The position numbers were made by a program, and so were the translations under genes. This document shows positions 1 to 64,000 of a stretch of 64,000 bases of DNA, piece after piece. The notes under the pieces were generated by a model. It did no database searches. It was not told the origin of the DNA and worked only from the letters and a program-made list of their open reading frames with translations. This DNA comes from an uncultured Gemmatimonadota bacterium (lineage in GTDB: Bacteria > JAAXHH01), in the NCBI GenBank assembly GCA_964593235.1, contig CAZQGS010000033.1, positions 99,071 through 163,070 on the forward strand, in the 5' to 3' direction. Each line of letters opens with the position of its first letter. Position 1 is the first letter of the stretch.

Positions 1-1
1 T

Positions 2-415
2 ATGGAGTTGTTGATGTTTCTGGAACACATAGCCCCAGATCCGGTAACTGCTAAGACATTCAAATTAGCTCGCCAGGATGAAGGCAGACATGTAGCTTAT
101 GGAATATCTCATTTTGCTTACCATATCGAAGAAGATCCTTCTATTCGTGAAACTCTCGTACGGGCCGCTGAAGAACGGACGATGTTTTTACAACAAGCTT
201 CTGGATCTAGTCCTTTTGTTTTACGAGCTATGATGGTCTTAGCCGGTGGTGGATCGCATCCAGAGCAAATTGCAAAAGGGCAGGATTTAGTTATAGGTCT
301 TTATGAGGAAATGCACCAGAAGCGTATCAGAGAGCTTACATCTATTGGTTTTGATCGTCAAACTGCCGAACGAATATCTGCATTACATGGTACGGGCGTA
401 CGAAATTTTATGTAA
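2..415 (+). CDS. C-terminal fragment of a ferritin-like di-iron carboxylate protein (gene begins left of the window)
   Basis: The ORF is open to the window edge. A DEGRH and EE..H style helix motif is typical of ferritin-like di-iron oxygenases. No closer family assignment is possible. Confidence 0.35.
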   Translation: MELLMFLEHIAPDPVTAKTFKLARQDEGRHVAYGISHFAYHIEEDPSIRETLVRAAEERTMFLQQASGSSPFVLRAMMVLAGGGSHPEQIAKGQDLVIGLYEEMHQKRIRELTSIGFDRQTAERISALHGTGVRNFM

Positions 416-454
416 TTTATCATCATGGCTATATCAGGTTAAGGTAGTGATCTA

Positions 455-826
455 ATGGGCGTTTTACGCAAATACGAAAAACACAATGGGAAAAATGAAT
501 GGGAAGGTGCAGAGGAGCTTTCTTATGAGAAAGGCGGCGCAATTGGGGGTTCAGTTAGAGTTCTCATAGGGCCAGATGACGGTGCTAACAACTTTTCGAT
601 AAGATATTTTGAGATTAAACCTAAGGGGCAATCATCGTTCGACAAACACTCTCATGATCACGGAATCTACGTACTGCAAGGTCGGGGAAGAGTTCTTGTG
701 GGTTGGGAGGTACACGAGGTTGGTCCAGGTGATGTTGTATATATTGCTCCAAATGAACAGCATCAATTTGAATGCTTAGGTGATGAACCTCTGGGCTTTC
801 TATGCGTTATCCCACCAAAGAATTAG
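455..826 (+). CDS. cupin-domain protein (cupin_2-like)
   Basis: Two-His motif HSHDHGIYVLQGRG followed by GPGDVVYIAPNEQHQF, about 120 aa, typical single-domain cupin. Confidence 0.6.
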   Translation: MGVLRKYEKHNGKNEWEGAEELSYEKGGAIGGSVRVLIGPDDGANNFSIRYFEIKPKGQSSFDKHSHDHGIYVLQGRGRVLVGWEVHEVGPGDVVYIAPNEQHQFECLGDEPLGFLCVIPPKN

Positions 827-851
827 ATTTAGACAATTCAAAATAGTGATT

Positions 852-1859
852 TTAATTTCTTTGCCGGGCCATGTTTCCCCTTCCATTAGCTATCAGATGT
901 AATTGGGTATTTAAATAGCCGTTCCGAACTTCTTCAAAGTGTGGCCCCATGATACTATGAAGATCTTTTAGAGCATGAAAAGGTACTGTAGGGATAGCAT
1001 GATGCTCAGCGTGATAGGCGTTATTCCAGTTTAACCAACGGAATAACGGAATAGTTAAAACCGTTCGAGTATTAAGTAATATATGGCGAACCCGGGAACA
1101 GCCCGTATGTTCGGACATCCTTATAAAACGCATAACTGGCTCACCCAAAAATCGAGGTACTAGCCAGTAAAGGATAATAGCTGAGGTTTCGAATCCAATT
1201 GATACAGTTCCTAGGGTTGCATAAAGCAGAAACATCCCCCAAGCTTCTATTATTACAGTTTTTTGTTCCCGTTTGGGGAGAAATTTAAGCTCGACCGAAT
1301 TAAAGCGGCCCCCAAGCATCCGGATCAAGGTTGTTAGGTTACTATAGAAATAGGGTATTCCAGTAGAATAAAAAATGTAGCCACTTAGATGTTCAGCCAT
1401 AGGAATCATTTCAGGATCATCTTCTGGTATCTGAGTATGAGAGTGGTGGGCTAGGTGCTCATATCGGAAATATGCAGGGATCAGAAATAAACTTGTTCCA
1501 GTAATCCAACCAAGTATTCGATTAGCCCAGAGCGATCTGAAAGCAGTGCCATGAGAGCATTCATGAAAAGGCGCGAAAAAGTGCACTATTATAATGCCAT
1601 GTAATACCAGAGATAGGACTAACCACCATGTTCCAAACGATACGGATACTAAATATCCAGTAGAGAGCATAGCAATTATATGGCTCATGAGGAAGAAAAT
1701 ACCCGGCAAATTTTTTCTTTGAAGCAGTTCGGTCAATTTTTCAGAAGAAACAATATCGGTTAGTTTTATAGTTTTTGAGTTCATGATTTCTTTTAACAGA
1801 ACCCTTTCGTAGAAAGGGTTCCCTAAATTTATTTTCTTCAGGCTTGAGATGGTTGACAA
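852..1859 (-). CDS. membrane fatty-acid desaturase family protein (di-iron His-box enzyme)
   Basis: Three His boxes (HECSH, HLAHH, HAEHH) plus hydrophobic membrane segments. Confidence 0.75.
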   Translation of the reverse strand: MSTISSLKKINLGNPFYERVLLKEIMNSKTIKLTDIVSSEKLTELLQRKNLPGIFFLMSHIIAMLSTGYLVSVSFGTWWLVLSLVLHGIIIVHFFAPFHECSHGTAFRSLWANRILGWITGTSLFLIPAYFRYEHLAHHSHTQIPEDDPEMIPMAEHLSGYIFYSTGIPYFYSNLTTLIRMLGGRFNSVELKFLPKREQKTVIIEAWGMFLLYATLGTVSIGFETSAIILYWLVPRFLGEPVMRFIRMSEHTGCSRVRHILLNTRTVLTIPLFRWLNWNNAYHAEHHAIPTVPFHALKDLHSIMGPHFEEVRNGYLNTQLHLIANGRGNMARQRN

Positions 1860-1868
1860 AATTCATAT

Positions 1869-2417
1869 TTATCTAGTTTGGTTTGCTCGGTTATCAATTT
1901 CTACTATACCTTTTTCCAAATCAAAACGACAAGTTTTTTGTTTCTCAACATCCCCTAATGTTACTCGGATGAAGAATGCTCCATCAGGGTAGTCGATAGA
2001 GTGAATGTCACCTGGACCAAAAGCGGTAGCCTTCCCAGAATTGACTATATATTCTTCTACAAGTTTGAGTTGAGCGGGCCCTACAGCACCTCCATTATCT
2101 ATTCTGTTCCATCGCCTCATCAAGGTATGCCCTGTGTAGTTGCCGTAGATAACACTGCAAGGTCCGTGGTCATGAGGGGAGGATTTTCCACCTTTCAGAC
2201 CTCCATGGATAATAACGTAGGTGTCAACCTCGGGGTCGTGTCCTATAATCGTACGGCCTCTATAGCTATCCATATCCACATACTTTTCCAATAAATTAGA
2301 TTGCTTGAGCAATAACTCGGTTTTTTCTCTTATGGCTTCGAGTCCTTCTCTGATTTCATTTTTTTCTAAAATTAAATGAACATCTTTTAAAAGGTTGTCG
2401 ACTGTATATTCTATCAT
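1869..2417 (-). CDS. cysteine-dioxygenase-like cupin protein
   Basis: PHDHG...GHTL metal-binding cupin pattern resembling CDO type I. 182 aa. Confidence 0.45.
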   Translation of the reverse strand: MIEYTVDNLLKDVHLILEKNEIREGLEAIREKTELLLKQSNLLEKYVDMDSYRGRTIIGHDPEVDTYVIIHGGLKGGKSSPHDHGPCSVIYGNYTGHTLMRRWNRIDNGGAVGPAQLKLVEEYIVNSGKATAFGPGDIHSIDYPDGAFFIRVTLGDVEKQKTCRFDLEKGIVEIDNRANQTR

Positions 2418-2611
2418 AAGTGCCTCTTGATAATTTAGTTTTATTATTTAATGATAAATAGCCTTGCATTTCAATAGAGATTATAATATACTTTGTCTCT
2501 ATATTTCCATTCAAAAAAATAAAAATAGATGATATACAACTAAAACCCACCGACTTCTATAAACACTCCATGTCAATAGATTACAAGTTAAATTACGGAG
2601 GAGTTAGGATT

Positions 2612-3202
2612 ATGATTTTAAGAAAAAAAAATTACCTGACCTTTTTTATAGCTTTAATTATGCTGGTAACAGTTCCAATTGCTCATGCACAGTCAATTTC
2701 GGATGCAAAGGCCAAAGTCGATGAGATGCCAGATGACCCACCACGTCATTATAATCTTGGAATTGCTTATTATAAGGATGGGCAGTACTCGGATGCTATC
2801 GCAGCTTTAAAAAAAGCTGTGGAATTAAGAGGAGACTATAAAGAAGCATATTATATGATGGGTTTATCTCAACAAAAAACAGGCCAGAGTTCGAATGCCA
2901 TTAAATCTTTGAAACAAGCTACCCAAATTGACGCTAGTTATGCAGATGCCCATGCCGCATTGGCTAGTTCTTATGGGAAGATCAAAAGCAACAATAACGC
3001 TATCCGTTCTTACCGAGCAGCAATTAGAATTAACGGGAAGAAGGCAATGTGGCATTATAATCTGGGAATTTTGTACCAAACCCGAGAAGATTATACTAAC
3101 GCAATCAAGTCCTATGAAAGTTATCTAAAATTAGCTCCTAGGGCGAGGAACGCTAAGTCAATAAGAACAATTGTTGAACAGATGAAAGATGCTATTAAGT
3201 AA
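2612..3202 (+). CDS. secreted TPR-repeat protein
   Basis: N-terminal signal peptide (LTFFIALIMLVTVPIAHA) followed by four TPR-like 34-aa repeats (Y/A-x-x-G/A-x-A pattern). GGAGGAG RBS before ATG 2612; the ORF-track start 2570 is probably upstream of the true start. Confidence 0.65.
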   Translation: MILRKKNYLTFFIALIMLVTVPIAHAQSISDAKAKVDEMPDDPPRHYNLGIAYYKDGQYSDAIAALKKAVELRGDYKEAYYMMGLSQQKTGQSSNAIKSLKQATQIDASYADAHAALASSYGKIKSNNNAIRSYRAAIRINGKKAMWHYNLGILYQTREDYTNAIKSYESYLKLAPRARNAKSIRTIVEQMKDAIK

Positions 3203-3224
3203 TATCCAAGATATTAATAAAATT

Positions 3225-4880
3225 TCATTTAGCAATATAGGCTCGTGTATAGTCCATAGCTCCAACTGTTCCATCCGGGTTTTTCGGAATGCCTTTTACC
3301 CAGCGTTTTCTCAGTTCTAAGTTAACAGGATGGAATAGAAATCCACCGGCATAATCTGATACCATAACATCCTCAGCTTCAAAATAAAGAGCTCGCCGCT
3401 TATCGACGTCAAGTTCTGCTGCAGCATTTTCTACTAGCCTATCAAATTTTGTATTCAGCCAGTCTGACCTGCCAAAGCCTCTTGGCTGTGAATGCCAAAT
3501 CATATCAAGCATATTGCGGGGATCAAGATAATCGGCATAAAAAACAATCAGGCCCAGATTCATTCGCCAGTTGTACATGTTATTCATATACATTGTTCTA
3601 TCAGCTGCACGGATGGTGATGTCAATGCCAAGATTATCTTTAAGCATAGCCATAATAGCTTCGCTGACCCGCTTTATAGTAGGAGTAGGCGCTCTTAGCC
3701 AAAGTTCTTGTCTCGGAAACCCTCGGCCCCGAGGATAACCAGCTTCTTTAATTAATTCTTTTGCTCGACTAGGGTTATAAGATTGGTGACTTTTTAATGC
3801 AGGCCCATTAAAATCTTCAAACTCAGGCGGGATCATAGAATAAGCAGGTACCGCGGTTCCCCCGAGGAGTATTTCACAGATCACATTACGATCGATAGCC
3901 CGAGTAAAGGCTTCTCGAACTCTAACATCATCAAAAGGCGGCTGACGAGTTCGGAAAAAAAGATACCAAGATCCTCGAGCAGCAACTTTTACAAGGTCAG
4001 GTGCAAGGTTTGGGTCAGCCATAATCCGGGGCATATCGGTAACATCAACCAGTTCCCGATCTACTTCGTTATTTTCGTATGGTAATATGGTAGCAACAGC
4101 AGCGTCACGGAAGGGGTGAATGACCTTTTCCAGAAATGGCATGTGGGGACCGTTATACATTGGGTCTGGAACAAAAGTCATATGGCTGCCAGTCAACCAC
4201 TCTGAGACTTTGAAGCCGGAATTAGAAACTATGTTTTCTAAACGGGTCCATTTTCGACCATGTTTCTCCACTTGCCACTGGGGGACTGGCAAGGCATTCC
4301 CGTAGGAAACAATATAAGGAAGATATGCGGCAGGTTTTTCTGTTTCTATTATGAGTGTGTAATCATCTTTAGCCGTGACCCCCAATTGAGTTAGATCTTT
4401 GATATCACCTCTGTTTATAGCTTGCGCATTTTTGAAATCATAATAAAAAAATCCGTATGGATTAGCTTCTGTGGGATCTAACATTCTTCGGAATGAATAA
4501 ACGAAGTCATGGGCAGTAACCGGTCTTCCATCACTCCAGCGAGCTCCTTTTCTTAAATAAAATGTCCAAGTTTTACCATCAGGGGAGGATTCATATCTAT
4601 CAGCTGCCGCTGGTTCGGGATACCAGCTTGGGTCTCTGCGGAGGAGTGGTTCGAATGGGATGATAGTATCTTCCGTATCATAGTCGTTAATGGCAGAGTC
4701 AAGGGTCCTTGGTTCCGGACTCATGAATCTTATAACTTGCTTGCTTTTGGGGGCTGCATCTGGGGGTAAATCTTTGATTGAAGAATTACTTGAACTATTA
4801 TTTTCCGCGAAAAGGACTATGGGTATTATGACGAGAGTAGTAGTTACAAAGTACCAGATAAATTTTCCTTTGGGTAACAT
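3225..4880 (-). CDS. ABC transporter substrate-binding protein, family 5 (peptide/nickel/opine type)
   Basis: 551 aa with an N-terminal signal/anchor. Overall SBP_bac_5-like composition and length. Confidence 0.75.
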   Translation of the reverse strand: MLPKGKFIWYFVTTTLVIIPIVLFAENNSSSNSSIKDLPPDAAPKSKQVIRFMSPEPRTLDSAINDYDTEDTIIPFEPLLRRDPSWYPEPAAADRYESSPDGKTWTFYLRKGARWSDGRPVTAHDFVYSFRRMLDPTEANPYGFFYYDFKNAQAINRGDIKDLTQLGVTAKDDYTLIIETEKPAAYLPYIVSYGNALPVPQWQVEKHGRKWTRLENIVSNSGFKVSEWLTGSHMTFVPDPMYNGPHMPFLEKVIHPFRDAAVATILPYENNEVDRELVDVTDMPRIMADPNLAPDLVKVAARGSWYLFFRTRQPPFDDVRVREAFTRAIDRNVICEILLGGTAVPAYSMIPPEFEDFNGPALKSHQSYNPSRAKELIKEAGYPRGRGFPRQELWLRAPTPTIKRVSEAIMAMLKDNLGIDITIRAADRTMYMNNMYNWRMNLGLIVFYADYLDPRNMLDMIWHSQPRGFGRSDWLNTKFDRLVENAAAELDVDKRRALYFEAEDVMVSDYAGGFLFHPVNLELRKRWVKGIPKNPDGTVGAMDYTRAYIAK

Positions 4881-4925
4881 ATTTTTTCCTGTTTCTTTTG
4901 TTAAATTAATAAACTTTGATATTAG

Positions 4926-6251
4926 TTAAGAATTTTCTAATACTTCATTCATGGCTCCGACCAAGCCGTCGATATGTGTTTCATCCATAGAAATAGATAA
5001 GCTGTTCATAACTAATCCGTTTGAAAGATTAAACCCTTTATTTAATAAGGCAAGAAATATTCCAGCTCCAGTCTGTCTGTCAGCCGAAGTTGTATCTCGA
5101 TAGGTTCTAACTGGTCCCGCTGTAAAATAGATACTAAAAGTTGATCCAGATGCAACGACGGTTACATCAGTTTTAGTACTTTTGAAAACGTCTGTAAGCC
5201 CTGATACTAATCGGTCAGTTAAATAATCGAGTTTATCGTAGACCTCAGATGTTAGTTCATTTAACATAGCTAGCCCTGCTGCCATTGCCACAGGATGTCC
5301 ACTAAAAGTTCCACTTTGAGATAGACGGGGTTTCCCTTGAGTGGGGTCAAGCATACTCATTAGTTCTTTCCTTCCACCAAAGGCTCCAATTGGAAACCCA
5401 CCACCAATGATCTTCCCATAGGTAGTAAGGTCTGGAATAATGCCACATTGAGATTGAACTCCCCCGATTGCTGACCGGAAACCGACAATTTCATCAAATA
5501 TAAGGAGAATATCATATTTTCGAGTGATATCTCGAATAGCTCTTATAAAATCGAAACGTTGGGGTATTACACCAGTCCTTGGATCAAGTATAACAGCTGC
5601 CAGCCTGTCTTTGTTTTCTTTGATTATTGCTTCTGACGCTATTTCATTGTCTAAAGGAAGTACAATTACATTTTCAGTTGTATTGGGTGGCATACCCCCA
5701 GCTCCGCGGACTGGTTTGGGGCGTGTTGCTGAACCAGCTAATTTGGTATCGGGAGCAACGCTTATTTCAACACTATCATGACTCCCATGATATCCTCCTT
5801 CAAACTTGCCGATTATATGACGACCTGTAATTTCCCTAGCTAGGCGGATAGTATGGAGGGTTGCCTCTGTTCCTGAATTGCAAAATCGCACCATATCAAG
5901 AGATTTGACCCGGTCGCATAGTGCTTTAGCTAATGATGTTTCTTTTCCCATTGGGCTACCTACAGCAATGCCCTGTTTTAATTGATCCTCGACTGCCCGG
6001 ATTACTGCTGGATGATTGTGGCCTAAAATCTGAGTGGTATGGTGATTTGCAAAATCCACATATCGGTTTCCATCCAAATCATAGAGAAAACAGCTTTCTG
6101 CTCGTTCAATTGTAATAGGGTATGGAGCATAGTAGTAAGCACCTTTAGCAACGCCCGGCATTACTTGCCCGGAAAGTTGGAATGCTTTGAAGGAGCAGGG
6201 GGTTCTACTTTTATATACGGCTTGTATTGAGGCTATCTGGGATGGTGTCAT
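4926..6251 (-). CDS. class-III (GSA-aminomutase-like) PLP aminotransferase
   Basis: NSGTEATLHTIRLAREITGR..KFEGGYHG and FDEIVGFR motifs match glutamate-1-semialdehyde aminomutase / class III aminotransferases. Confidence 0.8.
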   Translation of the reverse strand: MTPSQIASIQAVYKSRTPCSFKAFQLSGQVMPGVAKGAYYYAPYPITIERAESCFLYDLDGNRYVDFANHHTTQILGHNHPAVIRAVEDQLKQGIAVGSPMGKETSLAKALCDRVKSLDMVRFCNSGTEATLHTIRLAREITGRHIIGKFEGGYHGSHDSVEISVAPDTKLAGSATRPKPVRGAGGMPPNTTENVIVLPLDNEIASEAIIKENKDRLAAVILDPRTGVIPQRFDFIRAIRDITRKYDILLIFDEIVGFRSAIGGVQSQCGIIPDLTTYGKIIGGGFPIGAFGGRKELMSMLDPTQGKPRLSQSGTFSGHPVAMAAGLAMLNELTSEVYDKLDYLTDRLVSGLTDVFKSTKTDVTVVASGSTFSIYFTAGPVRTYRDTTSADRQTGAGIFLALLNKGFNLSNGLVMNSLSISMDETHIDGLVGAMNEVLENS

Positions 6252-6295
6252 AATATATTAGAGTCCTTATAGGGATATTCCCCTTAGTAACTTTT

Positions 6296-7060
6296 TCAAA
6301 ATTGGTAGGCTTCCCAGAGAGCTTTGTAATAGCCCATCAGTCTTTCAGGCTCCTTACTCTGGCCTATTTCAGCTAGGGTATATCCTGTATAGTTATCACC
6401 TTTTAATAGGCAAAATAGTTCACGCCAAGGATACTCAGACTGATAAATCTCCGTAATATGAACTAAGCTAATCTTATGTCTTAATAACTCATAGTTATAT
6501 CCGATCGATCCATCTATTACTTCACCAAAATTAGAGTTCCAACATATTCGAGCATTTGAATGGTCAGCGTGATCCATGATGGTTCGCATTCGGGAGGGAT
6601 CTTGCGTTCCTTGACCGTGAACCTCGACTCTAATTTCTACCCCGATTGCTTCACATTTTTGGGCACAAACACCTATAGAATTTCCTATCTGTTCAAGAGT
6701 TTTTTCTTCAGGGATACCCTCCGCTATTTGTAAGCCGTTGGGCCGAACCTTTATACCCTTGCAGCCTAAATCAGCAGCTAAATTAGCATATTGCAGGGTA
6801 CCCTCAATATTCTTTTTAACCTCAAAAGGGTCTACAGCATGATACTCAAAAGCTGTCCCAAGTCCTACTATATCTACCCCGCTCTCCTTAAATAATTTTT
6901 TTATGTTTCTTCTTTCACTTTTCCCTAACTCAGTTTCAACACCATGGGCATGACTAGTTCTGAGTTCCACTCCTGTAAAACCTGTTTTCTGACACATGTC
7001 AATGATAGTTGGAAGATTCCAATCTTGACCAATTTGATATGTTACAAAACCAAGTTTCAT
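6296..7060 (-). CDS. sugar phosphate isomerase/epimerase (xylose-isomerase-like TIM barrel)
   Basis: 254 aa. MKLGFVTYQ...GFTGVEL start typical of the AP endonuclease 2 / xylose isomerase-like fold. Confidence 0.6.
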   Translation of the reverse strand: MKLGFVTYQIGQDWNLPTIIDMCQKTGFTGVELRTSHAHGVETELGKSERRNIKKLFKESGVDIVGLGTAFEYHAVDPFEVKKNIEGTLQYANLAADLGCKGIKVRPNGLQIAEGIPEEKTLEQIGNSIGVCAQKCEAIGVEIRVEVHGQGTQDPSRMRTIMDHADHSNARICWNSNFGEVIDGSIGYNYELLRHKISLVHITEIYQSEYPWRELFCLLKGDNYTGYTLAEIGQSKEPERLMGYYKALWEAYQF

Positions 7061-7071
7061 TTGGCCTTCCC

Positions 7072-8175
7072 TTAATTTTTATTGGCCCGGATACGAGCAG
7101 GAATATGATCTCTTTGAATTTCGTGAGAAAGGATCCTCAGAGTACGATCTTTTACAGGCAATTGAATTTTTTGACCACCCCTTCGGTGAGATTCTCGGAG
7201 AGCGACAGCAACTTCCAGTGCTTCCAGACCATCAATACCAGAACATTTAGGTGGATGTCCATTTTCTATTGACGAAATGAGATCTGATAGTATTGTTAGC
7301 CCCATCCCCGGATAATGAGCTGGCCAAGGGAATGGTATTCGGGCTGGCAGTCCCCTGCCAAGTAATCCACCAGGATGTAACTTGGTTAATTCTACGTCCT
7401 GGCCATTGGCAAATGATCGAAAACGGCCTTCAGTCCCAATAACATCAATTTCCCAATTTGCCATACCACAATTCATACCACGGATGTAGGCCCGTACACC
7501 ATTATCAAACGCTAAGTAGCCATTACCCATTAGATCCTGTTCAGATTGGGCAGCTTGATCAGATTCCATTTCACCATATACCCAATCAACGCTTCCACCA
7601 GCCATAAAACGGACTATATCTATCAGATGGCTACCATTATGTGAAAGTCCACATTGACCGTAGCCGGTAACTTGGACAATTTTGCCAAGTTCGTTTTCTT
7701 CAATCATAGTTTTAGCTTTGGAAAAGAAAGGATGCCATCGCCGGGCACAATTGATAGCTAATACAACTTGGTGCTTGGAACAGGTTTCTACCATTGCATC
7801 AGCCTCTGCTAGAGATAAGGCGATAGGTTTTTCTGCCCAAATTGCTTTAATACCTGTTTTTGCTGCATCCTGAACAATCTGTCCCCTGATCCGCGCAGTA
7901 GTGCATATACTAAGTAGATCAAGTTTTTCCTTTTCTAGCATTTCTCGGTAGTCATCGTAAAGGTGACCTTTTTGAATCCCCCATCGATCACCAAATAAGT
8001 TACGTTGTTCATCATTGGTATCGGCACCAGCAACTAAATGAACATTGGGAGCAGCGTGATATGAAGGAGCGTGGCAGTATGGTAGAAAAACGGAGCCACC
8101 CATTTCTACTTCGTCGTCAAACGTACTACCCATACGGCCTAGGCCAATAACTGCAGCTCGGTATAATTTAGTCAT
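7072..8175 (-). CDS. Gfo/Idh/MocA family oxidoreductase
   Basis: N-terminal Rossmann motif AVIGLGRMG and a length of 367 aa. Confidence 0.8.
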   Translation of the reverse strand: MTKLYRAAVIGLGRMGSTFDDEVEMGGSVFLPYCHAPSYHAAPNVHLVAGADTNDEQRNLFGDRWGIQKGHLYDDYREMLEKEKLDLLSICTTARIRGQIVQDAAKTGIKAIWAEKPIALSLAEADAMVETCSKHQVVLAINCARRWHPFFSKAKTMIEENELGKIVQVTGYGQCGLSHNGSHLIDIVRFMAGGSVDWVYGEMESDQAAQSEQDLMGNGYLAFDNGVRAYIRGMNCGMANWEIDVIGTEGRFRSFANGQDVELTKLHPGGLLGRGLPARIPFPWPAHYPGMGLTILSDLISSIENGHPPKCSGIDGLEALEVAVALRESHRRGGQKIQLPVKDRTLRILSHEIQRDHIPARIRANKN

Positions 8176-8508
8176 TTGCCTCTATTATTCCCCCAAAAGT
8201 TAAGGTTTTGAACTAAATAATCATCTTCCTATTAGCTACATTATGATTATATAATAGGGGATGGCGCTGGACAAGAAACAAATAGGTCTCTTGTTGAATT
8301 TGTTAAGCCAAGAAGCTGGTTAATCTTGGGACTTTAAAGCCAATTTAAAGAAAGTGATATTTGCCATCGAATGGGAATGATAGAAATAGAAACAAAAAAC
8401 TTTGACACTTGATTAATGTTTAAAAATATATAGAGCCTTTAAGGAGTTGAGTTTACAGGCTATTTTAGTAATGTAGCTATTGATTAGCAAAGTAGATTGG
8501 TTAGTTGG

Positions 8509-9021
8509 CTAATGAGGATTACAGACATTTTTTTTGTCTGACCAAAAGCGACCCCAGTCCTCTAAATAATTAGTACTACTCCATTCTTTTTTATGGCCAA
8601 CGTTTAAGCAAATTTTGATTCCAAGTTCATTACAAATATCCCATTCGGGTATATTAGATTTATCTTTCCGGTCACCACCTTTTGTAAAAATGTGGGGACG
8701 AATTATCCTTAAAGCCTCTCGAACTGTATCATCTTTTTGTGTTTCGAAAGGAATGACAAAATCAACGTTACGAATATAGGAAACGATTTCACATCTAGTT
8801 TTTAGGTCCATAAAAGCCTGGCCTTTTTTATGACGAAGGAAATCATCCCCATTGACAATCACAACCAAGGTATCTCCATAAACTGCAGATTCTAGTAAGC
8901 AAGATAGGTGTCCTGGATGTACTGGATCGTACCCACCTGAAGTAGCAACAATAGTGCCGAGGTTTTTTCTGATTTTAGCAAATTCTTTCAATTGAATAAC
9001 AGGGGCTGTGTTAGGTTTCAT
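8509..9021 (-). CDS. cytidylyltransferase-like (HxGH nucleotidyltransferase) protein
   Basis: GGYDPVHPGH HIGH-type motif as in TagD/RfaE-domain-II cytidylyl/adenylyltransferases. Has an unusual Trp-rich C-terminal tail. Confidence 0.55.
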   Translation of the reverse strand: MKPNTAPVIQLKEFAKIRKNLGTIVATSGGYDPVHPGHLSCLLESAVYGDTLVVIVNGDDFLRHKKGQAFMDLKTRCEIVSYIRNVDFVIPFETQKDDTVREALRIIRPHIFTKGGDRKDKSNIPEWDICNELGIKICLNVGHKKEWSSTNYLEDWGRFWSDKKNVCNPH

Positions 9022-9048
9022 AAAAGCATCTCAATAATTTATTAGATG

Positions 9049-9588
9049 TTAGAGTTTAATTACCTGTTCTATTTGTTGTTTATTAAAGATCAGAGTTTTC
9101 TTCTGATTATTAATCTTAATATGTACCAGATTAATTTGGTTTTCTGAAATATCGAAGAGTAGTGTGTTTTTTAGAATGATTGAATTTAAGACTGAAACAT
9201 TCGATATTTCTAGGTAACACCAAGTAAGTTGGGTATCTATTTCTTTTCCTAGGAATATTGGATGCCTTCTTGTCCCATTAATTTCAAGATTTGTATTTAG
9301 AGCGATATAGCGACTAATGTATTCATTAGCTTTTTTAGCTTCGTGCTTTTCTCCAAGGTAAATTTGACCAGTCCCGTTTATTTCGAGCGCTTGCTCCAAG
9401 TCATCAGTAAAAAACTGAAAGGATATTTCCAAAGTATTGGTATCAATGTTGTGATTGATGCTACAGACACTGATGTAAAACGGGTGGTTCCTATTTACTA
9501 TATGTTCTGATGCTACAGTAAGCATTGTTTCTATCATCCCAACTAGACAGATAACAAAATAAATCAGTTTTGTACGGGGGGAACACAT
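9049..9588 (-). CDS. hypothetical secreted protein
   Basis: N-terminal signal peptide and no recognisable catalytic motif. Divergently paired with the M1 peptidase. Confidence 0.35.
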   Translation of the reverse strand: MCSPRTKLIYFVICLVGMIETMLTVASEHIVNRNHPFYISVCSINHNIDTNTLEISFQFFTDDLEQALEINGTGQIYLGEKHEAKKANEYISRYIALNTNLEINGTRRHPIFLGKEIDTQLTWCYLEISNVSVLNSIILKNTLLFDISENQINLVHIKINNQKKTLIFNKQQIEQVIKL

Positions 9589-9839
9589 TGACCATTCCTA
9601 TTTTTTTACGAAAAAGACCGGTGTTGTATCTAATTCGAACATATCTAAAGATTTATAACTTTGCAAATATATTTCAAAAGGTGTTGTAGTATGTTTATCT
9701 GTTTCAAGTAAACAATCTAATCGATATCCACCCAATGTGACTCTTTACAATTTCTAAATAAATGTGTATATCCACAAGATACTTGATTCCCTGACTGATA
9801 ATGCCCCTAAATTTTGGGGGAGGAAGAAAAGAGCAGATT

Positions 9840-12176
9840 ATGAAATGGTATTTCTTAGCACTGTATACTCTGAGTAATATATTTTTTACTAGTGTGCTCA
9901 TGGCTCAGAAGGGCCATGAGTCAATCAATCGAAGTAAATTTCGACAGATTAAGCAAGAGGCCCCGACGCCGAATGTTTATCGAACAGCATCCGGTGCTCC
10001 GGGACATCTTTACTGGCAGAATGAAGCAGACTACGAGATGGAAATTATTTTAAATGATGATACCCAACAGATTTTTGGGACTATGCTTGTGACATATCAT
10101 AATAACTCCCCAGATAAATTGGAATATCTGTGGGTTCAACTTGACCAAAATGTACGAGCTAAAGACTCAGATACAGAAAAAATTGCTGGGAGCAAGGTTT
10201 CAACCCAAATGAGTTTTGGTCAATTACGTCAACTATTGAACGATTTTGATGGTGGCTTCAAAATTGACTGGGTTCGGGATAATCGAGATAACCCTTTGCC
10301 GTTTACTATTAACAAAACTATGATGAGGATTGATTTAGTTGAATCACTCCGTTCAGGAAAGTCTTATACATTTAAAATTAAATGGTGGTATAACATTAAT
10401 GATCGAATAGGGCTCGGTGGGCGCTCGGGTTACGAATATTTTAAGGAAGATAAAAACTATATTTATGCTATCGCACAGTTTTTTCCAAGAATGGCCGTCT
10501 ATAACGAAGTAGAGGGTTGGCAAAACAAGCAATTTTTGGGAACCGGGGAATTTACTTTGGCATTTGGAGACTACAAGGTCAGTATAACCGTACCAGCTGA
10601 TCATATAGTAGCGGCAACGGGCACTCTTCAAAATCCTAAAGATGTCCTGTCAAACAAACAACGAATGCGCCTAATCAGATCACAAGATTCTGAATCTCCT
10701 ATTATGATAGTGACGGAAAAAGAAGCAGTCAAAGCTGAAAAAGGCAAAGCCTTAAACCAAAAGACTTGGGTTTTTCATGGGGAAAATGTTCGAGATTTTG
10801 CCTTTGCTAGTTCTCGTAAGTTTCTATGGGACGCAATGGGGGTCCAATCTGGATCCCAAAACGTGATGGCTATGTCGTACTACCCTAAAGAAGGGAACCC
10901 TCTATGGGAGCGATATTCAACAAAAGTAGTAGCTCATACACTCAATATTTATTCAAAATATACTTTTGATTATCCTTATCCGACCGCGATATCAGTACAT
11001 ACAGATCGTATTGGGATGGAATATCCGATGATCAGTTTCAACGGTGGTCGTCCGGAAAAAGATGGTACATATAGTGAACGGACTAAATATGGAATGATTA
11101 GTGTCATTATCCATGAAATTGGGCACAACTATTTCCCCATGATAGTAAATTCTGATGAACGACAGTGGGCGTGGATGGATGAGGGTCTAAACACATTCTT
11201 ACAGTATTTGACTGAACAGGAATGGGATACTGAATACCCATCTCGACGAGGGCCTGCCCATAAGATTGTGAATTATATGAAAGGCAATCAAAATCAGATT
11301 TCCCCTATCATGACTAATTCAGAATCTATATTTCAACTAGGGCCCAATGCCTACTCCAAAACAGCTACAGGATTGAATATTCTGCGAGAAACAATTATGG
11401 GCCGAGAACTTTTTGATCATGCTTTTCGCAATTATTCTAAACGTTGGATGTTCAAACATCCATCTCCGGAAGATTTCTTCCGAAGCCTAGAAGATGCCTC
11501 AGCGGTAGATCTAGATTGGTTTTGGCGTGGGTGGTTTTATGGTACTGATCATGTCGATATTGCTCTTGATGAAGTAAAATGGTTTCAGATCAATACTAAG
11601 AATCCTGACGTCCAGAAGAAAATCGATAGGAAACAACAGGAAGAAGAAAATAGAGGAATCGGACACACAAGAAATCAAATTGATATCCCAGACTCAAAGG
11701 TTAGACAAGATTCTACTCTGGTAGATTTCTACAATAAGTATGATCCATTTCAAGTCTCAATATTAGATAGGGAAGAATATAACCAATACTTATCAAATCT
11801 TAATGCTAAAGACCTTGCTTTGCTAGAGAGTGGAAAACATTTTTATGAAATAGCTTTTAAAAATATCGGGGGAATGGTTATGCCCTTGATTGTGGAGTTT
11901 GATTTTGCCAATGGAACTAAAGAAGTCCAGAAGATTCCAGCTGAAATTTGGCGTCTTAGAGACGATCGAGTAACTAAGGTTTTTATTTTGGATTACTCAG
12001 TAAAGCGGATAACTTTGGACCCTTACCTAGAGACAGCAGATACAGATCTAAGTAACAACTTTTGGCCGCCAAAATCGAATCCTACACGGTTTCAACTTTT
12101 CAAAAGACGTTTGCAGTCACAAGAAAATCCTATGCAGCGTCAATTAAGAGCAGAAAAGAAAACCAGAACATGGTAG
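9840..12176 (+). CDS. M1-family zinc metallopeptidase (gluzincin aminopeptidase-like), secreted
   Basis: Exact HEIGH-X18-E gluzincin signature (HEIGHNYFPMIVNSDERQWAWMDEG). Signal peptide after the start at 9840, which has a GGAGGAAG RBS. Confidence 0.85.
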   Translation: MKWYFLALYTLSNIFFTSVLMAQKGHESINRSKFRQIKQEAPTPNVYRTASGAPGHLYWQNEADYEMEIILNDDTQQIFGTMLVTYHNNSPDKLEYLWVQLDQNVRAKDSDTEKIAGSKVSTQMSFGQLRQLLNDFDGGFKIDWVRDNRDNPLPFTINKTMMRIDLVESLRSGKSYTFKIKWWYNINDRIGLGGRSGYEYFKEDKNYIYAIAQFFPRMAVYNEVEGWQNKQFLGTGEFTLAFGDYKVSITVPADHIVAATGTLQNPKDVLSNKQRMRLIRSQDSESPIMIVTEKEAVKAEKGKALNQKTWVFHGENVRDFAFASSRKFLWDAMGVQSGSQNVMAMSYYPKEGNPLWERYSTKVVAHTLNIYSKYTFDYPYPTAISVHTDRIGMEYPMISFNGGRPEKDGTYSERTKYGMISVIIHEIGHNYFPMIVNSDERQWAWMDEGLNTFLQYLTEQEWDTEYPSRRGPAHKIVNYMKGNQNQISPIMTNSESIFQLGPNAYSKTATGLNILRETIMGRELFDHAFRNYSKRWMFKHPSPEDFFRSLEDASAVDLDWFWRGWFYGTDHVDIALDEVKWFQINTKNPDVQKKIDRKQQEEENRGIGHTRNQIDIPDSKVRQDSTLVDFYNKYDPFQVSILDREEYNQYLSNLNAKDLALLESGKHFYEIAFKNIGGMVMPLIVEFDFANGTKEVQKIPAEIWRLRDDRVTKVFILDYSVKRITLDPYLETADTDLSNNFWPPKSNPTRFQLFKRRLQSQENPMQRQLRAEKKTRTW

Positions 12177-12178
12177 TG

Positions 12179-12778
12179 TTATAGTTTTTTCCAGCACAGA
12201 CCTTCAGATTGCCGATAGTAGACCGATATTGCTTTTCCGTATACCAGTTCTTCTGAAATGAGCCCAAAGGTACGACTGTCCTTACTATTCCCTCGGGCAT
12301 CTCCTATCGCTAAAAGAAAGCCCGATGGGATTTTTTCAGGCCCAAAATCTTGGCCTCCACTGTAGGTTTGATTTAACCGAACCCGGCGGTCACCGTATAA
12401 TTCTTCACGGGTATCCGTAACCGAACCCATTGGTATTCCATCAATATACACTCGGCCGCTTCGGATTGAAACGGTGTCACCTCCAACCGCTACAATTCGT
12501 TTCACAAGGCGGATGTCTTCAACGGGTGAATCAAATACGACAACTTCCCCCCTCAAAACTTGGTCCCCTGAGGTTAGTTTCCAGTTAGTAAATGGAAATC
12601 GGAAACCATAGGTGTATTTTGCCACAAAGATTCTATCCCCTGGCATCAAAGTATATTCCATAGATCCGGAAGGAACCGTATAATGGTCTGCGAGTGTGGA
12701 TCGAGCAGCCAATAGAATGAGAGCTATAATACCAAAAGAAACAATTTCTCGCCCGATAGTTTTAATTTTGGGGTGCAT
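12179..12778 (-). CDS. lepB: signal peptidase I
   Basis: S26 motifs are present: SGSM with the catalytic Ser, and VKRIVAVGGDTV containing the Lys box. Confidence 0.8.
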   Translation of the reverse strand: MHPKIKTIGREIVSFGIIALILLAARSTLADHYTVPSGSMEYTLMPGDRIFVAKYTYGFRFPFTNWKLTSGDQVLRGEVVVFDSPVEDIRLVKRIVAVGGDTVSIRSGRVYIDGIPMGSVTDTREELYGDRRVRLNQTYSGGQDFGPEKIPSGFLLAIGDARGNSKDSRTFGLISEELVYGKAISVYYRQSEGLCWKKL

Positions 12779-12866
12779 GTAGTCCTTTGTTTAATGAGGA
12801 TATAAAATCCTGAAAATATTTGAGTAGAAACTGTTTATTTCATCAGCGATGATTGGCTAGCTCTTC

Positions 12867-13574
12867 TCAATCTCTTGAAGACAGAAAGAATTGGAGGATA
12901 TACCAGAAAAGTAATGCTACAGAAGCAAAAAGTTGTAGTGCTGCCCCTACATGTCGGTCTTCAGGATAACGATGCAGAATATTCGAAGTGTCATAAAGGA
13001 TTGCACCACCGGCTAGGGCAATCATAACAACTGTAAAAAATGTCCCGAGTTGGAAACCGAAAAGAAGACTTGCCACAATTAATACGATTGCACAAATGAA
13101 GCCCCAACGAAGTATTCCCCCTAGAAACGAAAAATCTTTGCGAGTTCGGAATGCTACAATGGTCAAACCCAGAAAGCCCAGAAGGGTGACGGTAGCAGCA
13201 CTTTCGATTACACCCGGTGCCACAGATTCTGCGAGGTAAAGCAGGGGCGTAAAAATAATTGCTTCCCCTATCACAAAAAGTCCTAATGCTCCATACTGTG
13301 TTCCTGTCGATTTTGAGTTGTGGGCGAAATGAGTTGCTATCCAACTCAGTATCATAAAGCCCCCTAAAACGATTAACCAACTTCCGCCAAGGAGAACGTT
13401 TGCAATAGTCGCAGCGATTCCAGTTTCAAAAAGATAAATCTCAATAAGAGCAAAAGCTAGAATTGCTCCCAAAAGATGGGTATAGGTACGAGTTATAAAT
13501 GCTCCTCGGGTACTGATGTCCAAACTTGCAACCGGTACTTCTCCATGGACAGAAAGGGTAGTAGTTTTATTCAT
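12867..13574 (-). CDS. Bax-inhibitor-1/YccA family membrane protein
   Basis: Seven hydrophobic helices. The YTHLLGAILAFAL...AIIFTPLLYLAE pattern is typical of the UPF0005/BI-1 family. Confidence 0.7.
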   Translation of the reverse strand: MNKTTTLSVHGEVPVASLDISTRGAFITRTYTHLLGAILAFALIEIYLFETGIAATIANVLLGGSWLIVLGGFMILSWIATHFAHNSKSTGTQYGALGLFVIGEAIIFTPLLYLAESVAPGVIESAATVTLLGFLGLTIVAFRTRKDFSFLGGILRWGFICAIVLIVASLLFGFQLGTFFTVVMIALAGGAILYDTSNILHRYPEDRHVGAALQLFASVALLFWYILQFFLSSRD

Positions 13575-13636
13575 GTGATTGCCTCCTTCTATCTACTGGT
13601 TAGCTTTAATGAGCAAGAAATCGAACGATAGATGGC

Positions 13637-14029
13637 TTAATCATCTCCCAGAATGTCTTCAAGGTCTTTTAATAGATCGTTACCATCAGAACGCAGCAAG
13701 GCGAGTAGTGCATTATGGGGAACAATAATATACGTTTTATTTTGGTAGTTAATTTCAATAGATTCTTTACGTAAATAAAAGGCAAAATCTCCTGGCTCTG
13801 CTTGTAGCGGAAGGTAACGAACAGATGCCACAGGCTGCCCTACTGGGTCGCCTTCTGTGTAGTCAGGGTTAGGCATCAGGTGACCGGGCCCCACTCGGAC
13901 TACCCGACCGGTACCTACCTTCTCCTTTTCTGTTACTGTTGCTGGTAGGTAAAGACCAGAATGGGTTAGTTGTTCTCCATCCTGTTGTTCAACAAGTACA
14001 CGGTCTCCTACAATAATCAAGTCGCTCAT
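13637..14029 (-). CDS. divergent GroES (Cpn10)-fold protein, stand-alone
   Basis: IIVGDRVLVE...GRVVRVGPG...YIIVPHNALLALL aligns to the GroES beta-barrel core with an insertion in the roof hairpin and a C-terminal acidic tail. No groEL is adjacent. Confidence 0.45.
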   Translation of the reverse strand: MSDLIIVGDRVLVEQQDGEQLTHSGLYLPATVTEKEKVGTGRVVRVGPGHLMPNPDYTEGDPVGQPVASVRYLPLQAEPGDFAFYLRKESIEINYQNKTYIIVPHNALLALLRSDGNDLLKDLEDILGDD

Positions 14030-14190
14030 ACGAATCTCTTCTTTCTACGTTTCCGAGAAATAATACTTACCGGATTTTTTTAAATGTCTTAACAATATCA
14101 TAATATACAATATTAGCAAACCTTGAAGCAAATAATTATTCCTAAGTATTTATTGATTTAAAACCCAATTGGAGGTAAAACAATTAAAGA

Positions 14191-15402
14191 CTATACGATT
14201 GCCCTGTTTTCCTTTAATTTTTCTATTTTCTGGTCTGAATAATTCAACATTTCAGTCAATAGGAAATAGCTATCTATATTAAAATTTGGAGGTGGTTTTA
14301 GGTTTTTAACTTTTTGAACGGTATTATTTTCAAAGGCAATACTCCGCAATCCAGTTATAGTCGATCCATTAGATTGGGTACCATCTAGACGCATTTGTTT
14401 AGTGGAGTCATTCTCTAGGATTTCGTCTAAGTTTTTTACTGCTCCAGCTGGTACTTTTTGATGACGTAGTTTTTCAAGAAGAGCTTCTCTTTCCCACTTG
14501 CAAATTTGGGTTACCAAAAATTTGTTAAGTATATTACGATTAGTAACCCTTTGCTGATTGGTCTCAAACCTCGGATCAGATGATAAGTTAGGAATGCCGA
14601 GGATCTCGCAGAGGCTTTCAAATTGACCGTTGGTCCCTACAGCTAAGACAATTAAGTCATTATTATAAGTCTTATATGTAGTCCCATAAGGCGCGATATT
14701 AGGATGATCAGATCCTAATAGAGTTGGGGTTGACTTTCCCACCAAGTAATTTGCACCCTGGTTAACAAGAGAGGCGATTCCAGAATCGAACAGAGAGACT
14801 GTGTTATAAGAGCCATGGCCGGATTGTAAGCGTTCTATAAGGGCGATTAACAAAGCTTCTTTAAGTTGGTGAGCTAGAAGTACATCAATTAAGGCCACGG
14901 GCATTTTTACCGGACCACTAAATCCCGTACCATTCATTCCCATAAATCCAGTTTCGGCCTGCAATATTGCATCATAGCCTAGCCGGTCATCTTTTTCCCC
15001 AAAGGCAGTAATAGAAGCGTAGATTAGTCGGTCGTTAACTTTTTGTAAGGTAGGATAGTCAAGGTTAAATTTCTTTGCATCTCCTAATTTAAAGCTCTGG
15101 AGAAAAATATCTGCATTCCGTAGAAGATCTATTAGAACTGAGTATCCTTCAGAAATTGAATAATCAATTCCAATAGATTTTTTCCCCCAGTTAACCGAAG
15201 AAAAGTAAGCAGAAATATCACTATCTGTGGTTTCCGATGGAAGTTTCCAGGATCGGGTAATGTCACCACCAGTGTTGATATTTTCCACCTTAATAACCGT
15301 AGCCCCTAATTCGGCAAAAAACATTCCTACCGAAGGGCCAGCTAGGACATTTGCAGTTTCAATGACGGTCAAGTTTTTAAAAATGGAATTGGTGAACTGC
15401 AT
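14191..15402 (-). CDS. CoA-transferase family III (CaiB/BaiF-like)
   Basis: The N-terminus LTVIETANVLAGPSVGMFFAELGATVIKVE is diagnostic of family III CoA transferases. Confidence 0.8.
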   Translation of the reverse strand: MQFTNSIFKNLTVIETANVLAGPSVGMFFAELGATVIKVENINTGGDITRSWKLPSETTDSDISAYFSSVNWGKKSIGIDYSISEGYSVLIDLLRNADIFLQSFKLGDAKKFNLDYPTLQKVNDRLIYASITAFGEKDDRLGYDAILQAETGFMGMNGTGFSGPVKMPVALIDVLLAHQLKEALLIALIERLQSGHGSYNTVSLFDSGIASLVNQGANYLVGKSTPTLLGSDHPNIAPYGTTYKTYNNDLIVLAVGTNGQFESLCEILGIPNLSSDPRFETNQQRVTNRNILNKFLVTQICKWEREALLEKLRHQKVPAGAVKNLDEILENDSTKQMRLDGTQSNGSTITGLRSIAFENNTVQKVKNLKPPPNFNIDSYFLLTEMLNYSDQKIEKLKENRAIV

Positions 15403-15534
15403 AAATCTAGACGCCTAGGGGCTGGTATAAATTTATTTTCATCTTAGGATTAAATAGCTATATTAACGAACCCACAAGATCGGGGCAAATTTGCTGCATA
15501 GCTAATTAGTCTAAGTTTGGTCATAGACCTCAAT

Positions 15535-15918
15535 CTAGTGTGTGAAGTCGAGCCACATATCAGATTCTTCTGGCACCCAATAGTTTTCGGTGACAGTGTT
15601 TAAGTCGAAAAATTGGTAGGGATCCACTTTTTTATATTCAGCATAGGGACCTTCCCAATTTTGTCGTCTTTTTTTATAAGTCAGGAAGTCTTTGTGAGAA
15701 GTATATTCAAACATCATAACGTATCGGCAGGTGGCTTCACCACTCCCACGTTCTACTTCCCTATAATATCGGGCTGAAAGCCATTCTGGAAAGAGTTCTT
15801 CTTTATTATTTTTTACAAATAAGAACCATTTTTTTATCATTTGATCGTGGTCAACTTTGTGGCCAGGCTTGGGAACCCAAGTCTCAACTTCGAAAAAAGA
15901 CATTATTTTCCATTTCAA
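15535..15918 (-). CDS. hypothetical protein (possibly dimeric alpha+beta barrel)
   Basis: ORF only. No motif recognised. Confidence 0.3.
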   Translation of the reverse strand: MKWKIMSFFEVETWVPKPGHKVDHDQMIKKWFLFVKNNKEELFPEWLSARYYREVERGSGEATCRYVMMFEYTSHKDFLTYKKRRQNWEGPYAEYKKVDPYQFFDLNTVTENYWVPEESDMWLDFTH

Positions 15919-15954
15919 CTAATAATAGTGATTTTTGTTTCCTGATAAAGGGAA

Positions 15955-16027
<73 letters not shown>

Positions 16028-16169
16028 ATAGTAATTGAAACTACTAGTATTCCCCACAAGATACATTAGTAAAGGTGAAATTGCAAATACAAAACCTAGC
16101 AAAGTATGCCAGAAAATATTGAGTAATATTTCTTGCCGAAGATAGATAAAAGCTCTATGATGATCTATC

Positions 16170-17111
16170 ATGAATTCATTTCAAAAAACAGTTTTTGCAA
16201 CTTTAATTGCGACATTTCTACTTATCTCATTAGGTAGTCTGGTACGAACGACGGGAGCTGGGCTTGGGTGTCCTGATTGGCCCAAATGTTGGGGGACTTG
16301 GCTGCCACCTACAACAGTTCAAGATTTGGATCCAACTTATCTAAGCAAAAATGGTTATGACTCAGCATCTTTTAATTCTACTAAAATGTGGATTGAGTAC
16401 GCCAATCGTCTTGTTGGAGTAGCAATAGGAATCCTTGTATTTGCGACCTTCTTGCGCGCGTTTCGATATAAGAAAACATCACCTCAAATCTTTTATGGTG
16501 CAGGTTTAGCTTTTATATTAGTTGTTTTTCAGGGCTGGCTTGGTGGTCAAGTAGTTGAGTCAGGTTTGCGACCCGGAATAATTACTCTCCATATGTTGCT
16601 AGCCGTAATACTTCTTTGGGCTCTCCTTTATATAGCTTTTAAATCATTGGATGAACGATTTAAGTTTGAATTAAAAAGGAAGAACAGTAAAACACTATTA
16701 AGATTAGCTACCGTCCTTATGGCAGTAACGATGGTCCAATTACTTTTGGGTAGCCAGGTTCGGGAGGGGATTGATCCATTTATTGCGGATGATGGAGGGT
16801 TACCTCGAGGTGAATGGTTGTCTCAGGTAGGGCTCTTTGATCATTTACATAGATTTTTTTCATGGTTTGTTTTGTTTGTTGGAAGTGCAATGTATTGGGC
16901 CGCAGCTAGATTTGCTCCCGATACACCAATAGTTTTGATCGTCCGTTATATTTTTTTCTGTATACTTTTCCAGATTTTACTTGGTATTATCCTTGCCTAT
17001 GGAGATCTTCCCAAGATTGCACAGGTACTCCATCTGACTTTGGCAATTTTGTTAATCTGTTTCGAATTTGTTCTACTTATTATAATAAAAATGAGACCTT
17101 CAAAAAGATAA
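16170..17111 (+). CDS. ctaA: heme A synthase (COX15/CtaA family)
   Basis: GAGLGCPDWPKCWG N-terminal Cys motif and about 8 TM helices. Confidence 0.8.
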   Translation: MNSFQKTVFATLIATFLLISLGSLVRTTGAGLGCPDWPKCWGTWLPPTTVQDLDPTYLSKNGYDSASFNSTKMWIEYANRLVGVAIGILVFATFLRAFRYKKTSPQIFYGAGLAFILVVFQGWLGGQVVESGLRPGIITLHMLLAVILLWALLYIAFKSLDERFKFELKRKNSKTLLRLATVLMAVTMVQLLLGSQVREGIDPFIADDGGLPRGEWLSQVGLFDHLHRFFSWFVLFVGSAMYWAAARFAPDTPIVLIVRYIFFCILFQILLGIILAYGDLPKIAQVLHLTLAILLICFEFVLLIIIKMRPSKR

Positions 17112-17181
17112 CTTTTAGCTTTTCTAGTTATGTTTTGTTAAAACTATCTAGATTGCCAATCCCAGTATTAATTTTATAAAG

Positions 17182-17556
17182 GTGGTATTTATGAAAAAAC
17201 TGGTAGAACAGATAAAACATATTGAAAAACAATATGTAGCTGGTACTCTAAGTTTTGAAGATATTGAACATGCAAGACAGATTGCGCAGGATGCCTCAAA
17301 TGAGGTAAGACAAAGTCTTCTCTACCTTCATGCAACATCAACTAATCCATATTCATCGGTAGTTGGTATAAGTATTTATGAAGATGGAGTTGACTCCGAT
17401 GGCCTTGACGAGAGGGGTTCCTTTCGATATTCTTCAATAAAAGATGCATTGGATGATGGTTGGAGAATTATCAAATTCCCTGAAACATCTTTAGCCGTTT
17501 ATGAACAAGATAATTACGGACTCGGATATGAATTCGTACTTGAGAGATGGAGGTGA
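17182..17556 (+). CDS. hypothetical small acidic protein
   Basis: ORF with stop overlapping the RBS of the downstream PhyH gene. No family recognised. Confidence 0.3.
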   Translation: MVFMKKLVEQIKHIEKQYVAGTLSFEDIEHARQIAQDASNEVRQSLLYLHATSTNPYSSVVGISIYEDGVDSDGLDERGSFRYSSIKDALDDGWRIIKFPETSLAVYEQDNYGLGYEFVLERWR

Positions 17557-17558
17557 TT

Positions 17559-18443
17559 ATGACAAAACCACCGTACGGGAGTAGAATGGACTGTGCCCCG
17601 ACGATGACAGATCTTGAGATTATCAATTTTTGTCGGACTGGTTATCTTATGTTACCCGGGGTTGTGCCAGAGGTAGTTAATAAACAAGTTATTGAGTATC
17701 TCGAACACGTAGATAGTAGTCACGAACCTACTCCTATAGTTGGAGAATCGTTCTTTTTAGATGAAGTCTTAATGAATCAGGAGGCGGCCGGAGCTGTTCG
17801 ATCACTTTTAGGACGCAATTTCACACTGCCACTTATTATCAGCAACCATCGAGGTCCTCTCCCTTATGAAAAGCCACAGGACTGGCATAGAGATGGAGGC
17901 ACAATATATACCTCAGCATTAGAATACCTGCAGGTTTTTTACTATCCAGAAGAGTGCACCGAAGAGATGGGGCCTACAGTACTTCTCCCAGGTTCACATT
18001 TCATGCGAAATAAGGCACCGATGATGGCACATCTTGGTTCAATAAAAGGAACAGTCTCAACTGCAGCTCCTGCGGGGACCATTATTCTTACAGTTTATGG
18101 GATCTGGCATCGACGTTCTAGAGCCCCATCAGGCCCCCAAGGTAAAAGCCTCTATCGAAATCTCCTAAAGTATAACTATTGGCGAACCTCACCACCCCAA
18201 CGGGACTGGTTAAAAGATGATGATATAGATTTTAATACTATCAACTTCAATCCCCCAGCAGGTGTTTTTGAGCAGTTTCAGGGTGCAATAGCTGCAGCTC
18301 GTATGTTTACCTGGTTATGTGGAATTGAGAGCCAATACAAAAAGCGAGGGGGACAGAACTGGCCTGTTGCCCCTTCGGTTAGGGATGGAATGAATCAGGA
18401 GGGGTTGCCCAAAGCTCTAGCAAATCACAAACAGCAGGATTAA
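17559..18443 (+). CDS. phytanoyl-CoA dioxygenase (PhyH) family Fe(II)/2OG oxygenase
   Basis: WHRDGG (HxD) ... PGSH ... WHRR motifs. GGAGGTG RBS 5 nt before ATG 17559; the ORF-track start 17547 is probably upstream of the true start. Confidence 0.75.
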   Translation: MTKPPYGSRMDCAPTMTDLEIINFCRTGYLMLPGVVPEVVNKQVIEYLEHVDSSHEPTPIVGESFFLDEVLMNQEAAGAVRSLLGRNFTLPLIISNHRGPLPYEKPQDWHRDGGTIYTSALEYLQVFYYPEECTEEMGPTVLLPGSHFMRNKAPMMAHLGSIKGTVSTAAPAGTIILTVYGIWHRRSRAPSGPQGKSLYRNLLKYNYWRTSPPQRDWLKDDDIDFNTINFNPPAGVFEQFQGAIAAARMFTWLCGIESQYKKRGGQNWPVAPSVRDGMNQEGLPKALANHKQQD

Positions 18444-18476
18444 AAAAACAGGACCATTAATTTATAAGGAGTCGAT

Positions 18477-19181
18477 ATGAAAAAAACACCTCGTATACTG
18501 ATAACTGGATCAGCTGGAGTTCTTGGAACTACTATCGTGAAGGGGCTTAAAGACCGGTACCCTTTACGTGCTTTTGACAGGGTTTCTACTCCAGGAGTAA
18601 ATGATGAAATAGTTGGTGACATAACTGACATGGATGCTTTGCTGCAGGCTACTGAAGGTGTTGACGCGGTGATTCACCTAGCTGGAAATCCTTCTGGAGA
18701 CGCATCTTGGGAGGAGATTCTCCACGCTAATTTCATAGGCACCTATACATTGTTCGAAGCGGCTCACCGAAATGGTGTTCGCCGGATTGCTTTTGCAAGT
18801 CGAGCAGGACTACTAGCTCCGTACTCACAGGATATTTTTCGGACTGTGGATATGATACCACGCCCGGAAAGTTATTATTCAATTAGTAAGGTTTTTGGAG
18901 AAAATATTGGCTATATGTATGCCACAAGATTCGATATGGAAGTCGTGGCTGTAAGAATAGGAAATTTCGTACAGCACCGGGACTTGCCGGGACATCCCCA
19001 TCATCTCAGCCATGGTGATGCAGTACTAGTTTTTGAAAGAGCAGTTATTCAACCAGGAATTCGTTTTGAAGTAGTGTTCGGTGTGTCAGATAGTACATGG
19101 AATCTTTATGATCTAGATCATGGCCGAAAAGCAATCGGCTATCATCCGCAGGATAGATCCACCATAGAACCAGAAGTATAA
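18477..19181 (+). CDS. NAD-dependent epimerase/dehydratase (extended-SDR) family protein
   Basis: ILITGSAGVLG Rossmann start. 234 aa. Confidence 0.6.
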   Translation: MKKTPRILITGSAGVLGTTIVKGLKDRYPLRAFDRVSTPGVNDEIVGDITDMDALLQATEGVDAVIHLAGNPSGDASWEEILHANFIGTYTLFEAAHRNGVRRIAFASRAGLLAPYSQDIFRTVDMIPRPESYYSISKVFGENIGYMYATRFDMEVVAVRIGNFVQHRDLPGHPHHLSHGDAVLVFERAVIQPGIRFEVVFGVSDSTWNLYDLDHGRKAIGYHPQDRSTIEPEV

Positions 19182-19195
19182 TTTTTTAATGGTTC

Positions 19196-19978
19196 TCAGA
19201 GAGCTGTCCAGCCTCCATCGACCATTAGTGTAGTCCCTGTAATATATTTTGAAGCTTCAGAAGCTAGAAAAACTACAGCTCCTTTTAGATCATCGTTATC
19301 TAACATGCGTCCAAGGGGTACTCGGTTTTCATACCGTTCAATGAAAGGGGTGGGTTGCTCATCAAAATATCCTCCCGGGCAGATACAGTTAGCTCGTATT
19401 CCTTGCTTGCCATAATATGTAGCTAGATATCTAGTGAAATTTATCATACCTCCCTTTACAAAAGTATAGTCAGGTGGTTGTTTCATTTCGGTTCCTGCAT
19501 ATAGTCCAGGATCATTTGCAACAACCCCATATATACTTGAGATATTGATTATACTACCTTTTCCAAGGGTGACCATCCCCGGAATAAAAGCTTTACAAAG
19601 AGCAAAAAGTCCCACCATGTTCCCCTGGGCACTATGCGCCCAAGATTCCGGAGTTTGTTCGTCAAATCCGCCAGTTCGCCCGACAACGGCACTATTTACT
19701 AAGATATCGATCTGGCCAAAACGTTTAATCACTCTCTTTTTCAAGGCATTGACAGATTGAGGTTCTATAATATCTACTTCTTCAGGGTGGGCTTTGAAAC
19801 CAAAACTATTAAGTTTGGTGACAAAGCGCTTATTATTCTCAATATTTCTAGAGGCAACAATAACAGTAGCACCAGCTTCGGCAAGGGCTTCCGAAATACT
19901 ACTGCCAAATAATGGACCAGCTCCACCAGTAATTAAGGCGATCTGGTTTTCTAGCGAAAAGCGGTCGAGTATACCCAT
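19196..19978 (-). CDS. SDR family oxidoreductase
   Basis: ALITGGAGPLFG glycine-rich motif, an NSAV motif, and a Y..K catalytic pair region. Confidence 0.8.
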   Translation of the reverse strand: MGILDRFSLENQIALITGGAGPLFGSSISEALAEAGATVIVASRNIENNKRFVTKLNSFGFKAHPEEVDIIEPQSVNALKKRVIKRFGQIDILVNSAVVGRTGGFDEQTPESWAHSAQGNMVGLFALCKAFIPGMVTLGKGSIINISSIYGVVANDPGLYAGTEMKQPPDYTFVKGGMINFTRYLATYYGKQGIRANCICPGGYFDEQPTPFIERYENRVPLGRMLDNDDLKGAVVFLASEASKYITGTTLMVDGGWTAL

Positions 19979-20073
19979 AGGATAGCCTCCTGTGGAAATT
20001 CAGTTGCAATACCATGATAGATTTAGCTATCGTTAAGTAAGTAATAGCTAATTTTTAAAGTAAAGAGGCATGT

Positions 20074-20100
20074 AAACAGTTATAATTCTGTAACAGATTT
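20074..20100. promoter_or_regulatory. second copy of the GTAAAC(R)GTTATAAT motif, about 115 bp upstream of the NHL gene at 20205
   Basis: GTAAACAGTTATAAT here versus GTAAACGGTTATAAT at 24234..24248, 14/15 identical. Followed by TCTGTAACAG. Confidence 0.3.
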
Positions 20101-20204
20101 TGTGTAGATCAGAGATATTATATAAAGATACAAAAGTTAGAACAACATATTGTATTATTTATTAGAGATTTTATTTTTCTTCGTCTTAAATAAAGGATTA
20201 ACTA

Positions 20205-21047
20205 ATGATTTATGGGGCAGGAAAATATCAGTATGAAAAATGTGTTGGGTGGGGGGCGGAACGAATACTTGGTATAGCGACGGGCGTAGCCGTTAATTCT
20301 GATAACTATGTTTATGTCGTCGATAGAGAACCTAACCCTGCCGTGGTAGTTTATGATAGTAATGGTTTGGTGTTAAATGAGTGGGGGCAGGATATCTTAA
20401 TTTACCCACACGAAATATGGATAGACAAAGAGGATCAGGTGTATATACCTGATTGCGGGACAAATACAGTTCGTATATTTACGAAAAATGGAGATTTGGT
20501 TCAAACATTGGGTACCGTAAATCAGGTTGGAAACCTCGGATTACCATTTAATAAGCCAACCCGAGTAGTGAAGGGGCCTTCTGGGGATTTTTATATCTCG
20601 GACGGATATGGACAGTGCTATGTTCATCAAATAACGCAGTCCGGTAATTTGATTAAATCTTGGGGCGGTAGGGGTAGTTCTCCAGGGATGTTTACATTAC
20701 CTCACAATATTTTCCCTACATCAGATGGTAGACTTCTTGTGGCTGATCGAGAACCTAACAATAGAATTCAGGTTTTTGATTCAGAAGGGGAGCTCCTTTC
20801 GGTATGGAACGGTAGGCCACAGCCGTGTGGTATATTTGTTGATAGTGAAAATATCGTTTACCTAGCTGAAGGAGGAGGGGTATCTATCCTTGATATGAAT
20901 GGATCCCTTATAACCCAGTGGGTTGTAACCGGGGGGCCCGACAATATCCCCCATGGTCCTCATGGGATATGGGTAGATAAGGAAGGGAATATCTATGTGG
21001 GTGAAGTTGGAGTTGAAAATCTCATACATAAATTTGCCAGAATCTAG
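20205..21047 (+). CDS. NHL-repeat beta-propeller protein
   Basis: Six repeats of the YV.D..N.R.. type typical of NHL/PAL-like propellers. 280 aa. Confidence 0.7.
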   Translation: MIYGAGKYQYEKCVGWGAERILGIATGVAVNSDNYVYVVDREPNPAVVVYDSNGLVLNEWGQDILIYPHEIWIDKEDQVYIPDCGTNTVRIFTKNGDLVQTLGTVNQVGNLGLPFNKPTRVVKGPSGDFYISDGYGQCYVHQITQSGNLIKSWGGRGSSPGMFTLPHNIFPTSDGRLLVADREPNNRIQVFDSEGELLSVWNGRPQPCGIFVDSENIVYLAEGGGVSILDMNGSLITQWVVTGGPDNIPHGPHGIWVDKEGNIYVGEVGVENLIHKFARI

Positions 21048-21062
21048 TAATGTGGAGGAATA

Positions 21063-21278
21063 ATGTTCAAGACCAATTCAAATCACCAATTTCCTCTATG
21101 GATTTGGTTTGTCTATTTGTTTCTGTTTACATTTTCTATTCCTTGGTATCTCCCCGAAGTTAATCCTCTTCCAATTTGGCTAGGAGTACCCTTTTGGGTT
21201 GTTATCTGCCTAGGCATGTTTCTAATCATAGCCTGCTTTACTATCTTCGTAATCTATAAGTTTTGGGCGGAGGATTAA
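21063..21278 (+). CDS. small membrane protein accessory to Na+/solute symporter (DUF3311-like)
   Basis: 71 aa with two TM segments, immediately upstream of the SSS transporter gene and sharing its operon. Confidence 0.5.
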   Translation: MFKTNSNHQFPLWIWFVYLFLFTFSIPWYLPEVNPLPIWLGVPFWVVICLGMFLIIACFTIFVIYKFWAED

Positions 21279-21284
21279 TATACC

Positions 21285-22745
21285 ATGGTAGATCAGCCAT
21301 ATGGATTTGGTGCTTTGGCATTTCTAGCTTTATATCTAATCTTGATGATTATTTTGGGATATGCCGCTCGGGCTCGGCGAAAAGTTGACAATATGTCCTC
21401 TTTCTATCTGGCGGACAAGAACTTAGGGGCAATAGTGTTGTTTTTTACCCTCTATGCAACCCAGTATAGCGGGAATACCTTAATTGGGTACCCTGGAGAA
21501 GCCTATCGATTAGGATTTAGTTGGATTATGAGTATCGGATTTATGATGGCAATAGTCGTAGTATATCTCCTCTTTGCACCTACTCTATATCATTTATCTC
21601 GCAGATGGCAGTTTGTAACTCCAGGTGACTGGATTACCCATAGGTTTGGGAATACCAAACTAACAGTTTTTGCAAGCTTCCTATTTGTGGTCGCCATCGC
21701 TAACTATTTGCTTGCACAGCTCCTCGCTGTCGGGCATATCGTGTCAGGGTTGTCTGGTGGTTCTATACCGTTCTGGGTTGGGGTCGTGGTCCTTGGTATT
21801 ATTATACTATTCTACGAAACACTAGGAGGAATGCAGGCTGTGGTTTGGACGGACTGTATTCAAGGGTTATTACTTTTCATGGGACTAATTGGAATATTAA
21901 TGGTTATTCTAACCGGTAGTGATCGACTTAGTGAAGCCACTAATTGGCTTATTATTCATCAACCATTTAAAACAAGTCTTCCAGATGGAAATAATATTCG
22001 AACTTGGGTAAGTACTATAGTACTCGTAGGTTGCGCGGCAGCGGTTTATCCTCAAGCGATCCAAAGAATTTTTGCTGCTCGTAGCAGTCGCAGTCTGAAG
22101 CGTTCTTTCGCTTTTATGGCTTTTATGCCGATGGTGACTATATCCTCGGTTGTCCTTATTGGGATTCTAGCGATCCCTCAGTTTTCAGGGGTTAAAGGAC
22201 TAGAAACCGATCAAGTCATGCCACTTTTACTTAAAATCTGGGCGGCAGAATCAGTATGGCTTTATTGCATGACTATCCTTGTTCTTACCAGCATTGTTGC
22301 CGCAATTATGTCCACAGCTGATTCTGTACTTCTTAGTCTTTCTTCTCTTTTAGTAAAAGATGTTATAGGTCAATCTAGGCTGGCTATCTCTTCTGAAGCT
22401 CGATTAACTTCGTGGGGAAAGTATCTTTCCTGGACTATTATGGCAATTTTAGTTTTAATAGCTTTGAGCCCCGGCCTCACATTATGGGGGTTAATCGAGC
22501 TTAAACTGGAAATTTTGATTCAAACAGCCCCTCTTTTTATTCTGGGTGTTTTGTGGAGAAAGTATAACGCTGTTGGTGCCACTGCTGGCCTTGCACTAGG
22601 AACTTTGGTGGCTGCGGGTCTTACCCTTGCAGGTCTCGGCAAATTATGGGGTTGGCATGCAGGTGTTTTGGGACTCTCGGTAAATATAATTACTGCAGTT
22701 TTTGTAACTATGTTCTCAGAAAATAAAATTTCTAACAGAAACTAA
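21285..22745 (+). CDS. sodium:solute symporter family (SSS) transporter
   Basis: 486 aa with about 13 TM helices. The SSF N-terminal pattern FYLADKNLG ... YATQYSGNTLIGYPG is present. Confidence 0.8.
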   Translation: MVDQPYGFGALAFLALYLILMIILGYAARARRKVDNMSSFYLADKNLGAIVLFFTLYATQYSGNTLIGYPGEAYRLGFSWIMSIGFMMAIVVVYLLFAPTLYHLSRRWQFVTPGDWITHRFGNTKLTVFASFLFVVAIANYLLAQLLAVGHIVSGLSGGSIPFWVGVVVLGIIILFYETLGGMQAVVWTDCIQGLLLFMGLIGILMVILTGSDRLSEATNWLIIHQPFKTSLPDGNNIRTWVSTIVLVGCAAAVYPQAIQRIFAARSSRSLKRSFAFMAFMPMVTISSVVLIGILAIPQFSGVKGLETDQVMPLLLKIWAAESVWLYCMTILVLTSIVAAIMSTADSVLLSLSSLLVKDVIGQSRLAISSEARLTSWGKYLSWTIMAILVLIALSPGLTLWGLIELKLEILIQTAPLFILGVLWRKYNAVGATAGLALGTLVAAGLTLAGLGKLWGWHAGVLGLSVNIITAVFVTMFSENKISNRN

Positions 22746-22788
22746 CAACCCTAACTATTTAAAAACAAGGTTGTTTTGATCGGATTGG

Positions 22789-24033
22789 TCAGGTATTTGG
22801 ATTTTGCTTCAGGTAGGCTTTAACAGAAGTTTCTATCCGTTCCAATGCTTCAGTAAGAATTGATCTCGGGCACGCAATGTTAATTCTCTCAAATCCTTCA
22901 CCTTCTGAACCAAATATGTAACCTTGGTTTAGGTAAACTCTCGCATCATCCATGATAATTTTTTCTAGAGCTTCTTTATCCAGCCCCAGTCCTCGAAAAT
23001 CTACCCAAACCAGATAACTACCTTCGGTTTTGGTAACGGAAACTTCTGGTAGACGTTCATGAAAGAAATTAATAAGAAACCTAAGATTATCATTAAGATA
23101 ACTGACTAGTTGGTCCAACCATTCTTCACCGTAATTACAGGCGGCTTCAACAGAAGCAATACCGAAAGAGTTTAGTGTGAATATACCTACACTCCTAAGG
23201 GCACTCTGAAACTTCTTTCGTAACTTACTGTTGTGGATAATGATGTTTGAGGCTTGGAGGCCAGCAAGGTTAAATGTTTTACTGGGTGACGTGCATATTA
23301 TGGATAGGTCTTCGTATTCCGGACCTAAAGTAGCATAGGGTACAAATTTATTCTCGCCAAGAATGAGATCACCATGTATCTCATCGGAAACTACTAGAAC
23401 GTTGTTATCTATGCAAATTCTACCAAAGGTTTTAAGCTCTTCCCTCGACCAAACTCTACCAACAGGATTATGAGGACTGCAAAGAATCGCTAATTTAACA
23501 GATGGATCGGCACATTTTTGGGAGAGGTCATCAAAATTCATCTGGTACTGATTGTTTGTGTAGCAAAGTGGGTTGAAGGTTACTTGAGTACCTGTTTGTT
23601 CAGCAATGTCATAAAAAGGGTAGTAGACGGGGGTTTGTATCAAGACCCTATCTCCAGGATTGGTGTAAGCGGAAACAATAAGATGGAGAGCCGGTACTAC
23701 ACCCGGAGCAATACAGATGGTATTTTTCTTAATAATCCAATTGTGTCTTCGATGCATCCATCCAACTACAGCATCATAGTATGACGGGGGCGGGACACTA
23801 TATCCATAGATGCCTGTCTTAGCTATTTCATTTACAGCATCTATGATGGGTTGCGCACATAAAAAATCCATATCAGCAACCCATAATGGGAGGACGGGTC
23901 TATCATGGATCGAAGAATCAGTCTCGTCCCAGGGGATAATTTTTCCATCTCGACGGACAAAATCCCATTTGTAAGAGTTGGTTCCGTTTCTATCAATTAG
24001 TTTGTCAAAGTCGTAATTCATTAAAAAATCCAA
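22789..24033 (-). CDS. PatB/MalY-type PLP-dependent C-S lyase (class I/II aminotransferase fold)
   Basis: MNYDFDKLIDRNGTNSYKWDF N-terminus characteristic of MalY/PatB cystathionine beta-lyase-like enzymes. Contains SPSKTFNLAGL with the PLP-binding lysine. Confidence 0.8.
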   Translation of the reverse strand: MDFLMNYDFDKLIDRNGTNSYKWDFVRRDGKIIPWDETDSSIHDRPVLPLWVADMDFLCAQPIIDAVNEIAKTGIYGYSVPPPSYYDAVVGWMHRRHNWIIKKNTICIAPGVVPALHLIVSAYTNPGDRVLIQTPVYYPFYDIAEQTGTQVTFNPLCYTNNQYQMNFDDLSQKCADPSVKLAILCSPHNPVGRVWSREELKTFGRICIDNNVLVVSDEIHGDLILGENKFVPYATLGPEYEDLSIICTSPSKTFNLAGLQASNIIIHNSKLRKKFQSALRSVGIFTLNSFGIASVEAACNYGEEWLDQLVSYLNDNLRFLINFFHERLPEVSVTKTEGSYLVWVDFRGLGLDKEALEKIIMDDARVYLNQGYIFGSEGEGFERINIACPRSILTEALERIETSVKAYLKQNPNT

Positions 24034-24235
24034 TTTACTCAGGGCTTTAATAAGTTATCTAATCAATTCTAAACAATTTAATCATGCCTAGCAGTCTATG
24101 GTAACTGCTTACTGAAGCTGTGTCAATTCACAATTAACAGTTGCCAACCCCCCTTTTTACCTATAACATCATGATTCGATATATTCCTGCTTAAGTACAC
24201 GTTTTTAATAGTCTTAAATCAGATTTTTGCAAAGT

Positions 24236-24262
24236 AAACGGTTATAATCCCTATAACTGTTT
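24236..24262. promoter_or_regulatory. near-perfect palindrome AAACGGTTATA-N5-TATAACTGTTT overlapping a TATAAT -10-like hexamer, about 50 bp upstream of the NHL gene at 24308
   Basis: Read directly in the sequence: 10/11 complementary positions, with TATAAT at 24243..24248. Confidence 0.35.
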
Positions 24263-24307
24263 ATCCTTTCGGGGCATAGTTCAGATTCTATAGAAAGACA
24301 ACAAGAA

Positions 24308-26428
24308 ATGAATATAATTCAAAAAATGGATAACCTTCCTTCTGGAGAATTGATCGTTTTAGCCGGGGTTGGCCAGCGGGTAGATATTCCAGCTCGGGAA
24401 GCAGATGCTGGCTGGCCTATGGGAGTTGTTCGCCGACCCGATGGTGAGTTGGTTGTTGTTGATTATCAATGGCATAGAATATGGCGGATTGATAAAAATG
24501 GGATTTTGCGCGCTTTAGCGGGAGATGGAATTGCTGGTAATTCAGGAGATGGAGGGTTAGCTACTGAGGCTAGGTTATGTCATCCTCATGACATGTGCCA
24601 GGATCAACAGGGCAACCTATATTTTTCAGATCTGGGTAACCATACGATTCGGCGCATTGACTACAAAACTGGTATAATTTCTCGTGTAGCTGGTAATGGA
24701 AAGATTGGTCGAGGTGGAGATGGTGGTCCGGCTCTTGAAGCAGAATTAGATTGTACTTGTGGAGTGGCTGTAGACAGACAAGGTAATGTATACTTGTCAA
24801 GTGAATGGACAAACAATATTCGGAAGATTGATATAAATACTGGTTTAGTGAAAACAGTTTTTGGTCATAATGCTCGTCACTATCCTTCTGAACAAGGTCA
24901 AAGTCGGCCATATGCCGGGAAAGGGCTTAGCTTAGGTGGATATCATGGAGACGGTGGTCCTGCCCAGGATGCAGGTTTCTTTCATCCTGAGCATCTAGCA
25001 TTTGATTCGCAGGGTGATCTATACGTATGTGATAATTCTAATGATCGTATTCGGCGTATCGATATGAAATCTGAAATTATAAATACAGTGTTAGGAAATG
25101 GCCAGAAAGCTTCTAATGGTGATGGGGGATTAGCTTCAGAAGCAAGCACGCTTATGCCCGATGCAATCTGTTTGGATAAAAATGACAATCTTTACGTTGG
25201 GGAAAAATATGGCTTCAGAGTTCGAAAAGTGGACCGAAAAACAGGCCGCGTCACTACATTAGTAGGGACTGGAGAACCCGGTTTTGGCGAAGAAGGATTG
25301 CCAGGAATAAACACGCGATGTAACTCCGTAGAAGCCGGAATTTACGCTGATCCTGACGGGACAGTATTTTGGGGCGATTGCTCGGGGCGGTTACGTTGTT
25401 GTGACGGCAAAACCGGAATTGTAACTACAGTTCTCGGAGGCACTAGTGTTCATGATGGAGAGACCGCTATAGCTGGTTTCCTAAATGGACCTGGTGGACT
25501 TTCGGTTGGTCCTGATGGGAAAATCTATATTGCAGATGTTTGGAATCAACGTATAAGATCGCTCGATCCGGTTACAAAAATCATTAGTACGGTTGCCGGT
25601 TCTGGTGCCCGTGCTTATGGTGGTGATGGTGGCCCAGGTGTTGAGGCCCATTTGGGGAACCCTCATGATATTTCAGTAGACAAATTTGGTAGAGTCGTTA
25701 TAGCTGACACAAGACATGGGCATGTCCGAAGATTGGATGATAAAGGTATTATCTGGAATATTGCTGGGTCTGCTTTCCAATGGGATAAAGGAGATGGTGG
25801 TCCAGCTCTAAGTGCTTGCTTAATGCACGTTCTCTCGGTAACTCACAGTCCTCAAGGCGATATCTACGTTGGGGATGCGGGTTGCGGTCGTATTAGAAAA
25901 ATAGACGCAATAAGTGGTGTTATTGTTACTGTAGTTGGTACTGGCCAAATCGGTTATTCAGGAGATGGTGGTCCAGCAGTTCATGCAAGAATTGGATCGC
26001 CTACAGCTATCAGAGTTGATAGGTCAGGCAACTTATATTTTGCAGATGATCATTTTCACGTCATTAGGCGCGTCGACGGAACTACCGGAATCATATCTAC
26101 ACTTGTTGGAACAGGGGAGAAGGGTTTTACCCAAGACCATTTGAAAGCATCTGATGCTAAGATTTCTTGTCCCCGAGGCCTGGCTCTAGATAGTAAAGGT
26201 TCTGTGTACTTTTCAGATACTGGGAATAATCTTGTGCGCTGTGTTACTCCAGATTCCCAAATCCAAACGGTTGTTGGAAATGGAGGTTTTGGAGATAATG
26301 ATAAGCAGGTAACGGCAAGTAAGGCCGTTTTAAATCAGCCCCATGGTTTGTGCTTTTACGGAGATGATATTCTTTTAATAAGTGACCACTTTAATAACCG
26401 CTTAAAAGCTGTTCGAGTTTCTATCTGA
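24308..26428 (+). CDS. large NHL-repeat protein (tandem beta-propellers)
   Basis: At least 12 repeats carrying the G(D)GGPA..A.L..P signature. 706 aa. Confidence 0.75.
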   Translation: MNIIQKMDNLPSGELIVLAGVGQRVDIPAREADAGWPMGVVRRPDGELVVVDYQWHRIWRIDKNGILRALAGDGIAGNSGDGGLATEARLCHPHDMCQDQQGNLYFSDLGNHTIRRIDYKTGIISRVAGNGKIGRGGDGGPALEAELDCTCGVAVDRQGNVYLSSEWTNNIRKIDINTGLVKTVFGHNARHYPSEQGQSRPYAGKGLSLGGYHGDGGPAQDAGFFHPEHLAFDSQGDLYVCDNSNDRIRRIDMKSEIINTVLGNGQKASNGDGGLASEASTLMPDAICLDKNDNLYVGEKYGFRVRKVDRKTGRVTTLVGTGEPGFGEEGLPGINTRCNSVEAGIYADPDGTVFWGDCSGRLRCCDGKTGIVTTVLGGTSVHDGETAIAGFLNGPGGLSVGPDGKIYIADVWNQRIRSLDPVTKIISTVAGSGARAYGGDGGPGVEAHLGNPHDISVDKFGRVVIADTRHGHVRRLDDKGIIWNIAGSAFQWDKGDGGPALSACLMHVLSVTHSPQGDIYVGDAGCGRIRKIDAISGVIVTVVGTGQIGYSGDGGPAVHARIGSPTAIRVDRSGNLYFADDHFHVIRRVDGTTGIISTLVGTGEKGFTQDHLKASDAKISCPRGLALDSKGSVYFSDTGNNLVRCVTPDSQIQTVVGNGGFGDNDKQVTASKAVLNQPHGLCFYGDDILLISDHFNNRLKAVRVSI

Positions 26429-26501
26429 CAATTCAAAAAGTTCAGAGTAGTTTTTAAAACACTGGGAAATATACTGTGTCCATTTCATGATGGGAGTTTT
26501 A

Positions 26502-27632
26502 ATGAAGATTACAGAAATAAAAACAGCAGAAGTTTCAATCAAATCAGGGGAAACGACCTATAATTACAAATATATTCGGGTCTATACAGACGAAGGAATT
26601 TATGGAACAGGTGAAGCTAGCCATATTGATCGGGGTTGGCGAGAATCAACCCGGCACATGGCGAAAATGATCATAGGTATGGATCCTCGAAATGTGGATT
26701 CATGTTTCGAACTGATACGTCGAAACTACATCTTCATGGGAGGCGCTGGGGGGGCTGCGATTTCTGCGTTGACCGGTATTGAAATTGCACTCTGGGATCT
26801 TGCTGGCAAGGCTCAAAAAATCCCGGTATACGGGCTACTCGGTGGGAAATTTAGAGATCGAATCCGGTTGTACGTGGATAGTGCGCATACAGCTTATGAT
26901 GAGCGAGCTGCTGAAGTAAAGGAAAGAGGTTTTACCGCGATAAAATTCGATCTTGATGATGCTAAAAATCCTCACAAGATTGATCCATGGAATTGGTCGG
27001 TAACTCCTGATGAATTAAATTCTCTTCTAACACAGGCCTTCAATATTAGGGAGGGAGTCGGTGCTTCCTTAGATCTCGCTATAGATCTCCACGGGAGATA
27101 TGATGCCACTGCAGGTATGAAATTAGCCCAGGAGTTGGAACCCCTAAATCTTTTGTGGCTTGAGGAGCCAGTTCCGCCAGAAAATATTGATGCATTATCT
27201 AAGATTACGCATGCCACAGGAACACCAATATGTGTGGGTGAAAATCTTTATCTGCGTCATGGCTTTCGAGATTTGTTACAACAACAGGCAGCTGATATAA
27301 TTATGCCGGATATCTCAAAGTGTGGTGGTTTATCTGAATGTCGTAAGATTGCCAATATGGCTGAGCTGTATTATGTGCCCTTTGCTCCACACAATAACTC
27401 TAGTGCACTTAGTACGGTTGGTGATGCGCATGTTTGTGCCAGCGTTCCTAATTTTCTAGTACTAGAATACCATCGTTTTGATGACCCAACTTGGGATGAT
27501 GTCCTAGCAACAAATACATCAGTTATTAAGGATGGCCATGTAGTTTTAACAGATGCTCCTGGTCTAGGCGTCGAACTCAATGAGGAATTTTTGCAAACAT
27601 ATTCGACAGACGAAGGACCTTTGTGGCAATAA
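26502..27632 (+). CDS. enolase-superfamily enzyme (mandelate racemase / muconate lactonizing / acid-sugar dehydratase type)
   Basis: MKITEIKT...YIRVYTDEGIYGTGEAS capping domain plus a barrel domain with metal-ligand D/E residues. GGGAG RBS before ATG 26502; the ORF-track start 26487 is probably upstream of the true start. Confidence 0.8.
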   Translation: MKITEIKTAEVSIKSGETTYNYKYIRVYTDEGIYGTGEASHIDRGWRESTRHMAKMIIGMDPRNVDSCFELIRRNYIFMGGAGGAAISALTGIEIALWDLAGKAQKIPVYGLLGGKFRDRIRLYVDSAHTAYDERAAEVKERGFTAIKFDLDDAKNPHKIDPWNWSVTPDELNSLLTQAFNIREGVGASLDLAIDLHGRYDATAGMKLAQELEPLNLLWLEEPVPPENIDALSKITHATGTPICVGENLYLRHGFRDLLQQQAADIIMPDISKCGGLSECRKIANMAELYYVPFAPHNNSSALSTVGDAHVCASVPNFLVLEYHRFDDPTWDDVLATNTSVIKDGHVVLTDAPGLGVELNEEFLQTYSTDEGPLWQ

Positions 27633-27827
27633 CCTCGCTACTGCTCTAACTATATGGTTTTTCCCAAAGGTATCTTCTTTTATTTTTTTAAAAAACCTAC
27701 CTACTGCGGAACGTATGTTATTAAGGGACTCCGTAGTAATTTAATCAAGTAGGAACGATATAATATAGACCTATATTTTTGATTAAAGTGATGAAAATTT
27801 AAGTCCATTCTAGGAAAGGGAAACCTC

Positions 27828-28826
27828 ATGATAAGAGTAGGCTGTATTGGACTTGGTGGTATGGGTATGCACCAGGCTAAGACTTTTGATAAAGTAGAGG
27901 GCTGCCAATTAGTTGCCGGATCTGATTTGTCCCCCGAGATGCGGGAAAGATTTAGTAAAAACTTTCCTGAAACAAAGCTATATGATAGTCCTGAGGATCT
28001 TATTAATAAAGGCAACGTTGATGCTATCGTAGTCGCAGTTCCGACAGGCCTACATTATTCTACTGTTTCGATGGTCCTCAGCGCAGGTATACCCGTAATG
28101 GTTGAAAAACCAATGACCCGAACAGTAGATGAGGGGCGGAAATTGATAGAGCAAGCTGATACAAAGAATACAGTATTGATGGTTGCTCACTGTCGTAGAT
28201 TTGACCCATATTGGAAATCTTGGGGAGCCCATGTGGCTTCTGGAAAGCTCGGAAGGCCTATTCTTTGGCGTAATGCTATGGCAGGTTTTGGCCCTGGGCG
28301 GTGGTATATGGACCATGATATGGGAGGTGGCCCACTAATGGATGGTGCAATTCACAATTATGACTTCGCTAATTTTCTTTTTGGCGACCCCCAAACTGTC
28401 CTATCCAGCTCAATTAATATGGATCCTAATGTATCAGCTATAGATACATGCACAGCGATTGTCAGATTCAGTGATGAAAACCAATTACTTGTATCTTGGA
28501 GTTGGGGAGCCCTAGGGAATGGTCTCCATGATGTTATTGGTCCTAAGGGCTTTATCCAGTTTGGTTTTGGAGATCTCGAGGAACCAGAAGATAAAGATTT
28601 ATACCAGTATTGTTGTTTCACTAATCAACTTGGTGACCAGAAGCTAATAAAATCTCCGATTAATCCTGATATGTATACCTATCAAGCTGAGCATTTTCTT
28701 TCCTGTGTTCGGGACGATGTTACATGTCTTTCACCTGGGACAGAAGCAATTAAAGCTGTTGCTATAGCTGAAACTATCCTTCAAGCTGGTCCTTTGGGGG
28801 AAGCTAAGGAGGTCTCTTGGAAGTAA
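27828..28826 (+). CDS. Gfo/Idh/MocA family oxidoreductase
   Basis: MIRVGCIGLGGMG Rossmann start. 332 aa. Confidence 0.8.
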   Translation: MIRVGCIGLGGMGMHQAKTFDKVEGCQLVAGSDLSPEMRERFSKNFPETKLYDSPEDLINKGNVDAIVVAVPTGLHYSTVSMVLSAGIPVMVEKPMTRTVDEGRKLIEQADTKNTVLMVAHCRRFDPYWKSWGAHVASGKLGRPILWRNAMAGFGPGRWYMDHDMGGGPLMDGAIHNYDFANFLFGDPQTVLSSSINMDPNVSAIDTCTAIVRFSDENQLLVSWSWGALGNGLHDVIGPKGFIQFGFGDLEEPEDKDLYQYCCFTNQLGDQKLIKSPINPDMYTYQAEHFLSCVRDDVTCLSPGTEAIKAVAIAETILQAGPLGEAKEVSWK

Positions 28827-28907
28827 AGAGTGGAAAGATAAACTAGTAAAAAACCAGAACTAGGATGAAATACCGGATGTTACTTATCTAACAACAGGAG
28901 AACCCTA

Positions 28908-29354
28908 ATGAATTACCTTCTAAATTTTATTATGGATCATCCCGGTAAAATGAACTTTGGTTTACTGATTATACGTATCATTGTTGGCTTCAGTATGGCT
29001 GCTTTTCATGGTTGGGGAAAAATTACGGCCCCCGATAAGTGGGTAGCAATAGGGGGTAATATGAAGCTAATAGGGATCACATTTCTACCAGGATTTTGGG
29101 GTTTTATGGCGGGTTTTGCAGAATTCTTCTGCTCTATACTACTGATTCTTGGACTTTTCTTTCGACCTGCAACGACACTTCTAGCCATCACCATGATACT
29201 TGCAGTTTTACGTCATTTATCGTTACCCACAGGTGATCCTGGTTCTGGATTAAGTGGTGCATCTCACGCAATGGAGCTCGGAGCAATATATATCGCTCTC
29301 TGGTTTACCGGCCCAGGAAAGTATAGTTTGATGCCTGGTATAAAGAAAAACTGA
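28908..29354 (+). CDS. DoxX family membrane protein
   Basis: 148 aa with four TM segments. GLLIIRIIVGFSMAAFHGWGKI matches the DoxX signature. Confidence 0.7.
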   Translation: MNYLLNFIMDHPGKMNFGLLIIRIIVGFSMAAFHGWGKITAPDKWVAIGGNMKLIGITFLPGFWGFMAGFAEFFCSILLILGLFFRPATTLLAITMILAVLRHLSLPTGDPGSGLSGASHAMELGAIYIALWFTGPGKYSLMPGIKKN

Positions 29355-29618
29355 ACTGGTTTTTAAGAATAATAGATGAAGGACTAACTATTAAAAATCA
29401 GGAGTTATATCAGCCACTGAAAGGTTTTTATGGTCCGCAGATTATAGGTGGATTTAGTAGATCAGAATAGCCTTTTTTGCTAGGTAGGTGTTGGAAATCT
29501 AAAAATTTCGATGTCACTTTAGGGGTGTTATTTCTTGTTAAAAGTCATTTGTTATAAAATTACCTGAATTACCTATTTTAGCTTGAATTTCCACTGTTAT
29601 TGATAAGAATATTCGCTG

Positions 29619-30755
29619 CTAACCATTTAATTTATTGTGGTTTGTTGATTGAGGAGAGGGGAGTAGAGGAACATATTGGTATCCAGGTTCTTTTTTCTGA
29701 CGTTCCATGATTTTACTGATTTGCTTCCAGGTTTCAATTAGACCAGATGTGCAGTAGGGCATCTCATCCTCAATAATATGGTGTAATTTTCCAAGCTTGT
29801 AACATGGAACCGCAGCATACATGTGATGTTCAGTATGGTAGTTCATATGCCAGTAGATAAATTGTAGAAATGGATTAAGATAAAATGTTCTACAACAGAG
29901 TCGGAAGTCGGGCACGTCATCCTGAAGGCCCACGTGTTGTGTGGCATTGCAAAGAAACTGTAGCCAAGCTCCTATCATTTTTGGAAAGGTTATTACCAAG
30001 GGTACAACCCAGAGGCCATAAATTAGAGAAATTCCCATAATCAATAGGTGTCCCACTAATGTGATACGTTCCCAATTAGAATATGCTCGTTGCCGTGAGG
30101 GGTCACTTTTAGGGAAGAGTTCCTTCGACCAGTTATCATTAGGCATTACTCCTAAGAAAGCTGAAACTTTACCTTTTAGTAGGTCGTATGGATATCTATA
30201 GTTGAAGATTGCCCATTTCCAGAGGTCTGTTACCTCAAATTTTTGTGGAAGAACAACTTCCTGGTCATTTGGATAATGTAATGTGTACTTGTGATGTTCT
30301 GTATGACTTGCCCAAAAGTGATGGTGGTTCTGCCATCCAAGGAAGGCATATATCCTAAGGAAGAAAAGATTAAGCCACCGGGTTTTAAAAACTGAATAAT
30401 GAACCAATTCGTGAAAACCATTACCGATAAAATGCCAAAAATGACCATTAATAAATATTAATATAAGAGTAATATACCATGCCCAGTAAAGAGAGGAATA
30501 AATTGCTCCGCCAGCTCCCAATCCGAGTACACCAAGATGCCCCAAGGTTTGGCAGAATCCCAGAAAATTACTACGTTTATTAAGTTTTGCTAATTGCGTT
30601 TTTGATACCTTGCATCTGTACCATTTTACTCGATTTTTCTGTAGGGGATTGCTGTACTGAGGGCCCTCAGTTAGAACATCCTTATCCTTTAGCCCTTCAA
30701 CAGAGGAGGACTCATCCAATTTGTTATTATCCATGGGGCCATTACTCATTAGCAA
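29619..30755 (-). CDS. membrane fatty-acid desaturase family protein (second paralog)
   Basis: His boxes HELVH, HTEHH, HTEHH and a roughly 60-aa hydrophilic N-terminal extension. Confidence 0.75.
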   Translation of the reverse strand: MLMSNGPMDNNKLDESSSVEGLKDKDVLTEGPQYSNPLQKNRVKWYRCKVSKTQLAKLNKRSNFLGFCQTLGHLGVLGLGAGGAIYSSLYWAWYITLILIFINGHFWHFIGNGFHELVHYSVFKTRWLNLFFLRIYAFLGWQNHHHFWASHTEHHKYTLHYPNDQEVVLPQKFEVTDLWKWAIFNYRYPYDLLKGKVSAFLGVMPNDNWSKELFPKSDPSRQRAYSNWERITLVGHLLIMGISLIYGLWVVPLVITFPKMIGAWLQFLCNATQHVGLQDDVPDFRLCCRTFYLNPFLQFIYWHMNYHTEHHMYAAVPCYKLGKLHHIIEDEMPYCTSGLIETWKQISKIMERQKKEPGYQYVPLLPSPQSTNHNKLNG

Positions 30756-30887
30756 TTCCTGACTTAAGTAAGTACGGATTAATAGATATAATCTAAATTT
30801 TGTTTACATAATCAGTCAAGACGAATCTTATTTCAAACCCTAAGATAGGGTATTGTGCTACATTTAGATGTCTATGTTGGCAGCTCC

Positions 30888-31880
30888 TTAAGCCCTATTG
30901 GTTTTACTCTCATTCAAAAAATGATTAAACCAGTCAACCATCCAGTCGAAGTACTCCATCTTAAAACAGTGTGTCCCTTTAGGTTGGTACACATGGAAAT
31001 TTTCTGTTTGTCCCACTTGACTATAAACAGGAGTGACAAACTTTTTAAGGTCATCGACTCCTGACTTCGGCATGTCTTCGTCTTCAGTGGGTGCCACTAA
31101 CATGAATGGTCGAGGAGCAATACAATTTGCTACAATTTGCGGGTGGTCAAAAAACCGAAGCATATGAGGAATATAATAGTAGGCACTGTGCCGATACCCG
31201 TCACACTCATTTATTACACTGGTTAGTTTTCCTACACCTCCACAGATAGGTACAGCAGTTTTAAGCCATGGTGCACAGGCCATAGCATACCACGCTGCAT
31301 TCCCACCTAATGACATTCCGGTTAATCCGACATTGTTGCTGATAACCCTATTTTGCCCGGACAGTATATTGACTGCTCTAAGTGATTCTTCAACTAGTAA
31401 CCCCATCTGACTTATGCCAAACGGGGCAAGATGTTTATTTTCGATTGCCCAGGCTTCTTCACTTTGGCGCCTTAGTTCACATCCCTTAGGTGTGATACCC
31501 AGGGTAATAAAGCCACGCTTCGCTAGTTCCCGACCCCAGCCAAACAACGGGCCTCGATCTTGGTTCTCCATATAATACTTATTGTTAGCGAGTCTCTCTG
31601 CTGTCCCACCCGTTCCATCTATGCAGACGACACCGGGAAGTAAATTATCTCCTGCATTTAATGGTTCCATAAGAATAGCAGGTACTTTTTCACCTAGAGA
31701 ATTTGTAAATGAAAGATCTGTTAAACAAACCCCTTCCTCGTGTCTTGAATTATATTTGGTGTAATCTACCTCGTTAGGGATTTCACTTAATCCAAGTAAC
31801 TCAATTAATTTGCTTCGTGCCTTATGGGGAGCAACAGAAACTGGAAAACGGGGAATCAAATTGTTTCTAGAATAAGCCAT
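30888..31880 (-). CDS. alpha/beta hydrolase (dienelactone-hydrolase/esterase-like)
   Basis: GMSLGG nucleophile elbow. 330 aa. Confidence 0.6.
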   Translation of the reverse strand: MAYSRNNLIPRFPVSVAPHKARSKLIELLGLSEIPNEVDYTKYNSRHEEGVCLTDLSFTNSLGEKVPAILMEPLNAGDNLLPGVVCIDGTGGTAERLANNKYYMENQDRGPLFGWGRELAKRGFITLGITPKGCELRRQSEEAWAIENKHLAPFGISQMGLLVEESLRAVNILSGQNRVISNNVGLTGMSLGGNAAWYAMACAPWLKTAVPICGGVGKLTSVINECDGYRHSAYYYIPHMLRFFDHPQIVANCIAPRPFMLVAPTEDEDMPKSGVDDLKKFVTPVYSQVGQTENFHVYQPKGTHCFKMEYFDWMVDWFNHFLNESKTNRA

Positions 31881-31894
31881 AGCGATCCTCCTAG

Positions 31895-33358
31895 CTATAT
31901 AGCATAGGCTGGTACTTCATGGGTATGTTTTTGCGCCACACGGTGACTTAGTTTACCATTTTCCATAAAATCTTTTTCTCTACCCTGAGTCACGATTAAA
32001 TCTTCAAGCTTTTTATGGAGAGTTTGGGCTTGGGTATTGTCTTGGCTATAAAGGTTTCTACATTCGTAAGGGTCCTCTTTGATATCATAATACTCGAAGT
32101 TTTCTGTTCGGTAATGCCAGATAAACTTCTCGTTACTATCAACCAAATAATGGCCATATTCAAGGTGCTCTGCGTGCAAATGCCCCCTATTCAGATGTTT
32201 CTGTTCCCCTCGGACTAAGGGCATTAAAGAGCAACCATCTATTCCAGCCGGCAAAGGAAGTCCACATACATCTAGAAGGGTAGGCATTAAATCTGCTAGC
32301 CCAACAGTAGAATCAGGATATTCTTGGCCAATTGGGAGGTTCATCTGCGCCGGAAAGTTTAGAACGAAGGGCACCCGTATTGAACCTTCATAACCGAAAG
32401 ATTTAGCCCAATAATTATGATCGCCCAACATTTCTCCATGATCACTGACAAATGCGAAGACAAGATTACGTAGGTTAAGTAACCGCCACATGTGGTAAGT
32501 AAAGCGAGTAATTTGGGAATCAACATGATCAATACATCCATAGTATCCTGCCCTTCCACGTCGAACGTTTTTAGCTGAAAGAGCAAGGTATTCTGCTTCT
32601 GGAAAGGGACCATTGGCGTTGACAAACGGCTTTCGTCCTTTCATAGCATGCGCAGGGTCTCCAATTACAGGATCTGGAATATCGGGATCGTTAGCATATC
32701 GTTCATAAAAAAATGAAGGTGGATCCCAGGGTGGGTGGGGTTTACTAAAGGATACATATAAGAAAAAGGGGGTATCATGGCCATATTTTCGAACATGTTC
32801 ATCCATAACCCCAATTGCTTCCGTCGCTGTCCAGGAGGTTACGTGAAATTGTTCTGGAAATACACAGGGTCGAGCAGAATACCCATTATTTGTTACCCCA
32901 GCATTAAATAACCCAAAATTCTTCCAGCCTTGTTTTGCCAGCCATTCTATGTAGTCATCTTGATAGTTTGGAGACAAGAAACGACCTTCTTCATGTGTAA
33001 TGATTTTGTCAAAACCATAATTTGCATCTTGAGGATAAACGTGGCGTTTACCCACGCTGTAAGTTTTGTAACCATTGCGTTGAAAGACCTTGCACAGAGT
33101 ATTTGGTTCATCCCACGTTGCCATATCATCGAAACCAACCATTCCATTTGTGACAGGCCACTGTCCACTAAATAGGGTACGACGCGCCCCTACGCAAGAA
33201 GGGACTTCTGAGATAGCCCGGGGAAAGTAGTGTCCGGTTTGTGCAAGTGCATCGATTCCCGGTGTATGAATCACAGGGTGACCAGCAATGCCTAGGGTGT
33301 CTCCACGATGTTGATCCGTAGATATAAGAACAATATTGGGTTGGTTTCCAGGTTTCAT
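31895..33358 (-). CDS. sulfatase family protein (no signal peptide, non-canonical CVGAR active-site motif)
   Basis: NIVLISTDQHRGD metal-binding start and PSCVGARRTLFSGQ at the formylglycine position. 487 aa. Confidence 0.75.
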   Translation of the reverse strand: MKPGNQPNIVLISTDQHRGDTLGIAGHPVIHTPGIDALAQTGHYFPRAISEVPSCVGARRTLFSGQWPVTNGMVGFDDMATWDEPNTLCKVFQRNGYKTYSVGKRHVYPQDANYGFDKIITHEEGRFLSPNYQDDYIEWLAKQGWKNFGLFNAGVTNNGYSARPCVFPEQFHVTSWTATEAIGVMDEHVRKYGHDTPFFLYVSFSKPHPPWDPPSFFYERYANDPDIPDPVIGDPAHAMKGRKPFVNANGPFPEAEYLALSAKNVRRGRAGYYGCIDHVDSQITRFTYHMWRLLNLRNLVFAFVSDHGEMLGDHNYWAKSFGYEGSIRVPFVLNFPAQMNLPIGQEYPDSTVGLADLMPTLLDVCGLPLPAGIDGCSLMPLVRGEQKHLNRGHLHAEHLEYGHYLVDSNEKFIWHYRTENFEYYDIKEDPYECRNLYSQDNTQAQTLHKKLEDLIVTQGREKDFMENGKLSHRVAQKHTHEVPAYAI

Positions 33359-33398
33359 TTTGTTACTCCCAGGTTATGTCTTATATTTTGATCCAATT

Positions 33399-34229
33399 TT
33401 ATGATGATAGAATTTTTGTTCCGATAATGATATGCCGGAACAGTGGTTTGGTTTTGTCCGGCAATTGTTCATAAAGTTCTGAAGTGATTGGAACGACATC
33501 ATCTGCTCGAGTTCCTTTTTCAGCTGCTTCTATTTCATAATCCGAAAGTCCCGGAATTAGGTTATTTAGATTAAACCACCATGCGGCATAGCGGGCAATA
33601 ACAGCAATTCGGTTTGTGTTGCTCTTGTTTGCTCCGTTAGTATGCCAGATACGACTATCAAACAATAAAACACTACCAGGGTCTCCTTCTGCCTGAATCT
33701 CTGAAGGGTGAGTTGATTCTAATACTAGTCTAGAATTTCCGGTGGGATTATTCTCCGCTTTATGACTTCCTGGTACCAGAACTGTCCCACCATTTTTCTT
33801 AGTGAAGGGTGTCAACATCCAAAGACTGGTCAAAAGTAATGGGGCGTCAGGATATGGGGCCGGAACGCGGAAGTCGTACCCCTGCCCGAAAGGATAGTCA
33901 GAATGAAGTCCTCCACCGTTACCTTCAGCTCTTGGATAACCAGGTTCGAGAATAACACCGGTGGTCATAGAAATCCGTACGTGATGGCCAAAAAATGCCT
34001 CATTAATAGCCATGATTCTATCATCAGAAAGATATGGGGCAATTGATTGGTCGTATGCGATAAGTCCTCGCACGGCTTGGCGTCCGTTAATTGGAGCTTC
34101 GGGTTGAGATGTTGCGGTATTAATAATACTTTCTTTTATCTTTTTGACTTCATGCTCTGGTATAACATTGTTGACGACACACCAACCCTCTATTTGGATC
34201 CGTTTTACATAGTCGTCAATTGTTGACAT
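33399..34229 (-). CDS. phytanoyl-CoA dioxygenase (PhyH) family oxygenase
   Basis: HSDYPFG (HxD) and WHTNGAN distal His, with the cupin-like DSBH spacing. Confidence 0.7.
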   Translation of the reverse strand: MSTIDDYVKRIQIEGWCVVNNVIPEHEVKKIKESIINTATSQPEAPINGRQAVRGLIAYDQSIAPYLSDDRIMAINEAFFGHHVRISMTTGVILEPGYPRAEGNGGGLHSDYPFGQGYDFRVPAPYPDAPLLLTSLWMLTPFTKKNGGTVLVPGSHKAENNPTGNSRLVLESTHPSEIQAEGDPGSVLLFDSRIWHTNGANKSNTNRIAVIARYAAWWFNLNNLIPGLSDYEIEAAEKGTRADDVVPITSELYEQLPDKTKPLFRHIIIGTKILSS

Positions 34230-34335
34230 TTCTTTTCCTTTCGTTTAAGTTTGGCTATTTTTGAATAATAAAATACTTATTTTACAAAAAATAGTTAGAA
34301 ATTCCAATAGTTATAGTCCCCTACTCGAGGTGTAA

Positions 34336-35301
34336 TTGCTAACCTACCGTCCCCTAGGTCGAACAGGCATTAATGTATCTACTATAAGTTTTGGCTCTGG
34401 CGGTTATAACCGGCTCGGGCAGACTAGTAATCCTCCCCTTAGTGAAACAGAAATGCACCGGTTGGTCCACACTGTTAGTGACTTGGGAATCAATCTCTTT
34501 GATAGTTCCCCAGGGTATATGGATAGTGAGACCATACTTGGACGAGCATTCAAGAGCATGTCACGAAACAAATTTTTTGTATCCACCCGAGTAGTTTTTT
34601 CAGAGCTGGATACCGAAAATAAAATTAATTATTCCACCCCCAAGGAAATTATCGATTCTATAGAGAACAGCTTAAATTGCTTGAAGCTAAATGAAATTGA
34701 TATAGCTTTGATAGCCGCTTCCGAGGCCGCGGATTTTGATTTCATGATAAACGAACAGATTCCTATTCTTGAGAGCTTACGTCGCCAAGGGAAGATCAGA
34801 TTTCTTGGGTCTAGTGAAACAGCTGCTACTGATGGTAATCACTCATGGATTAGAGCAGTCTTAACTACTGGAATGATGGATGTTATTATGATTGCTCATA
34901 GTATGCTAAATCAATCAGCCCGTTTAAGTGTATTCCCCTACTGCATTAAAAATGGTATCGGTGTAATGAATATATATTCAGTCCGTAATATTTTCAAGGA
35001 TTCGGAAAGACTAACTAAAACTATCCTATTGCTCCAAGAACGTAACCTCCTAGATGACTCAATCAACCCCAATGCTCCGTTAAATTTTCTATTTAAAGAT
35101 CCAGATATTGGGACCCTAGTTGAAGCAGCTTACCGTTTTGTCGTTTTTACAGAGGGAGTATCTACAGCTGTATGCAGCGCAGTCAGCCTGCCCAAGATTA
35201 ACGAAAATATCTGTAGCCTAGCTAAAGGGCCTCTCCCTAGTTACCTTATTGATCAACTTAAAACTATGTTCGGACATTTAAGTGAGCCAGTTGGAAATTA
35301 G
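34336..35301 (+). CDS. aldo/keto reductase family protein
   Basis: YRPLGRTGINVSTISFGSG N-terminus typical of AKRs. Probable TTG start with a GAGGTG RBS. Confidence 0.65.
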   Translation: MLTYRPLGRTGINVSTISFGSGGYNRLGQTSNPPLSETEMHRLVHTVSDLGINLFDSSPGYMDSETILGRAFKSMSRNKFFVSTRVVFSELDTENKINYSTPKEIIDSIENSLNCLKLNEIDIALIAASEAADFDFMINEQIPILESLRRQGKIRFLGSSETAATDGNHSWIRAVLTTGMMDVIMIAHSMLNQSARLSVFPYCIKNGIGVMNIYSVRNIFKDSERLTKTILLLQERNLLDDSINPNAPLNFLFKDPDIGTLVEAAYRFVVFTEGVSTAVCSAVSLPKINENICSLAKGPLPSYLIDQLKTMFGHLSEPVGN

Positions 35302-35358
35302 AAATAGGATTGAGGAGTTTTCCTAGCAACTTGCTGGTCTTTGCGTGTGTTTAAATAT

Positions 35359-35673
35359 TTATTTGGGTTTGTCCTCTCTCATTTTTTCCTCGACACTTGC
35401 AATCTTCTCTTCCATAGTTTGATTCCGATCAGTTCGTGTGCCAACCCGAATAGTCGTCGATATACGTGGTGCACCCATCTTGTGTACAATTTCATGGCAG
35501 GCCTTAACCGCAGAAAAAACCTCATCCCATTCACCTTCGATATTTGTTCCATAAGCGTGCATAATAGTTTTCAACCCTGCTTCTTTAAGAACCTTTTCAC
35601 AAGCCGTTACATGTTTAGATACAGAAACACCGACACCAATAGGTACTACGCATAAATCAACAATTACTTTCAT
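35359..35673 (-). CDS. MTH1187/YkoF-family (UPF0045) small ligand-binding protein
   Basis: 104 aa. The MKVIVDLCVVPIG...start and beta-alpha-beta-beta-alpha-beta ferredoxin-like pattern are characteristic of MTH1187/YkoF. Confidence 0.6.
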   Translation of the reverse strand: MKVIVDLCVVPIGVGVSVSKHVTACEKVLKEAGLKTIMHAYGTNIEGEWDEVFSAVKACHEIVHKMGAPRISTTIRVGTRTDRNQTMEEKIASVEEKMREDKPK

Positions 35674-35688
35674 TATTTTTATCCATTT

Positions 35689-36795
35689 TTAAATAATTTT
35701 TGATTCCAAGATATAACGAAGACGGGCACCTACTAATACATCTTCTCCAGGTTCCATCATATAGGGCATGATTGAAAGGTTTTTTTCTCCTCCCATCTCA
35801 ATTCTCGGTTCACCCTCTGATAGTTGCTGGATCACTTCACTCGGATCAATATCAATTTTTTGTTTATCCCAGTTAATGTCCAAAACTGGTGCGACGTTCG
35901 ATCGACCTGGTTGTTGGATTACTGTTTTAATCGAAGGGAAACCTATGATTGCATCTGTTATTGTTTTTAGATATCCTTCCCATTCTTTCCATTCTTTTTT
36001 GTGATCTCTTTTAGTCCAACACTCCACTGCAGCAAGGAGTCCCATAATTTCTTCTTTCCCCGCTTTCATAGGTCGGGCGATGGAGTGGTGTGGTGCTCCA
36101 TTCATGAAAGCCGCCCACAAAAGATCACGACGACCAAGAAGCATTCCCGAGGCTTGTGGCCCTCGAAGACATTTCCCTCCGCTATAAGCTACTGCATCAA
36201 CCCCCTTGCTTAAATAAGGATTGGGTATGTCGGGGCGTTCAGCTGCAGCATCAACAAAAACAGGTACATCAAATTCATGGGCAATATTAACGATTTCTGT
36301 GACTGTCATATTTCCGGTGTCAGCGCGATCTCCGAAGAGGGCTATCATGGCAGTACGTTCGTTAATAGCTGATCGTAATGCATCAGGATTATCGTTGATG
36401 CAAACTAGTGAAATACCAACCATACGTATGGCGTGGTCATAGACATGCCGATGCGTGTTAAGTGTGATAACTTCATTTTTCATACCATTTGTATCTGGTA
36501 GTTTAGCAATATTATCTAGATTTATACCGGCTACACATGCAGCTGTTATCTGACATAGTGCTGCAGCGCATCCATTTGTCACTAGGCCAAATTCTGTTTT
36601 CATAATTGCACCTAACCGGCAGCCAACTTGTTCTATTAACTCTTCAATATGCACATAAGACCGAGATGCTTCAATCATCGCTTCCCTAACTTCAGGTAAC
36701 ATAACTGAACCACTATACATTGTAAGCGTACCCTTACAATTAATTAACGGTCGAATACCTATAGTATTGTAGGTAGGGTAATCTAGAGCAGACAT
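35689..36795 (-). CDS. SelA-like PLP-dependent enzyme (short DgaE-type, not bona fide SelA)
   Basis: SGGKCLRGPQASGMLLGRRDL with the PLP-lysine, as in the L-seryl-tRNA(Sec) selenium transferase-related family. 368 aa, shorter than true SelA. Confidence 0.6.
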   Translation of the reverse strand: MSALDYPTYNTIGIRPLINCKGTLTMYSGSVMLPEVREAMIEASRSYVHIEELIEQVGCRLGAIMKTEFGLVTNGCAAALCQITAACVAGINLDNIAKLPDTNGMKNEVITLNTHRHVYDHAIRMVGISLVCINDNPDALRSAINERTAMIALFGDRADTGNMTVTEIVNIAHEFDVPVFVDAAAERPDIPNPYLSKGVDAVAYSGGKCLRGPQASGMLLGRRDLLWAAFMNGAPHHSIARPMKAGKEEIMGLLAAVECWTKRDHKKEWKEWEGYLKTITDAIIGFPSIKTVIQQPGRSNVAPVLDINWDKQKIDIDPSEVIQQLSEGEPRIEMGGEKNLSIMPYMMEPGEDVLVGARLRYILESKII

Positions 36796-37030
36796 TTTGG
36801 ATTTCCCATAGTTAGTCAGACGGATATTATGTGAGTTTAAATTAATATTATCAAGATTTGTTATGTTTACTTACTATAGTATTAAGATTAATTTATTCCA
36901 TAAATTTAACATGTCTAATACAATATCCCGTCGTTTGTGTGGAAACTACTGGAAATTTTTAGTAAAAAACCCAATACTCCCATATCCTCAGTCATTAAGT
37001 AATTTTTAAAGGAGGCTTATTATTAACCAG

Positions 37031-37330
37031 ATGCTACCAATACTATTACAAATTTTGATTTGTATCTGTATTGGTACTTTTATGGTATTACCCAACTCTA
37101 TAGTAGGATTTATTTTAAAAGGGTTTTTCGGTCTGTGGGTCCTCGTTTTACTTAAGGTTAGTTATAATAAGATGATGTTACCAGGGATATGTTTGGGAAC
37201 ATTTTTTTTTAGTCTGGCAATGTGGCTGGCACCACACTGGCTTATGTATGTATTTCTGTCTTTAATGTTAGCAGCTATATTTGTAACTTATAAGACGGCA
37301 GAAGCATTCTGTAGAACAAATCCTAATTAG
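37031..37330 (+). CDS. small hydrophobic membrane protein (hypothetical)
   Basis: ORF with three predicted TM segments. Confidence 0.3.
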   Translation: MLPILLQILICICIGTFMVLPNSIVGFILKGFFGLWVLVLLKVSYNKMMLPGICLGTFFFSLAMWLAPHWLMYVFLSLMLAAIFVTYKTAEAFCRTNPN

Positions 37331-37492
37331 GCTGGGTATTATGTGCGTGACATGATCCTGTAAGGAGTTCATTCTCGTATAAGCTAAAAACAACTGTAAA
37401 ATTGAGTATTGGGGGAGAAATAAACCCAGTTTAATAACAAGTTTTTAAATAAACAGGCCTAGATAATGTTTATAATATTAGGGAGGCTATAA

Positions 37493-38335
37493 TTGCAAGT
37501 TATTGATGCGCATCAACATCTTTGGGATACTTCCCAACTCAAGTATCCGTGGTTAGAAGAGCCTAATACCTTCAGGGCATCTTATCAATTAAATGATTAT
37601 CACAAAGCTTTTGGGGAAATAGATATTATAAAATCGGTTCACGTAGAAGCAGATCCTGGCCCAGGAGCGGAAATTGCCGAGGTAGACATGATAAGCCGTA
37701 TATCATCCCTCGAGGGAACAATTGGTGCTATCGTTGCTGCTGCTCCTTTAGAAATAGATGGCAAGTACAAGATTTTAGATGCTTTTAAAAAAAATTATCC
37801 TAGGGTTGTTGGGATTCGCAGAATGGCATGGCATCATGAAGACCCCACTTTTTATCGATGGCCGGCTTTGATTGAGGGAGTTAAGGCTCTCCCAGAATAT
37901 GGATACAGTTTTGAACTCTGTGCCAATGTAACTCAACTAGAAGCCGCTCTTTATTTGGTGGAAGCCACTCCCAATGTGTCTCATGCAATTAATCACTGTG
38001 GAGGGCCGGATATTGCAGCTAATGGATTCCAGCCTTGGGCAACCTACATGAGGCAAATAGCTGATTTTCCCAATACTGTTTGTAAGATATCAGGACTGGT
38101 TACCCGAGCGAATATGGAATGGACACCTGGTGATCTTAAACCTTACATTGAGTACTTAATAGAAATATTCGGGTTTGATAGAGTTATGTTTGGCAGTGAC
38201 TGGCCTGTATGCACTTTAGCTGGGACGTATAAGGAATGGTTTGATGCACTGAATCAGGTGGTCAGAAAAGCTACTGAAGAAGATCGGAAAAAATTATTTC
38301 ACGATAATGCTCAAACCTTTTATCGCTTAAGCTAA
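37493..38335 (+). CDS. amidohydrolase-2 family metal-dependent hydrolase (TIM barrel)
   Basis: VIDAHQHLWD start, HxH motif and a C-terminal D ligand. TTG start with a GGGAGG RBS. Confidence 0.75.
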   Translation: MQVIDAHQHLWDTSQLKYPWLEEPNTFRASYQLNDYHKAFGEIDIIKSVHVEADPGPGAEIAEVDMISRISSLEGTIGAIVAAAPLEIDGKYKILDAFKKNYPRVVGIRRMAWHHEDPTFYRWPALIEGVKALPEYGYSFELCANVTQLEAALYLVEATPNVSHAINHCGGPDIAANGFQPWATYMRQIADFPNTVCKISGLVTRANMEWTPGDLKPYIEYLIEIFGFDRVMFGSDWPVCTLAGTYKEWFDALNQVVRKATEEDRKKLFHDNAQTFYRLS

Positions 38336-38375
38336 GAGCAGTAGGTATATAGACTGAATTTAACTGGGAGTAAGT

Positions 38376-39590
38376 ATGAATTCCTCATTTGGATCTACGG
38401 TAATGAAAAAGGCAGAAGCACTGATTGCCAGCGGGATGGATGCCAACCAGATTTCAAAACTTGTTTGTGACCAGGATCCTGAAGGGTATAACTATGGTAT
38501 TGGAATTGTAGTGGATGGTTATAGCAAGGCGTGGCCTTCTTCTAAGATACTTTTGAACTATTCCCGAGAGGAAATAGGAAAAAGTCTGATAGGGGAATAC
38601 ATGAGTACTGCCTCCATGGCAAGTTTACTGAAGGAAGCAGTATTGCGTTGGCAACGGATTCCTGAGGATTACTGGAATCAATTTACACTACTTATACCAT
38701 CTGATGCAGGTACGGGCGCTGTCAAAACCGCAATTGAGATGGCCCTCCAAATATATCCTCAATTAAACACTTTAGGAGTGGAAGAATTATCGTGGCCCGC
38801 GTACCAAGCAATAGCTCGTATGAGTAGGATATCATTCAAAGAATTTAGAATTGGTTCCGTTATAGATTCTCCAGGGACATTGCCAATTTACCAGGCTGGT
38901 CCAATGAATACTACGGGCAGGGTTCAATCACAGGAAACAATTCTTGACCGGGCGAAAGCGGCAATGGGACGGCCTGTATTATTGGATAGAGCATATTCAG
39001 GATTTGAGTATGCACGGCTTATTGATAACTGCAGTTATGACCATATTATGCGTATGAGTTTTGAAGATCAACTTAGGCCATTCATCGAATATGAGGTCCC
39101 TTTCTGGGCTGCTATTAGTCCAACAAAATCTTTTGGTACGTTTGCTCTTAGACCTTGTGGAATGCTCCTGGTATATACTCCCCACAAGTCGGATAGTTCA
39201 GAGATGAAAACACTCGGGAATACGGTCTCGCGTGCTCGAGGGTCATCATTTGAACATCCTATCTCCCGGGCTTTTGTATCAGCATTAATAAATGATCTGA
39301 ATAATTTGGAACTTGAACATTCAGATATCTTACGACGTCTTAGTACAGCAGAGAAAGCATGGAAGCTAAAATCAACTGGGAAACCAATAGCCAATCTTTT
39401 TACAGATCATTATGCCGGATTATTTCGAAACCCTCGAGTTGAAAACGAAGCACAGGAAGCAATTTATAACGCTCATCTGTATCCAGTCTTTACACCGGGA
39501 CGTTGCAGACTTAATATTACAGGGTTGCCAGAAGACACAAACATTAGCAGCAATCATGTAGAAGTATTCGCAAAGTATTGCCACGAGTAG
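38376..39590 (+). CDS. divergent class-I (AspC/TyrB-like) PLP aminotransferase
   Basis: N-terminal DPEGYNYGIGIVVDGY resembles AspC DP...INLGIGVY. SDAGTGAV resembles AspC SGTGAL. AISPTKSFGTF resembles AspC SYSKNFGLY, which carries the PLP lysine. Confidence 0.5.
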   Translation: MNSSFGSTVMKKAEALIASGMDANQISKLVCDQDPEGYNYGIGIVVDGYSKAWPSSKILLNYSREEIGKSLIGEYMSTASMASLLKEAVLRWQRIPEDYWNQFTLLIPSDAGTGAVKTAIEMALQIYPQLNTLGVEELSWPAYQAIARMSRISFKEFRIGSVIDSPGTLPIYQAGPMNTTGRVQSQETILDRAKAAMGRPVLLDRAYSGFEYARLIDNCSYDHIMRMSFEDQLRPFIEYEVPFWAAISPTKSFGTFALRPCGMLLVYTPHKSDSSEMKTLGNTVSRARGSSFEHPISRAFVSALINDLNNLELEHSDILRRLSTAEKAWKLKSTGKPIANLFTDHYAGLFRNPRVENEAQEAIYNAHLYPVFTPGRCRLNITGLPEDTNISSNHVEVFAKYCHE

Positions 39591-39794
39591 CATTTTCCAT
39601 TTCTGTTGCATCCTTGTATTTACTTGGTTTATAATGTACTTTATACGGTCTCTAAACTGATGGGTTAAATGTATCCTAAATCACTAAGGACAATTTGTAG
39701 TGATGACAATATCTTGATTCTATCATTAATCAGGTTTTCTGAGAAAATAAGCTCTGGAACTTGACTGATTTTTAAATTGAAAGGAAATAGTAGT

Positions 39795-40991
39795 ATGGCA
39801 CAGGTCAACATCCTCAGACATAATCCGATCGCCATTTTTTCAAATCCCACCGAAATCATAGTCAAAGACGACAAAAATCAGGTTTTTAGGTTAGTGGAAC
39901 CTAGTGGAAATGTAGGGACCCAGTATCCTAATGACTTGGGGTCTGAGTGGTTTGGCACGATTGAAAATTTGAACAATAACCTAAAAACTTGTGGGGTAGA
40001 ATGGTCGGATGTCTACAAAACAGATGTGTTATGGACTACACCGTCTACTGAAAGAGATACTTGTGATCAAGTCAAGGACGATTTTAACGCGATTTATGCC
40101 CCAATGATAAATTCGATGACCGGGTGTTCCATTAATTCAAACCGAATGGCAAGATTTACTCATCCGGAGGGATTTCCAGATCCTGTCGCATTGTTTGAAG
40201 TTCAAATTAAAGCAGTGAGAGGAGAAAATGTTTCTGTCAATAATGGGGTTATTGATTATGGATATTGGCAAGATCACCAACCTAGTGGTGCCTCGGTAAT
40301 GCACTCACGAGATGGTAAAACGATTACCTCAATAGGTCCTAATTTAGCAGAGGAAATGGCTTTTGTGATGTTTGAGCATTACGAGAAACCCTTTGCTGAA
40401 GCAGGGGTTGATTTCAAAAAGCAAACGGTCTGGATGGAAATACTCGTTGCTGTTGATGATGATCCGGAAAAAACTTGGGAACGTATAGAAATTGTCCGGC
40501 GGGCATTTGAAGAATACTATGGTAATGATCGCCCCTCTGGTCTAATATACCCTGTTTCACGGATACCTAATTTAGATGGGATTGTAGAGCCACAACCGCG
40601 TGTTGTTGCCGGGGATGTTAGTATTGACAGGTCTGGCGAAATCGAGAACGGATTTGCGACCTGGACAACTATAACTTATGGTGGAATAACCGAAGTAATG
40701 ACAAGTGCGGTTGGCGGCATTGATGCTGGTGTTGAATTATTAACGTTAGATTCTCGAATTAAGGAGGCTGGTGGCAAGGGGCTTAAAGAGGATGGAGTGT
40801 TTAATAATGCCTACGTAGTTGCTGGTCCTAGCTCCCAAGAAAACCGTGATAGGTTGAAGGATTTTAACACCGAATTTAGTGGGTGGTATGAAGGTACTGC
40901 ACCGGCGGGAAGAACTGCTCAGTATGTGGGAGGCATACAACAGGCATCTTATCAATCTGGAATCTCAAACCGGGCAATTTATTGTAAGTAA
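39795..40991 (+). CDS. hypothetical protein with tandem RidA/YjgF-like (chorismate-mutase-like) domains
   Basis: The first roughly 150 aa match the RidA fold pattern (LKTCGVEWSDVYKTDVLWT...FNAIYAPMI...PVALFEVQIKAV). Two further repeats have similar periodicity. Start at ATG 39795 with an AAGGAAA RBS. Confidence 0.4.
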   Translation: MAQVNILRHNPIAIFSNPTEIIVKDDKNQVFRLVEPSGNVGTQYPNDLGSEWFGTIENLNNNLKTCGVEWSDVYKTDVLWTTPSTERDTCDQVKDDFNAIYAPMINSMTGCSINSNRMARFTHPEGFPDPVALFEVQIKAVRGENVSVNNGVIDYGYWQDHQPSGASVMHSRDGKTITSIGPNLAEEMAFVMFEHYEKPFAEAGVDFKKQTVWMEILVAVDDDPEKTWERIEIVRRAFEEYYGNDRPSGLIYPVSRIPNLDGIVEPQPRVVAGDVSIDRSGEIENGFATWTTITYGGITEVMTSAVGGIDAGVELLTLDSRIKEAGGKGLKEDGVFNNAYVVAGPSSQENRDRLKDFNTEFSGWYEGTAPAGRTAQYVGGIQQASYQSGISNRAIYCK

Positions 40992-41132
40992 AGACAAGAG
41001 AGTGTGGCAGGGTTTTGGGTGTCTGATATAAGGTATGCTTTAAAAACCATTAGATGATATTTCCTGGTTTTCAATATAGAATTTAGCCTATACTCCAAGC
41101 CTAAAAATTAGTTGATAAGAAAGGAATTTCCA

Positions 41133-42122
41133 ATGAAAGCTGGACAGATTGTTGCCCCTGGAAAAATTGAAATAGTAGAAACAGAGCGCCCTGATCTACA
41201 ATTGGAAAAAACTAATCCGAAGGCTCTAGAAGACCTAGTGTTGGTCCGGACTATTAATGCTGCCATATGTGGTAGTGATCACCCTCTTTTTACTGGACCT
41301 GGAACATATCCAGTAGCTCCGGGTTTATCGCTTCACGAAAGTATTGGGGTTGTTGAAAGATCATGGACCCAAGAATGTAAAGAAGGAGATCTTGTATTAG
41401 CTCTCCCACAGGGATCAAGTGCTATGGCGGAGTACTTTCTCGGCCTGGGTGCTTCTATAACACCTTTACCTTTGGGGTTGCCTCAGGAACAATTAGTGAT
41501 GGCTCAACCCCTGGGCACCGTTATTTATTGTCTTCGTAAACTAGGACATTGGTTCAATTCGGAAGTAGCTATTGTTGGCCAAGGCCCTATGGGACTTATG
41601 TTTACTACAATGATGAGAAATCTAGGAGCAGCTCTAATAATAGGGATTGACCAGTATGACAACCGGCTTGATGCGGCTAAACAAATGGGTGCTACTCATG
41701 TAGTCAATACCAAAAATACGGATCCAGTCGAGGCGGTAGCTGAAATTACCGAAGGACGGATGGCTGACCTAGTTATTGAAGTTGTTGGGGTGGCAGAAAC
41801 CTTTAATATGTGTGTGCAATTAGCTCGACATAAAGCACAATTTATAAACTTTGGGGTTCCAAAAACTTCACAGTATACAATTGATATGATGGAGCTTTTC
41901 CGCAAAAACATACAATTGACGACCTCTGTTGGTCCTGATATAGATATTGATTTTAAAAGCGCTATGCGGTTAATCGAGGAAGGTCGTGTAAATTTAGCAC
42001 CAATGATCTCACACAAACTACCTTTTGCCAAGGTCCAAGAGGGCTTTGAATTAGCAACAAGAAGTAAGGGTGAGTGTATAAAGATCGTTGTAGATTTTGA
42101 AGAGAAAGGAATAAAACAATAA
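41133..42122 (+). CDS. zinc-dependent medium-chain dehydrogenase (threonine/sorbitol dehydrogenase-like)
   Basis: CGSDHPLF catalytic Zn motif, GQGPMGL Rossmann and a GroES-like N-domain. Start at ATG 41133 (AAGGAA RBS). Confidence 0.8.
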   Translation: MKAGQIVAPGKIEIVETERPDLQLEKTNPKALEDLVLVRTINAAICGSDHPLFTGPGTYPVAPGLSLHESIGVVERSWTQECKEGDLVLALPQGSSAMAEYFLGLGASITPLPLGLPQEQLVMAQPLGTVIYCLRKLGHWFNSEVAIVGQGPMGLMFTTMMRNLGAALIIGIDQYDNRLDAAKQMGATHVVNTKNTDPVEAVAEITEGRMADLVIEVVGVAETFNMCVQLARHKAQFINFGVPKTSQYTIDMMELFRKNIQLTTSVGPDIDIDFKSAMRLIEEGRVNLAPMISHKLPFAKVQEGFELATRSKGECIKIVVDFEEKGIKQ

Positions 42123-42160
42123 TTAAGAAATTATTATTGTTATTGGGAGAGACCTACTGA

Positions 42161-44020
42161 ATGAAAAAATTAAATCATATGGTAAGATTCTCGATAGTAC
42201 CAATTCTAACTGGCTTTGTGCTATCCTGTGGTGGTAGCCAATCTGAGATAGATCCCTGGGATAAGGTTCAAAAGATTCTAGAAGAATCAAAAGATACGGT
42301 GGTTTTGGATGGTATAGAAAAAACCTCCCTCAAATATTTAGGTGTGGAAGAGCCAAAATTTGGAGATTGGATAGTGCGTCATGCGTTATCCGATCCAGAA
42401 AATTTTAATCCCTACACATCGAGTGATCAAGGAGCCTCTCAGGTCCATGGATATGTTTTTGAGTCGTTATTAGAGCCAGGATATGACCCTCCCTATGCAC
42501 AGAGAGGATATCTTGCCGAGGATTACCCGGTAGTCTCTGCTGATAAGCTCACCTATGTTTTTACCCTGCGAGAGGAGGTTCATTTCTCTGACAAAGTTTC
42601 TCTTACGGTAGATGATGTTATATTTAGTATGAAGGTAATTCAGACACCAACGGTCAGGGCACCACATCTTAGAAATTATTATTCTTCAATTCTTGATGTG
42701 CAAAAACTTAGTGAATATAAAGTCAGTTTCGTTTGTAAAGAACCTTATATCCTTAATGATCTGTTCATAGGTGGATTTAGTATTCTTCCTAGACATTTCT
42801 ACGACCCTGATGGATTACTTGACCCCGTTCCGATTACAACATTGATCGATGGAAGCTGGGCTGAGAGTGAACATGCGGATAGAGTAAAACTTTTTGGAGA
42901 GCGTTTCAATCAAGACTTTAACCGGAAGATGCTTGGTTCTGGACCTTATTCCGTTAAAGATTGGCAGAACGATGTTGTGACTGGCCAGAAAGTTGTACTG
43001 AGTCGTAATTTAGATTATTGGGGTTATAAGATAGATGGATTTGGAGCCACTGGAAATTTTGACAAAATCATTTTCAAAATTATTAACAATTTAGACGCAG
43101 CATTTATTGAGCTAACTAATGGGAATTTAGATTACCATAGTTTGAAGCCATTAGAGTTTAAGGAGAAAAGCTGGTCTCGAGATTTTTTAGCACGATTCAT
43201 GAAAGGGATCCAATATGCTGGGGGGTATACGTATATTGGTTGGAATAATAATCACCCTATTTTCCAGGACAAACTGGTCCGTAGAGCTATGACGTTTCTA
43301 ACCGACAGAGAATCTATGGTGAAGAACCTGCTCTTTGGTCTCGCAGAAACTGTGGAGAGTCCAATACATAAGTTTCGACCAGAATATAATCACGATCTCA
43401 AACCCTATAATTATGACCCTGATAAAGCCTTGGCACTTCTGAAAGAAGTTGGTTGGAAAGATACAGATAATGATGGAATTCTTGACAAAGAAATTAATGG
43501 GGAGCGTATACCATTTCAATTTGAATTTCTTGTCAATTCGGGGAATCAACTCCGCAAGGATATAGCGTTAACACTTCAGAGTTCACTTGAGGATTTGGGA
43601 ATAGACTGCCGGGTACGAGAGCTAGACTGGTCGATATTTTTAGAAAAAGTTAAGAATAAAGATTTTGCGGCAGTGACACTAGGATGGACAGGTGGAACAG
43701 GGCTTCGGTTTCCCCCTGATGCTTATCAGATATGGCATTCCTCACAGATAGAAGGGAACGGATCTAACTTTGTCAGTTTTAGAAATAAAGAGAGTGACCA
43801 AATTCTTGAAGATTATCGATCAGAATTCGACGTGGAGAAACGGATTACTATGTATCGACGTTTTCAGGAGATTCTTCACGAGGAACAGCCTTATACCTTT
43901 CTGTGGAAAGCACGGGCTGCCCTCGCCTATAGCCGTCGTTATCAAGGTGTCAATTGGTACCCCGCCGGGGCAGTGACCAAAGAATGGTGGGTTGAGCCCA
44001 CCGACCGGGTATATAAATAA
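42161..44020 (+). CDS. ABC transporter substrate-binding lipoprotein, family 5 (peptide type)
   Basis: Lipobox LTGFVLSC-GGS. 619 aa with the family-5 SBP architecture. Confidence 0.8.
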   Translation: MKKLNHMVRFSIVPILTGFVLSCGGSQSEIDPWDKVQKILEESKDTVVLDGIEKTSLKYLGVEEPKFGDWIVRHALSDPENFNPYTSSDQGASQVHGYVFESLLEPGYDPPYAQRGYLAEDYPVVSADKLTYVFTLREEVHFSDKVSLTVDDVIFSMKVIQTPTVRAPHLRNYYSSILDVQKLSEYKVSFVCKEPYILNDLFIGGFSILPRHFYDPDGLLDPVPITTLIDGSWAESEHADRVKLFGERFNQDFNRKMLGSGPYSVKDWQNDVVTGQKVVLSRNLDYWGYKIDGFGATGNFDKIIFKIINNLDAAFIELTNGNLDYHSLKPLEFKEKSWSRDFLARFMKGIQYAGGYTYIGWNNNHPIFQDKLVRRAMTFLTDRESMVKNLLFGLAETVESPIHKFRPEYNHDLKPYNYDPDKALALLKEVGWKDTDNDGILDKEINGERIPFQFEFLVNSGNQLRKDIALTLQSSLEDLGIDCRVRELDWSIFLEKVKNKDFAAVTLGWTGGTGLRFPPDAYQIWHSSQIEGNGSNFVSFRNKESDQILEDYRSEFDVEKRITMYRRFQEILHEEQPYTFLWKARAALAYSRRYQGVNWYPAGAVTKEWWVEPTDRVYK

Positions 44021-44057
44021 AACGCCTTTAAATCCCCTGTCATGGATCAATTGCATT

Positions 44058-45359
44058 ATGCTTGGTTATATACTTCACCGTAGTCTACTGATGGTGCCCA
44101 CATTAATAGGGATTACGATCATATCATTTTTTATTATGCATCTTGCTCCTGGTGATCCTGTCGATTTATTTCTTGGCGGGGCAGCAGGAGGTGAGGGACT
44201 AGCTTCTGATCGGCAACAGGATATTGAGAAAGCTCGTCAAGAGTTAAGAAAGCAGCTCGGACTAGATAAGCCGTTACATATCCAGTATGTTAATTGGATC
44301 ACTGCTTTATTCCTCAAGATCGAAGCTGTGAGTGAATTTGATCTCGCAGCGATTCGGGCAGATGAATTACTTTCGACAATGAGAGATTCAGAACGAAAAG
44401 AATTAGCACAATTAGATAGAGCAGAACAAATAGAGAAATTTTTAATTTTTTTAGGAAAAGAAAAACTGCTGGAGGTAGAAAAGCTTAGGAAATCATCTTT
44501 CTGGACGGGCAGAACATTTAGCGCTAAAGGTAACTATATTTATCGCGGTGCCGGGATCGAACTTTTCAAATTTGCAGGATATCGTTTCATAACTCTTGAT
44601 TTTGGACGTTCTTTTAAGGACAATCAACCGGTAATCAGTCGAATAATACGGAGACTACCAGTTACATTAGAAATTAATATTATAGCGATAATAATCGCTT
44701 ATCTCATTGGACTACCTTTAGGTATCTGGTTAGCTGTAAAACAAAATACCCTCACGGATAGGCTACTTACAACAGGGACCTTTGTACTCTGGTCAATGCC
44801 TTCTTTTTGGGTAGGTATGCTTCTTATTATTTTTCTGTGTAATCGGGAATTTTTATACTGGTTTCCAGCCTCTGGCATACAATCTCTGGGGGCCTCTACT
44901 GATTGGGGGTCATGGAGATTAATTGGTGATCATTTTTACCATATGTTCCTTCCAATACTGGCTTCTGCCTATATAAGCTTTGCAACTATCTCCCGTTATA
45001 TGAGAACTAGTATGCTGGAAAATCTCCGCCAGGACTACGTGAGAACGGCACGAGCAAAAGGATTACCAGAAAAGGTAGTTATACTCCGACATGTTTACCG
45101 AAATTCTCTTATCCCAGTAGTAACTACTTCGGCAGGAATGTTACCTGCCTTGATTGCTGGTTCTGTCTTCATTGAGACTATTTTTACCATTCCAGGAATG
45201 GGAATGCTCGGATTCGAATCTGTGCTAAATCGGGACTATCCAATGGTAATGGCTATATTTACCATTGGGTCTTTATTATCACTCCTGGGTATCTTAGTTT
45301 CTGATATCTTACTAAAAGTGGTAGATCCACGAATCACCTTCGAACAATTGCAGGTTTAG
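44058..45359 (+). CDS. ABC peptide-transporter permease (OppB/DppB-like) with an extended periplasmic-loop insertion
   Basis: N-terminal LGYILHRSLLMVPTLIGITIISFF is a canonical OppB start. An EAA-like loop and six TM helices are present. An extra roughly 100 aa of charged helical sequence lies between TM1 and TM2. Confidence 0.8.
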   Translation: MLGYILHRSLLMVPTLIGITIISFFIMHLAPGDPVDLFLGGAAGGEGLASDRQQDIEKARQELRKQLGLDKPLHIQYVNWITALFLKIEAVSEFDLAAIRADELLSTMRDSERKELAQLDRAEQIEKFLIFLGKEKLLEVEKLRKSSFWTGRTFSAKGNYIYRGAGIELFKFAGYRFITLDFGRSFKDNQPVISRIIRRLPVTLEINIIAIIIAYLIGLPLGIWLAVKQNTLTDRLLTTGTFVLWSMPSFWVGMLLIIFLCNREFLYWFPASGIQSLGASTDWGSWRLIGDHFYHMFLPILASAYISFATISRYMRTSMLENLRQDYVRTARAKGLPEKVVILRHVYRNSLIPVVTTSAGMLPALIAGSVFIETIFTIPGMGMLGFESVLNRDYPMVMAIFTIGSLLSLLGILVSDILLKVVDPRITFEQLQV

Positions 45360-45369
45360 GAGTTCAATT

Positions 45370-46452
45370 TTGGGAGTGGACAGATTTGTAGGTAGTGAAA
45401 CACAGCCAACAGGGCAAATAGCTGACGATGTTTCTCCGTTAGAAATTGGGGAGAGTTTTTGGCGAATCACTCGGCGTGAGTTCCGTAAAAATCGCCCTGC
45501 ATTATTTAGTTTTTATCTCCTAGTTGGTATGACGATTATTGCATTATCTGCTGATCTATTAGCGGGAAACAAACCTTACTATATGGTATATGAAGGAGAA
45601 ACTTATTACCCAGCATTTCGTCAGTATGGAGTCCATATTGGTTTGCTAGAATGGCCACAGGAATTACGCACTCGAAAGAACTTTAAACGTTATGCTTACA
45701 CTGACGCAATTTTTCCTATCATCCCCTATGCCCCAGATGAAATTCTCCTTTCTAAGAAATATCGAAGACCTGGGGCAGAACATATATTTGGTACGGACCG
45801 TCTTGGTCGGGATGTCTTATCGGGATTGATCCATGGAACAAGGTATTCCCTAACAATTGGACTCGTCGCAGTTGGTATTTCTTTGGTCATAGGCTTGGGG
45901 TTAGGAGCAATGGCGGGTTATATAGGTGGGTGGGTAGATTTGTTTTTGTCCCGTATATTCGAACTTTGGGCGGCAATTCCACCCTTCTTTTTAATTATTA
46001 CGGCAGCAGCATTTTTCCCACCCAGTTTATTTTGGATAATGATTATTATTGGTTTCACAGGATGGGTAGGGATTGCCCGGCTTACTAGATCTCAGTTCCT
46101 ACAGGTCAGATCTTTCGATTACATTTCCGCAGCTAGAGCTTTGGGTTGTTCCAATATGCGAATTATGGTAATTCATATACTACCTAATGTTATTGCACCG
46201 GTACTTATTCCTGCGGCTTTCGGTGTTGCGGGTGCTATTTTAGCAGAATCGGGGTTAAGTTTTCTTGGAATCGGTGTACCAGCTGAAGTCATAACTTGGG
46301 GTTCATTACTGGCAGGGGCACGTAGCAACATCGCTGCCTGGTGGTTAGTTATTGTTCCAGGTTTTGCAATATTTATAACTGTAACGCTTTACAATCTTCT
46401 TGGCGATGGACTGCGGGATGCTCTTGACCCAAGGCAGCGTGGAAATATATGA
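45370..46452 (+). CDS. ABC peptide-transporter permease (OppC/DppC-like)
   Basis: Typical OppC N-terminus ([18 protein letters not shown]...) with six TM helices. TTG start with a TAGGAG RBS. Confidence 0.8.
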
Positions 46453-47449
46453 GAGGTATCAATTGGAAACTATTCTCCGAGTAAACGAATTAAAGACCCA
46501 TTTCGACGTTGACGGGAGTGTTGTGCGAGCAGTGGATGGTGTAAGTTTTTCTGTAGAGTCAGGAAAGACATTAGGTATTGTCGGAGAATCTGGTTGTGGC
46601 AAGAGTATGACTGCCTATTCGATACTTGGGTTGATACCACAACCTCCGGGCCGAATAGTGGGAGGTCAGGTGTTTTTTGAGAATGTAGATTTATTAACTC
46701 TTTCCCCCCGAAGTCTTAGAGGAATTAGAGGGAACGAAATTGCCATGATTTTTCAGGAACCTATGACTTCATTAAACCCGGTGTTTACTATTGGTGAACA
46801 AATTGCAGAAGCTATTCGTTTACATAAAGGTTTTAATCATAAGAATGCTTGGCGACGAGCTATTGAACTGCTAGATCTGGTTGACATACCACTTCCAGAA
46901 GAACGAGCTGGAAATTATCCTCACGAGCTTAGTGGGGGAATGCGGCAACGTGCGATGATCGCTATGGCAATTTCTTGTGACCCCAAGCTCTTAATTGCAG
47001 ATGAACCTACTACAGCTCTCGATGTGACTATACAAGCACAAATTCTAGATGTCTTACGCCGTTTACAGGCAGAACTTGGCATGGGACTTATACTAATAAC
47101 CCACGATCTAGGTGTTATAGCCGAAATGGCTCACAGTGTATTAGTGATGTATGCTGGACAGGTGGTAGAACAAGCTGATGTAAGAAAATTATTCCAGGAG
47201 CCTTGCCATCCGTACACCCGTGGCCTACTAGCCTCGGTACCGACTATGTCTTCTCAGATAGATGAACTATTAACAATTGAGGGTACGGTTCCAGATCCAG
47301 TAGATTACCCTAATGGCTGCCGTTTCTTACCTCGATGTTCTTTTGGTGAAGAATCATGTCAGCAACCACAGCTCCTGGCCGAGGTAGATGGTGCACACCT
47401 AATTCGGTGCGGTGAATGGCAGAGGGTAAAAGGTGTAAAAGTTGGTTAG
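46400..47449 (+). CDS. ABC transporter ATP-binding protein (OppD/DppD-like)
   Basis: Walker A GESGCGKS, signature LSGGMRQR, Walker B LLIADEPT and a C-terminal oligopeptide-type extension. The exact start, between 46400 and 46439, overlaps the OppC stop. Confidence 0.8.
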
Positions 47450-47463
47450 AGGAGTGAGGAAAT

Positions 47464-48468
47464 ATGGCACCATCAGATGAGAAACTTTTGTTAGTCCAGG
47501 GTTTGAAAAAATATTTTTCAGTAGGTAGCGGATTATTTCGATCTTCTCGGAAGACAATAAAAGCAGTAGATGGTGTTGATCTCTTTCTAAGGCGAGGAGA
47601 AACACTTGGCCTTGTTGGTGAAAGTGGATGCGGAAAAACCACTGTAGGGCGAACAATACTAAGACTTATTGAGCCAACAGATGGAAGTGCTGAATTTTAT
47701 ACAGCGTTAGGGGCGGAAAAATTAAGGAAGCCCCATCCCATTTTTGCTATGAACAAAGCTGAACTCAGGCGTCTTCGTCGGAAAATGCAAATTGTTTTTC
47801 AAGATCCCTATGGGTCTCTAAATCCACGGATGACTATTGGTGCACTACTACAGGAGCCTCTTATTGTTCATAGTTTAAGTGATGGTCATGAAACTTCCAA
47901 CCGTGTGGCTGAATTATTAGATACAGTGGGATTAAATCCGGCTCACGCTCGAAGGTATCCACATGAATTCAGTGGAGGTCAGCGTCAGCGTATTGGGATA
48001 GCGAGAGCTCTAGCTGTTCAGCCTGAGCTGATCATCGCAGATGAACCAGTTTCCGCTCTAGATGTGTCTATCCAGGCACAGATTATAAACCTCTTAAAGG
48101 TTTTACAAAAAAAGTTTCAGCTTAGCTACCTATTCATTTCCCACGACCTTCGTGTTATTCGCCATATAAGTGACCGGGTTGCCGTAATGTATCTCGGTAA
48201 GATTGTTGAAACTGCATCTCGTGATCAACTTTACTCAAAACCATTGCATCCCTATACAAAGGCTTTGTTGTCAGCTGTTCCGTTGCCGAATCCAGACCTC
48301 GAACGGAGCCGTACTATCCTCAAGGGGGATGTACCTAATCCTGTGGACATACCACCAGGTTGTCCTTTTCATCCAAGGTGTCCAATAGCTGAAAACCGTT
48401 GCAAAGTAGAGACGCCTAGGTTGGAGGACAAAGGAAATAGTCATCTTACTGCTTGTCACTTAGTTTAA
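47464..48468 (+). CDS. ABC transporter ATP-binding protein (OppF/DppF-like)
   Basis: Walker [10 protein letters not shown], signature FSGGQRQR, Walker [12 protein letters not shown]. Confidence 0.85.
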
Positions 48469-49532
48469 ATTAGGAAGTTCAGTTCGGATCTATTACGAAT
48501 TTCAAGCATTTCTTTTCGGAAAATAGACTCCATAGTAGTTTTTGTTTTTTTGGGAAGAAAGCTAAAATGAATTCCATTTAGTATGATTTTGTCGATAGAT
48601 TCTAGAGAAAATCGGTATGGGTTTATAAGTAATTGTAATTCGTCAGTAAGTGTAGTATTAAACAAGCAAGGGTCATCAGAATTGATAATAATAGGGATTC
48701 CAGCCTCATGAAGCTGTTCTATCGGATGAGCTGACATGTCAGGATAAATACCTAAACAAATATTGCTTGTTGGACTTATTTCAAGAGGGATCTGGTATTT
48801 TCTCAAGTGTGATACAAGGTTCATATCCTCGATAGATCGAACTCCATGGCCGATACGTTCTGCTCCCAATTCTAAAATAGCGGACCAAATACTTTCTGGC
48901 CCCTCCATTTCACCAGCGTGGGGTACGCTGTGAAGTCCAGCAGATCTAGCTCGCTCAAACCACGGTGCGAACGGATCAGGAGGGTACCCTTTTTCGAATC
49001 CTCCGAGTCCAAGTGCAACTACACCATCATTCTTCCCCTCAATAGCAACCGATGTTGTATAGTCGAACCTACCCTCAGAAGAGGTGTCATTACGGACAAT
49101 ATCAAAGATCCAATTAATCTCAACTCCAAAATCCTTCCGTGCCTTTTGCCTTCCAGTTGTAAGCCCAGCAAACCAAACATCTTGGCCAATCCCATTCGTG
49201 ATAAAGTGTGTACTTGGGGAGAACGTAACTTCAGCATAAAGTATATTCTGCCGCGCCATTTCAGCACCAAATTCATAAACAATCAACTCAAAATCTTCAA
49301 CCGTTTGGAGGCACCTAGTAATGGTGATATATACTTCTATAAAGTGATCAAATGTAGTAAAGGAATACCAATTTAATAGGCCTCTTTCGGTTTCCACTGG
49401 TAGATCAACATCATTCTGTTTAGCTAGCCTTAACAGAGTGGATGGTTTTATAGAGCCTTCCAAATGAACGTGTAATTCTGCTTTAGGTACGGCAGAGATA
49501 TATTTAAATAGTGACATAAGAGAAATCCACAT
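48465..49532 (-). CDS. adenosine/AMP deaminase family metal-dependent hydrolase
   Basis: [13 protein letters not shown]-terminal zinc-binding motif and SDDP near the C-terminus, typical of adenosine deaminase-like enzymes. Confidence 0.7.
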
Positions 49533-49669
49533 ATCCTAAGTAATCTATTAACCTTCATATAATAAAAATGATCAATTTAAATTAACCACCTTTAAAATAA
49601 TAACATGACATTAGTTTTAGTACAGGCTATAATATTTCGACAAAATATTCACTTAATAAGGGGTCAAAA

Positions 49670-50494
49670 ATGGAAATACAAGTTGTCAGTGGAGGCATGT
49701 TCAAACTTGATGGGGGAAGTATGTTTGGGATTGTCCCAAAACCACTTTGGGAAAAGATCTGTCTTCCCGATGACCGCAATCGAATTAATAATGATACAAA
49801 CTGTCTCCTAATTCGTAAAGATTCCCGATTGATATTAGTTGACACGGGATATGGAGATAAATTAAACCCACGAGATCAAGATATCTATGGAATATCTGGT
49901 CCCACTATCCTAAAATCTCTCGCGGCAGTTGGAATAGGAGCCTCAGAAATTGATCTTGTCATCCTAACTCACCTTCATTTTGATCATGCCGGGGGGGCTA
50001 CCCAGCTTGATGAGGAAGGGCGATTAGTTCCTACTTTTCCCAATGCCCATTATGTCGTTCAGAAAGGCGAATGGGAGGACGCATTGAATGAATATGGCAC
50101 AATGAAAAATACCTATCGTTCTGAAAATTATTTGCCACTTATGGATAGGGGTTTATTAACTTTATTACATGGCGATACAGAAATAGAACCCGGGATCCAG
50201 GTGGAAGTTACGGGTGGTCATACTCGCCATCACCAACTAGTTAAAATTGAAACAGGCACCAGTCAAGTAGTTTACGCCGGTGATATCCTACCCATGACAC
50301 CCCATGTGCGTGCTCCCTACAACATGGCATACGATCTGTTCCCATATGATACGATGATGGCTAAGCTCCGATTACTTAAACAGGCTTCAGATGAGGCTTG
50401 GATTATCATATGGGACCATGATGCTGAGGTGTCATCAGGTAGAATTTATTGTGAAGGATCCGGCAACTACCAATTTGAAGCTTTAGATATTTGA
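49670..50494 (+). CDS. MBL-fold metallo-hydrolase
   Basis: THLHFDHAGG metal-binding motif. 274 aa. Confidence 0.75.
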   Translation: MEIQVVSGGMFKLDGGSMFGIVPKPLWEKICLPDDRNRINNDTNCLLIRKDSRLILVDTGYGDKLNPRDQDIYGISGPTILKSLAAVGIGASEIDLVILTHLHFDHAGGATQLDEEGRLVPTFPNAHYVVQKGEWEDALNEYGTMKNTYRSENYLPLMDRGLLTLLHGDTEIEPGIQVEVTGGHTRHHQLVKIETGTSQVVYAGDILPMTPHVRAPYNMAYDLFPYDTMMAKLRLLKQASDEAWIIIWDHDAEVSSGRIYCEGSGNYQFEALDI

Positions 50495-51046
50495 TGCCTC
50501 GGGATCTTCCCAAAATTTTTCTAATTCTACACCGAGGCCATCTACGGTTCGATTACACCAGGCAAAAAACCCAGTGATCTGGTTAATCTCTAAAATAGCT
50601 TTATCTTCAAATCCACTGTCCCTAAGCTGGTCAATATCAGCTTGGGTAATCGAGGCTGGTGCTATTGTAAGTTTTCTTACATAATCTAACATACTTCGGT
50701 TAGGTACGTCTAATTTTGCTTTGCGGTAATCCATTTTAATCTGATTTACTAGTTCTTTATCGCCAATTTCTCTGAGGAGCCCCTCCCCATGATGACGTAT
50801 TCAGTATTCACACTCATTGAGAGCAGAGACAGTTACTGCTATCATTTCCTTTTGACCTAGGGAGATATCGCAGTCTCCGTGCATTACTCCCTTATAAAAA
50901 CTATTAAGGGCCCGAAGTGCAGATACGTTCAAACTATGGGCTTTGATTATGTTATCAACTCCTCCCCAAGAACGCATCGAATTCTGATAAATTTTGTTCA
51001 ATGGACCTTTTGCTTCTTTTTCATCAACTGTGCGTATCCAGGCCAT
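50483..51046 (-). CDS. AhpD/carboxymuconolactone-decarboxylase-family peroxidase-related protein; candidate selenoprotein with an in-frame UGA (Sec) at 50801..50803
   Basis: Two ORF-track pieces (50801..51046 and 50483..50734) are in the same frame and separated only by one TGA. The read-through translation gives ...VSALNECEY-U-IRHHGEGL..., placing U at the second Cys of the family CxxC(x3)H motif. There is a GAGGAG RBS before ATG 51046 and a stem-loop 12 nt downstream of the UGA. Confidence 0.6.
50761..50797 (-). other. candidate bacterial SECIS stem-loop downstream of UGA
   Basis: Minus-strand RNA CGUCA-UCAU-[GGGGAG-GGG-CUCCUC]-AGAGAAAU-UGGCG. The inner element is a 6-bp stem with a GGG apical loop starting 13 nt after UGA, inside a 5-bp outer stem. 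Confidence 0.35.
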
Positions 51047-51067
51047 TTCTATCTCCTCTGATTTTGG

Positions 51068-51916
51068 CTATAAATCGAAGTGTTTGCGCATTCGGGTTAC
51101 AGCTAATTTTTCCTCTTTACTTAATGACTCTAGTTCATACTCTTCGTCTGTAATCTGTTTTTTGTATTCTTCAAAGGGAAGACCTTCCTTGCCTGTTTCA
51201 TTAAAATAGCTGCTGAGTTGGAACCGTTGAAAAATATTCATTCGGGGATAATCCTGTGTCCATTCAGCTGCATCATGTAGTAAGTTAGTTGAAAAAATAA
51301 TAACATCACCCGCATCCATCGGTATAGTAATTGACACAGGTGGGTAGTTGCCAACTCTAAGTTTATCAGGGGTTTGGAAGGCTGATTTATGGCTGCCAGG
51401 TACAAGACTGAAACCTGTTCCAGGAGGGATTGGTACTAATGCTATCCAAGTTGCTATGTGGCTACAGTAGATTTCCCCACCCGCAGTTTGGTAATCATTA
51501 TGAGGGTTTCGAAATCCGAGAGGAAACTTTATACCGCTATCATCCCGATGATAAGTTTGATGATTTTCACTATTAGGATTACTCTTTTCCATTTTTGTGA
51601 AATTACAGTGAAATAAACGAGGAAGGCCCATTGTTAGTCCAGCAATAATCCGAATAATGTCGGGGTTTACGTTCAACTCCTGAAAAAGCTGGTGCCCATA
51701 TTGGATATGATCTAGATGAGTTTTGTAGGGCTCCTGTCTATGTCTAGATACAGGTGCCGGAATTTCAGTTTCATCAACACTCAACCAGCTATTAATGACG
51801 TCCAAAATAGGCAGCAAATGATCTGGTTGGATCACACCTCGTAAATGGAGGAATCCCTGTAGGTCGAAAAGCCATTTTTCGTTATCGGTCAATAAATGAG
51901 TATAGTCGGATGGCAT
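51068..51916 (-). CDS. phytanoyl-CoA dioxygenase (PhyH) family oxygenase
   Basis: YHRDDSG (HxD), PGSHK and LLHDA motifs. Immediately upstream of the AhpD-like gene in the same operon. Confidence 0.7.
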   Translation of the reverse strand: MPSDYTHLLTDNEKWLFDLQGFLHLRGVIQPDHLLPILDVINSWLSVDETEIPAPVSRHRQEPYKTHLDHIQYGHQLFQELNVNPDIIRIIAGLTMGLPRLFHCNFTKMEKSNPNSENHQTYHRDDSGIKFPLGFRNPHNDYQTAGGEIYCSHIATWIALVPIPPGTGFSLVPGSHKSAFQTPDKLRVGNYPPVSITIPMDAGDVIIFSTNLLHDAAEWTQDYPRMNIFQRFQLSSYFNETGKEGLPFEEYKKQITDEEYELESLSKEEKLAVTRMRKHFDL

Positions 51917-52069
51917 TTAGTCCTCTACAACTTGGTATACTGTTTAAAAGTGGATATAAGTGCCTCGATTTTATATTGTGTCTCGTTTACTATCAGAAAT
52001 CGAAATGGATTTCCTTAACAGCTTAGTCCATCACCAGTGGAAAACAGAATTTACATTAAACTCTACTTA

Positions 52070-52870
52070 TTACCTACCCATCCAACCACCGTCAACAGTT
52101 ATTATAGACCCGTTGACATAATTGGATGCATCCGAGCAGAGGTAAACTGCCGCTCCTTTGAGGTCCTCCGGAATTCCCCAGCGCTCCGCTGGGATCCTAT
52201 CAGAGATAGCCTGAGATCTAACTGGATCAGTTTGAAGAGCTGAAGTAAGGTCCGTCATAATATATCCAGGAGCAATAGCATTAACGTTAACACCCTGCGA
52301 AGCCCATTCATTAGCAAGAGCGCTGGTAAGTTGTGCTATGGCTCCCTTAGAGGCAGAATAACTAGGAACTGTTATTCCCCCTTGGAAACTCAATACAGAA
52401 GCGGTAAACAAAATTTTCCCTTTACCTCGTGCTATCATGTCCCTACCAATTTCTCTACTTAAGACAAACGGTGCATTTAAGTTGACGTTAATTACTGTAT
52501 CCCAGTAATCATCTGGATGTTCAGCTGCCGGAGCCCGAAGAGTAAGTCCTGCATTATTAACAAGAATATCAATTATAGGAAAATTGGTCTTTACTTTATT
52601 AATAAATTTGTAAAGATCTTCTCTATTATTTAGGTCTGCATTAAAACCACTGAATTCTTGCCCAATTGACCTGATCGATCGTTCGATATCACTACCAGAT
52701 TCCTCAAGAGATGAACTCACCCCTATAATATCAGCTCCTGCCTCTGCAAGTCCCTCAGCTAAAGCTTTACCAATGCCCCTCCGACAACCGGTAACAAGTG
52801 CAACCTTGCCATCCAATTTAAAGGTTTCTAATATAGACATGGTTTGGTTTCCTTGGACAAATTTTTTCAA
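52070..52870 (-). CDS. SDR family oxidoreductase (KduD/FabG-like)
   Basis: VTGCRRGIGKALA glycine motif, NNAG, and a S...Y..K catalytic triad pattern. Confidence 0.8.
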   Translation of the reverse strand: MKKFVQGNQTMSILETFKLDGKVALVTGCRRGIGKALAEGLAEAGADIIGVSSSLEESGSDIERSIRSIGQEFSGFNADLNNREDLYKFINKVKTNFPIIDILVNNAGLTLRAPAAEHPDDYWDTVINVNLNAPFVLSREIGRDMIARGKGKILFTASVLSFQGGITVPSYSASKGAIAQLTSALANEWASQGVNVNAIAPGYIMTDLTSALQTDPVRSQAISDRIPAERWGIPEDLKGAAVYLCSDASNYVNGSIITVDGGWMGR

Positions 52871-52940
52871 TAAAATATGCTAAGAGTTAAGTAGTAGTCG
52901 ACAATAAGTTAATCTCTACTCAATTTGTCAAATAAGTTTT

Positions 52941-53684
52941 ATGGCTGTATCTTCTGGAATAACTTTAGCTAATTTATATTGGATAGGAGGTAACGTGGTT
53001 ATTGAAGAACTAAATTTTATGTGCAGGTCCTTAAATTCAAATAATCATTATTGGGAACAGGGCATATTCCCTGAATGGACAAAATTAAATTGTTACCGGC
53101 ACTACCCCGACGGAGAGATTGGGACTGGAGTGGAGCCTCATTATCATGATAATGATGAGATCTGGTTATTTACAGCGGGCTGGGGTGAAGTATATTTAGA
53201 TGGGATCAAGTTTGATATTACGCCTAATACCTTGGTGTACACGCCCATGGGTTGCGTACACCAATTTCAGATGTTCTCCGACTATGAAAATAATGCTCTA
53301 GTGACAGGATTGGAAAGAAAACAAAGAAAGGGGCACCTTACAATCAGAGCCAACGGACAACCCGAACCTACTGTTCCAGGTTTTGTGATTCCCGGGGACT
53401 CTAACACTGGGCCGATCCCCAGTCATAGTAATCGGAGCCCTATTGTTGAATGGCGACTTCAGAAGAATGAAGAGGTCAATAACTTGGAAGTTTCAGATCT
53501 AAAACAGCATGAACATTGGATGGTTTTGGAAGGGACCTTATCTTTGATTCTTAATGGCCGGGCTTTTTTTCTTGACCCAGGGGATATCGCACTAATCCGC
53601 TCCGGGGTCAATCGTAAAATATCCACGACAGATCCTAATTTTCGGGCTGTTGTCTTACGTGAAAATTTGGGTAAAGCAGTTTAG
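52941..53684 (+). CDS. bicupin-domain protein
   Basis: Two cupin-like modules (HYHDNDEIWLF...GCVHQF and HEHWMVLEGTL...GDIALIRSG). Confidence 0.45.
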   Translation: MAVSSGITLANLYWIGGNVVIEELNFMCRSLNSNNHYWEQGIFPEWTKLNCYRHYPDGEIGTGVEPHYHDNDEIWLFTAGWGEVYLDGIKFDITPNTLVYTPMGCVHQFQMFSDYENNALVTGLERKQRKGHLTIRANGQPEPTVPGFVIPGDSNTGPIPSHSNRSPIVEWRLQKNEEVNNLEVSDLKQHEHWMVLEGTLSLILNGRAFFLDPGDIALIRSGVNRKISTTDPNFRAVVLRENLGKAV

Positions 53685-54664
53685 TAATCTGTTGTTGCCT
53701 GGTAAATTTCGTCCAACCAGACCGTCATTTCAGCTGTTATATCATTATGAGGGACAATTTGACCTGACATCAGCCAGGGCCAGGCTCCACTATCTAATTG
53801 CTTGTCTATAAGATTATCACCAACCTTTATAGCCATGTCTAGGTATTTGTTTTGTTTTGTAAGCGTATATAGCAGTCCTGCAGCCCAGCCAACTTTTCCT
53901 GCTCGCAGGAGTTTAAAATGATAATCCCCCACATATTCGCAGAAAAGCATGTACTCTTGGGCTAGATCCAACCATTTGGATTCCTCTGTTGCCATGTAAA
54001 GCTGGCAGAGGAATCCAGCCGCGATACCAGGATGATAGAAAGATTGATCTCGTGATTCATCTCGGGTCAGCACATATCTAAAATCATCTCCATTTTTGAC
54101 CTCAGTTATTAGACCAATTTTGGCGTCAAAAACCGTCCATAACTCCGAAGGATAATTAGGCTGGCTTATCATGATTTCCTGTAGCCAATTACCGTTCCCC
54201 TAGGCAATATCAAATCGTCCTGTTTAAATCGAGGCCCATCCATTTCCACTCACGACCCTAAGGTCTTGTTCATTGCTAGTAAGGTTCTTAGTTAAATGAG
54301 AATAGAATCCCCCACTAGAACTATCCTGGTAGGTAAGAAGAAAATCCATTCCCCGATTAGCGATATCAAAGGCACCGTTACGACAGGCTCCTTTGATTAC
54401 CCAAGTATTGTAGTAAGTGTAGTAGTAACTATTTAAATCTGTTTCTGGACGAGGTCCAAAATCTCCATTCGGTAAGAACTCATTCCGCCTTATCCAGTCG
54501 AGGAGTTTATTTGCTGCTGCAGAGAATCCACAAACTAAAAGTGCAGATGGAACCTTATAGTATTCAGTGATGCCAAGTGTGGGGTCTCCAAAACGACCAT
54601 CATTCCGAATTTGCCTAAGGAGGAAAGCACCACCTCGATCTCTAGCATCACTAAAACGATTCAC
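53681..54664 (-). pseudogene. prenyltransferase/squalene-cyclase-repeat (alpha/alpha-toroid) gene interrupted by in-frame TAA (54224..54226) and TAG (54200..54202)
   Basis: Two same-frame ORFs of 146 aa and 163 aa both carry Q..D(S)GG(F/W) PFTB-like repeats (YQDSSSGGFYSHL; DKQLDSGAWPW). They are separated by 54 nt that contain two stop codons. Confidence 0.4.
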
Positions 54665-54705
54665 AGAAACCTCTCCTCATGATATTTATTAGAAGTAATA
54701 AGGCA

Positions 54706-55233
54706 CTACGAGTTACCAAAAATCACTGACGCTCCAACACCAATCCAATTCCAATTTTTGGATGATAAACTAACCCGTCCTAGTACGTTAAATCGACCAA
54801 TTAACAGCCCGATTCCGGGTGAAACTTCAAACTTATTAGGCCCTGAAAATAAAAACTTCTTTTCTTTGAGCCCATTTTTAAACACTCCTGCTGTGCCTTG
54901 AACAAAAAATATTTTAGTTGGGAAATATCGAAGACCTGCCCTGTAAATAGCGCCTCCTATATTATCCTTTATATTGAACTGGTTGTTTGGTTCTTCAGTA
55001 GGACTATCAAACCGGATAAAGCCTGCGGAAGCAATTAATTGGTAGTCATAATTTAACCAATATGTCAGAGCTAGAGAAACCCCATACCCATGATCTGTAT
55101 CATCCAGATTGAAAAAGTTACCATTAGGAAAGACATATTCGCCATTTAATGATAGATTAACTTGACTATGAACTGATTGTCCATAACAGCCCAAAATGAT
55201 TAAGAAAAAAAGAGATCTTATAACTAGAACCAA
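54706..55233 (-). CDS. outer-membrane beta-barrel protein (OmpW/OmpA-barrel-like)
   Basis: Signal peptide followed by alternating hydrophobic beta-strand pattern with aromatic girdle residues. 175 aa. Confidence 0.45.
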   Translation of the reverse strand: MVLVIRSLFFLIILGCYGQSVHSQVNLSLNGEYVFPNGNFFNLDDTDHGYGVSLALTYWLNYDYQLIASAGFIRFDSPTEEPNNQFNIKDNIGGAIYRAGLRYFPTKIFFVQGTAGVFKNGLKEKKFLFSGPNKFEVSPGIGLLIGRFNVLGRVSLSSKNWNWIGVGASVIFGNS

Positions 55234-55436
55234 ATGTTCCGTCTCCCGATATGTTTAGTCTAGATTGGAGTAAATTACTCAAAGTAGATACATAGATGAG
55301 GCTTAATTGTCAAGTTCGGCTCAATGCTTTAAGTAGTTTTATATAATTATGTTTTATTAGCTTTTTGTTTGTAATTTTTACACTTTGTATTTATTTTAGA
55401 AACCTCAATTTTGAGCTAAATCTTTGGAGCATACCT

Positions 55437-55844
55437 ATGTCGTTAACACTTAATTCTAATAAGATTACAAATGGAATAAGAGTAAGGGTATCGCCTAGTT
55501 ACCTGCCTGAACACTCTGATCCAGATCAGAAACAATTTATTTTTGGATATAGGATAGTAATCACCAACGAAAGTGACAATTGGGTGAAACTCATTAACAG
55601 GCATTGGATCATTATTAATGCTGATGGAAAGCGAAGTGAGGTAAGGGGACCTGGTGTTGTGGGTTTACAGCCAGAGCTTGAACCTGGGGATTCGCATGAA
55701 TACCAAAGTCTTTGTCCTCTTGATACCGAATGGGGAACTATGGAAGGGGAATATGAAATGAAGGATAAAAATGGGGACCTGTTCAAAGTAGAAGTAGGTC
55801 GATTTTATTTAGCTATGACATCAGAGGGAATTAACGCGAGTTAG
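55437..55844 (+). CDS. apaG: ApaG-domain protein
   Basis: RVRVSP.YLPEHSDP...FIFGYRIVITNESD...WIIINADGKRSEVRGPGVVGLQPEL.PGDSHEYQS matches the ApaG/DUF525 signature. Start at ATG 55437. Confidence 0.7.
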   Translation: MSLTLNSNKITNGIRVRVSPSYLPEHSDPDQKQFIFGYRIVITNESDNWVKLINRHWIIINADGKRSEVRGPGVVGLQPELEPGDSHEYQSLCPLDTEWGTMEGEYEMKDKNGDLFKVEVGRFYLAMTSEGINAS

Positions 55845-55902
55845 TTTAACCGTAGGTGCTGATAGAAATAGATGAGAAAGATAAAATGAATGGAGTGGTG
55901 AA

Positions 55903-57330
55903 ATGGCAAAAATGTTGACCTCTCAAACAGATGATTTTTCTGGGTGGTATAATGAGGTAATTGCAAAAGCTGAACTGGCTGATAATGCGCCAACTCGAGG
56001 TTCAATGGTTATACGGCCTTATGGTTATACGTTATGGGAGAATATGGTAGCTGAACTAGACAAAATGTTTAAGGCAACCGGACATGTTAACGCGTATTTC
56101 CCTTTACTTATTCCAGAAAGTTTTTTTCAAAAAGAAGCAGAACATGTTGAGGGGTTTTCCCCAGAATGTGCTGTGGTAACACATGGTGGTGGAAAAAAAT
56201 TGGAAGAAAATCTTTTGGTTCGACCCACATCTGAAACCATTATTGCAGATATGTATGCTAAGTGGATACAATCATACAGAGACCTTCCCCTACTTATTAA
56301 CCAATGGGCGAACGTTTTCCGATGGGAATTACGACCCCGAGCTTTTCTCCGTACTACGGAATTCCTTTGGCAGGAGGGACATACTGCTCACGCAACCGAA
56401 GACGAAGCACAGGAGGAAACACTTCGTATTCTAGATATCTATAGAAAATTTGCCGAAGAATTTATGGCAATTCCTGTTTTATATGGACCTAAAACGGAGG
56501 CCGAAAAATTTCCTGGTGCACTTCAAACATATACTATTGAAGGAATGATGAAGGACGGAAAAGCACTTCAAATGGGGACCTCACACAACCTCGGCCAAAA
56601 TTTTTCGCGGGCATTTAACATAGATTTTCAAAATCAGAATGGTTCTAGAGATTACGTATATCAAACTAGTTGGGGTATGAGTACTCGTACGGTAGGAGCT
56701 ATTATTATGGCTCATGGCGATGACAAAGGGTTGGTGCTTCCTCCTCAATTAGCTCCTCATCAAGTGGTTGTCATACCGATAGCAAAAACAGATGCCGAAA
56801 AAACGGCAGTTAGTAGCGTACTTGATGAACTTACGAGATCCCTCGATAATATACGGGTTAAAATTGATGACCGAGATCAGTTTGGCTTGGGTTGGAAGTT
56901 TACAGAGTGGGAAACCAAAGGAGTTCCTGTACGCGTAGAACTCGGTCCTCGTGATCTATCTTCAAAGCAGGCTGTAGTCGTTCGTAGAGATACTGGTGAA
57001 AAAAATTCTGTTCCCCTTTCATCTCTTAGTAATTATATCAAGGAGTTGCTAAACAATATTCAGAAAGATATGTTTACGCGGGCAAAATTATACCGGAAAG
57101 ATCATTCCCTAGAAATTAAAGATCGAGATTCTTTTGTAGAAAATACACGTAATAAGGGAGGTTTTATACACTCTTTTTGGTGTGGTGATCCTGCCTGTGA
57201 AACATTAATCAAGGAAGAAACAAAGAATACAATTAGATGTATCCCCATGGACTGGGATGTTGACAATGGTTCCTGCGTGTATTGTGGTCGCGATTCAAAA
57301 AAACAAGTTGTTTTTGCTCAAGCATATTAG
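55903..57330 (+). CDS. proS: prolyl-tRNA synthetase, archaeal/eukaryotic-like type
   Basis: Class II motifs are present: FRWE..RPRAFLRTTEF (motif 2) and GMSTR motif 3 (context GMSTRTVGAIIM). The anticodon-binding domain and C-terminal Zn domain end in the conserved terminal Tyr (…FAQAY). Confidence 0.9.
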   Translation: MAKMLTSQTDDFSGWYNEVIAKAELADNAPTRGSMVIRPYGYTLWENMVAELDKMFKATGHVNAYFPLLIPESFFQKEAEHVEGFSPECAVVTHGGGKKLEENLLVRPTSETIIADMYAKWIQSYRDLPLLINQWANVFRWELRPRAFLRTTEFLWQEGHTAHATEDEAQEETLRILDIYRKFAEEFMAIPVLYGPKTEAEKFPGALQTYTIEGMMKDGKALQMGTSHNLGQNFSRAFNIDFQNQNGSRDYVYQTSWGMSTRTVGAIIMAHGDDKGLVLPPQLAPHQVVVIPIAKTDAEKTAVSSVLDELTRSLDNIRVKIDDRDQFGLGWKFTEWETKGVPVRVELGPRDLSSKQAVVVRRDTGEKNSVPLSSLSNYIKELLNNIQKDMFTRAKLYRKDHSLEIKDRDSFVENTRNKGGFIHSFWCGDPACETLIKEETKNTIRCIPMDWDVDNGSCVYCGRDSKKQVVFAQAY

Positions 57331-57381
57331 CCTGCTTCTTGCAAGAGACTAGCTCTTTTCCGGATTTTGAAAAAGTAAAAA

Positions 57382-59016
57382 TTAATTTTCGGTCAATCCT
57401 AGAACTTCCATCGCTGCGTTGCGTCCATTAATAGCAATTACACTCCCACCAGGATGAGTACAGGCCCCACAAAGGTACACTCCCGACATTGGTGTTTTTG
57501 ATTCCAATCGCCGATCCCACATATAAGATGGTAGTATTTCCCCTTGAAAAATATGACCTCCAGTTAGCCCAACTTTTGCCTCGATATCTGGGGGGCCCAT
57601 AACATCCATATCCAAAACAACATCTGGGATGTTGCTGCAATACCGGGCTAGCGATTCAAGTGCAACATGTCCAACTTCATCTCGATGAGAGTCCCAGTTT
57701 CCTTTTGCAAAGGAGTAAGGTACAAATTGTGCAAATATACTCATGGTGTGCTTCCCCGGTGGTGCTACACTAGGATCGTGGGCTGTGTGAAAATATAATT
57801 CTTCCCATAAACGTGGTGGTAAAATTCCTGACTTAGCCATTAGGTGGTAATTACGCCATTCTTCAGCTGAAATTGGAATGTTGATTTGACCTTTATGGTG
57901 GTTTTCATTAGTTCCAGGCCGACTAGTAAAGTTAGGTAATTGGCTGAGAGCAACGTTTATTTTGACTGTTGCTCCGACTTGAGGTATGGATTCAACCCGA
58001 TTCTTCCATATTAAATCACAGTGTTCACCAAGAAGTTGAACAGTAACCCGGGGATCTGCATTTGAGATGATAACTGGTGCCTTAATTATATCACCTCCTG
58101 CGAGTTCTACTCCCTCTTCAGGTGTTATCCTAGAGACCGGTACGCCAGCAGCGACGGTAGCTCCCAAATCTCGAGCTATATCGCAGAGGATAAATGATAT
58201 CATACCCATTCCACCTTGAACATATCCCCACATACCAGGCATGCCATCCATGTTCCCCATTGAATGGAAAACATGAATTGATGCTGTCCCTGGTTCATAA
58301 GGACTAGCATTTGTTCCGATAACTCCTTGCCCCATGAGCGCCGTACGTAATCGATCGTCTTCAAGGTATCTTTCCAGATATTCTATCATTGACCATTCGA
58401 AAAGTAACTCTATTGCTTCCTTGTCACCGTTAAGTCGGTCTTCGATCTGTTCGCGTGTCGGCGGTCTTCCAATCCAAACATCTGAGTTACCGGAAGAGCG
58501 TAGGGCTTCACGGATCCGCTTTAAGGGCCTGTACATAGCTTCTATACCAATTACATCGTTGGGTGAAAATTTAGATATTTCTTCTCGGCATAGGTTTTCA
58601 TCTTCCCACAATTGTATACTTGATCCATCTTCAAATGGAACGAACATCCCTGATTTCGCAGGCATCCATTGATAGCCATATTCACCAAAACCAAGCTCTT
58701 TTATAACCAGTGGATGGAGTAAACCCGCGAGATAAGCACATGGGGAAAGGGTATAACCAGGCCAAGTTTGTTCAAGTGTACAGGCACCCCCAACCCGTTC
58801 TTTGGCCTCTAGAACTAAAACCTTCTTGCCTGCACGAGCTAGGTAGGCGGCACAGGTTAACCCATTATGACCCGCTCCAACAATTATAGCATCCCATTTT
58901 TGAGATGATAAGGTAGATATTGGGGCAGGTAGGCCAATAAGGCCCCAGTTGTCCCTGGCTAAACGACTGGGATATTTTTTTTCTTGAAAATCAATTTTAT
59001 TTAGGTTGTTACTCAT
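57382..59016 (-). CDS. FAD-dependent oxidoreductase, phytoene-desaturase (CrtI)-related family
   Basis: DAIIVGAGHNGLTCAAYLARAGKKVLVLE dinucleotide-binding motif. 544 aa. Confidence 0.7.
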   Translation of the reverse strand: MSNNLNKIDFQEKKYPSRLARDNWGLIGLPAPISTLSSQKWDAIIVGAGHNGLTCAAYLARAGKKVLVLEAKERVGGACTLEQTWPGYTLSPCAYLAGLLHPLVIKELGFGEYGYQWMPAKSGMFVPFEDGSSIQLWEDENLCREEISKFSPNDVIGIEAMYRPLKRIREALRSSGNSDVWIGRPPTREQIEDRLNGDKEAIELLFEWSMIEYLERYLEDDRLRTALMGQGVIGTNASPYEPGTASIHVFHSMGNMDGMPGMWGYVQGGMGMISFILCDIARDLGATVAAGVPVSRITPEEGVELAGGDIIKAPVIISNADPRVTVQLLGEHCDLIWKNRVESIPQVGATVKINVALSQLPNFTSRPGTNENHHKGQINIPISAEEWRNYHLMAKSGILPPRLWEELYFHTAHDPSVAPPGKHTMSIFAQFVPYSFAKGNWDSHRDEVGHVALESLARYCSNIPDVVLDMDVMGPPDIEAKVGLTGGHIFQGEILPSYMWDRRLESKTPMSGVYLCGACTHPGGSVIAINGRNAAMEVLGLTEN

Positions 59017-59133
59017 AGTGATTAATTAAGTAGTTTGGGTTTGGCAGTCAAACTTGGTTTTCTGAATCAGGATACTTTGAAGTTAAATAGTTTTCATATT
59101 TTTATATTTTTATATAGCCGTTTCAGAGTTCCC

Positions 59134-60252
59134 TTAAATAAGATTAGGTAATAATGGATGATCTCGATTTTCAAGCGGAAGGGCGGTACGAGTTTCAGAT
59201 AAATGGGAAGCATAAATCCCGTGTATCATTTCTAATGCCCATCGACCATCATAGCCACTGTTGATAGGCCTTCGGCCATCTCGCCTTGCTTCGAAAATAT
59301 CTCGAACAATAGCAACATTCGCAGTATCTTGTAGGAAACTTTGGGAAGGTTGCTCAGATGGCGAAAGTTGGAGAGCCTCCTTTGTTACGTCGCGAACGGG
59401 CTTGTTGCAATCAGGATGCCAGATGGGGGATTCGTAAATTCGGATCTGTTGGGATGACTCGTGGACTGTCATTATCCCTTCTGATCCATATATCCACATT
59501 CCATATCGGTTGGAATCCTGTTTTTGGTTCCGCCTTGTTTCAAAGGTTGCAGTCACACCATGCCCAAAACCATAGACCGCAAGTATAGCATCTCCTGCAA
59601 TCAATCCCAGCTCTTCCGGACCTTTTTCCACATCATCTAAGTTAATTGGTTGACCACCGGTCTTCGATACAGTTGCTTGAACCCAGATAGGATTTCTTCC
59701 TATCAGAAACCTCAACATATCAAAAAGGTGGGTTCCCAAGACCATCAGATCTTCTCCACCACCACGGTGATCTTCCTTACCCCTCATTCGTATGTTAAGA
59801 ATATCACCTATAACACCTTCAGCAAGCAACCTACGTGCAAGCGATCCAGCAAAATGCATGCGACCTTGATGGGCTATACCCATCATAACTCCTGCTTTTT
59901 CACACGCTTCAATCATAGTATCAGCTTCAGCAAGAGACCGGGCAATTGGTTTTTCCAAAAATATTGAGGCACCCGAGTCAGCAACAGCTAAGGTCATAGC
60001 TGCATGCTGGTCTAGCCATCGTGGACAGATACTGACTATATCGAACCACTCATTCCTTAGCATTTCTCTATAATCAGTATATAAATTTGTTACCCCTAGC
60101 CGTTTTCCAGCTTTCTGTAAACCTGCTGTATCGTCATCAGCAACAGCAATGATATCCACATCCTCCATTTTAAGATAAACCGTGTCAAGGCCATGCCCAT
60201 AGTTTCCTTTACCAGTACGCCCGATTATTCCAGCACGATAGCGTCTACTCAT
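59134..60252 (-). CDS. Gfo/Idh/MocA family oxidoreductase
   Basis: AGIIGRTGKGNYGHG Rossmann motif. 372 aa. Confidence 0.75.
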   Translation of the reverse strand: MSRRYRAGIIGRTGKGNYGHGLDTVYLKMEDVDIIAVADDDTAGLQKAGKRLGVTNLYTDYREMLRNEWFDIVSICPRWLDQHAAMTLAVADSGASIFLEKPIARSLAEADTMIEACEKAGVMMGIAHQGRMHFAGSLARRLLAEGVIGDILNIRMRGKEDHRGGGEDLMVLGTHLFDMLRFLIGRNPIWVQATVSKTGGQPINLDDVEKGPEELGLIAGDAILAVYGFGHGVTATFETRRNQKQDSNRYGMWIYGSEGIMTVHESSQQIRIYESPIWHPDCNKPVRDVTKEALQLSPSEQPSQSFLQDTANVAIVRDIFEARRDGRRPINSGYDGRWALEMIHGIYASHLSETRTALPLENRDHPLLPNLI

Positions 60253-60282
60253 TAAAACTTCTCCCTATATTATTAACATTTC

Positions 60283-61038
60283 TTATAACGTAGGTATCAA
60301 CCAGCCAGCTAAATTAAAAGTTAGAAGGGTGCCTAATATAACATAATCACGCCAAATAAATGGAAAAGAAAGGAATTCTGTTCGTGACCCTTTCATTCCG
60401 AATCCTTTAGATTCTAACGCCATCGAAAGGAGATCTGTATCTCTTATCGCATAAACAAATATCGGTACAAGTAAAGGTACATATTTTCGCATTCGTTGCC
60501 AAACATTACCATTTTTTAAGTCAAGTCCTCGAGCTTGTTGTGCTTGTACAACTGTGTTTATACGACTAAAAAACAAGGGAACAAGACGAAAAGCTAGGGA
60601 GAGTGCAAAACTTACAGGGTATGGCAGTCCGATAGCCCTGAGTCCAAAAGCAAATTCTTCAACTTTTGTGCACGAGACGAAGATCATTCCAGAAACAAGC
60701 ATAGCTTCGAGGCGGAAGCCCATAGCCAATCCAAATTTTATGGATTCTGTTGATAATGTTAAGAGGCCAAAGGACCAGAATGGATCACCTATCCGCTTAA
60801 ATAATGACCACGAGACAATACTGAAAACAAGAATAGTAATCATCAGTGGCAAGATCCGTCGAATGTTAATGGAAGCCCCCGTGGAGCGAGTCAATGAAAG
60901 TATTCCAGCTAGTATTATCAATTGATATAACGGAGATTGGAAAGCAACAGTCAGAATCAACAACATCGCAAGTCCTACAATTTTAGTTGAGGGATGGAGT
61001 TGATGAAGCCAGCTATTTTTGGTGATATAAAGGATCAT
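60283..61038 (-). CDS. ecfT: ECF transporter transmembrane component EcfT (CbiQ family)
   Basis: 251 aa with five TM helices. The N-terminal LHQLHPSTKIVGLAMLLIL segment and a conserved Arg-rich cytoplasmic loop are typical of EcfT. Confidence 0.7.
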   Translation of the reverse strand: MILYITKNSWLHQLHPSTKIVGLAMLLILTVAFQSPLYQLIILAGILSLTRSTGASINIRRILPLMITILVFSIVSWSLFKRIGDPFWSFGLLTLSTESIKFGLAMGFRLEAMLVSGMIFVSCTKVEEFAFGLRAIGLPYPVSFALSLAFRLVPLFFSRINTVVQAQQARGLDLKNGNVWQRMRKYVPLLVPIFVYAIRDTDLLSMALESKGFGMKGSRTEFLSFPFIWRDYVILGTLLTFNLAGWLIPTL

Positions 61039-61089
61039 TAAATAACTTTTCTTAACCAGTTTTTAAAATATACTACCGCAATTAGTTTC

Positions 61090-62853
61090 TTAAATTTCAA
61101 GACAATCTACTAATTCCTCTATGGATCGGACAACCAGTCCAAATTCATAACCAAGTCTTACAGCTTCTGGGGCTTCCAGATAAAGGGATTCAAGTGCCTC
61201 CGGATTTTGGAAACATAGCCTGACTTCTGCGTCTTGAACTAATCGACCTCGAGACATTATAATACAACGGTCTGCATATTCTGAGACAACCCACATAGAG
61301 TGGGTAATAATGATAACAGTCATACCAGTATTATTAAGTCTTTGAATGAGACCTAGGATGGCAAGTTGTCCATGGTAGTCCAGGCCAGTCGTTGGTTCAT
61401 CCAAAACAAGAATATCAGGATCTGTCGCTAAAACTGAAGCAACAGCTAGCTGTTGTCGCTCTCCTCGGGTTAAACTAAAAGGATCATCCATTTCACGATT
61501 TTCTAGCCCTGTCGCTGCTAGAGCTGCAAATACTTTTTCTTTGACATTTTTTTCTGTCAACCCGAAATTTCGGGGCCCGAATGCAACCTCATCCAAAATG
61601 GTATTGGCAAATATTTGATGATCCGGATTCTGGAATACATATCCCACTCGACGCCCTAATTCTGGGAGAGTCCATTCCATTATCGATTTCCCCAGTATAT
61701 GAACTTCTCCTTTTTGCGGCTTATGTAATCCATTTAAGTGCTTTGCAAGCGTGGTCTTGCCACATCCATTTTGTCCAACTAGAGCAACAAACTCTCCAGC
61801 CATTATATCAAGTGAAACATTATCGATTGCTATTGTTTTATCATATTTAAAAGTCAAATTTTTAACTTGAGCGACACAAACATCAGATTTTTGTTTTTGA
61901 TTACTTTGTAAAATTTTGTTTGCATTTTTCTTAACTTTCCATCCAGCAGAAAGAACTTTTTTTACTGTTTCTGGTATAGTAAAGATTTCTATGCCTAATC
62001 CTAGTCTAGAAAGGAGAATAGTTCTTTGTAGTGGCCGAACTCCACATTGCTCAAGATATTTAGGATCGGACAGGATTTCGGTTGGTCTTCCTTCCCGGGT
62101 GATTTGACCTTCGTGCATCAATAAGACACGATCTGCCGTAAGGATGTGTTCAGTCTCATGCTCAACTAGAATAATTCCTCCAATATTTTTTCTTAGGTTT
62201 TGAGAAAGTTCAAAAATCTCTCTTTTGCCAATAGGATCGAGGTCAGTAGTAGGTTCATCCATTACCACTAATTTTGGCTTCCCAGCTAGTACTGAGGCTA
62301 TTGCCAATCGTTGTTTTTCTCCACCAGACAAACTAGAAGGATCACGATGTTCAAAACCAACTAGGCCGACTTGGTTCAGAGCCCTGGCAACCTCATTGGG
62401 CATATTTTCTGGTGGTTCTGAAAAGTTTTCGAGGGAAAAAGCTGTTTCAAGCTCAACATTGGTCGAAAATAACTGGGCCTCAAAATCCTGAAAAACTAGC
62501 CCTACAATGCGAGCAAGTTCATGAACCTGTAGGGTATTGGCTTTCTCGATCCCTGAAACCTTGTACTCACCTTGAATTGTACCCTTGATAAAGGAAGGTA
62601 TGAGCCCATTAAGACAGCGACAAAAAGTAGATTTCCCTGCTCCAGTTTCACCTATTATTACGGTGAAATCGCCACGATGATGGCTGTAGCTAATCTCTTT
62701 GAGAGCCGCTGTAGTACCCTCGCGGTAGGTAAAGGAAACATCAGTTAAAGTTATAATTGGGAGAGTCAATGGAGATAAGTTTAATGGGATGGTCAAATGT
62801 ATATGAGGCCAAAGAAATAACCTGATACTACTAAGTATTTTAATGAATGTCAA
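61090..62853 (-). CDS. ECF transporter ATPase with duplicated ABC domains (EcfA-EcfA' fusion, YkoD-like)
   Basis: Two full ABC cassettes. Walker A GETGAGKST and GQNGCGKTT, signatures LSGGEKQR and LTRGERQQ, Walker B LVVMDEPT and ILVLDEPT. The true start may lie downstream of the first ATG. Confidence 0.8.
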   Translation of the reverse strand: MTFIKILSSIRLFLWPHIHLTIPLNLSPLTLPIITLTDVSFTYREGTTAALKEISYSHHRGDFTVIIGETGAGKSTFCRCLNGLIPSFIKGTIQGEYKVSGIEKANTLQVHELARIVGLVFQDFEAQLFSTNVELETAFSLENFSEPPENMPNEVARALNQVGLVGFEHRDPSSLSGGEKQRLAIASVLAGKPKLVVMDEPTTDLDPIGKREIFELSQNLRKNIGGIILVEHETEHILTADRVLLMHEGQITREGRPTEILSDPKYLEQCGVRPLQRTILLSRLGLGIEIFTIPETVKKVLSAGWKVKKNANKILQSNQKQKSDVCVAQVKNLTFKYDKTIAIDNVSLDIMAGEFVALVGQNGCGKTTLAKHLNGLHKPQKGEVHILGKSIMEWTLPELGRRVGYVFQNPDHQIFANTILDEVAFGPRNFGLTEKNVKEKVFAALAATGLENREMDDPFSLTRGERQQLAVASVLATDPDILVLDEPTTGLDYHGQLAILGLIQRLNNTGMTVIIITHSMWVVSEYADRCIIMSRGRLVQDAEVRLCFQNPEALESLYLEAPEAVRLGYEFGLVVRSIEELVDCLEI

Positions 62854-62869
62854 TATAGATTGTGGTATT

Positions 62870-62932
62870 CGACTTATCTAGAAAAGTGTTATATATGATC
62901 TTCTCTGATAAAGTTACACCCCGACTTATCTA
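62870..62932. repeat. direct repeat CGACTTATCTA x2 (52-bp spacing) in the region upstream of the ECF ATPase gene
   Basis: Exact 11-mer at 62870..62880 and 62922..62932. Confidence 0.3.
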
Positions 62933-62937
62933 ATGAT

Positions 62938-62977
62938 TTCCGCCTCTTTAATTACTAACAAAATATTCGAGGCGGAA
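62938..62977 (-). terminator. inverted repeat TTCCGCCTC-N22-GAGGCGGAA immediately downstream of the minus-strand Gfo/Idh/MocA gene
   Basis: Perfect 9-bp stem, but the loop is long and no U-run follows, so it is a weak terminator candidate. Confidence 0.25.
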
Positions 62978-62997
62978 CATAGAAAAATTCTAAATCG

Positions 62998-64000
62998 CTA
63001 GATAGAATTTTCATCTAATGGAAAATCTATACGTACATTCCCATTTTTCTGTGAAGCAAGGAAACCCAACATTATTTCAAGGGTATTTCGTGCTTCACGT
63101 GGTGAGGAGATAGTCTCTCCACCATTTTCCATGACTTTGATAAGATCTCTCACCGTAGCGGCTGCATTAAAATATGTTTGGCCTGGGGGTACAATTGTTT
63201 GGATGCCATCCCCCGTATTTAATTCATAATAATCTTCATTAATAAAAATCCATCCATCTGTACCGTCTAATTGAAATCCTCCTCGGCATTCCATACCTTT
63301 TGTTCCATTATAGAAAGCTCGTACACCATTTTTAAAATGAATGAATCCAGAACATCCTGGTTCTAGATCAGCATTTTTACCACCATCACCTTGATATGGC
63401 CAATAGTTCTCGTAACCCTCATCTAGCTCAGCAAATACCCATGCAGGTTGGGAACCTGATAGAAAACACACCATATCGATCATGTGAGTTCCATTACGAA
63501 AAAGGATAGCTCTTGGGCCTCCAAAGTTAAGGGTTATACGTTTTAGCTGACCTATTATACCATTTTCAAGGAGTTTTTTTACCTCACGGTAAGTAGGTAA
63601 CCATCGACGGGTATGGTTTATTGTCATAGTTACATTATTATTTTCAACAGCCTCAATCATTCGATCCGCATCGGATAATGTCGTTGCGATAGGTTTTTCA
63701 CAGAATATCCCACGGACGCCTGCTTTGACACCATCTATTACGATATTAGCATGTCGGTTGTCGGATGTTACAACACTTAATATATCTGGTTTGCATACTG
63801 CTAACATTTCTTTATAGTCTGTAAAACCCTTAAGTCCAGGAAAGCGTCCTGACCAATCTGAGACAGTATCTTGAACAAGTTTTTCTTGAAGATCACAAAC
63901 TCCTATTACCGTAGTTGCAGGTGCGTAGTCATATGCCTGCATATGACTACTAGGCATTTTGTGTCCAAGCCCATTGTTGCCATTTTTCAGAGGGTTCCCC
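62998..64000 (-). CDS. Gfo/Idh/MocA family oxidoreductase (N-terminus beyond window edge)
   Basis: The ORF stays open upstream to position 64000. The in-window N-terminal region reads ...NGNNGLGHKM.. with a Rossmann-like GxGxxG, followed by a C-terminal alpha/beta domain. Confidence 0.65.
   Translation of the reverse strand, partial: GNPLKNGNNGLGHKMPSSHMQAYDYAPATTVIGVCDLQEKLVQDTVSDWSGRFPGLKGFTDYKEMLAVCKPDILSVVTSDNRHANIVIDGVKAGVRGIFCEKPIATTLSDADRMIEAVENNNVTMTINHTRRWLPTYREVKKLLENGIIGQLKRITLNFGGPRAILFRNGTHMIDMVCFLSGSQPAWVFAELDEGYENYWPYQGDGGKNADLEPGCSGFIHFKNGVRAFYNGTKGMECRGGFQLDGTDGWIFINEDYYELNTGDGIQTIVPPGQTYFNAAATVRDLIKVMENGGETISSPREARNTLEIMLGFLASQKNGNVRIDFPLDENSI

What the first reader, a model, noticed from the sequence alone, without database searches (positions are those of the whole stretch)
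50483..51046. AhpD-family peroxidase-like gene with an in-frame UGA at the redox CxxC position: candidate selenoprotein
Two ORF-track fragments share one reading frame and are separated by exactly one TGA and no other stop. The TGA is at 50801..50803 on the minus strand. The 81-aa fragment is the N-terminal half and the 83-aa fragment is the C-terminal half.

Reading through the TGA gives ...IAVTVSALNECEY-U-IRHHGEGLL... In the carboxymuconolactone-decarboxylase/AhpD 'peroxidase-related enzyme' family the catalytic motif is ...N-G-C-x-Y-C-x-x-x-H.... The UGA therefore falls exactly on the second (resolving) Cys, giving C-E-Y-U-I-R-H-H. Sec-for-Cys replacement at a CxxC redox site is the hallmark of bacterial selenoproteins, and AhpD-like selenoproteins have been reported in marine metagenomic surveys.

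The gene has a good RBS (GAGGAG, then 6 nt, then ATG at 51046). It lies in an operon behind a PhyH dioxygenase and an SDR. This implies the organism carries the Sec machinery (selABCD) elsewhere in its genome.
Basis: partly seen in the sequence, partly recalled or inferred. Interest (0 to 1): 0.75.

Follow-up and report, generated by a model that had tools for sequence, protein, structure and literature searches.

The report
AhpD-like selenoprotein gene with UGA-Sec
This is a real selenoprotein gene: a small AhpD-like redox enzyme whose active-site cysteine is replaced by selenocysteine encoded by an in-frame UGA. It belongs to a selenoprotein family catalogued in marine bacteria since 2005, so it is a correct but ordinary find.

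Summary
On the minus strand, 51046..50483 is one 187-codon frame interrupted only by TGA at 50803..50801 (codon 82). With that codon read through, the protein is a full-length TIGR01926 "peroxidase-related enzyme" (134 bits, cutoff 81.8). The UGA aligns with the second Cys of the C-x-Y-C-x-x-x-H active site in three solved homologues and in at least 24 Cys-containing homologues.

All 73 orthologous loci fetched from MAGs carrying about ten phylum labels have TGA at exactly this codon. Both halves are equally conserved (about 61-62% identity) and the downstream frame stays open. A hairpin 11 nt after the UGA (7 bp, GGG loop starting 18 nt after the UGA) meets the published bacterial SECIS model. 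It is kept in all 72 aligned orthologues, partly through coordinated synonymous changes.

TGA is an ordinary stop elsewhere in the window, so a code change, a pseudogene, a sequencing error and a split gene are all rejected.

Not shown: Sec machinery in this genome. None lies in the 64 kb. One orthologue-bearing MAG fragment carries tRNA-Sec.

The family (AhpD-like, TIGR01926/COG2128, CxxU) was described from the Sargasso Sea in 2005 and was the fourth most abundant selenoprotein family in GOS. One correction: U sits at the exposed, attacking Cys (MtbAhpD Cys133), not the "resolving" one.

The parts
50483..51046 (-). Complete AhpD-like (TIGR01926) selenoprotein gene: 187 codons plus a TAA stop. 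ATG at 51046..51044.
   Evidence: single frame, one internal TGA. (TIGR01926, 134.2 bits against a cutoff of 81.8, positions 2-173 of 178). (PF02627 CMD, 38 bits). (PDB 2pfx, E = 1e-31).
50801..50803 (-). UGA codon 82, read as selenocysteine, in the motif C79-E-Y-U82-I-R-H-H86.
   Evidence: It aligns with the second Cys of C-x-Y-C in solved homologues and in at least 24 full-length Cys homologues. TGA sits at this codon in 73 of 73 orthologous loci.
50773..50789 (-). Core SECIS-like hairpin, 17 nt: U GGGGAG / GGG / CUCCUC A. It has 7 bp and a GGG loop at 50780..50782. It starts 11 nt after the UGA, and the loop starts 18 nt after it. It is encoded by codons H86-G-E-G-L-L-R92.
   Evidence: fold; all 72 orthologues form at least 5 contiguous bp closing a 3-5 nt loop that contains GG; 0 of 2000 synonymous resamplings were as stable; 88.6% of cells paired. 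The model criteria are from PMC13188914.
50762..50796 (-). Extended SECIS candidate, with a lower stem (GUCAUC...GG...GGC) around the core hairpin. MFE is -10.8 kcal/mol for the 42 nt starting at the UGA.
   Evidence: The lower stem is not conserved in sequence across orthologues, so only the core is well supported.
51053..51058 (-). Shine-Dalgarno-like GAGGAG, 6 nt upstream of the ATG.
   Evidence: Read directly from the sequence.
50810..50812 (-). Codon TGT for Cys79, the first Cys of the CxxU motif. It is the partner for a selenenylsulfide.
   Evidence: It is conserved as Cys in all orthologues.
50846..50848 (-). Codon for Glu67. This matches the proton-relay Glu found 12 residues before the first Cys in AhpD (Glu118 in MtbAhpD, Glu36 in PA0269).
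   Evidence..GQKEMIAV... The relay is defined in PMC3141380. The E-M-I-A motif is conserved in homologues.
51068..51916 (-). Upstream neighbour: a PhyH-family dioxygenase whose stop lies 21 nt before the selenoprotein ATG. Probably co-transcribed.
   Evidence: PF05721, 37 bits. The adjacency is conserved in 21 related loci.
52070..52870 (-). Short-chain dehydrogenase/reductase, 153 nt upstream of PhyH on the same strand.
   Evidence: adh_short_C2, 184 bits. It is syntenic in 22 related loci.

Best explanation
The gene encodes a 187-residue AhpD-like thiol/selenol oxidoreductase (TIGR01926 'peroxidase-related enzyme', CMD/AhpD fold). Codon 82 (UGA) is decoded as selenocysteine.

Proposed mechanism:
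1. The ribosome reaches UGA82.
2. A 17-nt hairpin starting 11 nt downstream (7 bp, GG-containing loop), embedded in the codons for H-G-E-G-L-L-R, acts as a bacterial SECIS.
3. The hairpin recruits SelB-GTP-Sec-tRNA(Sec), so Sec is inserted instead of termination.
4. In the protein, Sec82 occupies the exposed, attacking position of the C79-x-x-U82 redox pair, with the AhpD proton relay Glu67/Tyr81/His86. It cycles through a selenenylsulfide with Cys79 to reduce a peroxiredoxin partner or a hydroperoxide.

Shown here: the gene structure, family membership, the Sec/Cys alignment, universal conservation of the TGA and of both halves, and the conserved hairpin.

Inferred: SelB binding, actual selenium insertion, the substrate, and the presence of selABCD elsewhere in the genome.
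For: - Single in-frame TGA.
- The read-through product is a full-length TIGR01926 member: 134.2 bits against a cutoff of 81.8.
- U82 aligns with the second Cys of C-x-Y-C in PDB 2pfx, 3c1l and 6k40 and in at least 24 full-length Cys homologues.
- TGA is at the same codon in 73 of 73 orthologous loci carrying about ten phylum labels, at 42-84% aa identity.
- The N-terminal and C-terminal halves are equally conserved (mean identity 0.62 and 0.61). The post-UGA frame stays open for 96-110 codons in 72 of 73 loci; the one exception lies at a contig end.
- Only 9 of 72 orthologues have ATG or GTG after the TGA.
- TGA ends 8 of 46 long ORFs in the window, and the window has tRNA-Trp(CCA), so the standard code applies.
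- The hairpin meets all four criteria of the published bSECIS model (PMC13188914): a 3-nt loop, a 7-bp stem, GG at the start of the loop, 18 nt of spacing, and -10.8 kcal/mol.
- All 72 aligned orthologues form at least 5 contiguous bp there.
- The rare codons GGG-GAG-GGG-CTC-CTC are kept in a 40.7% GC genome (usage 0.20, 0.27 and 0.105). None of 2000 synonymous resamplings folds as well.
- Cys homologues vary at the GEGLL positions. Three of them lack a comparable hairpin: -3.0, 0 and -3.0 kcal/mol against -8.4.
- tRNA-Sec lies on one orthologue-bearing MAG contig.
- The family is catalogued as a CxxU selenoprotein.
Against: - No selA, selB, selD or tRNA-Sec in the 64-kb window. The rest of the genome could not be searched.
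- The hairpin is not significant against dinucleotide shuffles (z = -1.0).
- Classical compensatory covariation is sparse: 2 pairs, 5 cells. Helix and peptide motif overlap, so part of the conservation could be protein-level.
- No Rfam SECIS family matches.
- There is no experimental evidence of selenium incorporation or of activity for this family.
Confidence: 0.93

Rival explanations
1. Pseudogene or sequencing/assembly error: the TGA is a recent nonsense mutation, or a miscall of TGC/TGT, in an ordinary Cys-type AhpD-like gene.
For: A single window sequence cannot by itself exclude a one-base error. Cys forms of the family with TGC/TGT exist.
Against: TGA is at the identical codon in 73 of 73 independently assembled orthologues. 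The downstream half is as conserved as the upstream half, and its frame is intact. No Cys form was recovered inside this clade.
Confidence: 0.01
2. UGA is a sense codon in this organism (genetic code 4 or 25), or is read through by a near-cognate or suppressor tRNA as Trp, Gly or Cys, without selenocysteine.
For: Two database entries show W at this position (P0001 and P0002). Sec machinery was not found in the window.
Against: The W entries are gene-caller artefacts on short contigs: P0001's contig has TGA and does not translate to the entry under table 11. TGA terminates 8 of 46 long ORFs in the window, and gene lengths are normal under table 11. Carriers span about ten phylum labels that use the standard code. 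The position is a redox Cys, and a SECIS-type hairpin is conserved at the canonical distance.
Confidence: 0.04
3. Split gene: two separate polypeptides (81 aa and about 105 aa) are made, the second by re-initiation just after the stop, and they assemble non-covalently.
For: Gene callers annotate 105-aa products that start at GTG or ATG immediately after the TGA in some orthologues (P0003 and P0009).
Against: In the window the next codon is ATA. Across 72 orthologues, 63 have a non-start codon there (ATC, ATT, ATA, GTC, CTG, ACG and others). There is no ribosome-binding site. The break would cut the CxxC active-site helix between Tyr81 and the catalytic residue, removing the second redox residue altogether.
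Confidence: 0.02

Closest known systems
AhpD-like selenoprotein family (called 'AhpD-like protein' in the Sargasso Sea study and 'AhpD-like 1' in GOS; COG2128 / TIGR01926; CxxU motif)
   Same: Same domain family: TIGR01926 passes its cutoff. Same Sec-containing motif, CxxU. Same marine metagenomic habitat, and a bacterial SECIS with G in a small apical loop. The family is listed with 27 sequences in the Sargasso Sea (PMC1088965) and 299 sequences in GOS, where it ranked fourth in abundance (PMC2398784). It also appears as 'AhpD-like protein, TIGR01926, CxxU' in a 2026 review table (PMC13188914).
   Different: Nothing essential. This copy comes from a low-GC (40.7%) member of a lineage whose MAGs are labelled Latescibacterota or Gemmatimonadota, and it sits behind PhyH and SDR genes. 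I could not fetch the published example sequences (AACY01418594, MCB9421940.1) to confirm they fall in the same subclade.
Mycobacterium tuberculosis AhpD (alkylhydroperoxidase D, Cys130-x-x-Cys133)
   Same: The AhpD/CMD core domain (TIGR00778 at 33.8 bits against a cutoff of 27.8; PF02627). The five-residue proton relay maps onto the window protein: Glu118/Cys130/His132/Cys133/His137 correspond to Glu67/Cys79/Tyr81/Sec82/His86 (PMC3141380). U sits at the Cys133 position, the residue that cross-links to AhpC Cys61 (PMC6626918).
   Different: A different subfamily. The motif lies in the N-terminal half of a 187-aa protein, and Tyr replaces His132 (as in P. aeruginosa PA0269). No equivalog-level hit appeared among the NCBIfam matches at E up to 0.01. 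There is no adjacent ahpC gene. Sec replaces Cys.
Solved TIGR01926-type proteins: PDB 2pfx, 3c1l (Mlr4105), 6k40 (annotated as AhpD), 2oyo and 2prr
   Same: Sequence homology runs over nearly the whole length (E = 1e-31 to 1e-20). The ...N-x-C-x-Y-C-x-x-H-G... active-site helix is the same.
   Different: All have Cys where the window gene has UGA. Downstream of the motif they read HGAAV or HGAAL rather than HHGEGLL, and they lack the conserved Cys164.
Other AhpD/CMD-related selenoprotein families: NF041238 AhpD_rel_CFYUT, NF053654 YciW-related (seleno)protein, and the CMD-like PF02627 CxxU family
   Same: The same superfamily and the same CxxU logic.
   Different: The scores are far below the family cutoffs: 51.7 against 175, and 33 against 310. 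The window protein is not a member of these.
E. coli fdhF SECIS (the SelB-binding hairpin)
   Same: A hairpin inside the coding region just downstream of the UGA, with a small apical loop containing GG or GU. Nineteen orthologues have a GGUC tetraloop. From my own memory, not checked here: the minimal fdhF element is a 17-nt stem-loop 11 nt from the UGA, which matches this geometry.
   Different: No sequence similarity and no bulged U. No Rfam SECIS model matches. SelB binding is untested.

Membership tests
TIGR01926 peroxidase-related enzyme (AhpD-like, COG2128-type) | Full-length match to the family HMM above its curated cutoff | tested here: met
   134.2 bits against a cutoff of 81.8, residues 2-173 on profile positions 1-173 of 178 (U entered as C).
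TIGR01926 peroxidase-related enzyme (AhpD-like, COG2128-type) | AhpD/CMD core domain carrying the CxxC(U)xxxH motif and the upstream relay Glu | tested here: met
   PF02627, 38.2 bits against a cutoff of 23. TIGR00778, 33.8 bits against 27.8. The sequence has E67, C79, Y81, U82 and H86, which correspond to Glu36/Cys48/Tyr50/Cys51/His55 of PA0269 (PMC3141380).
TIGR01926 peroxidase-related enzyme (AhpD-like, COG2128-type) | Peroxidase or peroxiredoxin-reductase activity | not testable with these tools
   No biochemical data. The family is itself annotated as 'uncharacterized peroxidase-related'.
Bacterial selenoprotein (AhpD-like, CxxU) | In-frame UGA aligned with a Cys in homologues (a Sec/Cys pair) | tested here: met
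   (three solved structures). (24 or more full-length homologues with C-x-Y-C). (TGC/TGT in L074-L076).
Bacterial selenoprotein (AhpD-like, CxxU) | UGA conserved among orthologues, with conserved coding sequence on both sides | tested here: met
   73 of 73 loci have TGA; mean identity 0.62 for the N-terminal part and 0.61 for the C-terminal part, with the downstream frame open.
Bacterial selenoprotein (AhpD-like, CxxU) | bSECIS hairpin: 3-9 nt loop, 4-16 bp stem, G in the first two loop positions, 16-37 nt from the UGA, and MFE of -7.5 kcal/mol or lower (PMC13188914) | tested here: met
   7 bp, GGG loop, 18 nt spacing, -10.8 kcal/mol; conserved in 72 of 72 orthologues. The bSECISearch program itself was not available.
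Bacterial selenoprotein (AhpD-like, CxxU) | selA, selB, selC (tRNA-Sec) and selD in the same genome | not testable with these tools
   None is present in the 64-kb window. Indirect support: tRNA-Sec (RF01852, 63.8 bits) on orthologue-bearing contig L054.
Bacterial selenoprotein (AhpD-like, CxxU) | Selenium demonstrated in the protein (75Se labelling or mass spectrometry) | not testable with these tools
   This needs an experiment.
Canonical M. tuberculosis-type AhpD | Equivalog-level sequence match and pairing with an ahpC gene | tested here: not met
   One search lists only the core-domain model TIGR00778 and no AhpD equivalog. No AhpC/Prx domain is found in the neighbouring genes.
NF041238 AhpD_rel_CFYUT / NF053654 YciW-related (seleno)proteins | Score above the family cutoff | tested here: not met
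   51.7 against 175, and 33 against 310.
Alternative genetic code with UGA as a sense codon (tables 4 and 25) | TGA not used as a terminator, and genes fragmented under table 11 | tested here: not met
   TGA ends 8 of 46 ORFs of at least 200 codons; gene lengths are normal under table 11; tRNA-Trp has anticodon CCA.

The most novel reading that the evidence does not exclude
The SDR-PhyH-selenoprotein arrangement is conserved in about 20 related MAGs. This could mean that here the AhpD-like selenoprotein is not a general antioxidant. It might instead be a dedicated redox partner of a 2-oxoglutarate/Fe(II) dioxygenase pathway, for example reducing a specific hydroperoxide intermediate or protecting the dioxygenase. 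This would also be the first evidence of selenocysteine use in this Latescibacterota/Gemmatimonadota-labelled, sponge- and seawater-associated lineage. A smaller point: the SECIS switches between two pairing registers (GGGGAG/CUCCUC with a GGN loop, versus GAGAA/UUCUC with a GGUC loop) through coordinated synonymous changes while the peptide stays G-E-G-L-L.
Probability: 0.12. Interest if true: 0.4.

Novelty: already known. Interest (0 to 1): 0.2.

Why it matters
The value is mainly for annotation. Standard gene callers split or truncate this gene. Public databases hold it as 105-aa "peroxidase" fragments, as N-terminal stubs, or as code-4 translations with Trp at the Sec site. Recognising it restores a complete redox enzyme and flags the organism as a selenium user, which implies selABCD elsewhere in its genome. 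It adds no new biology beyond the AhpD-like CxxU selenoprotein family described in 2005-2008. It does add a clean comparative data set (74 sequences) showing how a SECIS hairpin constrains both codon choice and the encoded peptide (an invariant GEGLL).

Tried and rejected
- Rfam scan of 50650..50900 at E up to 10: no SECIS family, only two chance hits. The whole-window Rfam scan found only tRNA-Trp.
- Dinucleotide-shuffle test of the hairpin: z = -1.0, not significant on its own. I replaced it with synonymous-codon resampling and comparative analysis.
- Formal covariation counting: register 1 is 88.6% paired but has only 2 pairs with double changes; register 2 is 76% paired with none. The helix is mostly conserved rather than covarying, because it overlaps an invariant peptide. 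I therefore do not claim covariation proof.
- Search for Sec machinery:
  - ARAGORN on the window and on all 73 loci found one tRNA-Sec, in L054.
  - A Pfam scan of 59 of the 62 listed window ORFs of at least 120 aa (three that overlap longer ORFs were left out) found no SelA, SelB or SelD.
  - The genes beside the L054 tRNA-Sec are MiaB, TPR proteins and the like, not sel genes.
  - tblastn with an E. coli SelD sequence recalled from memory found nothing in the window or the loci. This is a low-weight negative.
- Scan of the window for other TGA-split genes: on reading the flanking peptides, no other pair looked like a coding frame.
- Promoter/terminator scan of 50300..53100: nothing above the shuffle expectation.
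- Literature search for selenocysteine in Latescibacteria or Gemmatimonadetes: nothing informative.
- One Cys-homologue contig (P0028) returned no DNA, so the hairpin control rests on only three Cys genes.
Full report
**1. Observation**

On the minus strand, the frame from ATG 51046..51044 to TAA 50485..50483 has 188 codons and exactly one internal stop: TGA at 50803..50801, codon 82. The 83-aa piece is only the part that begins at an internal ATG. The sequence after the UGA is 105 codons long. GAGGAG lies at 51058..51053, 6 nt before the ATG.

Of 24 TGA-split frame pairs in the window, this is the only one I judged to lie in a believable coding frame, from the flanking peptides.

**2. What the protein is**

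I entered Cys at position 82 to search the family libraries.
- The product matches NCBIfam TIGR01926 "peroxidase-related enzyme" over its full length: 134.2 bits against a cutoff of 81.8, positions 2-173 of 178.
- It also matches the AhpD core domain TIGR00778 and Pfam CMD PF02627.
- Related selenoprotein models NF041238 and NF053654 score far below their cutoffs.
- Solved relatives are 2pfx, 3c1l, 6k40, 2oyo and 2prr, with E from 1e-31 to 1e-20. In the three printed alignments, residue 82 lies on the second Cys of N-x-C-x-Y-C-x-x-H-G.
- The AhpD proton relay Glu118/Cys130/His132/Cys133/His137, which is Glu36/Cys48/Tyr50/Cys51/His55 in PA0269 (PMC3141380), maps onto Glu67/Cys79/Tyr81/U82/His86.

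**3. Is the UGA real and translated?**

The protein database search gave a clear pattern.
- The closest relatives are 105-aa fragments beginning [V/M]-Q-H-H-G-E-G-L-L.
- Others are N-terminal fragments ending ...L-N-x-C-x-Y.
- Two are full-length entries with W at the junction.
- More distant full-length homologues (33-46% identity) have C-x-Y-C.

The contig behind one W entry has TGA and does not translate to the entry under table 11. The W is therefore a code-4 gene call on a short contig.

A scan of one genome per species returned 73 loci. Their MAG labels are Latescibacterota, Gemmatimonadota, Chloroflexota, Actinomycetota (Acidimicrobiales), Pseudomonadota, Acidobacteriota, Myxococcota, Neomarinimicrobiota, Zixiibacteriota and Planctomycetota.
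- All 73 have TGA at the aligned codon (for 72 of them; L066).
- Identity to the window protein averages 0.62 upstream of the UGA and 0.61 downstream.
- The downstream frame stays open for 96-110 codons in 72 of 73 loci. The exception lies at a contig end.
- The codon after the TGA is ATG or GTG in only 9 of 72. It is ATA in the window.

In the window, TGA terminates 8 of 46 long ORFs, gene sizes are normal under table 11, and the only tRNA is Trp(CCA).

These results reject a sequencing error, a pseudogene, a split gene and a reassigned genetic code.

**4. SECIS**

Eleven nucleotides after the UGA lies the 17-nt hairpin U-GGGGAG-GGG-CUCCUC-A (50789..50773). It has 7 bp and a GGG loop that begins 18 nt after the UGA. 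The 42 nt starting at the UGA fold at -10.8 kcal/mol.

The published bacterial SECIS model requires four things (PMC13188914): a 3-9 nt loop, a 4-16 bp stem, G in the first two loop positions, 16-37 nt of spacing, and an MFE of -7.5 kcal/mol or lower. All are met.

In an ungapped alignment of 72 orthologues, every sequence forms at least 5 contiguous pairs closing a 3-5 nt loop. The loops are GGG, GGU, GGC, GGA, GGUC, AGGUC and AGGCC.

Two registers occur.
- GGG GAG GGN CUC CUC gives 6-7 bp.
- GGA GAA GGU CUU CUC gives GAGAA/UUCUC with a GGUC loop. This extends to 7 bp when the next codon is CGN.

Both types are present among the Chloroflexota/Acidimicrobiales loci and among the Marinimicrobia loci.

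The two Leu codons are restricted to CUC or CUU, with one exception: L036 has TTC (Phe) at the second one. This holds in genomes ranging from 41 to 60% GC.

In the window, GGG is 0.20 of Gly codons, GAG is 0.27 of Glu codons and CTC is 0.105 of Leu codons. None of 2000 synonymous resamplings gave a core hairpin as stable as the real one.

Cys homologues have variable residues where the Sec clade has GEGLL, which is invariant in 72 of 73 loci. Three Cys genes show core energies of -3.0, 0 and -3.0 kcal/mol, against -8.4 in a Sec orthologue.

Caveats:
- The dinucleotide-shuffle z-score is only -1.0.
- Strict compensatory changes are few.
- No Rfam SECIS model matches.

The evidence is therefore conservation plus constraint on synonymous sites, not classical covariation.

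**5. Sec machinery**

The window contains no tRNA-Sec and no SelA, SelB or SelD domains. One orthologue-bearing Marinimicrobia contig (L054) carries a tRNA-Sec 5.8 kb upstream. ARAGORN calls it with anticodon TCA, and Rfam RF01852 scores 63.8 bits against a cutoff of 47. Its neighbours are not sel genes. I could not search the rest of this genome, so the machinery is implied but not shown.

**6. Context**

PhyH (51068..51916) ends 21 nt before the ATG. An SDR (52070..52870) lies 153 nt further upstream. A metallo-beta-lactamase-fold gene (49670..50494, + strand) converges on the selenoprotein gene and overlaps its 3' end by 12 nt.

The order SDR-PhyH-selenoprotein-MBL-adenosine deaminase-ABC ATPases is shared with about 20 loci at 65-80% aa identity. 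Those loci have 54-59% GC against 40.7% here. PhyH is not found in the fetched flanks of the more distant carriers. A general functional link is therefore not supported. The promoter and terminator scans were uninformative.

**7. Mechanism**

*Inferred:* SelB-GTP-Sec-tRNA(Sec) binds the hairpin as the ribosome reaches UGA82 and inserts Sec.

In M. tuberculosis AhpD, Cys133 (the second Cys) cross-links to AhpC Cys61, and Cys130 is partly buried (PMC6626918). Sec82 is therefore at the exposed, attacking position, and Cys79 would resolve the intermediate through a selenenylsulfide. The same paper reports that in B. thailandensis AhpD the first Cys mattered more, so the roles may differ between subfamilies. 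The substrate is unknown.

**8. Comparison with what is known**

"AhpD-like protein" (COG2128, CxxU) was reported as a new selenoprotein family from the Sargasso Sea with 27 sequences (PMC1088965). "AhpD-like 1" had 299 Sec sequences and 902 Cys homologues in GOS, the fourth most abundant family (PMC2398784). A 2026 review table lists "AhpD-like protein, TIGR01926, CxxU" (PMC13188914).

The window gene passes the TIGR01926 cutoff and has that motif. It is a member of an already catalogued family.

**9. Verdict**

The feature is real but already known. I give 0.93 confidence to the selenoprotein reading and an interest score of 0.2.

Noticed in passing
whole window compared with L001-L023 and L038: The window has 40.7% GC. 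Its roughly 20 syntenic relatives (65-90% aa identity across SDR, PhyH, the selenoprotein, MBL, adenosine deaminase, ABC ATPases and ProRS) have 54-59% GC. This looks like a low-GC member of a lineage whose MAGs are variously labelled Latescibacterota or Gemmatimonadota, several of them from sponges or corals. The SECIS codons are unchanged despite the GC shift.
   Followed up: partly
database proteins P0001-P0081; L077 447-1004: Public protein collections hold this family in three wrong forms: 105-aa C-terminal fragments named 'peroxidase', N-terminal stubs ending in C-x-Y, and full-length entries with Trp at the Sec codon. The Trp entry whose contig was read (P0001, locus L077) comes from a code-4 gene call on a short contig.
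   Followed up: yes
window 50773-50789 (-) and alignment A2, columns 15-32: Among orthologues the SECIS hairpin exists in two alternative pairing registers. The switch involves three coordinated synonymous changes (GGG/GAG/CTC to GGA/GAA/CTT) and a change of the following Arg codon (AGA to CGN). Both types are present in at least two clades.
   Followed up: partly
window about 50555-50557 (-), codon 164: Cys164 (in FFAWCNR) is nearly invariant in the Sec clade outside Marinimicrobia. The solved Cys homologues 2pfx and 3c1l and homologue P0014 lack it (FNMTNR, FNMSNR, FNFVNR). It could be a third redox residue. I did not examine it structurally.
   Followed up: no
L054 4371-4462: A tRNA-Sec (anticodon TCA; Rfam RF01852 at 63.8 bits) lies 5.8 kb upstream of the AhpD-like selenoprotein orthologue in a Marinimicrobia MAG. 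The flanking genes are MiaB, TPR proteins and a large glycosylhydrolase-like protein, not sel genes.
   Followed up: yes
window 49670-50494 (+) and 50483-51046 (-): A metallo-beta-lactamase-fold gene converges on the selenoprotein gene. Their 3' ends overlap by 12 nt, which leaves no room for an intergenic terminator.
   Followed up: no
window 17547-18443, 33399-34229, 51068-51916; also 7072-8175, 27828-28826, 59134-60252, 62998-63957: The window has three PhyH-family dioxygenase genes and four GFO/IDH/MocA oxidoreductases. It also has a sulfatase (31895-33358), two NHL-repeat proteins (20205-21047, 24308-26428), two fatty-acid desaturases and two Opp/Dpp-type solute-binding proteins. This is the gene content of a marine organic-matter degrader.
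   Followed up: no
L074 500-2558: The nearest Cys-type homologue examined (P0014, CEYC) sits between a DoxX gene and a DsbD_TM/AhpC-TSA/thioredoxin fusion gene. That is a thiol-redox neighbourhood the window gene lacks. The window has a DoxX gene far away, at 28908-29354.
   Followed up: no
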